The notes beneath the pieces were generated by a model. The model made no database searches, had not been told where the DNA came from, and was given only the letters and a program-made list of their open reading frames with translations. From a virus (taxonomy: Duplodnaviria; Heunggongvirae; Uroviricota; Caudoviricetes), in the IMG/VR virus record IMGVR_UViG_2675903504_000004, positions 1-24,012 of that record: 24,012 nucleotides of DNA; one strand, written 5' to 3'. This document shows positions 1-24,012 of this stretch, one piece after another. How positions within the stretch are numbered: the first letter of the stretch is position 1; each line of letters opens with the position of its first letter. The position numbers and the translations under genes were made by a program.

Positions 1-1062
1 TTCTCCCAAACCAAGGTATGTGAGAAGACCAGTTACATCCTTTCCACTCAAATTAGTCAGCGTATTGTCCAGCGGTTGTTTACCTGCCAGTGCATTAAGC
101 ATTGTCGTGGCAAAGTTCGGGTCATTCCCCAGCGCCGCCGCCAGTTCGTTCAGTGTATCCAGTGCCGCAGGTGCAGAACCCACCATTGCCGCAATCGCCG
201 ATTTCACAAATGCCGTGGTGGCAATTTGTGTATTGTTGACCGACTGTGCCGCAGTAGGTGCGGTTGGCGTTCCGGTGAGTGCCGGACTCGACAGCGGCGC
301 TTTCAGTTCCAGCGCATTGTTAATGGTGGTACTGAATTTCGGATCATTGTTAATGGCTGCGGCTATTTCTTTCAGCGTGTCCAGCGTGGCTGGCGCACCA
401 TTAATAAGGGCCGTCAGTGCCGCCTGTACAAACGCAGTGGTCGCAACCTGCGTGGTATTATTCCCCGCCGCTGGCGTTGGCGCTTTGGGGGTTCCGGTAA
501 ATGTCGGGCTGGCTTTTGGCGCGTACTGTGAATGCGGGTCCGGTGCGGCAAGATGTTTTGCCATCTGATCATCCGCGTACACCTTCAGCTCCAGTGCCTT
601 GTCATCCACATACTTGCGGGTTGCCAGCACTACAGCAGGGTCGATTTTCAGGGTGATATTGTCCGTGCTGCTGGTAATCAGCACCATGCGCACGGTCTGA
701 GTGCGCCCGCTACCTTCAGCCAGTTGCGGCTTATAGCTTTCCGGGCAGTTGCCCACGGCAATCAATGCCTCGGACTCATCAAACAGGCCCACTTCACGTA
801 TCCACCAACCGCCCTCGTTTTCAGGGATCACCTGTTCGGCAATAATCTGGCTGCTGTTCTGCGGGTCGATATAAAGCATATTCAGCGCAGCCCGGCGTTT
901 CTCATTTACCAGTGCCGTCTGCTTTGCGTCCGGCGTTGGCAATACTCCACCGCCATCGCCCACCGCCATATGGGTAATTTTTAGCGGCACACCGAGCGCG
1001 GCGGCGCTGGCAAGTTTCGCCGCGCCAATATCCGTCAGCAGGGTATAAAATTTTGTGCTCAT
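1..1062 (-). CDS. H: Tail fibre protein gpH, N-terminal ~354 codons; 3' end lies beyond the window start (partial)
   Basis: Minus-strand frame starting at ATG 1062 (ATGA overlap with the stop of I) translates MSTKFYTLLTDIGAAKLASAAALGVPLKITHMAVGDGGG..., which matches the conserved N-terminus of P2-family tail fibre H. It is absent from the ORF track because it has no in-window stop. Position after I fits P2 gene order. The frame was not checked codon by codon to position 1. Confidence 0.8.
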   Translation of the reverse strand, partial: MSTKFYTLLTDIGAAKLASAAALGVPLKITHMAVGDGGGVLPTPDAKQTALVNEKRRAALNMLYIDPQNSSQIIAEQVIPENEGGWWIREVGLFDESEALIAVGNCPESYKPQLAEGSGRTQTVRMVLITSSTDNITLKIDPAVVLATRKYVDDKALELKVYADDQMAKHLAAPDPHSQYAPKASPTFTGTPKAPTPAAGNNTTQVATTAFVQAALTALINGAPATLDTLKEIAAAINNDPKFSTTINNALELKAPLSSPALTGTPTAPTAAQSVNNTQIATTAFVKSAIAAMVGSAPAALDTLNELAAALGNDPNFATTMLNALAGKQPLDNTLTNLSGKDVTGLLTYLGLGE

Positions 1063-1664
1063 GGATTCACTCTCATTGTGTCAATAACATGGACCGCCCC
1101 GCCTTCATGCGCGGTGCCACCGGAAATAATCGTTTCGTTGATATACGGATAGATCGTGATTTCTTCGCCAAGATAGCTGGCGGCTCCCACCCAATGCGGG
1201 CCGCTGGTCTGCAGATTGATGGACATGCCGATCATGTGGCGGCTACATGGTTTGGCATCGCTTATCAGTCGCTCAAGTTCCAGATAGGTATCTTCAGTGA
1301 TGCCCTGGTCCTGCACGCCGATATCCAGGCGAAACGTGCCCGGTGTTTCTCCGGTCTGCCACCACTCAATAATGCGGATCAGGAATCCGAACGGCTCCAC
1401 CACCCGCCGCACGGCACTGGTGGTCCCTTTATGCTGATGAATATAAAAAGCATCCTTCACCACCTGGCGCTTGACGCTTTCTGTCCAGCCCTCGTCCCAG
1501 CGATCCACAGAGAACGCCCAGGCGAGATAAGGCAGGAAACTGACCGGACAGGTTGCCGGATTCCACAAGTCACGAAGCGGCACCTGCAGATCAGAAATCC
1601 CGCTGCAGGTTTGCGCCAGTCGGCGCTCCAGTGGTGTTGAACCCGGTGGCAGCAGACTATTCAT
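1059..1664 (-). CDS. I: Baseplate assembly protein gpI
   Basis: ORF-track protein MNSLLPPGSTPLERRL...LPYLAWAFSVDRWD... resembles P2 gpI; ATG at 1664 confirmed in sequence; synteny J-I-H. Confidence 0.9.
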   Translation of the reverse strand: MNSLLPPGSTPLERRLAQTCSGISDLQVPLRDLWNPATCPVSFLPYLAWAFSVDRWDEGWTESVKRQVVKDAFYIHQHKGTTSAVRRVVEPFGFLIRIIEWWQTGETPGTFRLDIGVQDQGITEDTYLELERLISDAKPCSRHMIGMSINLQTSGPHWVGAASYLGEEITIYPYINETIISGGTAHEGGAVHVIDTMRVNP

Positions 1665-2565
1665 CCGTTCCTCCGTTGGTTACGCTCCACTGCGTACATG
1701 ATGCCGCCTGTGTTTTGTTCAGGACCACATCCGCCAGAGGAGAAGCCAGCTCCACACGCTGCACCCCCTCAACATGCAGGGCGGCAAAGATGGCGCTACG
1801 GCGAATATCCCGACCAAGACGCGTCTGACTGGCGATGTACTTCTGCAGGCTGGCTTTTGCCGCTGCCATTACCGGCTCTGCTTCCGGTCCAGGATAGAGA
1901 AAAATGGTGGCTTCCACGCGATACGGGATGATTTCTGCGCTGCGAACCGTAAGACGGTCAGCCACCGGGCGGACGTTCTCACTGTTCAGAGCTTTTTCCA
2001 CCACGTCCAGCAGGTCTTTTTCTGCAGTTCCATCGCCTTCGCGGCTAAGGACAGTCAGCACCACCTCTGCAGGTGCCGGGCTGGTTGCACTGGCATCCGC
2101 CACCCGACCGTCGGCGCTTCGGGCATGAAATTCATAAGCTGCAGTTGGCCCCGCAACAGAAAGCCCTTCAAAGGCTGCAGGCACACGCAGGCGCAACGCT
2201 TCATCGCTTTCCATCACAGCTGCAACGGGCGGCACAGCATCATTATCAGCAGGCGTCACCGTCAGGCGTGTCACGTTGTAGTTGGCAGCGAGCTGGTCAA
2301 GATCGCCGCCCATCGCGTAAGCCACCATCACCGCCTGCGCGGCTTCGTTAATGCGCTGGCGCAGAAGCAACTCACGGTAAGCGTTCTCCTGCAACAATTT
2401 AGTGGCGGGTTCAGATTCCAGTTCCAGCGTGCGGATCACTGCTTCCTGCTCATCTTTCGGATGAAGCGCCACAAATTCTGCCTTGCGTTCGGCAAGCAGC
2501 GTCTCAAAGTCCGGCACATCCACAATCTGCGGTGCAGGCAACTGCGAAAGGTCAATCACTGCCAT
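1657..2565 (-). CDS. J: Baseplate assembly protein gpJ
   Basis: Protein from MAVIDLSQLPAP... aligns along its length with P2 gpJ as remembered. Start refined to the ATG at 2565, preceded by AGGAG at 7 nt; the ORF-track start at 2604 is an upstream extension. Confidence 0.9.
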   Translation of the reverse strand: MAVIDLSQLPAPQIVDVPDFETLLAERKAEFVALHPKDEQEAVIRTLELESEPATKLLQENAYRELLLRQRINEAAQAVMVAYAMGGDLDQLAANYNVTRLTVTPADNDAVPPVAAVMESDEALRLRVPAAFEGLSVAGPTAAYEFHARSADGRVADASATSPAPAEVVLTVLSREGDGTAEKDLLDVVEKALNSENVRPVADRLTVRSAEIIPYRVEATIFLYPGPEAEPVMAAAKASLQKYIASQTRLGRDIRRSAIFAALHVEGVQRVELASPLADVVLNKTQAASCTQWSVTNGGTDE

Positions 2566-2911
2566 TCTCTGCTCCTGTTGATACGGAAAGGGACACAGGC
2601 ACACCGTTATTCCGCCGCCCGGTCAGCTCCACCACCATTGAACCGTCAAAATTGCTGTTGATGGTGATGGAATCCAGCGTCAACCGTGGCTCCCAGCGAC
2701 TCAGCGCCACATACACTGCCGACATGACCTGCAGGCGTAATGCCGGATTTTGTGGCTGATCTATCAGTGCCGACAGCAGGGAACCATATTCCCGGCGGGC
2801 AATACGGCTACCCTGCGGTGTCAGCAGAATGTCCCGCACCGACTGGCGCAGATGATCAATATCAGTAATGACTTTGCCGCTGGTATTGTTCATCCCGCTA
2901 TAAAGCGTCAT
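2552..2911 (-). CDS. W: Baseplate protein gpW (GPW/gp25 family)
   Basis: 119-aa protein with ...GSRIARREYGSLLSALIDQPQ..., typical of P2 gpW; ATG at 2911 overlaps the V stop (ATGA). Confidence 0.9.
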   Translation of the reverse strand: MTLYSGMNNTSGKVITDIDHLRQSVRDILLTPQGSRIARREYGSLLSALIDQPQNPALRLQVMSAVYVALSRWEPRLTLDSITINSNFDGSMVVELTGRRNNGVPVSLSVSTGAENGSD

Positions 2912-3486
2912 ACCGGGCCTCCGGTTGTATCGCCGCCTTTCAGGACGCCAGTATGCTGATGCGCATCAACCACGATCCCGTTAGAACTCATCGCTCCGCC
3001 GCCCTGGGTAACGCCACCATTGATCACCACTTCGCTGTTAATGCGCGTGCGGTCAGCCTCCAGTACAAACTCACTGGTTTTCATGGTGATGTTGTCAGCA
3101 GCCTCAATGACCATTGATTTGATGCCCCTGACATACCAGCGCCCGGTGGCGGGTTCGTATTCAAACCAGCCACCGTCAGGATGTTCTGTCACGCAGGCGT
3201 CCGCCGACGTCGACGGTGGTGCGAACTGATTCGAATAGACAGCGGGCAGCGCAAAGGCGGTTTCCAGATTGCCGCCCAGACTCAGCAGCACCACCTGCTC
3301 ACCTTCCGATGGTCGCCACCATGTACGGGCATTCCCGGCACGCAGCGTCAGCCAGCTGATCCAGTTGGTTTCAAGCTCGCCCGTTTTCACCCGGCAAAGC
3401 CAGTTTTCCCTGTCCACTTCGGTGACTACCCCTGTGCGGATCAGGTTGGTGATAAGGCGCATGATTTCGGTTAATTGTGCGTTCAT
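2908..3486 (-). CDS. V: Baseplate spike protein gpV
   Basis: 192-aa protein MNAQLTEIMRLITNLIRTG... with ...WWRPSEGEQVVLLSLGG..., similar to P2 gpV; synteny S-V-W. Confidence 0.9.
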   Translation of the reverse strand: MNAQLTEIMRLITNLIRTGVVTEVDRENWLCRVKTGELETNWISWLTLRAGNARTWWRPSEGEQVVLLSLGGNLETAFALPAVYSNQFAPPSTSADACVTEHPDGGWFEYEPATGRWYVRGIKSMVIEAADNITMKTSEFVLEADRTRINSEVVINGGVTQGGGAMSSNGIVVDAHQHTGVLKGGDTTGGPV

Positions 3487-3531
3487 AGGGAAAGGTTGCC
3501 ATCAGGGGAAGAAAGGCGGCAGTGCTGCAAC

Positions 3532-3551
3532 TTGTATCAGTGCTGATACAA
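3532..3551 (-). promoter_or_regulatory. Candidate late-promoter activator site (Ogr/Delta-type TGT-N12-ACA dyad) upstream of V
   Basis: Perfect inverted repeat TTGTATCAG-TG-CTGATACAA containing TGT-N12-ACA, in the S-V intergenic gap about 55 bp upstream of the V start codon. P2 has a late promoter in front of V. Confidence 0.5.
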
Positions 3552-3554
3552 AGA

Positions 3555-4001
3555 TCACCCCGCCAGCCATTGCAGAATCATGTCGCGGGTCATTGCCTCA
3601 ACATCATCATTTACACCCAGAAGGCGACGCTCTGCGTAACGCACCTCCGGTCCCTTACGACTGACGCGATCTCGCAGGCCGTAATGGTGAACGCGGGCAA
3701 TGCGCTGCACCTTGCCTTCAAACTGCACGCTGGCAGAGTCGGCGCTGGCGGCAGTTTTCAGGTATTTTGTGGTGCGCAGCTTTGTAAACATCTGACGTTT
3801 GATGCGCCCCTTTTTGCTGCGTGCTGTTACTCTGCGCGGCTCATAACTGCTGCCATCTGGATTGCGCTGCATCCTGATGTTCTGTTGCTGTGTCCGGCGC
3901 AGTTCCTGCGCCAGCTGACGCATCATGCGGCTTCTTGCGACTGGCTCCAGATTCGCCAGCAAGGCACTCAGCCAGTCGTCTACTTTCTGCAGTTCAGCCA
4001 C
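3555..4001 (-). CDS. S: Tail completion protein gpS
   Basis: 148-aa protein; position and size match P2 gpS (virion morphogenesis family); apparent GTG start at 4001. Confidence 0.85.
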   Translation of the reverse strand: MAELQKVDDWLSALLANLEPVARSRMMRQLAQELRRTQQQNIRMQRNPDGSSYEPRRVTARSKKGRIKRQMFTKLRTTKYLKTAASADSASVQFEGKVQRIARVHHYGLRDRVSRKGPEVRYAERRLLGVNDDVEAMTRDMILQWLAG

Positions 4002-4425
4002 GTTTCACCGTCCACATTTCTTCAGGTTCATCGGGTTCCGTTATCGCTTCAACGCTCGACACACTTCCGTCAGTGCTGACCAGCACACGCTCCGTCAGCT
4101 GCAGGTTCAGGCTGATATCACAGACATCGTTGCGCAGAATATCCACTTCAAAGGTGAATAGCTTTTCCCGTAACGTCGGGTTATTGATGGCATCAGACTG
4201 GTTATCCCGCAGCCACAGCAAAACCGGGGCCATCAGCAGATTCTGGTCGCCGCTGAAATCTTCAATCACCACGTTAAGGGTGTAGCGGTACTCCCATGAC
4301 ATGGAGCTGGCCCCGGTGGCAACCAGCGAACCGTTATCCACAAACAGATGCAGTTTGTCCGGGTTATTACGGACATAAGGCACTGCTTTATTGAGGGCGT
4401 GGCGCAGGGATTGTGGTTTGTTCAC
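3994..4425 (-). CDS. R: Tail completion protein gpR
   Basis: Protein ...NKPQSLRHALNKAV...NPDKLHLFVDNGS... resembles P2 gpR. The ORF-track start at 4446 is TTG; a GTG at 4425 preceded by AGGAG at 7 nt is the more likely start. Confidence 0.85.
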   Translation of the reverse strand: MNKPQSLRHALNKAVPYVRNNPDKLHLFVDNGSLVATGASSMSWEYRYTLNVVIEDFSGDQNLLMAPVLLWLRDNQSDAINNPTLREKLFTFEVDILRNDVCDISLNLQLTERVLVSTDGSVSSVEAITEPDEPEEMWTVKRG

Positions 4426-4678
4426 TGTTTCGCTCCTGACACGCAATAATCATGTCCACTTTGTCTGCACAGACCGCCCAGGCGGCCTCCGTTTCATCCA
4501 GCAATGCGTTCAGATCACCGTTATTGTGTGGCGCTGCCTGATCCAGCTGACACGGCGTCACTCGCGGACAACCACTGACGGTAAGCTGCACCTCCGGTGA
4601 GTGCCGGACGTTCCCGCAGCCGGATAATGTCAGCAGGCAAAGGAGTATCAGCCCAGCGGCGTAAATCCTCGTTCTCAC
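4388..4678 (-). CDS. lysC: LysC, Rz1-like outer-membrane lipoprotein spanin, embedded in and extending past lysB
   Basis: 96-aa ORF in a different frame inside lysB; N-terminus MRTRIYAAGLILLCLLTLSGC has a signal peptide and lipobox (LSGC); GAGGA precedes the GTG start. Confidence 0.75.
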   Translation of the reverse strand: MRTRIYAAGLILLCLLTLSGCGNVRHSPEVQLTVSGCPRVTPCQLDQAAPHNNGDLNALLDETEAAWAVCADKVDMIIACQERNSEQTTIPAPRPQ

Positions 4679-4949
4679 GTTTCAGTTCCTCAATCCGGCG
4701 TTGTCGTTGTCTCAGCAGTGCACTGGTCTGTTCTGCTTCGGCATAGAGCCGCGCCTGCTCCCGGTTGTTAGTTTCAGTCAGAATGGACAGGCTGATAAGC
4801 TGGTTGTTGCTCTTTGCCAGCGCCTGGCTTTTGCTCTGCAGCTCGTCTGCCTGCGTGCTGATGGTCTGGCTGGCATCAGCCAGCCGCCACGTCTGCCAGC
4901 CCAGCGCCGTCAGTAATAACGCCAGCACACCCAGCAGCAACCGGTTCAT
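4521..4949 (-). CDS. lysB: LysB, Rz-like inner-membrane spanin
   Basis: 142-aa protein with an N-terminal TM segment (LLLGVLALLLTALGW) and a coiled-coil-like periplasmic region; follows lysA as in P2. Confidence 0.85.
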   Translation of the reverse strand: MNRLLLGVLALLLTALGWQTWRLADASQTISTQADELQSKSQALAKSNNQLISLSILTETNNREQARLYAEAEQTSALLRQRQRRIEELKRENEDLRRWADTPLPADIIRLRERPALTGGAAYRQWLSASDAVSAGSGSATQ

Positions 4950-5323
4950 GCTGCTACCTGTTGCGCCATCTGATTACGGGTGATCCAGAAGGCAATAACG
5001 GTCAGTAGATAAAAGACCAGGGTAATAGCCCACTCCGTCCAGGCGAGACTTACGACAATCAGCAATCGCATCACCCAGCTGATAAATACGTTTTCTTTTC
5101 GGGTAATTGTCTTCAGCAAAGATGCCCTCAACTCCTGCCAGAGCGGGCTATTCTTAATTAACGCAGCCAGTGCTACCGGAATTACCGCCCATGTCAGCAA
5201 ACAGGCTACCCAAACGCCGGACGCTGCCAGTACCGGAAAAATCCCCTGCGGATACACCATTGCGGCGATTAACAGCGCCATCCATAACATCAGAAACAGC
5301 CCGCTGATTAATTTCTTTTTCAT
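4946..5323 (-). CDS. lysA: LysA, membrane lysis-timing protein
   Basis: Strongly hydrophobic protein (MKKKLISGLFLMLWMALLIAAMVY...) after endolysin K. Start placed at ATG 5323 (GGGAG upstream, directly after the K stop), not the ORF-track start 5395, which would overlap K by 70 nt. Confidence 0.7.
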   Translation of the reverse strand: MKKKLISGLFLMLWMALLIAAMVYPQGIFPVLAASGVWVACLLTWAVIPVALAALIKNSPLWQELRASLLKTITRKENVFISWVMRLLIVVSLAWTEWAITLVFYLLTVIAFWITRNQMAQQVAA

Positions 5324-5324
5324 T

Positions 5325-5837
5325 TCAGTTTGCTCCCTGTAAACACCAGGCCATCTCCCGCGCACGGCGGTTATCCAGCCCCTGATTAAACACACCTTTT
5401 ACATAAACCCAGCGCGGCAACTGTCGGCACGCATCCGCCCAGCGCCGCTGATTGAGTAATTTCACCAGCGTGGAACTGCAGGCATTGCCCGTTCCCACGT
5501 TGAAGGCAAACGACACCGCAGCGTCATATACCTTCTGCGGCGGCTGTTGTTTCACACACCTTTCCAGCGCCCGCTCCACACGTAGCACGTTGGAAATCAG
5601 TCCTTCTGCTGCCTGTCGTTCCGTAATGGTTTTGCCGGGAATGACGCCTGACGTGTTACCAATGCCGTCGGTCCAGACGCCCGCGCTGCACTGATACGGC
5701 TGCAGACGACAGCCTTCGTAATCGGCAATCAGTTTCAGCCCCTCCACGGAGGTGTGAAGCTGCTGAAACCCCGGCAGCGTGGCAGCAATAGCCAGCACGG
5801 CCCCGACAAGGCAGCGTTTAACGATTGATGGATTCAT
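5325..5837 (-). CDS. K: Endolysin, GH24 phage-lysozyme type with N-terminal signal-anchor-release (SAR)-like segment
   Basis: N-terminal weakly hydrophobic Gly/Ala-rich segment (CLVGAVLAIAATLPG) followed by a T4-lysozyme-like region (EGLKLIADYEGCRLQPYQCSAGVWTDGIGNT); sits at the P2 K position. Confidence 0.85.
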   Translation of the reverse strand: MNPSIVKRCLVGAVLAIAATLPGFQQLHTSVEGLKLIADYEGCRLQPYQCSAGVWTDGIGNTSGVIPGKTITERQAAEGLISNVLRVERALERCVKQQPPQKVYDAAVSFAFNVGTGNACSSTLVKLLNQRRWADACRQLPRWVYVKGVFNQGLDNRRAREMAWCLQGAN

Positions 5838-6033
5838 AGTCCTCCCGCGAGATCTGCCCGTCGCGCAGAAGCTGGTAGGCTTTGTGTTTGTAGTACCAGT
5901 TGATAGCCAGCATCAGCACACCAATCATCAGGCCGCCCAGCGTTGAGGCATCCTTGATGGACAAATCGCCCAGCCAGGCCAGCACAACGGCGATGCAGTA
6001 CGTGATAAAGGCGCTGATTCGCTCAAGCGTCAT
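5818..6033 (-). CDS. Y: Holin (two-TM, pinholin-like)
   Basis: 71-aa protein with two hydrophobic segments and a charged C-terminus, immediately upstream of the endolysin. Confidence 0.85.
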   Translation of the reverse strand: MTLERISAFITYCIAVVLAWLGDLSIKDASTLGGLMIGVLMLAINWYYKHKAYQLLRDGQISREDYESINR

Positions 6034-6036
6034 AAT

Positions 6037-6240
6037 TCAGTCCCATAGCTGGACGGTCTGCACGGTGGTGGTGGTCGGAATGTCCGGCAGCTCCACCTGC
6101 AGCCCGTGAGGTAAAAAGGGGCCATATTCGGCAAGCCCCGGATTTGCCTTCAGTACCTGCTCCGTGACACCCTGCGTGCGCCCGTAATGACGCCAGCAAA
6201 GCGCGTCCACCGTGTCATACTGATGCGCACGCACTTTCAT
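6037..6240 (-). CDS. X: Tail protein X
   Basis: 67-aa protein MKVRAHQYDTVDALCWRHYGRTQGVTEQVLKANPGL... closely resembles P2 gpX. Confidence 0.9.
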   Translation of the reverse strand: MKVRAHQYDTVDALCWRHYGRTQGVTEQVLKANPGLAEYGPFLPHGLQVELPDIPTTTTVQTVQLWD

Positions 6241-6704
6241 CAGATAAGCTCCACTGTGCAGTGCGGCGCATCCTGCACCCGGCTGATAGCCCAGCGGGCG
6301 TCACGCCACAAATCACCGCTGGATTCCGCCAGTTCCTCGCCCCGCTTCACACCGGATGCCGTGGCGTCATAGTCCTGGTATCGTTCGTTGAGCATGGCGC
6401 GTGCCCAGCAGTAAACCGCGTTGAAATAGTGCTGAATGCGCTCACTTTTGCCGTCCAGCTGTTCCGCCGGAACCTCAGCCAGCGACACATACCCCAGCAT
6501 CTGCTGACGTCTGCGAAACTCATACAGCTCTGCGTTGACCTCCGAAATTGCCGACAGCGCAACCTGCTTTAAACGCGGCTGCGTCACCGTGCCGTCAGTG
6601 CGCATGACACTGCGAAACTCCGACAGGTCCACATCAGGCCAGAACGGCGTATTTCTGATGATTTCCGCCTGTTCCGGTGCCTGTTCTGGCGCAACAAACT
6701 TCAT
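6240..6704 (-). CDS. L: Head completion/stabilisation protein gpL
   Basis: Protein with ...NAELYEFRRRQQ... and ...DLWRDARWAISRVQ... resembles P2 gpL. Start set at ATG 6704 (AGGAGA at 8 nt); the ORF-track start 6767 is a GTG extension. Confidence 0.85.
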   Translation of the reverse strand: MKFVAPEQAPEQAEIIRNTPFWPDVDLSEFRSVMRTDGTVTQPRLKQVALSAISEVNAELYEFRRRQQMLGYVSLAEVPAEQLDGKSERIQHYFNAVYCWARAMLNERYQDYDATASGVKRGEELAESSGDLWRDARWAISRVQDAPHCTVELI

Positions 6705-6799
6705 GCTGCTTTCTCCTGAAATAGAGGGCGGTGGACGGGGTTTTGATGTGGCAGTGCCTTTCGCCACCCCGTGCCGCCCGTGCGCGGGGGCACGTTCTG

Positions 6800-7450
6800 T
6801 CAGCGGCTGTCATTGCGCAGTCTGCGCTCCAGCTGCTGTTTGTCTTTTTTCACGCCACAGCGGGGATCAAGCTGTAACGCATGGTTGAGATGATTAAGGG
6901 CGGAAGCCGGATTGCTTTCACTCAGGACAGCGCCAATCGCTTTATGCAGACGCGCCCGTGACTGGTCCGGCATATCCAGACCGTCTGTCAGCTCCAGCGT
7001 CTGCAACAACAGATCGGCATCAAAGCCGGTGGCGGCAAGCATTGCGCTCTGCGCGGCGTCTGCCATTTCCTCTGCCAGCACGGTCTGCACGTTGCGGTTA
7101 CCCAGCGGCATCACCCAGCCATGACGCAGGGCATGACGCCCGATCTCCAGCGCCCCGGCATAATCTCCGGCATCAATGCGCCACAGCATCACGTACATCA
7201 GCACGTCATCCTGTTGAGCGCCTCCGGCAGCCAGGACACCCTCTGCCCAGGCGGCGTACTTCGGCAGCAGCTCCACCTTGATTTCCGCTTTTTTGACCGT
7301 GGACTGAACGCCCTTGAGACGGCGGCGGTCTTCCGCCAGTTGCAGCAGCATCAGGTCATAGCCCGATGCGTGGCGAACACTGCCGCCCTCGCGGGCGGCC
7401 TGTTCAGCCTGAACGCGCAGGCGATGCTGCCGTGCGGGACTCAGGCTCAT
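6800..7450 (-). CDS. M: Terminase small (endonuclease) subunit gpM
   Basis: 216-aa protein; ...QQDDVLMYVMLWRIDAGDYAGALEIGRHALRHG... matches P2 gpM as remembered. Confidence 0.9.
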   Translation of the reverse strand: MSLSPARQHRLRVQAEQAAREGGSVRHASGYDLMLLQLAEDRRRLKGVQSTVKKAEIKVELLPKYAAWAEGVLAAGGAQQDDVLMYVMLWRIDAGDYAGALEIGRHALRHGWVMPLGNRNVQTVLAEEMADAAQSAMLAATGFDADLLLQTLELTDGLDMPDQSRARLHKAIGAVLSESNPASALNHLNHALQLDPRCGVKKDKQQLERRLRNDSR

Positions 7451-7453
7451 GGA

Positions 7454-8512
7454 TTACGCTCCGGTTTCGGCTGCGGCGGCGCTGAAATCACCAATCTGGA
7501 TGTTTTCCACCAGTGCGGCGCAGCGGTAGTCCTCAACCACATAGGCTTCATTAACGGATTCAAAGTTTTCAATCCGGTCACGTTTCGGGTTGTCGATAAC
7601 TGAACGGCGGCGGGTGTCTTCCTGCCAGTAGATGGACAGGTTATCCAGACGGGTGATCAGCAGTGCATTCGGCGGGAAGAACGGCGCACGCACGGCCTGC
7701 AGGCCACCCATGCGTTTCTGACTGATGATCATATCGGCAGCCAGTTTTTCACTGTTTTCCTGCTCTTTGTTGACCAGTGGGAAATACTTGTCAGACAACA
7801 GTTCACGACCGCAAATCACCACCAGATCGTCATCGTCCTGGTAGACCACGTCGATAAGCTCATTGACGGCATCCATCACCACGGCGTCCAGGTTGGCATA
7901 TTCGCCACCTTTCCCGACTTTCACCGCACCCGGTGTGGTTTCACCGCCCGTGGTAGTGCTGCCCATGACGTGATCCGGTGCATCCTCACGGATTTTCTGT
8001 AACCAGCCTTTGTTCACATCCTGCAGCAGCGGGTTTTCGCTACGGTTGGAGGTTTTCGCACGCTTCACGCCGTTAAAGCCGATCATGATGCGGTCCAGTG
8101 CCTGACGTTTCACGATGGCGTCACGGATACGCACCTGGAAATCCTGAAACTTCGCCCACAGGTCCAGCTTCGCGTAGGTCAGTACCGTGTCAAAGTTGGT
8201 CTGCTCGCATTTGTATTCCACATCGACCATCAGCGTAGGATCGACAGGTTCACGCTCTTTCGCGGTGGTGTCAGTGGTTCCGGCAATGGTGCTACCAACA
8301 CCCAACCCCAGCAGCTGACCGGACTGCTCAGTCACTGGCGTGACGTTAATCAGCGTCAGGAAAGCGGCGGACTGCTGGATCTGGTCTTCCAGCGTCTGCT
8401 GTACAGACGGCTCCACAGTGAACTTGCTGGACAGTTCTTCAACTGCCACACCGTTCAGACGCGCCAGCTGCTGCAGGTAAGCGTTAAAAGCAAAGCGGGT
8501 ATTCTTCTTCAT
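7454..8512 (-). CDS. N: Major capsid protein gpN
   Basis: 352-aa protein; ...FNAYL...FTVEPSVQQTL...IGFNGVKRA...VGKGG(E/D)YA(N/S)LDA..VMDA.N.LI... aligns with P2 gpN throughout. Confidence 0.95.
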   Translation of the reverse strand: MKKNTRFAFNAYLQQLARLNGVAVEELSSKFTVEPSVQQTLEDQIQQSAAFLTLINVTPVTEQSGQLLGLGVGSTIAGTTDTTAKEREPVDPTLMVDVEYKCEQTNFDTVLTYAKLDLWAKFQDFQVRIRDAIVKRQALDRIMIGFNGVKRAKTSNRSENPLLQDVNKGWLQKIREDAPDHVMGSTTTGGETTPGAVKVGKGGEYANLDAVVMDAVNELIDVVYQDDDDLVVICGRELLSDKYFPLVNKEQENSEKLAADMIISQKRMGGLQAVRAPFFPPNALLITRLDNLSIYWQEDTRRRSVIDNPKRDRIENFESVNEAYVVEDYRCAALVENIQIGDFSAAAAETGA

Positions 8513-8528
8513 CAGGTTTTGTGCTCCA

Positions 8529-9362
8529 TCAGCAATTGGTCAGAGTGTCAGCGGGGGCGTTACCGCCTGTTGCACGCTGGCGGTAGTCCTGGCGGCTGTC
8601 TTCATGACTCAGCTTATTCACCAGTTCTTTAAAGGCGGTTTGCTGCTCCTGCAGAGCAGTCTCCAGCTCAGACAGGCGTTCTTCCTGTTCAGCCAGGGAT
8701 TTTTCGGTGCGTGTGCTCAGGTTCTGCTGCTCAGTGGCGACCAGCTCCACGGCCTTATGCACATCAGAGAACCGGGCATCGTCTGACTGCTCTTTTTTGG
8801 TGAACAGCGCCGTGACGCGGGCAAACAGGGACGGTTTGTCATCCTGGACTTCTTCCAGTTCGATCACCGTTTCCTCTGCAGCGGTAAAAAGATTGGCGGG
8901 ATTCTGCTTGCAGTTTGCCAACGGGTTATGGGCTGCACTGGCGCTGAATGTCAGCATTTCCGTACCCAGACTGGCTGGATCATCAGTGGCAGCCAGGCCA
9001 ACCAGGTAGGCTTTGCCCGTATCAGCGAACTTCGGGCTGACTTCCATAGAGGTGAATAATTTCTGGCCTTTTTTCACCAGCTCCACCAGGGACTCCGTTG
9101 GCTCAACGTCGGCATACAGCGCCATCTTGCCTGCCAGCGGGCCTTCCGTGATTTCTTCAGCAAACAGCGCCGTCACCTTGCCGTAGCGGTTAAAGGTGCT
9201 GTCCGGCAGATAAGACTTGATGTGCTCAAGGTTAATCAGCGCGGTATACACCGCCGGGTTGTAGCTGGCTGCCATCTGTTCCAGCCATTCACGCTGGATT
9301 TCGCGTCCGTCGGTGGTGGCACCTTCCACCCCGATGCGAAAACGCTTTGCTTTCACTGTCAT
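8529..9362 (-). CDS. O: Capsid scaffolding protein gpO
   Basis: 277-aa protein MTVKAKRFRIGVEGATTDGREI... with a coiled-coil, acidic C-terminal half; sits at the P2 O position, divergent from P. Confidence 0.9.
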   Translation of the reverse strand: MTVKAKRFRIGVEGATTDGREIQREWLEQMAASYNPAVYTALINLEHIKSYLPDSTFNRYGKVTALFAEEITEGPLAGKMALYADVEPTESLVELVKKGQKLFTSMEVSPKFADTGKAYLVGLAATDDPASLGTEMLTFSASAAHNPLANCKQNPANLFTAAEETVIELEEVQDDKPSLFARVTALFTKKEQSDDARFSDVHKAVELVATEQQNLSTRTEKSLAEQEERLSELETALQEQQTAFKELVNKLSHEDSRQDYRQRATGGNAPADTLTNC

Positions 9363-9440
9363 GAGCCGTGCTCCGTTAGAAAAAACTTACTGGAGCCTTA
9401 TGGTTGCGGTGATGGGGGCAGTGAAACAATGCGCGGTATT

Positions 9441-9458
9441 TGTACCGACAACCACACA
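9441..9458 (-). promoter_or_regulatory. Candidate late-promoter activator site (TGT-N12-ACA) in the O/P divergent intergenic region
   Basis: TGTACCGACAACCACACA in the 142-bp O-P gap; its position fits a late promoter for O if the site is centred near -55. Confidence 0.4.
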
Positions 9459-9504
9459 AACCGCAGGCGGGGAAAGCCTTCATTCAAGGCTGTAGGTTTG
9501 TGCC

Positions 9505-11271
9505 ATGAACACCACACTGACACCCGCAGATCTCGATCCCCGTCGGCAGGCCATGCTGCTGTACTTTCAGGGATACCGCGTAGCCCGCATTGCTGAAATG
9601 CTGGGCGAGAAAGTTGCAACCGTTCACAGCTGGAAAAAACGCGACAAGTGGGGTGACTATGGGCCACTGGATCAGATGCAGCTCACCACCGCCGCACGCT
9701 ACTGCCAGCTCATTATGAAGGAGCACAAAGAAGGGAAAGATTTCAAAGAGATTGACCTGCTGGCGCGCCAGTCTGAGCGCCACGCGCGGATCGGCAAGTT
9801 TAACAATGGCGGCAACGAAGCCGACTTAAACCCTAACGTCGCCAACCGCAACAAAGGCCCGCGCCGTCAGCCGGAAAAAAATGTCTTCACCGATGAACAG
9901 ATTGAGAAGCTGGAAGAAATCTTCCATTCCTCCATGTTCAACTACCAGCGCCACTGGTGGGAAGCCGGAAAAACCAACCGCATCCGCAACCTGCTGAAGT
10001 CACGCCAGATCGGCGCGACCTTTTACTTTGCCCGTGAAGCCCTGATTGACGCTCTGCTTACCGGACGTAACCAGATTTTCCTTTCCGCCAGCAAGGCACA
10101 GGCCCACGTCTTTAAGCAGTACATCATCGACTTCGCCAAAGAAGTGGAAGTGGAGCTGAAAGGCGATCCGATGGTGCTTCCCAACGGGGCCACACTGTAT
10201 TTCCTCGGCACCAATGCCCGCACGGCCCAGAGTTACCACGGCAACCTGTATCTGGATGAATATTTCTGGATACCGAAATTCCAGGAGCTGCGCAAAGTGG
10301 CTTCCGGTATGGCTATTCACAAAAAATGGCGACAAACCTATTTTTCCACGCCATCCAGCCTGACACACAGTGCTTATCCGTTCTGGTCCGGTGCGCTATT
10401 CAACCGTGGGCGCAATAAAGCCGACAAGGTGGACATCGACCTGTCCCACAGCAATCTGGCTCCAGGCCTGCTGTGTGCAGACGGGCAATACCGCCAGATA
10501 GTCACCGTGGAAGATGCGGTGCGCGGCGGCTGTAACCTGTTCGACCTTGACCAGTTGCGCATGGAATACAGCCCGGACGAATACCAGAACCTGCTGATGT
10601 GTGAATTCGTGGACGATCTCGCGTCCGTGTTCCCGCTCAGCGAGCTGCAGGCGTGCATGGTGGACAGCTGGGAAGTCTGGACCGACTTTCATGCACTGGC
10701 CCTGCGCCCGTTTGGCTGGCGCGAAGTGTGGATCGGTTATGACCCGGCAAAAGGTACGCAAAACGGCGACAGCGCCGGGTGCGTGGTGGTGGCTCCGCCA
10801 GCCGTGCCGGGCGGTAAGTTCCGCATTCTTGAGCGTCACCAGTGGCGCGGGATGGACTTCCGTGCCCAGGCGGACGCCATCAAAAAACTGACTGAACAGT
10901 ACAACGTGACCTATATCGGTATCGACTCGACAGGTGTCGGTCACGGGGTTTATGAGAACGTAAAAGCGTTCTTTCCTGCCGTCCGGGAGTTTGTCTACAA
11001 CCCCAACGTTAAAAACGCCCTGGTACTCAAGGCCTACGACATTATCAGCCACCGCCGTCTGGAGTTTGACGCCGGACACACCGACATTGCGCAGTCATTC
11101 ATGGCAATCCGTCGCGCAACCACCGCCAGTGGCAACCGCCCGACCTATGAAGCCAGCCGCAGCGAAGAAGCCAGCCACGCCGATCTGGCCTGGGCAACGA
11201 TGCACGCACTGTTTAACGAACCGCTGCAGGGCGAGTCCGCCAATACCAGCAATATTGTGGAGATTTTTTGA
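9505..11271 (+). CDS. P: Terminase large (ATPase) subunit gpP
   Basis: 588-aa protein of P2 gpP size, in the expected divergent position and co-oriented with Q; assigned by length, synteny and overall resemblance to P2 gpP. Confidence 0.95.
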   Translation: MNTTLTPADLDPRRQAMLLYFQGYRVARIAEMLGEKVATVHSWKKRDKWGDYGPLDQMQLTTAARYCQLIMKEHKEGKDFKEIDLLARQSERHARIGKFNNGGNEADLNPNVANRNKGPRRQPEKNVFTDEQIEKLEEIFHSSMFNYQRHWWEAGKTNRIRNLLKSRQIGATFYFAREALIDALLTGRNQIFLSASKAQAHVFKQYIIDFAKEVEVELKGDPMVLPNGATLYFLGTNARTAQSYHGNLYLDEYFWIPKFQELRKVASGMAIHKKWRQTYFSTPSSLTHSAYPFWSGALFNRGRNKADKVDIDLSHSNLAPGLLCADGQYRQIVTVEDAVRGGCNLFDLDQLRMEYSPDEYQNLLMCEFVDDLASVFPLSELQACMVDSWEVWTDFHALALRPFGWREVWIGYDPAKGTQNGDSAGCVVVAPPAVPGGKFRILERHQWRGMDFRAQADAIKKLTEQYNVTYIGIDSTGVGHGVYENVKAFFPAVREFVYNPNVKNALVLKAYDIISHRRLEFDAGHTDIAQSFMAIRRATTASGNRPTYEASRSEEASHADLAWATMHALFNEPLQGESANTSNIVEIF

Positions 11272-12302
11272 TGGGAAAGAGTAAGAAAAACCGCACTGCG
11301 GCGACGAATCAGATCCAGCATAAAAACCAAACTTCAGCCGAAGCATTCAGCTTCGGCGATCCCGTTCCTGTTCTGGACCGCCGAGAATTACTGGACTATG
11401 TGGAATGCGTACAGATGGACCGTTGGTATGAGCCGCCCGTCAGCTTTGACGGACTGGCGCGCACCTTCCGCGCTGCCGTGCATCACAGTTCCCCGATTGC
11501 AGTAAAGTGCAACATTCTGACCAGTACCTATATCCCTCATCCTTTGCTCAGCCAGCAGGCTTTTTCGCGTTTTGTGCAGGACTATCTGGTATTTGGCAAC
11601 GCCTATCTGGAGAAACGCACGAACCGCTTCGGTGAAGTGATCGCCCTTGAACCTGCGCTGGCAAAATACACCCGACGCGGATTAGACCTGGATACCTACT
11701 GGTTTGTGCAATACGGTATGACAACCCAGCCGTATCAGTTCACGAAAGGCAGCATTTTTCATCTGATGGAACCGGATATTAATCAGGAGATCTACGGTCT
11801 GCCCGGCTATCTTTCTGCCATTCCGTCAGCCCTGCTCAACGAGTCCGCCACGCTGTTCCGTCGCAAGTATTACATTAACGGCAGTCATGCGGGCTTTATC
11901 ATGTACATGACCGATGCCGCGCAAAACCAGGAGGATGTGAACAACCTCCGCAATGCGATGAAAAGCGCCAAAGGTCCAGGCAACTTCCGCAACCTGTTTA
12001 TGTACTCGCCTAACGGCAAAAAGGACGGGCTTCAGATCATCCCATTGTCAGAAGTCGCGGCGAAGGATGAATTTCTTAATATCAAGAACGTGAGTCGGGA
12101 TGACATGATGGCAGCGCACCGCGTGCCGCCTCAGATGATGGGGATTATGCCTAATAATGTTGGGGGGTTTGGGGATGTGGAGAAGGCTAGTCGTGTTTTT
12201 GTTCGGAACGAGCTGATGCCTCTACAAAAAAGATTCCAAGAAGTAAATGAATACTTTGACGGGAACATAATCAGCTTTGAAGAATACAAACTGACCATCT
12301 AA
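11271..12302 (+). CDS. Q: Portal protein gpQ
   Basis: 343-aa protein; ATG at 11271 overlaps the P stop (TGATG); the ORF-track start 11268 is TTG. Size and position match P2 gpQ. Confidence 0.95.
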   Translation: MGKSKKNRTAATNQIQHKNQTSAEAFSFGDPVPVLDRRELLDYVECVQMDRWYEPPVSFDGLARTFRAAVHHSSPIAVKCNILTSTYIPHPLLSQQAFSRFVQDYLVFGNAYLEKRTNRFGEVIALEPALAKYTRRGLDLDTYWFVQYGMTTQPYQFTKGSIFHLMEPDINQEIYGLPGYLSAIPSALLNESATLFRRKYYINGSHAGFIMYMTDAAQNQEDVNNLRNAMKSAKGPGNFRNLFMYSPNGKKDGLQIIPLSEVAAKDEFLNIKNVSRDDMMAAHRVPPQMMGIMPNNVGGFGDVEKASRVFVRNELMPLQKRFQEVNEYFDGNIISFEEYKLTI

Positions 12303-12317
12303 AATAAATAACAAAAA

Positions 12318-12337
12318 AGAGGGTTCCCCCTCTTTTA
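12318..12337. terminator. Bidirectional rho-independent terminator between convergent Q and the cargo ORF
   Basis: AGAGGG-TTCC-CCCTCT hairpin flanked by an A-run upstream and a T-run downstream, in the 39-bp gap between the Q stop and the stop of the minus-strand ORF. Confidence 0.6.
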
Positions 12338-12341
12338 TATA

Positions 12342-14108
12342 TTAATTATTATCGTATAACTCCTGAATTTTTGCTGGATTAGCAAAAAACCTTGCAGGAT
12401 AAGCATTTGGATAATTATCTTCGATATAATTTTCTGTCCTAGCTATTAATGCTGCTAAATTAGCAGTGATTTGTGCTGAATCAGGAGCAAGCTGAATGGT
12501 ACTATTCTGTAAATCTGACACCATATTCAACAGCACTGAAGCATAATATCTATTACCATGAGTTATTATTAAATGACGGCGACTATGCGTTGATTTATCT
12601 GTAGCTGCTAAAGTTGAGCTAATAGCACGTTCTATCACACGAAAATGGTTAACAGCATTTATTAACTTGATACCACTTAATCGCGGATTGAAAATTGTTC
12701 TATATAATGACCCTTCAAAATTTTCAAAAAACCTACCACGATTAGATTTTAAAGTTGCAACTATAGTATTATTTTTACTTAAGCAAGCTAGAGCATTCAA
12801 AGCCTCATCGAGATCAATTACCTTGGCGTTAGACTGTAAATAATCCTCATCGGTTCGCAATAATTGGTATTGATACCCTTCAAGCACAAGCTCTCTCGCC
12901 AGTCTATGCTGATCGGGTTGTTGTGAAGCAAAATCTCTTCCTAAAACTCTATTCTGGAAATTATTAGCTCTGGTTATTGCATTGGCATTGAGATCATTTA
13001 CATCATTATTAATTTCAATAAAACGAACAGGGACTTTAACTTGATAAATTCTATCGCCTAGCACATCCATAACACTGCCTAAACTACTCACAGTTTGCGC
13101 GCCGTTGATCACACTCACATCTTTAAAATCGAAAACCCCTCTTTCAGTGCCTGCAGCTGCGTTTCTTCTGTGAGGAATTAACTCGTTCACTAGTAACGTA
13201 ATACCGTTATTGTAAAACCAAAACATTTCTGGATTATCAATTGCAGTTTTTTTTATTTCTTCGTTAACATCTGTCTTACCAAGCATATTTCTTATGTTTT
13301 TCGTAAAAAGGCGGGTTCCATATTGTTTCCACCAATTCCCAACCTGGTCCCCAGCTAAAGTTCCATAAAATGCTCTGTAAGGTTCATTAATAAACCCATA
13401 GCGTTCAACTTCTACGCCATCCAAATCAATTTGACCTCTTGAGCCAGTCTGCAACCAATGGACTAAATCCTCTGATGAAATCAAATGAACTTGAAACCCC
13501 CATTCTTCTTTCGGTGATTCTGTCGGGGTAAACGACGCTTCATTTAATTCACGTTGCCACTCTTGCATATCACGTAAAATATCTTCTGAGGCACCTTTTT
13601 TCCCTGTGTGAGTCATAGCGAAGATAAATTTATAATCAAATGAATTAAGAGCTGCGCTTATATCTGAACTCTTATCTTGAAGAATCTGGTCAAAAAGTTC
13701 ATATCGTTCATTCTGAAGTTTTTCACAAGCATCCTTGAAGCACACAAAATCAGGTCTGCTCCAAGTACCATTTCCAGCCTGATTAAATTTGGACTGAACG
13801 ACTACAACAATTTTTTCACTATGATTTATGACTATGCCATCAATGCCTCCATCCTCAGAACTGTCGCATACAGACTCACCTGCATGCTTTTCATCAACAC
13901 CACCAAGTTGATACATCGTAAACGCCGCCAGAGCCCTACTTGCCATTTTAATATTGTAATCTTGTTGACTGGGTTGGCACTCTCGCTTATGAACATAGTC
14001 TTCAAACCTTTCTCTCAAAACACTACCAAGCCTTAGAGCTATAACTTGCGCCGTCGCCGCTGCAGCTACAGCGTTATCCTCAACTCGGAGATCTACAACG
14101 AATGCCAT
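12342..14108 (-). CDS. Cargo protein, 588 aa: N-terminal PD-(D/E)xK-like nuclease motif plus large C-terminal region with AIPR-like (abortive infection) features; candidate anti-phage defence gene
   Basis: AT-rich ORF between portal Q and the cos-like site. Start at ATG 14108 (AAGGA at about 7 nt; ORF-track start 14135 is TTG). N-terminal ...EDGGIDGIVINHSEKIVVVVQSKF... fits a D...(E/Q)xK nuclease signature. Central ...VSVINGAQTVSSLG... is recalled as AIPR-family-like (from memory, unverified). No counterpart in the P2 core gene set. Confidence 0.55.
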   Translation of the reverse strand: MAFVVDLRVEDNAVAAAATAQVIALRLGSVLRERFEDYVHKRECQPSQQDYNIKMASRALAAFTMYQLGGVDEKHAGESVCDSSEDGGIDGIVINHSEKIVVVVQSKFNQAGNGTWSRPDFVCFKDACEKLQNERYELFDQILQDKSSDISAALNSFDYKFIFAMTHTGKKGASEDILRDMQEWQRELNEASFTPTESPKEEWGFQVHLISSEDLVHWLQTGSRGQIDLDGVEVERYGFINEPYRAFYGTLAGDQVGNWWKQYGTRLFTKNIRNMLGKTDVNEEIKKTAIDNPEMFWFYNNGITLLVNELIPHRRNAAAGTERGVFDFKDVSVINGAQTVSSLGSVMDVLGDRIYQVKVPVRFIEINNDVNDLNANAITRANNFQNRVLGRDFASQQPDQHRLARELVLEGYQYQLLRTDEDYLQSNAKVIDLDEALNALACLSKNNTIVATLKSNRGRFFENFEGSLYRTIFNPRLSGIKLINAVNHFRVIERAISSTLAATDKSTHSRRHLIITHGNRYYASVLLNMVSDLQNSTIQLAPDSAQITANLAALIARTENYIEDNYPNAYPARFFANPAKIQELYDNN

Positions 14109-14289
14109 TAATTTTTCCTTATAGAATATGTACAACGTTAGCAGTGATTAAAAGGTTACTCGTTAAGCGGAAATTGTACTACAACATTCTACTAAATATG
14201 GATATATCAATGAGTAAGAACTCATCTTTGCTAACTCACATACATTGTTAAAAATACTTAGCTTCGCTGTTCACCCCGTCGCCGCGCGC

Positions 14290-14308
14290 TCGTATCCCCG
14301 CCACGCCT
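14290..14308 (-). other. Candidate cos (cohesive-end) site of the P2/186 type
   Basis: Minus strand reads GGCGTGGCGGGGATACGAG, close to the remembered P2 (GGCGAGGCGGGGAAAGCAC) and 186 cohesive-end sequences. It lies in a short GC-rich island between two AT-rich cargo genes and is oriented toward Q, as in P2. Confidence 0.5.
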
Positions 14309-14356
14309 GCCCGCTTTGTGTAGTGGTTTTCATGCACCTGCATGACATAAGCAAAA

Positions 14357-14376
14357 GCCCGCCAGCTCTGGCGGGC
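14357..14376 (-). terminator. Rho-independent terminator downstream of the HNH-domain ORF
   Basis: Perfect GC-rich inverted repeat GCCCGCCAG-CT-CTGGCGGGC, followed on the minus strand by TTTTGC. Confidence 0.55.
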
Positions 14377-14489
14377 ATCAGCAAAAACGATCCTCAAACG
14401 ATCATGCGATTTCATGCGGCATAGACATGCGTTGGCAAAAATGTACGAAATACTCAGCTTATAGGAAATGGTCTTTTTCCAACCTCCAG

Positions 14490-15209
14490 TTAGCCAAAGC
14501 AGAAACCAATATTGCAATTTGAAACTCCACAGTTGTGAAATTGATGTGGACCTACTCTTAGCTTGTGTTCGTCTCCTACAATCCGAGTCCCCTTAACCAA
14601 CATATCTAATCTTTCCACAATCAATCTTTCAGGCACATCAACTTTAATAATTAAACGAGGACCTTTCCTTTTTTCTATAATAGTTATTCTAGGACCGACA
14701 ACCTGAACATCCCAATGCCTTGCACTACAAACCCACTCATTCTTAATTAATTCAAGATTAACAATACCTTGACTATCGTAAAATTTACCCGAAATAAGAA
14801 AAGCATTATTTTCTTTTTCAATGGTTAACAATGGCTCATTTTGAAACATTATTGGTACAGTACAGGATTCAAACGTCGCACCACCAAATATTATTGTTGG
14901 ATGCCTATCAGAAAAGTCCAATATATCTGCCACATTCCCTTTTTGTAAGGCTGCAGGAGATTCCATTGCTTTAATTATTTTCTCTTTAGAGTAAAGACGT
15001 TTCGTTACTTTCGCATGGCACGTAGGACAAAGTAGTGCTATTGCATTTGGAGAGTGCTCCTTTGCATCAGCGTATGTGGGAATTACATGCTCATACTCAA
15101 CAATGGGAGAAGCACAAACAACGCAACCGAAGCCACAGCGCTGCCTTACCTCCAGTTTTACAGGTTCAGGAATTGTTCTAGATAACCCATGCTTGTTAAT
15201 AGTTGTCAT
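14490..15209 (-). CDS. HNH endonuclease-domain protein with uncharacterised ~170-aa C-terminal region; cargo gene
   Basis: 239-aa AT-rich ORF; N-terminal ...RQRCGFGCVVCASPIVEYEHVIPTYADAKEHSPNAIALLCPTCHAKV... shows the Cys pairs and His/Asn/His pattern of an HNH zinc-finger nuclease. ATG at 15209 with AAGGTAAGG upstream; own terminator downstream. Confidence 0.65.
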   Translation of the reverse strand: MTTINKHGLSRTIPEPVKLEVRQRCGFGCVVCASPIVEYEHVIPTYADAKEHSPNAIALLCPTCHAKVTKRLYSKEKIIKAMESPAALQKGNVADILDFSDRHPTIIFGGATFESCTVPIMFQNEPLLTIEKENNAFLISGKFYDSQGIVNLELIKNEWVCSARHWDVQVVGPRITIIEKRKGPRLIIKVDVPERLIVERLDMLVKGTRIVGDEHKLRVGPHQFHNCGVSNCNIGFCFG

Positions 15210-15245
15210 AACCTTACCTTAAAACTTCGAGAAACCTTTTATATA

Positions 15246-15260
15246 TTGATACTATATCAA
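15246..15260. promoter_or_regulatory. Palindrome TTGATA-CTA-TATCAA upstream of the HNH ORF (candidate operator)
   Basis: Perfect 6-3-6 inverted repeat about 40 bp upstream of the HNH start, in an AT-rich promoter-like region. Confidence 0.35.
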
Positions 15261-15331
15261 CTAACGCCTCGCACAGCTCGTTGTTCAACCTTGCTGACGC
15301 CAGAAGCAAGTTCAGACGCCAGCAACGTTTC

Positions 15332-15565
15332 TTAATGCAGCCAGCTGTCGTCTTCCCACACCTTCTGCATAATTTTCATCACTTGCTTCCTTTCTTCGTC
15401 CAGTTGCAGTCCGGTCAGTTCCACACCGTTAGAGCTACCTTTGCGGATGCGAATTACCGTTTTTGGATATAGGGGGCGCAGATTGCGGTAAAGCTCGGAT
15501 TCAAGGGCGTCCAGGGTAGACTGGCTAATCTTCTGCTCTTTATCGATCATTATTTCAATGCGCAT
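15332..15565 (-). CDS. dinI: DinI-family protein
   Basis: 77-aa protein MRIEIMIDK...TLDALESEL...VIRIRKGSSNGVELTG...DEERKQVMKIMQKVWEDDSW aligns with E. coli DinI as remembered. Start at ATG 15565 with GAGGTGA upstream; the ORF-track start 15637 is an upstream extension. Confidence 0.8.
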   Translation of the reverse strand: MRIEIMIDKEQKISQSTLDALESELYRNLRPLYPKTVIRIRKGSSNGVELTGLQLDEERKQVMKIMQKVWEDDSWLH

Positions 15566-15575
15566 AAAAGTCACC

Positions 15576-15764
15576 TCAGCTGATGACATCCATTGAGCGG
15601 TTGTATTCGTGGGTTCTGATTTTTGCCATGAGTTCATCTGTCAGTTCAGAAACCCACTGCAAAGCCAGCCCCTTCTCTTCATCACTACACTCACTAGCCG
15701 CTACAAGTTTAAGAAAAAAATCAATGCGCTGGAGCTTCAAAGACTCCAAAAAATAGTCCTGCAT
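15576..15764 (-). CDS. Small SOS-regulated protein (62 aa), first gene of the LexA-controlled operon; possible Tum-like antirepressor
   Basis: ATG at 15764 with TAGGAGGAAAG upstream and the LexA box about 45 bp further upstream. The ORF-track start 15866 would place the LexA box inside the coding region. Function inferred only from position. Confidence 0.5.
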   Translation of the reverse strand: MQDYFLESLKLQRIDFFLKLVAASECSDEEKGLALQWVSELTDELMAKIRTHEYNRSMDVIS

Positions 15765-15807
15765 CTTTCCTCCTATGACACCACAAGCAACACTGTATGT
15801 ATAACCA

Positions 15808-15823
15808 CTGTTTATATTTACAG
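15808..15823 (-). promoter_or_regulatory. LexA (SOS) box CTGT-N8-ACAG with overlapping promoter
   Basis: CCACTGTTTATATTTACAGTAT matches the LexA consensus TACTGTATATATATACAGTA in the CTGT/ACAG arms and AT-rich centre. It overlaps a TATACT/TTTACA promoter-like region on the minus strand. Confidence 0.75.
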
Positions 15824-15917
15824 TATATAATAATCTTACTGATGTAAAACGTTTTTTTACGTTCATCAGCCTGATATGCCTGGTATTATTAAGAGCACGA
15901 ATTGTTAACCCGCGTAA

Positions 15918-18332
15918 TTAATACAGGTTTCGCCACTTATCATCTTCCTGCAAACGCTGGTTCCGATAGAAGATACGCAGGCCTGCTCCTGACGGAATAC
16001 TGCCGCCGCGAAGGAGTAAATCGACCTCTTTCTCGCTGCCATCAAATCCTCTGGACTTCAGTTCATAGACGAGCTGCTGTCGCTGATGGTCTGTAATTCG
16101 CTGTTTGTAGTCTTTACGCCGTTTCGGTTTCACCAGGCGTAACCTTGCAGCCAGTTCCCGGCGCTCTTTTTTGCTCATACTGTGCAGGTAATCGTGCAAC
16201 TCCTTGTCATCCATGCGGGTAATGTCCGTCCTGGTATCCCCATCAGCTGATTTGTCTTTCCCTTGTTGGTTCAAATTTTCAGCAAGGGGACAGTTATTGC
16301 CACGAGTCCAAGGGGCGCAAGCGCCCTGGTCGGCTGCCGCCTCCTGAACGTCAACGGCCTTACGAACCATTTTCCACTTCACTGCATGAGTGCAGATCTT
16401 GCCCTCTGCAATGGGTGACCAGATGCCATAAATACGAATGCCGTGATCGCCATAGGCGGTCGGCTCTTCGTTGATTTCATAAGCGGTTCTGATCAGGTGA
16501 TATTTGCGGGGAACCAGTACGCCGCCCTGCTTCATGATGTAGGTGGCAAAACAACCAGCATCAGCAGCAGCCAGGATTGCATCAAGGCGCGGGTTATCCA
16601 GTACCGGCGCACCTGCTTTTTTGTCCCCCTGTTGCCTTGCCGCCTGACCAGCCAGCAATCGCAGTTCACGGTAAGCCTGACGCCCCGGAATGCCAAAGAA
16701 GCGGAATTGCTGAACACGATGCAGAGACGCCCAGGCATTAACGTATTCAGCATTATCACGCAGGGATTTCCCCGTTTCCTTGCTGATCTCGCCAGCCAGA
16801 CCACGCCCGTCAATGTTCTTACTGATGTATTTCGCGATGTAGCTTGTTGGCGTACCTTTGCGCGGGTTAATCAACTCAGACTTAAAGCGCGGCCCAGTGT
16901 TATTGCCCAGCTCCTCGCGGTCTTCACGGATGGCAAACTTACGCAGTAATACAGTGATGGCGCGGCGGTCTTTTTTGCGCATAAAACACAACAGGTGCCA
17001 GTGAACTGTACCGTCATGATGCGGCTCAGCCACCCGCACGCCATACCAGCGCAATCCGGCTTTGTGCATCGCCTTACGAAATGCAGCAAACATGCCGACC
17101 AGGTAATCACTACTTTGTCTTACCGTCGCATTTGTCCAGGTTGGGTTGGGCCTGCCGTTATTTAGCGTGGAATGGAAACGTGACGGACAGGTGATGGTGT
17201 AGAAAACGGCACAGTCACTGCGCATTTCTGCGATAAGCTCCAGACCTTTAACACAGGCCATCATCTCATTGCGGCGATGCGCCGGGTTGCTGCTGCTGGC
17301 GTTTACCACATCTTCCATATCCAGCGTGTCACCGTCTTCGTTCACCAGTTCATGAGAACGGAAAAACTCCAGCGACTTACGGCGCTGCTCACGTTTATGC
17401 ATCACGGCTTCATAGCTGACATAGGGAGATGCTTTTTTGCTGACCAGACAGACAGCACGCAACTGCTCTTCCCGCCATTCGCAACGCATCTTCCATAATT
17501 TCCTATGCCACCAGTCGGCGCACAGCATACGCGCCAGCGAACCCGGAATGAGTTCATAGGGCACGGGTTTACGGCGGTTTCTTTTCCGACGGAGTTGCTC
17601 AAACGCAGGCGGGATGACATCCAGTCGCAGGGTTTCTGCTGCCACCTTTTCCCATGTCTTGCGGATTTCTTCTGGCTTAACATCATCGGTGGCGTACAAA
17701 TCACCACAAGCGGCATCAAGACACATGCTCATATGCGCAGCGACAAGAGTAGACAGGCGTTTCACCTGATCCTGACTCATTTCAGGCAGGATCAGCAGGC
17801 CGTCCAGCCCTTCATGGCTTGCCATAAAGCGAAAAGAAGTGGATAGCTGACTCTCGCGTACATGCTCCAGTCGTTCCAGACATGGCTTAATCGTCTCACG
17901 CAAATAGCGGGAATAAGCCTTTGGCCTGCCCAGGCTGCTGAAGTATTCAATACGTTGCATCAGCGGCTTGCTGATATGGGAAGGCTGGGCGCTGACATCT
18001 GCCAGAATGACCATGTCTGGGTTAAAACGCTGCTGCTCATGCGCCAGCTTTGCCCGACTAATGAGCTTATCCTGCTCCATTTCGCGCTGGACAGGATCAC
18101 GGGATTCATTAAAGAAATAACGCTCCCAGACCTGATCACTCAGTGCCTCACGGCGCAGCAGTTCCTGCTCGTTATCGGCAGCGTACAGAGTGATCAGGTT
18201 TGAAAGCGCAGAAACCGGCGCAACTTCCGCCGGGTCCAGATAAGGGTTAATGGCCTTTTTCGGGCTGTTCCATGAGAACGATGCGGCAGCCTCGTTAAAG
18301 CCGCAGCAGTTGTTCATATCGGCATGGTTCAT
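15918..18332 (-). CDS. A: Replication initiation endonuclease gpA (rolling-circle initiator)
   Basis: 804-aa protein with ...[17 protein letters not shown]... and ...[13 protein letters not shown]..., which match the conserved P2 gpA motifs. Confidence 0.95.
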
Positions 18333-19186
18333 GCACGTACTCCGTACACGGCAGAACTATCCACGCCACGCGAATAATCAAATCCCACCCAGCAGCGCGG
18401 CCCGGAAACAGCGATGATTTCTGTTGCAGATTTACTCTCACCAGCTGCTACGCCGATGCTGCGTTTTGCCTTGATGTAGTGGTGAGTAAAATTGCGATAC
18501 AGCGAACGGATCAGGGATGTGTCACTGTTAGAAATAATGACCGGATGTCCTTCTGATGACCGATGTTCAAGAACGGATGCCAGGTGATACTGGTCATCTT
18601 CAGTGAAGCCGTCAGTGTGATAACCGGAAAACGTGCCGTCATACGGCGGATCGCAATACACCACATCCCCCGCCTTCAACATCGCTAGCGTTTCATCAAA
18701 GCTGGCGCAGATAAACGTTGCCCGCTGGGCTTTTTCTGCAAATGCGCGAATTTCTTTTTCAGGAAAATACGGATTTTTATAATTACCGTAGGGAATGTTG
18801 AAATGCCCGCTCTTGTTATAGCGACATAAACCACGGTAACCGTGACGATTGAGATACAGGAAATATACCGCTTTCATGAAATCAGTAATTTCAGTTGAGT
18901 AATTAAACTCCTGCCTTATGTTGTAATAAGCCACCTCCCTGTTTGCTTCCTCAAATAAAGCTCTGGCGCGAGATATAAACGATTCACAATCAGCAGCAAC
19001 CTTTTTATAGAGGTTGATTAAATCAGGATTAATATCCGCAACAAGATAGCTGGGGTACTCCGTCTCCATCATCACTGCACAGGAACCCGCGAAAGGTTCA
19101 ACCAGTCGCGGGCCAGCAGGAAGGTGTTTTTTCAGTTCGGACATAATTGCGGTTTTATTTCCCGCCCATTTCAGGATGGTGCTCAT
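18329..19186 (-). CDS. dam: DNA adenine methyltransferase, Dam family
   Basis: Protein from [11 protein letters not shown]... with [16 protein letters not shown] and VVYCDPPY motifs, closely paralleling E. coli Dam. Start at ATG 19186 (GGAGGTG upstream); the stop overlaps the A start. Confidence 0.9.
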
Positions 19187-19410
19187 ACAGCACCTCCGTT
19201 GTAATGTTTGCCTTTCAGCTCTGCGATTTCCTGACAGGTAATGCAAAGCTGCACTCCAGGAATGGCGCGGCGGCGTGCTGGCGGAATTGGCGCTTCACAT
19301 TCAATGCAAAGCACGCGGGACACGCCCGGTGTTTTGGCACGGGCAGCACGGATATGGCGCTGGCGTTCTTCTTCAACGCGCTGCTGTACGAGATCCATTG
19401 CATCAGCCAT
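19183..19410 (-). CDS. TraR/DksA-family C4 zinc-finger protein
   Basis: 75-aa protein with CIECEAPIPPARRRAIPGVQLCITCQ (C-x2-C...C-x2-C); its stop overlaps the dam start. Confidence 0.8.
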   Translation of the reverse strand: MADAMDLVQQRVEEERQRHIRAARAKTPGVSRVLCIECEAPIPPARRRAIPGVQLCITCQEIAELKGKHYNGGAV

Positions 19411-19643
19411 TAGTGGATCTCCTGCGCTTCGTTCTGGATTGCTTCAGCGGTCACACGCAGCAGTTCTGCCGCTTCGACGTGGTTTAGCTGGCGGGATGTG
19501 ATATGACACGCAAGACTATCAAGGCGGGCAGCCATTGCTTCAGCCCTTGCTCGGCGTTCTTCCAGACGAGCCTCTGTCAGTAAAATATTAAGCCCTGCGT
19601 CATCCGGTCCGATTTTAGTCGTGAGGGTTTCAATATTACGCAT
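19410..19643 (-). CDS. Hypothetical early protein (77 aa)
   Basis: ORF with ATG at 19643 preceded by AGGAGA, in the early operon between CII and A; no recognisable motif. Confidence 0.5.
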   Translation of the reverse strand: MRNIETLTTKIGPDDAGLNILLTEARLEERRARAEAMAARLDSLACHITSRQLNHVEAAELLRVTAEAIQNEAQEIH

Positions 19644-19710
19644 AATCAATTCTCCTGAATTTAGATAAAGGGATGCCCGGCGGGTTTACGCCATTAATTT
19701 CATTAGCTGG

Positions 19711-20052
19711 TTAATTCGGCATGGTTAGCCGTCTGGGAAATAAGCTCACCACTGCACGAAAATGATTCATTGCTTTAATCAACTCCCGCTTTTCGTCAGT
19801 GGTCAGCTCATTAATGCTGATGCTATGACGTTCAGCTGGAATTTTTGCCATAAAGAATATGGCAGCCAGTGCCCGTTTATTTTGTTCGCTATTAATATCC
19901 CGTGGATCACGCATATCTTTAATAAACCGCTCAAGCTCTGACTCAATATTAAGACCAAAAACTTTCGCTCTTAATTCCGCAATGTGATTAAGTCCATTCA
20001 GGCGTTCACCGGGGCTTAATGGAACAGTCGCCGCAGCGCCTTCAATAGCCAT
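19711..20052 (-). CDS. Hypothetical early protein (113 aa)
   Basis: ORF with ATG at 20052 and a G-rich SD, in the early operon; no recognisable motif. Confidence 0.5.
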   Translation of the reverse strand: MAIEGAAATVPLSPGERLNGLNHIAELRAKVFGLNIESELERFIKDMRDPRDINSEQNKRALAAIFFMAKIPAERHSISINELTTDEKRELIKAMNHFRAVVSLFPRRLTMPN

Positions 20053-20216
20053 TTGTTCCCCCGTTTTTTCGTTGATAGTTCTGCCAACAATTCATCTTGC
20101 GAACGGCACGGATGCCAGCGTTTACCATCCTCACCCATGATCCAGCCGTGACCGTAGTGCATTGCCGGACTTTGTTTTACCAGCAGCGATGCAAATGATG
20201 GTTCTTTCGTCAGCAT
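20016..20216 (-). CDS. Hypothetical small early protein (66 aa)
   Basis: ATG at 20216 with GAGGTG 5 nt upstream, 7 nt after the cII stop; basic C-terminus; this is the position of fil in phage 186. Confidence 0.45.
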   Translation of the reverse strand: MLTKEPSFASLLVKQSPAMHYGHGWIMGEDGKRWHPCRSQDELLAELSTKKRGNKWLLKALRRLFH

Positions 20217-20223
20217 AAGCACC

Positions 20224-20733
20224 TCACAGCAAACCGAATGAAGCACCGAGGCCAGTTACAGTATCAACTGCACTTGCCATCGCAGGATTAACCTGTAAAC
20301 GGGCCTGCAATGAAACAGCAGCTAACGCCATCAGTCGTGTAACAGAGTTAATGCTGCTGATAGCATCACGACGACCTGCACTGGTTTTTACATCGCCAGA
20401 TACCGCACCTGCAGCAACACGCCCGATCTCTGCGGTTGCACTCATGACGTAATGTGGCAGTTTCTCTTTTGCCACCTCATTAATCGGTACACATGGCAGG
20501 CAGTGAATCTGTGCCAGAAAACCGTCTACCAGCGTTGAATCTTCCGTCAGATCGGTAAGTAGCCAGATATCTGGCGCATTGAGCTGATGCGGTTGATCTG
20601 GGTTGAGTTTGTTTCGCAGAGTCTGGACATTCATTCCTGCACGTTCTGCCAGCTTCGCCATATTGTGACGAAGTGCAAAAGCTCTACAGGCTTCATCAAA
20701 ATGCGGGTGTTTGGAAATCTTATAATCAAACAT
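20224..20733 (-). CDS. cII: Phage regulatory protein CII (186 CII / CP76 family)
   Basis: 169-aa protein MFDYKISKHPHFDEACRAFALRHNMAKLAERAGMNVQTLRNKLNP...; size, HTH-like N-terminus and position after the Apl/Cox-like gene match 186-type CII. Confidence 0.75.
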   Translation of the reverse strand: MFDYKISKHPHFDEACRAFALRHNMAKLAERAGMNVQTLRNKLNPDQPHQLNAPDIWLLTDLTEDSTLVDGFLAQIHCLPCVPINEVAKEKLPHYVMSATAEIGRVAAGAVSGDVKTSAGRRDAISSINSVTRLMALAAVSLQARLQVNPAMASAVDTVTGLGASFGLL

Positions 20734-20765
20734 GCTACCCCCTTAGAAAGTTCTCATAATTGAAC

Positions 20766-21008
20766 TTACTTACCAACAATGACGCGGAAGTTGGAATGAC
20801 CGAGGGATTCACGGACCTGATCGGTTTTGTACATTAAATAACGCAGGTTTACGCGGCCTTTGTTTTTTTCTTTCTTGACCATGTATTTAGCAAGCTGACC
20901 ATGGTGAATTTTTTGATACACGGAGCCGCGGGAGATACCTTCCCATTCCGCGAACTCTGCAGGCGTAGCCATCTCTTTTGGTACACGAATTGAAATATCA
21001 GTGCTCAT
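20766..21008 (-). CDS. apl: Apl/Cox-like excisionase and switch regulator
   Basis: 80-aa protein; ...TPAEFAEWEGISRGSVYQKIHHGQLAK... parallels the P2 Cox HTH region (PYQEFAKLIGKSTGAVRRMIDKGKLP); first gene of the rightward lytic operon, divergent from cI. Confidence 0.7.
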   Translation of the reverse strand: MSTDISIRVPKEMATPAEFAEWEGISRGSVYQKIHHGQLAKYMVKKEKNKGRVNLRYLMYKTDQVRESLGHSNFRVIVGK

Positions 21009-21064
21009 AGTGCAGTATCTCCCGATTAAGGTTTGGTTTACGTCGTTTTATCTCGTTTTACTTG

Positions 21065-21112
21065 ATTCAATATTTGATACATCGAGATACTACGATCCAA
21101 TATTTGATACGT
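21065..21112. promoter_or_regulatory. Lysis-lysogeny switch region with direct repeats (candidate operators)
   Basis: Two 17-bp direct repeats TYCAATATTTGATACRTC spaced about 30 bp apart, plus a CGTTTTA x2 repeat nearby, in the 119-bp gap between divergent apl and cI. Confidence 0.5.
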
Positions 21113-21127
21113 CAACAGGATTAAAAA

Positions 21128-21760
21128 ATGATACAGGTAAAGGTTGGAGAGAATACAGGGGGAAGAGAGGCTATCCATAGACTAATGGCAGCCTATGATT
21201 TCAAGTCCAGACAGCAACTTTGCGATCACTTAGGCGCATCAAAAAGCACCATGGCAAACAGATACTTAAGAGATAGTTTTCCTGCAGAGTGGGTGATTCA
21301 GTGCGCCTTGGAAACAGGAGTTTCTTTACTGTGGCTAACCACCGGACAGGGGGAGCCAGGTCCAAACATTGAACCTAAAAAAAATATCAATTCCGTGAAC
21401 TCCAGCAAGGTTGTACCTCTTTCTGAACTAGTATCTCCTGAAATTGACAAGGCGACTCTCAACGGTGGTTTATTGGTCGATGCTGGAAAAGCAATCATTG
21501 ATAGCAGCATACTCCCCTCAGACTCAAGCAACCTACTGCTGGTGACTACTTCTGGTGATTCTTATTTAATAGATCGCAACCAAACACCACCAGTAAATGG
21601 TATGTGGTTAGTCGATATCGACGGGATAAAAAGCATCGTTAAATTGACCCGACTCCCGGGAAACAAATTAGTAGTGCATCAGGATGATTCATCGTTTGAG
21701 TGCGGTCTGGATGACATTGAGGTAGTAGGCCGCGCACTGAAAATCATTAAGAGCCTTTGA
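21128..21760 (+). CDS. cI: Immunity repressor CI (186-type: N-terminal HTH plus C-terminal oligomerisation domain)
   Basis: 210-aa protein with an HTH-like segment (RQQLCDHLGASKSTMANRYLR), AGGA SD, directly upstream of int and divergent from apl. Confidence 0.75.
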   Translation: MIQVKVGENTGGREAIHRLMAAYDFKSRQQLCDHLGASKSTMANRYLRDSFPAEWVIQCALETGVSLLWLTTGQGEPGPNIEPKKNINSVNSSKVVPLSELVSPEIDKATLNGGLLVDAGKAIIDSSILPSDSSNLLLVTTSGDSYLIDRNQTPPVNGMWLVDIDGIKSIVKLTRLPGNKLVVHQDDSSFECGLDDIEVVGRALKIIKSL

Positions 21761-21761
21761 T

Positions 21762-22781
21762 ATGACCATCAGAAAACAGCCGAACGGAAAATGGTTGTGT
21801 GAGTGCTATCCCAATGGACGCAATGGCAAGCGCGTGCGTAAGCAATTTGCCACGAAAGGCGAAGCCATTGCGTTTGAAAGCTTCACAATGGAAGAAGTGA
21901 ATAAAAAACCGTGGTTGGGTGAAAAGGATGATCGGCGACGCCTATCAGAATTAATTGAGCTTTGGTATTCCCTGTATGGTCAGACACTCGCAGACCCCAA
22001 GCGCCTCATGGCGAAACTTAGAATTATCTGTAATGGTCTAGGCGACCCCATCGCCTCTGAGCTGACAGCAGGTGATTTCACAAAATATCGGGAAGCCAGA
22101 TTAAAGGGGGAGGTCCAAAATGAAGACGGTTCGTTCATGTCACCCGTTAAACCTCGCACAGTTAATCTTGAGCAGCGTAACCTGTCATCGGTGTTCGGTA
22201 CATTGAAAAAACTAGGGCACTGGTCCGCACCAAACCCGCTGGCAGGGCTTCCAACCTTCAAAATTGCTGAAGGTGAATTGGCTTTTCTTTCCACGGACGA
22301 AATCAAACGCCTGTTGGCTGCATGTGCTGAATCTCAAAGCCCGAGCCTACTAATGATTACCAAAATATGCTTAGCTACCGGCGCACGGTGGAGTGAAGCC
22401 GAAAAACTGCAGGGCCATCAGTTATCCAAATACCGCATCACTTATACCAAGACGAAGGGCAAGAAAAACCGTACCGTGCCGATATCTCAGGAGCTGTACA
22501 ACGAACTTCCTAAAAACCGAGGGAAGTTATTCTCGCCATGCAGAAAAGCCTTTGAGCGTGCAGTAAAGCGGGCCGGTATTGAGCTTCCAGAGGGTCAATG
22601 CACCCATGTATTACGTCATACATTTGCCAGCCATTTTATGATGAACGGAGGAAACATACTTGTTCTTAAAGAGATTCTCGGTCATACAGATATAAAAATG
22701 ACAATGGTTTATTCTCATTTTTCCCCAGACCATCTTGAAGATGCCGTTACCAAAAACCCTTTACATATGTTAACTATTTGA
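21762..22781 (+). CDS. int: Tyrosine integrase (P2/186 Int family)
   Basis: 339-aa protein; N-terminus ...YPNGRNGKRVRKQFATKGEAIAFE... parallels P2 Int; catalytic-type motifs GARWSEA, HVLRHTFAS and MTMVYSH are present. Confidence 0.9.
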   Translation: MTIRKQPNGKWLCECYPNGRNGKRVRKQFATKGEAIAFESFTMEEVNKKPWLGEKDDRRRLSELIELWYSLYGQTLADPKRLMAKLRIICNGLGDPIASELTAGDFTKYREARLKGEVQNEDGSFMSPVKPRTVNLEQRNLSSVFGTLKKLGHWSAPNPLAGLPTFKIAEGELAFLSTDEIKRLLAACAESQSPSLLMITKICLATGARWSEAEKLQGHQLSKYRITYTKTKGKKNRTVPISQELYNELPKNRGKLFSPCRKAFERAVKRAGIELPEGQCTHVLRHTFASHFMMNGGNILVLKEILGHTDIKMTMVYSHFSPDHLEDAVTKNPLHMLTI

Positions 22782-22791
22782 GCTTACCAAA

Positions 22792-24012
22792 ATGGATATT
22801 AAAAACAAAGTCAATAAAGAAAAGTTATTTGAGAACCATTTAAACTCATTATTAAAACAAGTCATTTCCGAACCAAAATTAAACCCTCCACTTATAGTAC
22901 ATAGAGATATAATAAGTGACTTCACTGAACGTTGCGATAAGTATCTAAAAACAATAATTAAATACAAAAGCAACAATAAAGATGGGATGCCGAATTTTGA
23001 TGAATTAATCAGCAAAGTTAAGAACATTCAAAATGGAATAACATTATCACTTGAAAGTTTTTTATCAGGTGATATCAAGTCAGCATATGACCACTTTGAT
23101 AAAACATTCTCTGATAACTCAACAATCCAACACATACATCGCATCACTACTCCACTCAGTAGCATTTGCAATCATAAAAAACCATTATTTCGAGTTAGAA
23201 AAAGTGAAAATCCTCTAACGTCAAGAGATGAAATTTTCCATATTCCATTCTCCAATAGACATTTTGTTAGTGCACAAAGATATTCAGTCGCTGGCTTACC
23301 ATGTTTATATCTTGGCACTTCTGTTTATGTTTGTTGGCAGGAGATGGGAAAACCAGATTTTGACAAGCTTTTTATTTCATCATTTACTACCAGTGAAACT
23401 GAATATAAAGTCTTAAACTTTGCATCACAGCTTTTGTTACATCCCTCACCAAATTACGCCGACGAAAATAAACTAGCCGAAACAAATAGAGTAAAGGCCT
23501 CTTATCTCATTTTCTGGCCTTTAATTATTGCATGTAATTATTTAAAAAATCATCGTTCTGCAACATTCATACAAGAGTACATTATCCCTAATTTGTTGAT
23601 GCAATGGATTAGTAGAAAAACTTACTCGAAAATTGTCGGTGTAGCTTACTTCTCTACAAAAATGCCTAATTCACGATTAAGTAACCGCTCAATAAATGTT
23701 GTATTTCCACCCAAAGTTACATATGAACAAACGGTAAAACAAAATTTTTGCCCTAAACTCTCCACATTATTCGACTTTACGCCACCTATTTCGTGGCAGG
23801 TCTTAAAAACATTAGATCATTCATCAATAACAGAAAATTCAATAGAATTGATGATGTCAAAGAGATATCTTCAAAGTCAAGAAAAACTGTCTGGAATTAA
23901 AAACTTCGAAGAGGACATTGTAAAACTATACCCCTTAACTGATTTTTACAAACTCGAAAGAAGTATTGATATGCTATTTGAATATAAAAAGATAGATAAC
24001 CCCATACTATAA
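22792..24012 (+). CDS. AT-rich 406-aa protein with RES-domain-like core (candidate NAD-targeting toxin or abortive-infection effector) and novel N- and C-terminal extensions
   Basis: ORF starts 10 bp after the int stop with much lower GC than the phage backbone. Core ...RHFVSAQRYSVAGLPCLYLGTSVYVCWQEMG... fits the RES pattern R-aromatic...G.P.LY...E. No upstream Xre-type antitoxin gene. Confidence 0.55.
   Translation: MDIKNKVNKEKLFENHLNSLLKQVISEPKLNPPLIVHRDIISDFTERCDKYLKTIIKYKSNNKDGMPNFDELISKVKNIQNGITLSLESFLSGDIKSAYDHFDKTFSDNSTIQHIHRITTPLSSICNHKKPLFRVRKSENPLTSRDEIFHIPFSNRHFVSAQRYSVAGLPCLYLGTSVYVCWQEMGKPDFDKLFISSFTTSETEYKVLNFASQLLLHPSPNYADENKLAETNRVKASYLIFWPLIIACNYLKNHRSATFIQEYIIPNLLMQWISRKTYSKIVGVAYFSTKMPNSRLSNRSINVVFPPKVTYEQTVKQNFCPKLSTLFDFTPPISWQVLKTLDHSSITENSIELMMSKRYLQSQEKLSGIKNFEEDIVKLYPLTDFYKLERSIDMLFEYKKIDNPIL

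Follow-up and report, generated by a model that had tools for sequence, protein, structure and literature searches.

Two cargo slots on either side of cos in a P2/186-type prophage

The interval between the portal gene and the SOS module of a P2/186-type E. coli prophage was found to be an ordinary case of the known P2 cos-adjacent hotspot, with a modest mechanistic refinement, and the overall picture is therefore unchanged. The DNA analysed, here called the window, is a stretch of 24,012 nucleotides (IMG/VR record IMGVR_UViG_2675903504_000004); its portal, GPA replication protein, DinI and gene order are those of a P2/186-type prophage. We consider it likely, with a probability of roughly 0.8, that the interval is the gpA-gpQ hotspot with a cos of the Fels-2/SEN8 type, that its two cargo slots are arranged around a 148-bp core constrained by terminase, that cargoes are re-paired through the cos cut, and that the right-hand cargo is read through from the SOS operon.

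The gpA-gpQ locus of P2-like phages has been described as a defence hotspot next to cos (Rousset et al. 2022, PMC9122126; Moura de Sousa et al. 2026, PMC13586616). The interval is bounded by portal gpQ and replication protein gpA in a P2-like prophage, at the same cos-adjacent locus, and it showed variable content and the same rapid turnover. Both of its cargo proteins (WP_061350925 and WP_000207842) are already present, with other partners, in Table S5A of Rousset et al. (PMC9122126). These papers treat one hotspot 'adjacent to cos', whereas two slots belonging to separate linkage blocks were found here. No explicit 'both sides of cos' account was found in the papers searched, and one may exist elsewhere.

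The cos core and its flanking cassettes

The cohesive end was confidently placed at positions 14289-14307. Read on the minus strand (14307 to 14289), its 19 nt (GGCGTGGCGGGGATACGAG) exactly reproduced the 19-nt cos annotated for Salmonella phage SEN8; the first 12 nt of GGCGTGGCGGGGATACGAG matched the cohesive end of phage 186. This end is part of a conserved cos core (14283..14430, 148 bp, 0.561 GC) with breakpoints on both sides, which consists of 6 nt to the left of the cohesive end, the 19 nt themselves and a 123-bp right arm. The right arm contains a hairpin and five GCATG/CATGC motifs, the motif being enriched 23-fold. The boundaries of the core were unchanged across 84 phage records from four genera, and its identity was 86-96% among Escherichia, Klebsiella, Salmonella and Yersinia phages irrespective of cargo. 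In a survey of 5,426 complete E. coli genomes, the core was found, with these boundaries, in 1,252; approximately 23% of complete E. coli genomes hold Fels-2/186-type prophages.

A GC-rich hairpin followed by a U-tract is located inside the core (14357-14376, minus strand; dG -20.1 kcal/mol, z -4.0). It was retained in relatives without the HNH gene described below, and where relatives have no right cargo it was the first canonical terminator downstream of dinI. We assign it as the predicted backbone terminator of the tum-dinI(-cargo) transcript; it is part of the cos core, not of the HNH cassette. The region contained 9 terminator-like sites, compared with 3.3 ± 1.6 in shuffled sequences, and no RNA family was detected with Rfam between 11.5 and 16.5 kb (E ≤ 1).

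Each side of the core carries one cargo gene. The left slot, from Q to cos, holds an AIPR-family ORF (12342..14108, minus strand, 588 aa, WP_061350925), which is the ATG-start form of a 597-aa mechanical ORF. In the right slot, from cos to dinI, an 830-bp cassette (14431..15260, minus strand) contains an HNH ORF (14490-15209, minus strand, 239 aa, PF01844, WP_000207842). The GC contents of the AIPR and HNH ORFs were 0.380 and 0.381, with a GC3 of 0.28 for both, compared with 0.50-0.56 and a GC3 of 0.57-0.69 for the genes N, O, P, Q and A, and with 50-57% GC for the backbone. Both genes are compositionally foreign. The sequence-only reading had described AT-rich genes around a GC-rich cos island, and this description held: the cargo genes on either side of the cos core were at approximately 38% GC, and both hairpin/T-run terminators that it had named were present.

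The left cassette begins within the portal gene. Q (plus strand, ending at 12302) was identified by its Phage_portal match, and its 3' end of approximately 17-24 codons (12231..12302) travels with the left cassette: nucleotide homology to relatives with other left cargo stopped at 12230-12252, and the C-terminal tails of the portal proteins were homologous at the protein level yet allele-specific. The last 150 nt of Q had a GC content of 0.40 versus 0.52 for the rest of the gene; in relatives whose left slot is empty, these 150 nt were at 0.49-0.50.

On the right, the cassette is bordered by a conserved backbone element after dinI (15261..15331, minus strand), which contains the motif GGTTGAACAACGAGC..GCGAGGCGTTAG and was kept in two relatives (L006 and L010) and in phage 186. 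The border itself varied, being at 15261 in some relatives and at 15322 in others. The element includes a strong hairpin without a U-tract (15287-15329; dG -23.5, z -4.4). No inverted or direct repeats of the kind found at transposon, IS or integron ends bracketed either cassette. A megablast search of a phage collection with the cassette DNA returned nothing similar, the matches being to backbone and cos and covering at most 44% of the query; by protein, the closest AIPR in that collection was that of Aggregatibacter phage S1249, with 35% identity at most.

Assortment of the cargoes and the cos cut

The two cargo genes were found to assort independently. Among the 5,426 genomes, 9 carried the AIPR allele and 21 the HNH allele, and both occurred together in 2; HNH was missing from 7 of the 9 AIPR carriers, and AIPR from 19 of the 21 HNH carriers. 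AIPR was paired on its right with HNH, TIR, HEPN or DUF6236, and the left partners of HNH were AIPR, an empty slot, DUF4145, SieB, an 89-aa ORF and a 554-aa ORF. When 10 relatives were sampled evenly, the Q-cos slot was filled in all of them, the cos-dinI slot in 6, and both slots in 6. The left-slot cargo of these relatives included a retron and a DprA-PRTase system, the latter an experimentally validated defence system (PMC9122126). The idea of two separately acquired modules, with the cos neighbourhood as a double insertion site, was thus borne out by independent assortment and by relatives in which the slots are filled separately. The Q-cos slot, in which the reference phages P2 and 186 have no cargo, is the main cargo bay of Fels-2/186-type E. 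coli prophages, and surveys should score left and right slots apart rather than as one 'gene arrangement'.

Alignment with relatives, proposed earlier as a way to map conserved breakpoints, gave sharp ones at 14283 and 14430. Across 20 loci compared, the backbones were 94-100% identical and the cargoes unrelated, and the cassettes began 6 bp to the left and 123 bp to the right of the cohesive end. AIPR carriers were approximately 100% identical to the window as far as cos, starting from a point at about 9.5-11 kb that differed between carriers, and 94-98% identical thereafter. For HNH carriers, identity was 99-100% between cos and 16-16.5 kb, and 80-96% to the left of cos. In a SNP map of an 11-sequence alignment, the window followed the AIPR haplotype up to 14282 and the HNH haplotype from 14318; the 35 bp in between (14283-14317) were invariant, except for 14288-14289 in one poorly aligned relative. 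The right arm of cos showed 0.89 differences where two loci had a right cargo in common (28 pairs), 11.1 where they had a left cargo in common (8 pairs) and 11.5 where they were unrelated (154 pairs), among 20 loci of which half were picked for their cargo and whose pairs are not phylogenetically independent. Right-arm SNPs hence track the right cargo and not the left, and the haplotype blocks meet within 35 invariant bp that include the cos cut. Rousset et al. (PMC9122126) speculated that cos ends join in the exchange; the two-block pattern fits this, and blocks meeting within 35 bp of the cut are direct sequence evidence on the idea that cos ends drive cargo exchange.

We propose the following mechanism. 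The slots are approximately 150 bp apart in the prophage and form the two extreme ends of the packaged linear chromosome. Each cargo is inherited in a block with the backbone of its own side, the blocks meet at the cos cut, and cos cleavage would itself act as one 'crossover'. One exchange elsewhere between co-resident P2-like genomes, combined with cos-to-cos packaging, could then re-pair left and right cargo. In its strict form, this model has one bay at each physical end of the virion chromosome, a linkage border exactly at the cos cut, free re-pairing and a right bay wired to the SOS response, and we regard the chances for and against this form as evenly balanced. If it is true, no loci of the phage would be less linked than these cargoes, which 150 bp separate in the prophage, packaging would give combinatorial defence repertoires, and minus-strand cargo of the right bay, such as HNH, would be switched on at induction.

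The same pattern could arise by ordinary homologous recombination anchored on the conserved cos core, in which cos cleavage has no special role. No fully invariant stretch is longer than the one that holds the junction (35 bp), and core genes alongside offer homology for a second crossover. However, 35 bp is close to the minimum for RecA-dependent exchange, and in 28 of 28 pairs with the same right and different left cargo the 123-bp right arm stayed with the right cargo. A boundary at the physical chromosome end would lead one to expect such a tie between right arm and right cargo, but the tie is not decisive, and since the junction is invariant over 35 bp, the two mechanisms are indistinguishable there. 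We therefore consider ordinary recombination a minority possibility that deserves to be kept in mind, and favour re-pairing through the cos cut.

Transcription of the cargo genes

The SOS module (15332..15866, minus strand) contains a dinI-like gene (15332-15565, minus strand; Pfam DinI 1.3e-22), a tum-like gene (15576-15764, minus strand; named from the RefSeq annotation of a 99.9% identical prophage) and a LexA box, CTGTTTATATTTACAG, read from the sequence at 15808-15823. A LexA box, tum and DinI genes and a terminator just before cos are the features of a 186-type SOS operon, and all of them are present here, with the annotated p95 operon of phage 186 as the model. Upstream of HNH, no sigma-70-like promoter was detected, relaxed thresholds included. 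The gap between dinI and HNH contained no T-run terminator, and its sole feature was the hairpin without a U-tract. As the 14357-14376 hairpin belongs to the cos core, HNH is placed after dinI and ahead of the backbone terminator, in the same orientation. From this position and the lack of a recognisable promoter, HNH is probably read through from the LexA-controlled tum-dinI operon, for which orf97 of phage 186 offers a precedent, and its unit is probably not independent of the SOS module. Having been inserted between dinI and the cos-core terminator, the gene would most likely be co-transcribed with tum-dinI. Two features of this region speak against read-through: a 51-bp AT-rich stretch upstream of HNH may hold a non-canonical promoter, and the hairpin at 15287-15329 could attenuate read-through into HNH.

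The left gene is arranged differently, as AIPR is insulated at both sides. An intrinsic terminator between Q and AIPR (12311..12338) has a stem of 9-12 bp with a T-run on each strand, and its dG was -11.8 kcal/mol on the plus and -14 kcal/mol on the minus strand. Because the hairpin has a z of about -3 and a T-run on both strands, the terminator is bidirectional; it serves both the late-operon gene Q on the plus strand and AIPR on the minus strand, and is part of the AIPR cassette. At the other end, a 174-bp leader of 33% GC (14109..14282, minus strand), presumed to be the promoter region, abuts the cohesive end. It was the same in AIPR carriers and unrelated in other relatives. A Shine-Dalgarno sequence, AAGGA, precedes the ATG by 9 nt; no sigma-70 promoter was found upstream of AIPR at 9/12, where there were weak 8/12 matches only. 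The AIPR cassette would thus be transcribed from beside the cohesive end toward Q and would end at the terminator shared with Q.

It had been suggested that this region consists of two transcription units that are independent and have a terminator each. The suggestion stands for AIPR, which is insulated and to which the 12311-12338 terminator belongs. It is not fully supported for HNH, for which neither a recognisable promoter nor a T-run terminator after dinI was found, and it does not hold for the 14357-14376 terminator, which lies in the conserved cos core and is independent of the cargo.

The opposite arrangement, a single operon across cos in which tum, dinI, HNH and AIPR are read together from the LexA-controlled promoter in the prophage or circular form, appears improbable. 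All four genes are on one strand, and neither cargo gene has a canonical promoter at the standard threshold. Nevertheless, the hairpin and U-tract of the cos core separate HNH from AIPR, the cassette-specific leader moves with AIPR, the two genes were found together in 2 of 28 carrier genomes only, and the validated DprA-PRTase system of the left slot occurs beside an empty right slot.

Cargo proteins and related systems

AIPR is probably an AbiU-like, single-gene candidate abortive-infection protein, as judged from profile matches. The ORF matched Pfam PF10592 at 110.7 bits (cutoff 25; 1.5e-31), PADLOC AbiU at 5.4e-24 over profile positions 125-507 of 537, and PHROG 1841 'Abi alpha-like' at 4.5e-196. 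The motif DGGIDGIV...VVVVQSK was visible in the protein, with QSK common to the Fels-2 homologue. A search for an N-terminal restriction-endonuclease-like PD-(D/E)xK domain gave a weak match to Pfam Mrr_cat (E 0.12 only), and a sequence search of the PDB gave no match. The cassette is a single gene: its neighbour across cos differed between carriers, and no second gene was found inside it. Lactococcal AbiUi, a predicted nuclease, gives resistance alone (PMC13064643); the AIPR protein of the window resembles AbiU in its AIPR domain, its PADLOC match and its single-gene form, and the relation is distant. A single-gene AIPR of the P4 hotspot is among the defence systems validated by Rousset et al. 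(PMC9122126). The MZA system was considered and rejected, as the protein scored 52.9 bits for MzaE against an equivalog cutoff of 1050 and no MzaABCD partner genes were present.

The HNH protein scored 24.8 bits against PF01844 (cutoff 21.4) and shows the HNH motif, the Zn-binding cysteines and the beta-beta-alpha-metal fold of the superfamily. Its beta-rich C-terminal domain alone had no match in Pfam, and the whole protein had nothing significant in PADLOC and NCBIfam (best PADLOC E 0.0095). Homologues were also found by themselves, both in a lambdoid nin region and on Acinetobacter plasmids. The protein belongs to an uncharacterised accessory family (PHROG 6544) found in mobile elements of several kinds. 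In this prophage it is probably SOS-expressed, and it is a reasonable candidate for a defence role; Cap5, the HNH-SAVED effector of CBASS, and HNH defence nucleases of the McrA type are among the closest known systems.

A single two-component defence system made up of AIPR and HNH and split by cos is very improbable. The genes are adjacent, both are predicted to be of nuclease type, and their GC3 values are equal, but most carriers of either allele lack the other, other partners were found in each case examined, and the HNH homologues mentioned above stand alone. It is just as improbable that HNH is a packaging accessory aiding cos cleavage, like the terminase-associated HK97 gp74, for although this nuclease gene directly adjoins cos, it was present in only 21 of the 1,252 genomes that carry this cos core, one and the same large terminase (WP_001098431) occurred with and without it, P2 and 186 lack it, its homologues are found in non-P2 contexts, and its AT-richness marks it as foreign.

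Known phages place the two slots in context. Between A and cos, P2 has old-tin and 186 has orf97, which are exclusion genes of a non-essential kind. In P2 and 186, terminators tQ and tW alone lie between cos and the portal gene. According to its annotation, 186 orf97 ('blocks 186 infection') occupies the right slot and is expressed by read-through of the LexA-controlled p95 transcript, which ends at t95b just before cos. No homology between Orf97 and the HNH protein was detected, and orf97, unlike HNH, lies on the opposite side of the conserved post-dinI element. Fels-2 of Salmonella LT2 and SEN8 share the cos type of the window and have both slots filled, with other cargo alleles in cassettes without nucleotide similarity. 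The left slot of Fels-2 contains a distant AIPR-family protein (23% identity), also of PHROG 1841, and its right slot contains a 243-aa ORF between cos and dinI.

Conserved cos core and its two flanking slots

The window represents an E. coli prophage of the P2/186 family, and its interval 12303–15331 was 99.9% identical over the full length to that of strain PSS-11. According to the RefSeq annotation of PSS-11, tail, lysis, and head genes are followed by terminase P (9505–11271, plus strand), portal Q (11268–12302, plus), an AIPR family protein of 588 aa (12342–14108, minus), an HNH endonuclease (14490–15209, minus), a DinI-like protein, a small tum-like ORF, replication endonuclease A (15918–18332, minus), and finally early genes, CI, and integrase. 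Pfam agreed with the annotation for portal, GPA, DinI, AIPR, and HNH, and the 588-aa ORF is the ATG-start version of a 597-aa mechanical ORF. The sequence-only reading had described a GC-rich island with an AT-rich gene on either side, and the composition bore this out. The GC contents of the AIPR and HNH genes were 0.380 and 0.381, against 0.561 for the 148-bp island separating them; the GC3 of both genes was 0.28, as compared with 0.57–0.69 in N, O, P, Q, and A (GC 0.50–0.56).

The cohesive end, read on the minus strand from 14307 to 14289, is GGCGTGGCGGGGATACGAG. It is identical to the annotated 19-nt cos that starts the Salmonella phage SEN8 record, which confirms the earlier cos assignment and places the site exactly; over the first 12 nt, it agrees with the cohesive end of 186 at every position and with that of P2 at 11. 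BLAST comparison with ten related prophages of E. coli and a phage collection delimited a conserved core at 14283–14430, with the same edges in 84 phage records from Escherichia, Klebsiella, Salmonella, and Yersinia (86–96% identity). This core was found in 1,252 of 5,426 complete E. coli genomes. Its Q side consists of the cohesive end plus 6 nt, and its A side, the right arm (14308–14430, 123 bp), carries a hairpin and five GCATG/CATGC motifs, a 23-fold excess over the window average. These motifs may be terminase-binding (cosB-like) sites. The right ends of 186, P2, and SEN8 contain similar TGCAT(G/T) repeats. RefSeq also places an 89-aa "hypothetical protein" (WP_072295564, 14248–14517, minus) across the core, the terminator hairpin, and both cassette edges; its ORF overlaps the HNH stop codon, and in relatives with other cargo its position held either another ORF or no ORF at all. 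This gene call is probably spurious.

Alignment with related prophages mapped the breakpoints to one variable slot on each side of cos: from Q to the core, and from the core to a conserved 70-bp element downstream of dinI. On the left, homology with other alleles stopped at 12230–12252, in the last 17–24 codons of Q, and restarted at 14270–14283. The right slot spans 14431–15260, its end lying at 15321 in some relatives. Both slots were empty in EC23HZZ201, where 142 GC-rich bp replace the AIPR cassette and 9 bp replace the 830-bp HNH cassette.

Several features were observed at the slot edges. The 3′ end of Q (12231–12302, last 17–24 codons) co-varied with the left cargo, each cargo allele having its own homologous but diverged version of the portal C-terminal tail, and the GC content of the last 150 nt of Q was 0.34–0.45 with cargo versus 0.49–0.50 with an empty slot. 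This suggests that left cassettes are transferred among P2-like phages by crossovers within Q. The right boundary of the HNH cassette coincides exactly with a perfect palindrome, TTGATActaTATCAA (15246–15260), that precedes the HNH start codon by 37 bp. This palindrome may represent an operator or a scar of recombination, and no canonical promoter could be fitted to its surroundings. The post-dinI element (15261–15331) contains the motif GGTTGAACAACGAGC..GCGAGGCGTTAG and a hairpin (15287–15329, −23.5 kcal/mol) without a U-tract. As the same motif lies downstream of orf97 in phage 186 (L012, ~3370–3415), the insertion point of orf97 is a third one, located after tum and before the element.

Linkage of the cargo and proposed exchange at cos

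In megablast searches, the AIPR allele was found in 9 genomes and the HNH allele in 21, but both together in only 2. Across cos, AIPR was partnered with HNH, a TIR protein (opposite strand), a HEPN protein, or DUF6236, and HNH with AIPR, an empty slot, DUF4145, SieB, an 89-aa ORF, or a 554-aa ORF. This independent assortment supports the proposal that the two genes are separately acquired modules; the overall observation of cargo on both sides of cos was likewise confirmed.

Identity to the window was computed in 500-bp bins. In AIPR carriers, identity was ~100% up to cos, beginning at ~9.5–11 kb in the different carriers, and 94–98% beyond; HNH carriers were 99–100% identical from cos to ~16–16.5 kb and only 80–96% left of cos. 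Base by base, the window followed the AIPR haplotype through 14282 and the HNH haplotype from 14318 on, and 14283–14317 was invariant among 11 aligned sequences. All three AIPR-only carriers differed from the window at 14318 and several later positions. The left cargo begins only 6 bp past the cohesive end. Differences in the right arm (14308–14430) were then counted for pairs among 20 loci, half of which were picked for their cargo: the pairs, which are not phylogenetically independent, showed a mean of 0.89 differences (range 0–3) when the right cargo was shared and the left different (28 pairs), 11.1 (5–18) when the left was shared and the right different (8 pairs), and 11.5 (4–21) when both differed (154 pairs). 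Therefore, the right arm is fully linked to the right cargo and unlinked from the left cargo, and the block boundary falls within a 35-bp interval that includes the cut site.

The virion chromosome is linear and cut at cos, so that the AIPR cassette forms its extreme left end and the HNH cassette its extreme right end, the two being neighbors only in the circular or integrated form. Vegetative and prophage maps classically differ in this way. One exchange anywhere between two co-resident P2-like genomes would yield a dimer with two cos sites, and packaging from cos to cos would give monomers with the left end of one parent and the right end of the other. Such packaging-based exchange would explain the two haplotype blocks, their meeting at the cut site, and why a repeat search revealed no transposon-like repeats at the cassettes. 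It also agrees with the speculation of Rousset et al. (PMC9122126) that cohesive ends take part in exchange. Ordinary homologous recombination inside the 35 invariant bp is a possible alternative.

Slot occupancy was examined in ten records taken at even steps along the ranking of all 1,260 records containing the core. The left slot was occupied in all ten, and the right slot, and hence both, in six. The empty-right junction was present in 314 genomes and the empty-left junction of the EC23HZZ201 type in 41. These values indicated that double occupancy is the common state in this phage group, and that the Q-cos bay is the main one. Left-slot cargo in the sample included DprA + PRTase (twice), TIR + hypothetical protein, retron St85, a RES protein, a KAP-type NTPase, and a STAS-like protein.

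The DprA and phosphoribosyltransferase pair, a defense system validated by Rousset et al. (PMC9122126), lay in the left slot of the related prophages L024 and L028 (2843–4379), and retron St85 in that of L031 (2384–4432). All left-slot cargo of the sampled E. coli prophages was transcribed from cos to Q; right-slot cargo had either orientation.

Transcription of the AIPR and HNH genes

The two genes had been read as independent units, each bounded by its own terminator. Both hairpin/T-run terminators are present. That at 12311–12338 is flanked by T-runs on both sides, and its folding energy is −12 to −14 kcal/mol whichever strand is considered, which makes it a bidirectional terminator for both Q and AIPR. 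The other (14357–14376, minus; −20.1 kcal/mol, z = −4.0) is followed by UUUUGCUUAU. The AIPR gene has its own leader (174 bp, 33% GC) with an AAGGA ribosome-binding site, and promoter-like matches in its upstream region were weak. Thus, the independence of AIPR was supported: the gene would be insulated by the core hairpin upstream and the cassette-borne bidirectional terminator downstream.

The independence of HNH was not supported, since its hairpin belongs to the conserved core; where the right slot of a relative is empty, dinI is followed by this hairpin as the first canonical terminator. Upstream of HNH, the search for promoter-like sites was negative, and the sole terminator-type feature in the dinI-HNH gap is the strong hairpin lacking a U-tract. 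In phage 186, the annotation of orf97 ("expression from plasmid blocks 186 infection") attributes its expression to partial read-through from p95, a LexA-controlled transcript that ends just before cos. For these reasons, HNH is probably a member of the SOS operon. A perfect LexA box, CTGTTTATATTTACAG (15808–15823), stands at the head of this operon, before the tum-like gene. In relatives, right-slot cargo encoded on the other strand (TIR, a 141-aa ORF, DUF8087, and P2 old-tin) must have its own promoters. A second, imperfect LexA box, CTGTATGTATAACCAC (15792–15807), adjoins the first, and a 96-aa mechanical ORF (15576–15866) runs across both; the RefSeq start of the tum-like gene at 15764 (62 aa) is more plausible.

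Cargo proteins and the gpA-gpQ hotspot

The AIPR protein matched Pfam AIPR (1.5e-31), PADLOC AbiU (5.4e-24), and PHROG 1841, "Abi alpha-like abortive infection" (4.5e-196). Its assignment as MzaE was rejected (52.9 bits against a cutoff of 1050). AbiUi, a predicted nuclease, alone gives resistance in Lactococcus (PMC13064643), and a single-gene AIPR of the P4 hotspot is listed among validated defense systems by Rousset et al. (PMC9122126).

The HNH protein (PHROG 6544, a group without assigned function) belongs to a family of ~240–260 aa conserved over the full length, with members in Citrobacter, Cronobacter, Hafnia, Acinetobacter, Erwinia, Pseudomonas, and others and with invariant C29, C32, H41, H52, and C61. 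In a confident AlphaFold2 model (pLDDT 93.9), residues 92–239 formed an all-beta domain, for which no convincing match was found among solved structures. A role as a packaging factor of the HK97 gp74 type was rejected, as the gene was present in only 21 of the 1,252 elements that share this cos and terminase. Homologs were located in a lambdoid nin region and, beside toxin-antitoxin and AAA_15 genes, on Acinetobacter plasmids. A role of the protein in defense or mobile-element competition is plausible.

The locus is the cos-proximal gpA-gpQ hotspot of P2-like phages, known as one hotspot with very fast turnover (PMC9122126; PMC13586616). The exact AIPR and HNH proteins of the window, WP_061350925 and WP_000207842, are both listed in Table S5A of PMC9122126, each with other partners. 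Fels-2 and SEN8 have both slots filled, like the window, and Fels-2 carries a 23%-identical AIPR family member in the same slot. In contrast, P2 and 186 lack left-slot cargo and carry theirs (old-tin, orf97) on the A side only; these reference phages are atypical of the group's occupancy. Our results refine the known hotspot rather than adding a new kind of element: it is bipartite, and each of its two bays is a linkage block of its own, the boundary between them being the cos cut. In the early region, a PAPS-reductase-domain gene lies between A and DNA adenine methylase in some relatives (L023, 7754–8764) and a DUF3850 gene near the methylase in others (L032, 8995–9148); these positions are further small variable spots.

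What the first reader, a model, noticed from the sequence alone, without database searches (positions are those of the whole stretch)
12342..14108. Nuclease/AIPR-like cargo gene inserted between portal Q and cos
A 588-aa AT-rich ORF sits where P2 has only a short Q-to-cos spacer, convergent with Q and separated from it by a bidirectional terminator. It has a PD-(D/E)xK-like signature (EDGGIDGIV...VVVQSK) near the N-terminus and a central NGAQT motif that I associate with AIPR abortive-infection proteins. The composition break and lack of any virion role mark it as a horizontally acquired, probably anti-phage, single-gene system in the known P2 variable region near cos.
Basis: partly seen in the sequence, partly recalled or inferred. 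Interest (0 to 1): 0.8.

Follow-up and report, generated by a model that had tools for sequence, protein, structure and literature searches.

The report
AIPR/AbiU-type defence gene beside P2 cos
A P2-like prophage of E. coli carries, between its portal gene and its DNA-packaging site, a single foreign gene for an AIPR (AbiU-type) protein with a restriction-enzyme-like nuclease domain; it is a probable anti-phage gene in a known defence hotspot, and it is already annotated and catalogued, so it is ordinary.

Summary
A 588-aa ORF (12342-14108, minus strand; GC 0.38, GC3 0.28) lies convergent with portal gene Q and is separated from it by a hairpin. It sits on the Q side of a P2/186-type cos site (14289-14307). 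P2 has 186 bp in this spacer; here there are 2005 bp.

- The protein matches Pfam AIPR (E 1.5e-31), PADLOC AbiU (5e-24) and phrog_1841 (4.5e-196).
- The motif D82, D86, D90-x14-Q105-x-K107 is invariant in 35 homologues.

The gene is variable cargo. Nine of 5426 complete E. coli genomes carry it, while about 1255 match some part of a 3.1-kb query that also included the Q end, the cos core and the HNH gene. Other P2-likes hold different genes in the slot. Homologues elsewhere are solo genes in unrelated islands.

It is not new. RefSeq calls it "AIPR family protein" (WP_061350925), and Rousset et al. 2022 list this exact protein in their table of P2 hotspot arrangements. No experiment exists for it. 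A 34%-identical AIPR from a P4 satellite showed no activity against eight phages. The family's mechanism is unsolved.

The parts
12342..14108 (-). AIPR/AbiU-type gene, 588 aa (identical to RefSeq WP_061350925, 'AIPR family protein')
   Evidence: ORF. Pfam AIPR 1.5e-31. PADLOC AbiU 5.4e-24. phrog_1841 4.5e-196 over the full length. RefSeq annotation.
13464..13991 (-). N-terminal PD-(D/E)xK nuclease-like domain (about aa 40-215), of the FokI/Mrr/MspJI type
13788..13865 (-). Putative catalytic motif: D82, D86, GGID90 ... V104-Q105-S-K107
   Evidence: All of these residues are invariant in 35 homologues of 52-88% identity. D82, D86 and D90 are also invariant in distant AIPR proteins of 22-35% identity.
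12552..13307 (-). Pfam AIPR match (aa 268-519); its first half is a ParB/sulfiredoxin-like core
13092..13106 (-). NGAQT motif (aa 335-339), at a strand-to-helix turn; the position corresponds to DGQHR/DGQQR of DndB/DUF262
   Evidence: Invariant in 35 homologues. N, G, Q and T are invariant in distant AIPRs. Strand 332-335 followed by helix 337-356 in the model. The correspondence to DGQHR/DGQQR is my own reading.
12948..12965 (-). Second conserved polar motif, NNxQNR (aa 382-387), continuing as VLGRDFASQ
   Evidence: Invariant. N383, Q385, D392 and S395 are invariant in distant AIPRs. The model has low confidence here (pLDDT < 50 at 387-395).
12345..12812 (-). C-terminal all-helical domain (aa 433-588), role unknown
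12315..12336 (.). Hairpin between the convergent Q and AIPR genes (terminator-like)
   Evidence: Scan hit on the minus strand. Folds on both strands with z about -3. Differs in sequence from P2 tQ.
14289..14307 (-). Predicted 19-nt cohesive end (cos): GGCGTGGCGGGGATACGAG
   Evidence: Lies in the conserved core 14283-14431; the linear record of phage SEN8 ends at window 14308.
11271..12302 (+). Portal gene Q (flank of the slot)
   Evidence: Pfam Phage_portal. RefSeq annotation.

Best explanation
This is a horizontally acquired, stand-alone accessory gene of a P2-like prophage. It occupies the Q-proximal side of the known cos-adjacent defence hotspot. It encodes a three-part AIPR (AbiU1-type) protein:
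- an N-terminal FokI/Mrr/MspJI-type PD-(D/E)xK nuclease domain with a D-x14-QxK site;
- a central AIPR core of ParB/sulfiredoxin-like fold carrying the invariant NGAQT and NNxQNR motifs;
- a C-terminal helical domain.

Most likely it is made in the lysogen and protects the host and prophage against other phages. The central and C-terminal modules would sense a nucleic-acid or nucleotide cue from the invader, and would then license the nuclease domain to cut DNA.

Shown here: the gene, its position, its foreign composition, family membership, nuclease fold, conserved catalytic residues, variability of the slot, and independence from neighbouring genes.

Inferred: anti-phage function, expression in the lysogen, nuclease activity, the sensor role of the AIPR core, and whether the outcome is direct restriction or abortive infection.
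For: - Family: Pfam AIPR 110.7 bits (cut-off 25). PADLOC AbiU E 5.4e-24 over 72% of the protein. phrog_1841, a 'moron' category family, 4.5e-196.
- Cargo in a hotspot: GC3 0.28 vs 0.60-0.69 in the flanking genes. 9 of 5426 genomes carry it. P2 has an empty 186-bp spacer. The same slot holds distant AIPRs, a Ymh/HEPN protein and other genes in other P2-likes. The hotspot between gpA and gpQ is documented, and AbiU is reported in P2 and P4 hotspots.
- Stand-alone: it combines with either HNH or TIR across cos. Homologues are solo genes in Synechococcus, Vibrio, Pectobacterium, Aeromonas and Pseudomonas.
- Lysogen-expressed position in another phage: directly downstream of the repressor gene in Aggregatibacter phage S1249.
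- Phenotype of the name-giving relative: lactococcal AbiU1 alone gives 10- to 100-fold protection and delays phage transcription (Dai 2001, as reviewed in PMC13064643).
Against: - There is no experiment on this protein.
- The only E. coli AIPR known to have been tested (pFR77, from a P4 hotspot, same architecture, 34% identical) is listed among systems with no activity detected on eight phages.
- The protection by AbiU1 is weak.
- No consensus sigma-70 promoter was found in the 180 bp upstream.
- Pfam Mrr_cat is below threshold.
- There is no solved structure of any relative.
Confidence: 0.7

Rival explanations
1. It is a Type IV-like restriction enzyme rather than an abortive-infection protein. 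The ParB-like/helical part would recognise modified or otherwise marked phage DNA, as DUF262 does in GmrSD, BrxU and SspE. The FokI/MspJI-type domain would then cut that DNA directly, and the cell would survive.
For: The best structural matches are cleavage domains of enzymes that cut at a distance from a recognition module, including the modification-dependent MspJI and AspBHI. The architecture of ParB-superfamily domain plus nuclease parallels GmrSD-type enzymes (literature). AIPR genes are often embedded in restriction-modification operons.
Against: AbiU1 was described as abortive infection with delayed transcription. No DNA-modification reader domain such as SRA was detected. Nothing here distinguishes this rival from the main explanation, of which it is a variant.
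Confidence: 0.2
2. The gene is silent or inactive cargo in E. coli. It would be a hitch-hiking remnant with no measurable effect under normal conditions, for example because it is silenced in an AT-rich region.
For: A related P4 AIPR had no detectable activity. No consensus promoter was found upstream. The gene is rare, at 9 of 5426 genomes. H-NS silencing of AT-rich immunity loci is reported (abstract of 10.64898/2026.09.05.749240).
Against: The reading frame is intact and at least 99.8% identical in all 9 genomes. Full-length homologues with invariant catalytic and AIPR motifs span Enterobacterales, Vibrio, Pseudomonas and cyanobacteria, which argues for selection on function.
Confidence: 0.1
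3. It is not a defence gene. It would be a DndB-like DNA-binding regulator, or an accessory factor for P2 DNA packaging or replication, placed next to cos.
For: DndB, a regulator, shares the ParB-type domain with AIPR according to Makarova 2012/2013. The gene lies immediately beside cos and the packaging genes.
Against: The gene is absent from P2 and from more than 99% of P2-like prophages. Its composition is foreign. Homologues occur outside phages in unrelated islands. It has a conserved nuclease active site. There are no dnd genes nearby.
Confidence: 0.04

Closest known systems
AbiU1 (AbiUi) of Lactococcus lactis pND001, the prototype of Pfam AIPR / PADLOC and DefenseFinder 'AbiU'
   Same: Homologous over most of the length (PADLOC AbiU profile positions 125-507 of 537, E 5.4e-24). 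A single protein is sufficient. An AlphaFold model of AbiU1 also resembles FokI. Both are carried on a mobile element.
   Different: The host phylum differs, and the carrier is a plasmid rather than a P2-like prophage. No AbiU2 (HEPN) gene lies next to the gene here. The N-terminal 133 residues are not covered by the AbiU profile match. The phenotype of the E. coli protein is untested.
AIPR genes already catalogued in P2 and P4 hotspots of E. coli (Rousset et al. 2022), including the tested P4 AIPR pFR77
   Same: This exact protein, WP_061350925, is listed in their table of P2 hotspot arrangements. pFR77 has the same architecture and the same motifs (DDNGIDA...VQSK, NNGIT, NGAQT, NNRQNR).
   Different: pFR77 is only 34% identical and comes from a P4 satellite. 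It showed no activity on their eight phages. The protein in this window was not cloned or tested.
AIPR family proteins in the same Q-cos slot of Salmonella phage RE-2010 and Klebsiella Kapieceevirus prophages
   Same: Same slot, same orientation convergent with the portal gene, same Pfam family. The N-terminal aspartates and the NNG..T / NGxQT motifs are conserved.
   Different: Only 22-26% identity. The Klebsiella protein has QCY in place of QxK. These look like independent acquisitions rather than alleles.
[not shown]
   Same: Shares the AIPR core (NCBIfam MzaE E 2.2e-14; PADLOC MzaE 6.6e-13; aa 251-402 only).
   Different: Scores 52.9 bits against an equivalog cut-off of 1050. No MzaA-D genes are nearby. 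The gene here is a solo gene.
GmrSD / BrxU / SspE (DUF262 ParB-like NTPase fused to a DUF1524 HNH-type nuclease)
   Same: Same logic by analogy: one polypeptide joins a ParB-superfamily module to a DNA nuclease, and it serves phage defence (literature).
   Different: No sequence match to DUF262 or DUF1524. The nuclease is PD-(D/E)xK and N-terminal rather than His-Me and C-terminal. The motif is NGAQT, not DGQQR. NTPase activity is unknown.
old and tin of phage P2
   Same: Accessory exclusion genes in the same cos-proximal hotspot between A and Q.
   Different: Unrelated proteins. They lie on the A side of cos, whereas this gene lies on the Q side.

Membership tests
Pfam AIPR (PF10592) | Profile match above the curated gathering score | tested here: met
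   110.7 bits against a cut-off of 25; E 1.5e-31; aa 268-519 on profile positions 1-256 of 308. All 35 homologues also match.
AbiU (PADLOC / DefenseFinder single-gene system) | Match to the AbiU profile over most of its length | tested here: met
   E 5.4e-24; profile positions 125-507 of 537; protein aa 134-554. PADLOC's own coverage and E-value cut-offs could not be read here.
AbiU (PADLOC / DefenseFinder single-gene system) | Confers phage resistance with delayed phage transcription, as AbiU1 does | not testable with these tools
   Needs a phage challenge. Only literature on the lactococcal protein is available.
PD-(D/E)xK nucleases (FokI / Mrr / MspJI type) | Alpha-beta-beta-beta-alpha-beta core fold | tested here: met
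   [not shown]
PD-(D/E)xK nucleases (FokI / Mrr / MspJI type) | Catalytic D ... (D/E/Q)xK residues conserved | tested here: met
   D90-x14-Q105-S-K107, plus D82 and D86, invariant in 35 sequences. That the QxK variant is the one found in Mrr and MspJI is my own knowledge.
PD-(D/E)xK nucleases (FokI / Mrr / MspJI type) | Sequence-profile membership (Pfam Mrr_cat gathering score) | tested here: not met
   13.1 bits against a cut-off of 21; E 0.11; only the motif region aa 81-110 aligns. 3 of 35 homologues reach E <= 1.
PD-(D/E)xK nucleases (FokI / Mrr / MspJI type) | Metal-dependent DNA cleavage | not testable with these tools
   Needs biochemistry.
ParB / sulfiredoxin fold (ParBc, DUF262, DndB) | Fold similarity of the AIPR core | tested here: inconclusive
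   [not shown]
ParB / sulfiredoxin fold (ParBc, DUF262, DndB) | Phosphate-binding G-x-x-R motif (GERR / DGQHR / DGQQR) | tested here: not met
   The corresponding motif is an invariant I-N-G-A-Q-T with no arginine. There is no Pfam hit to ParBc, DUF262 or DndB at E <= 1 in 35 members.
MzaE (Mza system) | NCBIfam equivalog cut-off and MzaA-D neighbours | tested here: not met
   52.9 bits against 1050. The neighbours are Q, cos and an HNH gene.
HEPN RNase (once suggested for AIPR proteins, Makarova 2012) | HEPN helical fold with a conserved Rx4-6H motif | tested here: not met
   [not shown]
Cargo of the P2 cos-proximal defence hotspot (Rousset 2022) | Located between gpA and gpQ next to cos, with variable occupancy among P2-like phages | tested here: met
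   Position. Variability. The exact protein is listed in their table of P2 hotspot arrangements.

The most novel reading that the evidence does not exclude
AIPR proteins could be a mechanistically undescribed class of single-chain restriction or abortive nucleases. In this reading, a degenerate ParB/sulfiredoxin-type module (NGAQT in place of DGQHR, plus the NNxQNR..GRD loop) acts as a nucleotide- or DNA-gated switch, or as a clamp, that positions a FokI/MspJI-type cleavage domain. No relative has a solved structure and no mechanism is published for the family, so this well-behaved 588-aa E. coli member would be a convenient model for solving it.
Probability: 0.25. Interest if true: 0.55.

Novelty: already known. 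Interest (0 to 1): 0.22.

Why it matters
The finding adds little as a discovery. The hotspot, the family and this very protein are already in public annotation and in a published hotspot catalogue. Its residual value is practical. The AIPR/AbiU family is widespread and often linked to restriction-modification systems, yet it has no solved structure and no known mechanism. This member is a compact, stand-alone E. coli gene with a clear candidate active site (D90, Q105, K107) and clear candidate sensor motifs (NGAQT, NNxQNR) that could be mutated. The locus also shows that the P2 hotspot has two independently exchangeable slots, one on each side of cos.

Tried and rejected
1. Exact or near-exact search for the P2 cos sequence, allowing up to 3 mismatches, found nothing. 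cos was then located by conservation and by record ends; it differs from P2 at 5 of 19 positions.

2. A profile search of the solved-structure sequences returned no relative; the one hit was noise at E 1.4.

3. Foldseek of the whole model against the PDB gave nothing significant. FokI and sulfiredoxin appeared only below threshold.

5. The HEPN idea for the C-terminal domain (R511-x5-H517) was considered and not supported.

6. MzaE membership was rejected.

7. The HNH gene as a functional partner was rejected, because the two genes occur independently and lie on opposite sides of cos.

8. Upx, said to be phylogenetically near AbiU-1, did not appear in any sequence or fold search. It was not pursued as a relative.

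9. A literature search on the bare word 'AIPR' returned almost only unrelated acronyms. Vassallo 2022 does not mention AIPR or AbiU.

10. No consensus promoter was found for the gene.

Full report
**1. What is in the sequence**

The window is a P2-like prophage of E. coli. The relevant genes are:
- terminase P (9505-11271, +);
- portal Q (11271-12302, +);
- replication gene A (15918-18332, -);
- Dam methylase, CI-type repressor and integrase further on.

The flagged ORF runs on the minus strand from an ATG at 14108 to a TAA at 12342-12344, giving 588 aa. AAGGA lies 8 nt upstream of the ATG, and RefSeq uses the same start.

The ORF is compositionally foreign. Its GC is 0.38 and GC3 0.28, against 0.56/0.69 for P and 0.50/0.60 for Q.

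It is convergent with Q. A 9-bp-stem hairpin at 12315-12336 lies between an A-run and a T-run. It folds significantly better than shuffled sequence on both strands (z -3.3 and -3.0). The simple terminator rule accepts it only on the minus strand. Its sequence differs from P2's own tQ terminator, so it arrived with the cassette.

**2. Where cos is**

A search for the P2 cohesive end allowing three mismatches found nothing. However, the minus strand of 14289-14307 reads GGCGTGGCGGGGATACGAG, which has 5 mismatches to P2 cosL.

This sequence sits in a 150-bp core (14283-14431) conserved at 76-96% in 84 P2-like phage records. The linear record of Salmonella phage SEN8 ends at window position 14308.

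In P2 itself that spacer is 186 bp and holds only tQ. Here it is 2005 bp.

**3. What the protein is**

- Pfam AIPR (PF10592) matches aa 268-519 with 110.7 bits against a cut-off of 25.
- PADLOC AbiU matches aa 134-554 at E 5.4e-24.
- PHROG 1841 ("Abi alpha-like abortive infection mechanism", category moron) matches aa 26-588 at 4.5e-196.
- NCBIfam and PADLOC MzaE match only the AIPR core, far below the equivalog cut-off (52.9 vs 1050 bits).

A search of 5.8 billion proteins found 299 relatives. These are full-length proteins of about 590 aa from Enterobacterales, Aeromonas, Vibrio, Pseudomonas, Shewanella and cyanobacteria, and sources that name them call them AIPR family proteins.

In an alignment of 35 relatives (52-88% identity), the invariant residues include:
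- D82, D86, G87-G88-I89-D90, V104, Q105 and K107;
- N300-N301-G302;
- I334-N-G-A-Q-T339;
- N382-N383, Q385-N386-R387, and G390-R391-D392.

**4. Fold**

An AlphaFold2 model built on that alignment has mean pLDDT 82.8.

*AIPR core.* Evidence for a ParB/sulfiredoxin fold is moderate:
- Foldseek Srx probability 0.33.

Makarova et al. [quoted passage not shown] The NGAQT motif sits at a strand-to-helix turn. In my reading this is where DndB has DGQHR and DUF262 has DGQQR, but the arginine is missing.

*C-terminal 155 residues.* They form a confident helical domain without informative matches. An R-x5-H string there made me consider HEPN, but it is not conserved across the wider family and nothing else supports it.

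No relative has a solved structure.

**5. Cargo, not core**

- Only 9 of 5426 complete E. coli genomes carry this allele, all at 99.8% identity or more.
- About 1255 genomes match some part of a 3.1-kb query that also included the Q end, the cos core and the HNH gene.
- Seven of the nine share the cassette only up to the cos core (window 12200-14430). Beyond it they carry something else, for example a TIR gene in strain ZYS9073. Conversely, the HNH gene of this window (14490-15209) occurs in many genomes without the AIPR gene. The two sides of cos are therefore independently exchangeable slots, and the AIPR gene has no fixed partner.
- In other P2-like phages the same Q-adjacent slot, in the same convergent orientation, holds a 22%-identical AIPR (Salmonella RE-2010), a 26%-identical AIPR (Klebsiella prophages), a Hypoth_Ymh protein (vB_EcoM-813R9) or another gene.
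- Close and distant homologues outside P2 are solo genes in unrelated places. These are a Pectobacterium island, a single-gene insertion after the trp operon in Aeromonas, an IS66-flanked spot in Pseudomonas, integrase islands in Vibrio, and a transposon-rich region in Synechococcus.
- In Aggregatibacter phage S1249 the 35%-identical homologue lies directly downstream of a repressor gene. In my own judgement, that is a position typical of lysogen-expressed exclusion genes.

**6. How it probably works**

The best-supported reading is a stand-alone, prophage-borne defence protein. The FokI/MspJI-type domain is the effector that cuts DNA. The AIPR core and helical domain recognise a signal from the invader and license cleavage.

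Everything up to [quoted passage not shown] is shown here. Activity, trigger, expression and outcome (restriction or abortive infection) are inferred.

The only phenotypes on record for the family are:
- lactococcal AbiU1, which gives 10- to 100-fold protection and delayed phage transcription, and is sufficient on its own;
- a negative result for a P4-hotspot AIPR, pFR77. It is 34% identical over aa 26-420, has the same motifs, and is listed among "additional tested systems" without detected activity on eight phages.

**7. Comparison with what is known, and novelty**

The region between gpA and gpQ next to cos is an established defence hotspot of P2-like phages, with 1650 arrangements in E. 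coli (Rousset et al. 2022; Vassallo et al. 2022). AbiU is reported in both P2 and P4 hotspots.

RefSeq names this protein "AIPR family protein" (WP_061350925). [quoted passage not shown]

What remains open is the mechanism of the whole AIPR family, for which this gene would be a convenient model.

**8. Verdict**

Novelty is "already known". Interest is low (0.22). There is a modest chance (about 0.25) that working out the mechanism would reveal a new kind of ParB-gated nuclease.

Noticed in passing
window 14490-15209 (-): A 239-aa HNH endonuclease gene (Pfam HNH 2.4e-5; phrog_6544, unknown function, 6e-111). It is as AT-rich as the AIPR gene (GC 0.38, GC3 0.28). It sits in the classical old/tin slot on the A side of cos. 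It occurs in many E. coli genomes without the AIPR gene, so it is a separate cassette. Only its first ~80 residues match HNH profiles; the rest is unassigned. It may be a defence candidate in its own right.
   Followed up: partly
window 22792-24012 (+), runs off the window end: An ORF of at least 406 aa directly after the integrase gene, in the most AT-rich part of the window (GC 0.31-0.35). It has no Pfam or PADLOC hit; it matches phrog_7835 (unknown function) at 1e-145. It looks like a further cargo gene at the int end of the prophage.
   Followed up: partly
window 14248-14517 (-): RefSeq annotates an 89-aa 'hypothetical protein' here (WP_072295564). It runs straight across the conserved cos core and overlaps the HNH gene end, so it is probably a spurious gene call.
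   Followed up: no
window 14283-14431: The two cargo slots meet at a 150-bp conserved cos core. Recombination breakpoints in E. coli genomes fall at about 14270-14283 on one side and about 14430 on the other. This fits cassette exchange by homologous recombination through cos and the flanking Q or DinI genes. A strong GC-rich terminator-like hairpin (14357-14376, minus strand) lies inside this core.
   Followed up: partly
L014:2980-4677 (Aggregatibacter phage S1249): The closest phage-borne homologue in the phage collection (35% identity) is not in a P2-like phage. It lies directly downstream of a repressor gene in a lambdoid-type immunity region, which suggests the family is repeatedly recruited as a lysogen-expressed gene.
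   Followed up: no
L013:2384-4126 (Klebsiella phage ST11-OXA48phi15.3): The AIPR protein in the same slot of the Klebsiella P2-like phages keeps the N-terminal aspartates but has QCY where the others have QxK. Its nuclease site may be altered or inactive.
   Followed up: no
L011:5001-6767 (Aeromonas veronii): A 74%-identical homologue sits as an apparent single-gene insertion between the trp operon and ydjM, with about 1 kb of non-coding DNA upstream. This is a clean example of the gene moving on its own.
   Followed up: no

What the first reader, a model, noticed from the sequence alone, without database searches (positions are those of the whole stretch)
15332..15830. LexA-box-controlled two-gene module (small ORF plus DinI-like): candidate SOS induction circuit
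A near-consensus LexA box (CTGT-N8-ACAG) overlaps a promoter about 45 bp upstream of a 62-aa ORF with a strong SD, followed 10 nt later by a DinI-like gene. Phage 186 is induced through a LexA-repressed tum antirepressor operon in the equivalent position, so this module probably links prophage induction to the SOS response. The small ORF has no features I recognise and may be the antirepressor.
Basis: partly seen in the sequence, partly recalled or inferred. Interest (0 to 1): 0.6.

Follow-up and report, generated by a model that had tools for sequence, protein, structure and literature searches.

The report
SOS-controlled prophage antirepressor module (split tum)
This is the already-described DNA-damage switch of Fels-2/186-type prophages: the host LexA repressor keeps a small antirepressor gene (tumA) and a DinI-like gene silent until DNA damage, so the finding is real and correctly read but not new.

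Summary
The window is a 186/Fels-2-type P2-like prophage of E. coli. Just downstream of replication gene A, on the minus strand, lie:

- a promoter (TTTACA, 17 nt, TACTGT) whose -10 is the left half of a LexA box;
- a 62-aa ORF with an AGGAGG Shine-Dalgarno;
- a 10-nt gap;
- a 77-aa DinI-family gene.

The 62-aa protein is 61/62 identical to Fels-2 STM2728 and to E. coli HS ECHS_RS04495. The latter is the "tum" gene whose in-frame deletion abolishes mitomycin C induction of prophage DuoHS. Profile comparison shows the 62-aa protein is homologous to the N-terminal half of phage 186 Tum. The DinI-like protein matches the C-terminal half. This is the split tumA/tumB arrangement annotated in PSP3 and noted for Fels-2.

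Two refinements:

- The operator is a double, overlapping SOS box, about 80% identical to the ColE1 colicin operator.
- The identical TumA accompanies at least 15 divergent CI repressor types whose N-terminal domains are the conserved part.

Interest is low.

The parts
15843..15848 (-). -35 hexamer TTTACA of the tumA promoter
   Evidence: Sequence. It lies 17 nt upstream of TACTGT and is invariant in the 79 of 80 related loci that keep this promoter region (the exception is L007). The layout is analogous to the annotated p95 of phage 186 (TTCACA, 18 nt, TACTGT). The promoter assignment is inferred, not measured.
15820..15825 (-). -10 hexamer TACTGT, which is also the left half of LexA box 1
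   Evidence: Same arrangement as the annotated -10 of 186 p95. An alternative -10, TATACT (15827-15822), with a 15-nt spacer cannot be excluded. The scanner called neither.
15806..15825 (-). LexA (SOS) box 1, TACTGTAAATATAAACAGTG; core CTGT-N8-ACAG at 15823-15808
   Evidence: 17/20 to consensus, 0 of 100 shuffles reach this. Intact in 75/80 related loci. A box at the equivalent place is present in 186, PSP3, Fels-2, DuoHS and distant homologues.
15791..15810 (-). LexA box 2 (degenerate left half), CAGTGGTTATACATACAGTG; core GTGG-N8-ACAG at 15808-15793, sharing one base with box 1
   Evidence: It aligns with the second box of the ColE1 cea double operator and of colicin/klebicin plasmids. Fels-2's copy is identical to ColE1's 20-mer. 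In 80 loci its half-sites vary in at most 2 loci per position, whereas spacer positions vary in 12-36 loci. LexA binding was not tested.
15769..15774 (-). Shine-Dalgarno AGGAGG of tumA
   Evidence: Sequence. It ends 4 nt before the ATG at 15764 and is conserved in related loci.
15576..15764 (-). tumA: 62-aa antirepressor gene (stop included)
   Evidence: 61/62 identical to Fels-2 STM2728 and to E. coli HS ECHS_RS04495, the gene deleted as 'tum'. Profile homology to 186 Tum residues 3-44. The start is fixed by the conserved N-terminus M-x-D-x-F-x-E of the family. The AlphaFold2 model is a two-helix hairpin with pLDDT 88.5.
15332..15565 (-). tumB: 77-aa DinI-like gene (stop included)
   Evidence: Pfam DinI at E 6.6e-23. 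100% identical to Fels-2 STM2726.1, 78% to PSP3 TumB, and 41-42% identical to 186 Tum residues 71-145. Intact in 78/80 related loci.
15287..15329 (-). GC-rich hairpin just after the dinI-like stop, with no U tract; this is the end of the conserved module
   Evidence: Fold shows an 11-bp stem, with z = -1.5 for the 91-nt stretch folded. Similarity to Fels-2 and DuoHS stops right after the stop codon. A terminator function is uncertain.
21128..21760 (+). cI: 186-type immunity repressor, the presumed target of TumA
   Evidence: Pfam Phage_CI_repr at 5.4e-31 plus Phage_CI_C at 5.6e-28, with no Peptidase_S24. That it is the target is inferred from 186 Tum biology (PMC3121763, PMC7708051).

Best explanation
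This is the SOS induction module of a Fels-2/186-type prophage, in its split form (tumA plus tumB).

Proposed mechanism:
1. In the lysogen, host LexA sits on a double, overlapping SOS operator that covers the -10 and start region of the tumA promoter. This keeps a two-gene transcript off.
2. DNA damage activates RecA and LexA cleaves itself, so the promoter opens.
3. TumA is made. It is a 62-aa acidic two-helix protein homologous to the N-terminal half of 186 Tum. It binds the 186-type CI repressor, which has no self-cleavage domain, and stops it binding its operators.
4. The early lytic promoter then fires and the prophage excises and replicates.
5. The co-transcribed DinI-like protein (TumB, the counterpart of the C-terminal half of Tum) acts on RecA filaments and modulates the SOS signal. 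It is not itself the inducer.

What is shown and what is inferred:
- Shown here: the sequence anatomy, the homologies and the conservation.
- Shown in the literature for a 61/62-identical gene: the requirement for tum and for cleavable LexA.
- Inferred: LexA occupancy of both boxes, direct TumA-CI binding in this phage, and the role of TumB.
For: Anatomy.

Context: gpA, 186-type CI without a peptidase domain, CII and Int.

Identity to tested or annotated genes:
- Fels-2 STM2728 and STM2726.1, and PSP3 tumA/tumB, annotated 'UV induction of prophage'.
- E. coli HS ECHS_RS04495 is the 62-aa gene directly upstream of the DinI-like gene. It is the locus deleted as tum in PMC12055606. There, the tum deletion and lexA(Ind-) both abolish mitomycin C lysis.

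Homology to 186 Tum:
- N-terminal half: hhalign probability 94.9%, E 4.5e-8, in register.
- PHROG cross-hits: the ORF hits phrog_8554 at 2.4e-8 and phrog_1993 at 2e-3. The Tum N-terminal 70 residues hit phrog_8554 at 3e-12 and phrog_698 at 6.7e-6.
- C-terminal half: 41% identity, E 3e-24.

Footprint and operator:
- LexA boxes are kept upstream of distant homologues with unrelated flanks and in 75/80 close relatives.
- The double operator is 28/35 (about 80%) identical to the ColE1 cea operator, counted by hand on the alignment. Colicin genes are reported to bind two LexA dimers at such boxes (PMC2994835).

Literature on the split: PMC3121763.
Against: - Nothing was measured on this sequence. 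LexA binding, the transcript and the TumA-CI interaction are all inferred.
- Pairwise BLASTP of the 62-aa protein against 186 Tum finds nothing. Identity to PSP3 TumA and to the Tum N-terminus is only 21-22%. The profile match to PSP3 TumA is weak (E 0.004, probability 8.6%).
- The promoter is not called by the consensus scanner, because TACTGT matches TATAAT at only 3 of 6 positions.
- The DuoHS deletion could in principle lower DinI-like expression through translational coupling, so that experiment does not fully separate the two genes.
- The primary paper on Fels-2 (Bunny et al. 2002) could not be read.
Confidence: 0.9

Rival explanations
1. The DinI-like protein, not the 62-aa protein, triggers induction, for example by acting on RecA filaments. 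The small ORF would be an accessory or non-functional reading frame.
For: The DinI-like gene is the only part with a recognised domain and is intact in 78/80 loci. The DuoHS tum deletion could be partly polar on it.
Against: - Distant TumA homologues keep the LexA box and the position after gpA but have no DinI gene downstream (L087/L088, L090/L091).
- PSP3's upstream gene carries the antirepressor activity, and non-polar dinI deletions in Gifsy prophages had no effect on induction (PMC3121763).
- CI has no RecA-dependent cleavage domain.
- The 62-aa family is under clear protein-level conservation.
Confidence: 0.04
2. The module is an SOS-induced accessory ('moron') operon that benefits the host by tuning the SOS response. 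It is not needed for prophage induction.
For: It lies at the edge of the variable cargo region that here carries HNH and AbiU-like genes. DinI homologues modulate RecA.
Against: The tum deletion and lexA(Ind-) both abolish induction in DuoHS, whose gene is 61/62 identical. The module is homologous to the tested 186 antirepressor. It is conserved while the cargo next to it is swapped.
Confidence: 0.04
3. Only box 1 is a working LexA site. The second, degenerate site is a decayed relic or a chance resemblance to colicin operators.
For: Its left half is GTGG instead of CTGT. 186, PSP3 and distant homologues manage with one box. No binding data are available.
Against: - The 20-mer is identical (Fels-2) or 18/20 identical (window) to the second box of the ColE1 cea operator.
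- Colicin operators of this type are reported to bind two LexA dimers (PMC2994835).
- Its half-sites are nearly invariant in 80 loci while the spacer is highly polymorphic.
Confidence: 0.3

Closest known systems
Phage 186 SOS operon (p95-tum-orf97) and the Tum antirepressor
   Same: - Position right after gene A.
- The LexA box forms the -10 (TACTGT) of the promoter.
- N-terminal Tum domain homologous to TumA, and C-terminal DinI-like part homologous to TumB.
- 186-type CI as target. 186 also makes the DinI-like part separately from an internal GTG start.
   Different: - In 186 the two parts are fused in one 146-aa protein; here a stop codon and a 10-nt gap separate them.
- 186 has a single LexA box.
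- The downstream gene orf97 is unrelated to the HNH gene found here.
- The N-terminal domains are only about 21% identical.
PSP3 tumA/tumB, Fels-2 STM2728/STM2726.1 and E. coli HS prophage DuoHS tum (ECHS_RS04495)
   Same: - Same split two-gene layout.
- Fels-2 and DuoHS proteins are 98% (TumA) and 100% (TumB, Fels-2) identical to those of the window.
- Box 1 and the promoter are identical.
- DuoHS tum is experimentally required for mitomycin C induction (PMC12055606).
   Different: - PSP3 TumA is only 22% identical and has a single box.
- CI repressors differ strongly: 58% (Fels-2), 46% (DuoHS) and 36% (PSP3) identity to the window's CI. The switch DNA also differs.
- The cargo downstream of the module differs.
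Gifsy-1/2/3 LexA-controlled dinI-antirepressor (gfoA/gftA) operons of Salmonella
   Same: A LexA-repressed operon that pairs a small antirepressor with a DinI homologue and induces a prophage whose repressor is not cleaved. Those antirepressors can act in trans on other prophages (PMC3121763).
   Different: The gene order is reversed (dinI first), and they sit in lambdoid prophages with a different repressor family. Sequence relatedness of GfoA/GftA to TumA was not tested here.
Double overlapping SOS boxes of colicin operons (ColE1 cea and relatives)
   Same: Two LexA boxes share one base. About 35 nt are 80% identical to ColE1, and box 2 of Fels-2 is identical to that of ColE1. Both systems control a lethal output.
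   Different: In colicin promoters the boxes lie just downstream of the -10. Here box 1 itself forms the -10, and the -35 is 18 nt closer. The genes downstream are unrelated.

Membership tests
186-type Tum antirepressor module (split tumA/tumB form) | Located immediately downstream of replication gene A in a P2-like prophage with 186-type CI/Apl/CII switch | tested here: met
   gpA lies at 15918-18332 (PF05840). CI has Phage_CI_repr plus Phage_CI_C, and CII is PF06892. The gene order is the same as in 186, PSP3, Fels-2 and DuoHS.
186-type Tum antirepressor module (split tumA/tumB form) | LexA box overlapping the promoter | tested here: met
   The 20-mer matches the consensus at 17/20 and its left half serves as the -10. 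The box is conserved in relatives. This is a sequence-level test only.
186-type Tum antirepressor module (split tumA/tumB form) | First product homologous to the N-terminal (antirepressor) half of Tum | tested here: met
   hhalign of the family profile against 186 Tum gives probability 94.9%, E 4.5e-8, residues 3-44 to 3-44. PHROG families cross-hit. Pairwise BLASTP is negative.
186-type Tum antirepressor module (split tumA/tumB form) | Second product homologous to the DinI-like C-terminal half of Tum | tested here: met
   41% identity over 75 residues, E 3e-24. 78% identical to PSP3 TumB.
186-type Tum antirepressor module (split tumA/tumB form) | Cognate repressor is not a self-cleaving (S24) repressor | tested here: met
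   No Peptidase_S24 hit in CI.
186-type Tum antirepressor module (split tumA/tumB form) | Product binds CI and prevents operator binding; gene needed for SOS induction | not testable with these tools
   Known for 186 Tum (cited in PMC3121763 and PMC7708051). The requirement for induction is shown for the 61/62-identical DuoHS gene (PMC12055606).
DinI family (PF06183) | Match to the family profile above the curated cut-off | tested here: met
   81.3 bits against a cut-off of 24.2.
DinI (chromosomal equivalog, NCBIfam NF007893) | Score above the equivalog cut-off | tested here: not met
   42.7 bits against a cut-off of 111. It is a DinI-like paralogue, not the host DinI. RecA binding was not testable.
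Colicin-type double SOS operator | Two LexA boxes overlapping by one base, with a strong first box and a GTGG-type second box | tested here: met
   Alignment with ColE1 cea and with colicin and klebicin plasmids.
Colicin-type double SOS operator | Two LexA dimers bound, giving tight repression and late induction | not testable with these tools
   Reported for colicin operators (PMC2994835). Not measured for tumA.

The most novel reading that the evidence does not exclude
Two points are, as far as the searched literature shows, not spelled out.

1. The Fels-2-type tumA promoter carries a colicin-type double SOS operator, about 80% identical to that of ColE1. It may have been exchanged between Col plasmids and P2-like phages. 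This would set a high threshold and late timing for prophage induction, unlike the single box of 186 and PSP3.
2. One invariant TumA serves at least 15 CI repressor types with different operators. It may do so by binding their conserved N-terminal DNA-binding domain. If so, any such prophage could cross-induce heteroimmune relatives in the same cell.
Probability: 0.35. Interest if true: 0.4.

Novelty: already known. Interest (0 to 1): 0.22.

Why it matters
The module explains how this common prophage family senses DNA damage. A copy at 90% identity or more of at least part of the 1.6-kb stretch is found in 1,091 of the 1,129 matching records; the matches fall in 1,125 of 5,426 complete E. coli genomes. 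This is relevant to antibiotic-triggered phage release.

The practical value of the check is an annotation fix:
- The 62-aa gene is still labelled 'hypothetical protein' almost everywhere. It has no Pfam family and is often over-extended to 96 aa. It can safely be named tumA, the Tum-family antirepressor.
- The double colicin-type operator and the one-antirepressor-many-repressors pattern are modest, testable additions to a known circuit.

Tried and rejected
Searches that found nothing for the 62-aa protein:
- BLASTP against 186 Tum gave no alignment. Only profiles show the homology.
- Pfam and NCBIfam gave nothing.
- The PDB sequence search with the family profile gave nothing.
- Foldseek of the AlphaFold2 model against the PDB returned only generic helical hairpins, best E 0.39. 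No functional inference was drawn.

Other negative or uninformative results:
- The consensus promoter scan did not call the tumA promoter. The promoter was assigned by analogy with 186 p95.
- Rfam on the whole window gave no match.
- RNA folds of the 5' UTR (z = 0.15) and of the tumA/dinI junction hairpin (z = -1.3) were not better than shuffles. The hairpin after dinI has z = -1.5 and no U tract.
- The HNH gene downstream is not a homologue of 186 orf97 or Fels-2 STM2726, so the '186 SOS operon' analogy stops at the DinI-like gene.
- Bunny et al. 2002 (PMC151935) is not held. What it says is taken second-hand from PMC3121763.

Rejected reading: lambda-like induction by RecA-mediated CI cleavage, because CI has no S24 domain.

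Full report
**What is there.**
Reading the minus strand from 15860 to 15330 gives, in order:
- TTTACA (15848-15843), then 17 nt, then TACTGT (15825-15820);
- the 20-mer TACTGTAAATATAAACAGTG (15825-15806);
- AGGAGG (15774-15769) and an ATG at 15764;
- a 62-codon ORF whose stop ends at 15576;
- a 10-nt gap, then an ATG at 15565 opening a 77-codon ORF that ends at 15332.

The core CTGT-N8-ACAG occurs once in the window. It would not be significant alone, since 0.34 are expected. The 20-mer, however, is within 3 mismatches of the E. coli LexA consensus, and none of 100 shuffles reached this. The 77-aa product is a clear DinI-family protein (PF06183, E 6.6e-23). The 62-aa product has no Pfam or NCBIfam hit.

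**Context.**
The window is a P2-like prophage of the 186/Fels-2 type. The genes are:
- gpA (15918-18332, PF05840);
- a Dam-like methylase;
- CII (20224-20733, PF06892);
- an 80-aa Apl/Cox-position gene (20766-21008);
- a divergently transcribed CI (21128-21760), made of the 186-type HTH and C-terminal domains with no S24 peptidase;
- an integrase.

The same gene order is annotated in 186, PSP3, Fels-2, phage vB_EcoM-813R9 and the E. coli HS prophage. Nearly identical copies of the 1.6-kb stretch occur in E. coli chromosomes. Some match to it is found in 1,125 of 5,426 complete genomes.

**What the two genes are.**
- The 62-aa protein is 61/62 identical to Fels-2 STM2728 and to E. coli HS ECHS_RS04495. 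The DinI-like protein is identical to Fels-2 STM2726.1 and 78% identical to PSP3 TumB.
- PSP3 annotates the pair as tumA ('similar to 5' end 186 tum; UV induction of prophage') and tumB ('similar to dinI and 3' end of 186 tum').
- The DinI-like protein aligns with 186 Tum residues 71-145 at 41% identity, E 3e-24.
- Pairwise BLASTP of the small protein against Tum is negative, and identity to the Tum N-terminus and to PSP3 TumA is only 21-22%. Profiles nevertheless connect them.
  - The ORF hits phrog_698 (3.6e-38), phrog_8554 (2.4e-8) and phrog_1993 (2e-3).
  - The first 70 residues of Tum hit phrog_1993 (2e-23), phrog_8554 (3e-12) and phrog_698 (6.7e-6), in register.
- An exhaustive phmmer search found only 66 representative clusters. 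An alignment of 28 diverse members matches 186 Tum residues 3-44 with hhalign probability 94.9%, E 4.5e-8. The match to PSP3 TumA is weak (E 0.004).
- The family's conserved N-terminus (M-x-D-x-F-x-E) fixes the start at 15764. The 96-aa ORF from the ATG at 15866, which many databases call, would start upstream of the promoter.
- The AlphaFold2 model is a two-helix hairpin with pLDDT 88.5. It has no informative structural neighbour.

**Published evidence.**
- Lemire et al. 2011 (PMC3121763) state that Tum looks like an antirepressor fused to DinI. [quoted passage not shown] The tum deletion and lexA(Ind-) strains no longer lyse or form viral foci after mitomycin C.
- In the RefSeq record, ECHS_RS04495 is the 189-nt 'hypothetical protein' gene immediately upstream of the DinI-like gene. 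Its promoter and box 1 are identical to the window's.

**Conservation of the operator.**
- Of 80 IMG/VR loci that encode an identical TumA, 75 keep CTGT-N8-ACAG at the expected place. Four have one half-site change. One (L007) has the promoter region replaced.
- The DinI-like gene is intact in 78 of the 80.
- Distant homologues (34-45% identical) also sit right after gpA. They are preceded by strong boxes in otherwise unalignable DNA:
  - TACTGTATATGCATACAGTG in L087;
  - TACTGTACGCATATACAGTT in L089;
  - TACTGTAATTATATACAGTG in L090.
- Two of these lineages have no DinI gene; ogr follows instead. This argues that TumA, not DinI, is the essential output.

**Refinement 1: a double operator.**
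- Directly after box 1 comes GTGG-N8-ACAG (15808-15793), sharing one base with it.
- A search of plasmids with the 82-nt promoter region hit more than 600 small Col-type plasmids at 80-90% identity. In the two examined, the match lies just upstream of a colicin-like or klebicin gene.
- ColE1 itself reads TGCTGTATATAAAACCAGTGGTTATATGTACAGTA upstream of cea. That is 28/35 identical to the window, counted by hand on the alignment. Its second 20-mer is identical to that of Fels-2.
- In the 80 loci, the half-sites of box 2 vary in at most 2 loci per position, while three spacer positions vary in 12-36 loci. This is the pattern expected of an operator.
- 186, PSP3 and the distant homologues have a single box.
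- Whether LexA fills both sites here is untested. I rate it about 0.7.

**Refinement 2: one antirepressor, many repressors.**
- The 80 loci were selected for 100% TumA identity, so TumA invariance is by construction. Their CI proteins nevertheless fall into 15 clusters below 70% identity.
- Identity to the window's CI is 38-100% overall, 61-100% in the N-terminal domain (residues 11-76) and 27-100% in the C-terminal domain. 186 and PSP3, whose Tum N-domains are very different, have CI N-terminal domains only 38-42% identical.
- The switch DNA between cI and apl differs among the window, Fels-2, DuoHS and 813R9.
- This fits TumA recognising the conserved part of the DNA-binding domain. It predicts cross-induction among heteroimmune relatives, in line with the trans-acting antirepressors of Lemire et al. 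This is inference only.

**Mechanism, with status of each step.**
1. LexA represses PtumA through a double operator covering the -10 and start site. The sequence is shown; binding is inferred; the lexA(Ind-) phenotype is shown in DuoHS.
2. SOS induction derepresses a tumA-tumB transcript. This is inferred from the 10-nt gap and from the GAGGTGA Shine-Dalgarno overlapping the tumA stop, conserved in 77/80 loci.
3. TumA inactivates the non-cleavable CI. This is inferred by homology to 186 Tum; the requirement for induction is shown in DuoHS.
4. TumB modulates RecA filaments. This is inferred from family membership; its contribution is unknown, and dinI deletions in Gifsy prophages had no effect.

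**Verdict.**
It is already known (PSP3 tumA/tumB, Fels-2, DuoHS tum). Interest is low. What remains is an annotation gap and two modest, testable refinements.

Noticed in passing
window 15790-15825 (- strand); L095 5058-5096; L092 about 1501-1548; L094 about 1501-1542: The tumA operator is a double overlapping SOS box, about 80% identical to the ColE1 cea operator and to those of colicin and klebicin plasmids. Box 2 of Fels-2 is identical to box 2 of ColE1. 186 and PSP3 have a single box.
   Followed up: yes
window 21128-21760; loci L007-L086: Prophages encoding a 100%-identical TumA carry CI repressors of at least 15 clusters below 70% identity. Lengths are 188-214 aa and about 308-318 aa. 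The N-terminal domain is the conserved part (61-100%) and the switch DNA differs, suggesting one antirepressor serves many immunity types.
   Followed up: partly
window 15786-15804 (positions -40, -36, -35, -27, -24 and -22 relative to the tumA ATG): There are sharp polymorphism hot spots in the spacer of box 2 and the 5' UTR, with 11-36 of 80 loci differing. The flanking half-sites, the -35 and the Shine-Dalgarno are nearly invariant.
   Followed up: partly
window 12342-15209 (- strand): Variable cargo lies right after the module: an HNH-domain protein (239 aa, phrog_6544) and a 597-aa Abi-like protein (PADLOC AbiU 5.8e-24; phrog_1841 'Abi alpha-like'). Similarity to Fels-2 and DuoHS stops at the dinI-like stop codon, so this is a swap point for probable defence genes.
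   Followed up: partly
window 21064-21083 and 21094-21113: A 20-nt direct repeat, GATYCAATATTTGATACRTC, spaced 30 bp apart, lies between apl and cI. These are candidate CI operators and are absent from the Fels-2, DuoHS and 813R9 switch regions.
   Followed up: no
window 15570-15587 (- strand): A small hairpin (GTCATC/GGTGAC) followed by TTTTAT spans the tumA stop codon and the dinI-like Shine-Dalgarno. It could couple translation of the two genes or act as a weak attenuator, but the fold is not better than shuffles (z = -1.3).
   Followed up: partly
L087/L088 and L090/L091 (gene at 3001-3207 or 3001-3192): Distant TumA homologues (34-39% identical) keep the position after gpA and a strong LexA box. 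They have no DinI-like gene; an ogr/delta gene follows on the opposite strand.
   Followed up: partly
L007 about 9900-10000: One IMG/VR locus with an identical tumA has unrelated GC-rich DNA in place of the -35, the -10 and box 1, upstream of about -42. This natural variant may be uninducible or differently controlled.
   Followed up: no
L093 (K. pneumoniae p1878-9k) 1501-1545 and 1909 onward: A 9.1-kb record has the end of gpA plus the tumA promoter and box 1 (97.8% identity). Similarity then breaks after box 1, and a group II intron reverse transcriptase gene follows. This may be an intron insertion at the operator.
   Followed up: no
window 15576-15866; proteins P0005, P0007, P0018: Public gene calls often extend the ORF to 96 aa from an ATG upstream of the promoter. 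Names are 'hypothetical protein' or, in one UniRef entry, 'Levan regulatory protein'. No Pfam family exists for TumA.
   Followed up: partly

Follow-up and report, generated by a model that had tools for sequence, protein, structure and literature searches.

The 406-aa protein encoded directly behind the integrase gene of a P2/186-like E. coli prophage is most likely a relative of the aRES proteins, and neither the toxin of a toxin-antitoxin (TA) system nor the product of a host gene. The aRES are stand-alone RES proteins which protect E. coli, NAD+ being depleted to ADPR-1P (bioRxiv 10.64898/2026.01.28.702374). We consider it fairly probable that the 406-aa protein is a stand-alone defence effector that would be triggered by infection, deplete NAD+, be autoinhibited in cis and be expressed by read-through from the cI and int genes. 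All coordinates given below refer to the window, i.e. the whole stretch of 24,012 nucleotides that was analysed.

The gene and its operon

The candidate RES gene follows int at a distance of 10 bp, and the exact coordinates agree in this with the preliminary description (Table 1). Its GC content, likewise described as far below that of the phage backbone, is 0.317 (GC3 0.27), against 0.463 in int, 0.445 in cI and 0.565 in positions 1-11500 of the window; structural genes have 56% GC compared with 31.7% in this ORF.

The cI gene is presumed to be the first gene of a lysogenic operon. The order of cI, int and cargo recurs in Cartapus, RE-2010 and prophages of E. coli, Salmonella and Cronobacter, and in every prophage copy the gap that separates int from the homologue lies between -17 and +10 nt. 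When the position corresponding to the junction was scanned in a relative with 99.4% identity, neither a promoter nor a terminator turned up. We suggest that the 406-aa ORF is probably co-expressed with cI and int. The contig JASNGJ010000104.1 gave a blastn match only to positions 15333-24012 of the window, with 99.36% identity.

DNA homology with sibling phages ends near position 22763 (megablast), which is approximately 18 bp short of the int stop codon. Individual matches, to P2-family phages of Klebsiella, Salmonella and E. coli, end at query positions ~2060-2074, corresponding to ~22759-22773 of the window.

Table 1. Features at the 3´ end of the window
Feature	Coordinates	Strand	Basis or remark
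cI repressor (186/Fels-2 type)	21128..21760	+	Pfam Phage_CI_repr 5.4e-31, Phage_CI_C 5.6e-28
Tyrosine integrase (int)	21762..22781	+	Pfam Int_N 1e-29, Phage_integrase 3.5e-24; stop codon ends at 22781
int-ORF junction, exactly 10 bp	22782..22791	+	sequence; Shine-Dalgarno weak at best
Candidate RES gene (406 aa)	22792..24012	+	ATG start; closed by TAA at the very end of the window
N-terminal helical domain (aa 1-118)	22792..23145	+	family motif G93-D-I-K-S-A98-Y
Predicted RES/ADP-ribosyltransferase-fold core (aa ~119-310)	23146..23721	+	R134/R136, F149-H150-I-P152, catalytic-residue set
Codons of core residues	R163 23278-23280; Y173 23308-23310; E184 23341-23343; S288 23653-23655; N302 23695-23697		
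C-terminal helical region (aa 311-406)	23722..24009	+	motif Y380-P-L-T-D-F385-Y-K-L-E389
TAA stop codon of the 406-aa ORF	24010..24012	+	coincides with window end

Position of the attachment site

It had been remarked beforehand that int and the ORF leave no room for attP between them, and attP indeed sits past the ORF, just outside the window. In IMG/VR contigs matching the window with 100% identity, the TAA codon is followed by 116 bp that are a conserved attP P-arm with TGGCGACA-type repeats. A core of 45 bp, the 3´ end of ssrA, comes after this arm (Rfam tmRNA 3´ end, E 1.4e-12); in one of these contigs, arm and core occupy positions 2760-2920. Homology between genomes stops exactly at the end of the ssrA core and the flanks beyond it differ. 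The arm and the core are kept behind three different cargo genes and also in virion DNA of Cartapus, the genome of which carries a homologue between int and the same ssrA core. In the record of RE-2010, an att repeat is located just past the homologue.

The 406-aa ORF thus lies between int and attP, inside the prophage, and it is a "moron", accessory cargo carried by a P2-family prophage of the 186/Fels-2 type that integrates into the 3´ end of ssrA. This was the first of two alternatives put forward at the outset. The second one, an adjacent island gene, is ruled out by the mapping of att downstream of the ORF stop codon, and the same holds for a host gene. Neither of the two observations that had been named as refuting the original reading was made, the first being an att core between int and the ORF together with the ORF being a conserved host gene, the second a lack of RES similarity in profile searches.

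The content of the slot between int and attP varies. In sibling prophages the same slot harbors GapS1 in one case and an anti-phage dCTP deaminase in another; in yet another prophage, a homologue of the 406-aa protein is followed by a restriction-modification pair. The slot of Fels-2 appears empty, in a record which ends ~170 bp beyond the int match. The passages on the hotspot in a NAR 2026 paper (PMC13586616) already report the int-att slot as a minor P2 defence hotspot, and they name no RES protein. No RES protein was mentioned in Rousset et al. 2022 (PMC9122126) according to a whole-word search. The classical gpQ/gpA hotspot is occupied in our window as well, by cargo that is AbiU-like. 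Around distant relatives, the presence of restriction enzymes of types I, III and IV, of DISARM DrmD and of integrases was noted.

RES-type core

Judging from structure prediction and sequence comparison, aa ~119-310 form a RES/ADP-ribosyltransferase core. The AF2 model of the protein (pLDDT 86.8, pTM 0.89) displays the three-dimensional fold of RES proteins. The top structural match found by Foldseek is MbcT, and the five best matches are all TA toxins. When the family profile was compared by hhalign with 28 aRES proteins, all of them annotated with PF08808, the result was 92.3% (E 5.6e-7, 254 columns), and 89.2% (E 2.2e-6) was obtained with the core only.

The presumed catalytic residues are well conserved. 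Among 60 distant relatives (25-46% identity), R163, Y173 and E184 are present in all sequences, the position of S288 is occupied by serine in 53 and threonine in 7, and N302 is retained in 56. These five residues align with R215, Y225, E236, S334 and N349 of aRES, respectively. The set fits the R-Y-N pattern of the RES clade (PMC9503650): Arg, Glu and Ser are conserved, while Tyr and Asn replace Ser and Glu of the ARTs.

The Pfam RES family (PF08808) gave no match to the 406-aa protein itself at E<=1. Weak matches were found in 26 of 44 relatives (best E 0.011) and in 21 of the 60 distant ones (best E 3.3e-5). Among the scores listed for individual relatives, the best was 22.4 bits, short of the gathering score of 23.2 bits. 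PF08808 is the sole Pfam family that recurs among these 44 + 60 sequences. A profile search of PDB sequences with two family alignments returned only spurious matches to helical bundles and designed proteins, originating from the N-terminal domain. Because Pfam RES stays below gathering and the PDB profile search was empty, it is the predicted structure and the comparison of profiles with profiles that carry the assignment to RES. The RES signature proposed originally is upheld by the fold, the profiles and the residues, and the PF08808 HMM search did not recover it.

Flanking regions

The limits of the core leave ~118 N-terminal and ~96 C-terminal residues, and the earlier estimates of ~140 and ~100 were about right. 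We presume that the N-terminal helical domain is a sensor or autoinhibitory module. In the C-terminal region, AF2 places helices at residues 351-366, 372-382 and 384-395. Its motif is preserved in the distant relatives, with Y380 in 60, F385 in 59 and E389 in 55 of the 60 sequences.

PF18870 (HEPN_RES_NTD1), which Pfam scans detect in aRES UC5 and its relatives, had zero matches in Pfam scans of 104 family sequences from two alignments. The authors of the aRES study assigned this domain by hhsearch against Pfam; Pfam scans and hhalign were used here. C8, C11, C31 and C34, invariant in aRES, have no counterpart in the family of the 406-aa protein. Full-length hhalign reached into the N-terminal domain, which might then be a zinc-less HEPN_RES_NTD1, but we rejected this option as the domain-only comparison with the N-terminal domain of aRES gave 2.3%.

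Distribution of the family

The 406-aa ORF is a real, conserved gene. Word-index search yielded 235 relatives of its product, and exhaustive profile search yielded 2,695 clusters (50% identity), of which 997 had E<=1e-30. Within 44 relatives (44-71% identity) there are ~70 invariant columns and the length is kept; members of the family usually have 360-420 aa. They occur in Enterobacteria, Aeromonas, Bacteroidota, Bacillota, Planctomycetota, Acidobacteriota and Spirochaetes.

Among phage proteins, RE-2010 gp01, an orf of SopEPhi and Cartapus CARTA_33 are each 45% identical to the 406-aa protein, and YopC of SPbeta is 30% identical over 268 aa. PHROG 7835, annotated as "unknown function", matches at E 1e-145. 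YopC and PHROG 7835, 12013 and 37055 are direct sequence relatives of the protein, all of them uncharacterised and labelled only as "hypothetical", "putative RES protein" or "RES domain-containing protein". Single-sequence scans of the 406-aa protein against Pfam, NCBIfam and PADLOC 2.0 assigned it to no family, and neither NCBIfam nor PADLOC has a model for it. In the literature we found no functional study of yopC or of a RES protein in P2 hotspots. The paper on DefensePredictor (PMC13092281) contains none of the terms RES domain, NADase and ADP-ribosyl in a whole-word search.

Search for a partner gene

Upstream of the ORF there are cI and int and no gene of the Xre/DUF2384 type, as already seen in the preliminary description; none is present downstream or nested within the ORF either. 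Clustering of neighbours in 78 loci from many phyla revealed no neighbour family that would be conserved overall, and HTH_3 proteins account for 2 of the 116 neighbours. In 15 homologues, no nested or antisense ORF is conserved, and an antisense ORF of 85 aa at 22770..23027 has no conserved counterpart in homologues. On the strength of these two surveys, we reject a hidden antitoxin. The copy in Pectobacterium stands alone amid metabolic genes, with neither cI nor int nearby.

Two groups of loci behave differently. In SPbeta, the small HTH gene yopB is located directly upstream of yopC, and two upstream genes are conserved in seven Bacteroidota loci. Some branches of the family may thus work with partners.

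Proposed function and alternatives

We propose the following model. In the lysogen, low expression of the gene would be ensured by read-through or translational coupling from the cI-int operon. The domains on either side of the core would hold the enzyme inactive in cis, so that no antitoxin would be needed. Upon infection by a heterologous phage, the enzyme might be switched on and consume NAD+. If MbcT and aRES may serve as a guide, NAD+ would be phosphorolysed to nicotinamide and ADP-ribose-1´´-phosphate. The infected cell would then arrest and the invader would be blocked, which would protect the lysogen population together with the resident prophage.

A more far-reaching version, which we offer tentatively, is that the family forms, beside aRES, a second large lineage of immune effectors of the stand-alone RES type which has gone unrecognised until now, equipped with sensor or regulatory domains of its own and tied to cI and int. 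Owing to these N- and C-terminal domains, the trigger or the product chemistry may differ from those of aRES. The placement in the cI-int immunity operon of P2/186-like prophages would in such case mean that lysogeny itself turns on a defence based on NAD+.

The gene might instead encode a classical RES-type TA toxin that serves prophage maintenance (addiction) and not defence, its antitoxin having been overlooked. Addiction modules are common on prophages, and both the TA toxins at the head of the structural matches and the yopB-yopC pair could be taken in this sense. So could cI, an HTH protein of the same operon, which would be one candidate antitoxin beside a small ORF, an antisense RNA or a fused N-terminal domain. 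We hold this for rather improbable, as there is no Xre/DUF2384 gene and the 10 bp upstream and the 116 bp downstream are too small, the latter being moreover the attP arm that is common to non-RES cargo. Neither the 78 loci nor the nested and antisense ORFs offer a conserved partner, the copy in Pectobacterium lacks cI and int in its surroundings, and in siblings other cargo follows the same cI-int. A fused cis-antitoxin and the proposed autoinhibition are not distinguishable.

Other explanations concern the chemistry or the beneficiary of the enzyme. An ADP-ribosyltransferase directed to protein or nucleic acid (ParT-like or DarT-like) would modify a target of the host or of the invading phage; it would likewise count as an effector of defence or exclusion, with other chemistry. 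This seems unlikely to us in view of the NAD+ phosphorylase MbcT as the best structural match and the NAD+-depleting aRES as the closest sequence-profile relatives, even though both points discriminate weakly. Given that the gene adjoins int and attP, it could also act in the phage's own cycle as a factor of integration or excision or as a counter-defence enzyme destroying NAD-derived immune signals; the occurrence of a homologue in the virulence-converting phage SopEPhi and the frequency of ART folds in exotoxins would suit a lysogenic-conversion toxin against eukaryotes. We regard these last three roles as very unlikely. The phage can do without the gene: GapS1 or a dCTP deaminase takes its place in siblings whose int and attP are the same, and the Fels-2 record ends ~170 bp beyond the int match. 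The family is also present without int in many phyla. The AF2 model, a compact helical and alpha/beta globule, shows no signal peptide or secretion-associated domain, and a Foldseek search of the BFVD viral structures gave nothing significant.

If the defence model is true, a widespread and unannotated family joins the NAD+-depleting arm of bacterial immunity, and the estimated share of genomes that defend themselves by NAD+ depletion rises. It would provide a natural comparison with aRES, with a common catalytic core and other sensor domains; the pair would be useful for learning how partner-less RES enzymes are held in check and which signals set them off. This family might also be sensitive to aRad1 and NARP1-AP, two counter-measures of phages. 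The locus itself represents a cargo slot between int and attP that is defined to the base pair in ssrA-integrating P2-family prophages, with the cargo presumably transcribed together with cI and int in the lysogen. Should the protein prove not to be defensive, it would simply be a RES-fold protein encoded by an accessory gene of the prophage.

Comparison with known systems

The locus resembles the P2 defence hotspots (Rousset et al. 2022, PMC9122126; PMC13586616, passages on the hotspot) in that its cargo lies between int and att, varies in content and includes known defence genes. Compared with the published hotspots, the slot described here is bounded to the base pair, from the last ~20 bp of int to the first repeat of the attP arm.

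Toxins of RES-Xre systems (MbcT/MbcA, P. putida Res/Xre, NatT/NatR, VPA0770/0769, ParT/ParS) are single-domain proteins of 140-250 aa that are paired with an antitoxin. The 406-aa protein differs from them by two extra domains, which give it three structural regions, and by the lack of a partner gene: no adjacent, co-oriented antitoxin gene of the Xre/DUF2384 or ParS type accompanies it.

The aRES proteins are defined by RES combined with N-terminal PF18870, a length of 300-600 aa and the absence of an operon partner (Osterman et al., bioRxiv 10.64898/2026.01.28.702374). The 406-aa protein shares with them the single, partner-less gene, the length within 300-600 aa and the defence contexts in Enterobacteria. 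It also shares a homologous RES core (hhalign 89-92%), in which the motifs LFRxR, R-x9-Y-G-x-S-x6-E, Y-x-S-T and N-V-V are aligned. There are three differences. Instead of HEPN_RES_NTD1 with its invariant CxxC...CxxC, the family has a cysteine-poor helical bundle at the N-terminus; its C-terminal domain with the invariant Y380 is unrelated to the C-terminus of aRES; and aRES, with 53 bits, exceed the Pfam RES threshold, whereas this family never does. Because PF18870 is missing, the trigger and the regulation may differ from those of aRES. The list of aRES genes (Table S2), which gives IMG identifiers only, has few Salmonella entries and does not contain B. subtilis, the carrier of yopC, so that YopC was evidently left out of the aRES count; as regards membership, both points are indirect evidence.

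The RES-like gene and its surroundings

A P2-family (186/Fels-2-like) prophage has its right arm in the window; the relevant features are collected in the table. The gene order from gpA to int is also found on a 99.4%-identical relative. Coordinates and composition agree with the preliminary description of a low-GC ORF shortly after the int stop, GC being 0.317 (GC3 0.27) in the RES-like ORF versus 0.463 in int, 0.445 in cI and 0.565 in the structural half of the window. A protein 100% identical to its product is on record in E. coli. Word-indexed search found 235 relatives at E<=1e-3, and exhaustive profile search yielded 2,695 clusters at 50% identity (997 at E<=1e-30), mostly of 360-420 aa; about 70 invariant columns are common to 44 relatives of 44-71% identity. 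Judged from its sequence, the ORF is a genuine gene under selection. A hydrophobic antisense ORF crosses the int-ORF junction and covers the first 236 nt of the gene. Because antisense open stretches occur at shifting positions in 15 homologues and none is kept in place, it is probably an AT-rich by-product.

Features of the window discussed in the text
Feature	Position	Strand	Remarks
Portal gene gpQ	11268-12302		left of classical P2 hotspot
AbiU/AIPR-family ORF	12342-14135	-	597 aa; PADLOC AbiU 5.8e-24; Pfam AIPR 1.5e-31
HNH-domain ORF	14490-15209	-	239 aa
DinI-like/gpA genes	15332 onward		right of classical P2 hotspot
Gene series	15918-22781		in order: gpA replication endonuclease, Dam methylase, TraR/DksA zinc-finger protein, DUF2732, DUF5347, Fil, cII, Apl/Rha-like protein, cI, int
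cI	21128-21760	+	
int	21762-22781	+	
Antisense ORF	22770-23027	-	85 aa
RES-like ORF	22792-24012	+	406 aa; start 10 bp past int stop

Prophage boundary and cargo slots

Since the window ends at the ORF stop codon, the att position was sought just beyond it. We used four IMG/VR contigs that contain the final 45 bases of the ORF without a mismatch, two of which show 100% identity to the window over the compared stretch, and the E. coli contig JASNGJ010000104.1 (L004), which encodes an identical RES-like protein and in blastn matches the window only over 15333-24012 (L004 2542-11221; 99.36% over 8.7 kb). In all five, an AT-rich stretch of 116 bp that begins TGGCGACAAATTGGCGGCAGA comes after the stop codon, and directly 3' of it lies the 45-bp sequence ATGTAGGAATTTCGGACGCGGGTTCAACTCCCGCCAGCTCCACCA, according to Rfam the 3' end of tmRNA (E 1.4e-12). 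Past this core, L004 continues into ypjA, the arrangement of every E. coli genome, and L100, an IMG/VR contig identical to the window, continues into different sequence, shared with a Salmonella locus that has a P4-type integrase island next; homology between the two contigs stops within 10 bases of the core. The 116-bp arm and core are kept behind three different cargo genes and recur in the Cartapus virion genome, where phage DNA with further TGGCGACA repeats lies past the core. Moreover, the RE-2010 record has an annotated terminal repeat immediately past its RES-like homologue. From the diverging flanks, the constancy of arm and core and the RE-2010 repeat it follows that the 45-bp sequence represents the att core and, with it, the boundary of the prophage. 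The prophage order is cI - int - cargo - attP. This excludes the alternative, raised in the preliminary description, of an adjacent island gene, as well as an att core between int and the ORF, which it held to be incompatible with its own reading; the core lies 116 bp past the ORF stop.

The attP P-arm (L100 2760-2875, the 116 bp after window 24012; also L001 6210-6328) opens with tandem TGGCGACA / TGGCGGCA repeats and is kept behind unrelated cargo genes. Cartapus has more copies of the arm repeats, in both orientations, past the far end of the ssrA core. The repeats probably serve as arm-binding sites for Int.

By megablast, sibling phages (Klebsiella Kp48xx, SEN8, Fels-2, RE-2010) match the window as far as about 22759-22773, some 10-20 bp before the int stop, and similarity picks up again at the attP arm. 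Between these points, E. coli prophages at the ssrA/ypjA site differ in content: strain Ecol_AZ147 has GapS1, strain G5 an anti-phage dCTP deaminase with a frameshift, and strain H2 a 421-aa homologue of the RES-like ORF with a restriction-modification pair behind it. Homologues of 45-47% identity also occupy the slot in Salmonella and Cronobacter prophages, where the DNA past the core is unrelated. The Fels-2 slot appears empty, its record stopping about 170 bp past the int match. Sibling similarity stops within the last codons of int (window ~22759-22781) and not at its stop, and int C-termini vary among prophages with different cargo, so the left recombination junction of the slot seems to lie inside int. 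The int-att slot was already known, its RES-like occupant was not.

The classical P2 hotspot, here between gpQ and the DinI-like/gpA genes, holds minus-strand cargo as well (window 12342-15209, GC 0.35-0.44). With its AbiU/AIPR and HNH ORFs, this is therefore a prophage with two loaded cargo slots. L004 has a 652-aa HATPase_c_3 protein and a C5 DNA methylase in their place; the comparison looks like a recent cargo swap in the gpQ/gpA slot, the int-attP slot being unchanged.

Identity of the RES core

Taken alone, the HMM check for PF08808 fails: the ORF has no Pfam match at E<=1. NCBIfam and PADLOC scans of its product gave no match either, and PHROGs places it in family 7835, 'unknown function'. 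RES is the sole recurring Pfam family among the relatives (26 of the 44 closer members and 21 of the 60 distant ones), always under the gathering score of 23.2 bits; the top score printed for any single relative is 22.4 bits. A RES core is established by three independent lines, profile-profile comparison and catalytic residues among them. Structural matches are MbcT (6fkg_B, score 9.3), P. putida Res (9r35_A, 8.3), VPA0770 (8gug_A, 8.1), NatT (8qnl_C, 8.0) and ParT (6d0h_A, 7.9). For profile comparison we started from the E. coli UC5 member of the antiphage stand-alone RES proteins (aRES; Table S4 of Osterman et al., bioRxiv 10.64898/2026.01.28.702374) and aligned 28 of its relatives, all of which are annotated PF08808. 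Against them, hhalign gave the 60-member distant alignment 92.3% probability (E 5.6e-7, 254 columns), and 89.2% (E 2.2e-6) for the cores only.

In this alignment LFRVRK(132-137) of the ORF pairs with aRES LFRARV, AQR163YSVAGLPCLY173LGTS...E184 with SGR215MNAQGISVFY225GATS...E236, YFS288T with FKS334T and IN302VV with YN349VV. R163, Y173 and E184 do not vary among the 60 distant relatives (25-46% identity), position 288 is Ser or Thr (53 and 7) and N302 is present in 56. Tyr and Asn of the RES clade replace Ser and Glu of ARTs (Iyer et al., PMC9503650); by sequence, we assign the conserved residues to the Arg/Glu/Ser signature plus this Tyr and Asn. The core spans roughly aa 119-310, between family-specific helical domains, so the preliminary description had estimated the N- and C-terminal extensions about right.

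In one relative, P0150 (611 aa), the family region occupies residues 32-324 and an LlaMI/MvaI-type restriction endonuclease domain makes up the C-terminal part (388-609, Pfam 2.8e-42). Either the two are truly fused or separate genes were merged in calling; a true fusion would tie the family directly to restriction-type defence.

Absence of a conserved partner

In every prophage copy the ORF start falls within a range from 17 nt ahead of the int stop to 10 nt past it and has a weak Shine-Dalgarno sequence at most. A scan of the 99.4%-identical relative found no promoter- or terminator-like motif at the junction. For a survey of neighbours, 80 loci were drawn from contigs limited to one genome per species (Enterobacteriaceae, Aeromonas, Sulfurimonas, Bacteroidota, Bacillota, Planctomycetota, Acidobacteriota, Spirochaetes, Myxococcota), and the adjoining genes were called and clustered. 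Recurrent ones were P2 int (7 loci), cI (5 loci) and a Bacteroidota-only pair of ~506 and ~220 aa (7 loci); no family-wide neighbour emerged among the clustered loci. HTH_3 occurs in only 2 of 116 neighbours, and the 15 homologues share no conserved alternative-frame ORF inside the gene. The claim that no antitoxin partner is visible thus stands. Restriction enzymes of types I, III and IV, DISARM DrmD, PLD-helicases and integrases account for several of the neighbours; a Pectobacterium copy stands alone amid metabolic genes.

An exception is SPbeta yopC (442 aa, 30% identical, labelled RES domain-containing), directly 3' of yopB, a 75-aa HTH gene (L007 2285-3948). Here the family may exist in a regulated or two-component form. 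The superinfection-exclusion gene yopH lies nearby. In the seven Bacteroidota loci (L039, L043, L048, L051, L052, L059, L061) three genes of one orientation overlap, with the RES-like gene at the end of the row and its two companions ~2.5 kb upstream of the RES-like match. Neither Pfam nor PADLOC has a match for the ~220-aa protein. The trio may represent the system in a three-gene form.

Proposed function

The ORF product combines helical flanks with a RES-fold core whose catalytic residues are intact, it is partner-less, and its slot otherwise holds anti-phage genes. In a coliphage 186 lysogen, cI and int are transcribed from pL. By analogy with this and with aRES, we suggest that the ORF would be expressed together with cI and int and its enzyme held inactive by the N- and C-terminal domains that it carries; infection by another phage would then activate it, NAD+ would be destroyed and the infection aborted. 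The aRES are likewise partner-less; they have been shown to protect E. coli, they arrest growth, and they deplete NAD+, with nicotinamide and ADPR-1''-phosphate as products (bioRxiv 10.64898/2026.01.28.702374).

On this analogy a defence role seems to us rather probable. NAD+-phosphorolysis as the chemistry is somewhat less so, because the fold scores leave room for ParT-type protein ADP-ribosylation, which the product may perform instead.

Comparison with known systems

The ORF product is not a RES-Xre toxin: it is double the size, and no antitoxin gene accompanies it. The family presumably works like aRES, yet it falls outside aRES as defined by RES plus PF18870 (HEPN_RES_NTD1) (bioRxiv 10.64898/2026.01.28.702374). 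PF18870 is present in aRES relatives and in none of the 104 scanned sequences of our two alignments, the four invariant cysteines of aRES have no counterpart, and hhalign of the N-terminal parts only gives 2.3%. B. subtilis, the carrier of yopC, is absent from the aRES gene table, so yopC is evidently not counted there.

The finding is not categorically new, since partner-less RES defence and the int-att hotspot of P2-like prophages (PMC13586616) were both described in 2026. Taken together, the finding is real, the overall reading of the preliminary description is supported and the ORF makes a good candidate for experiment. We would place it in a new, large sister family of stand-alone RES proteins.
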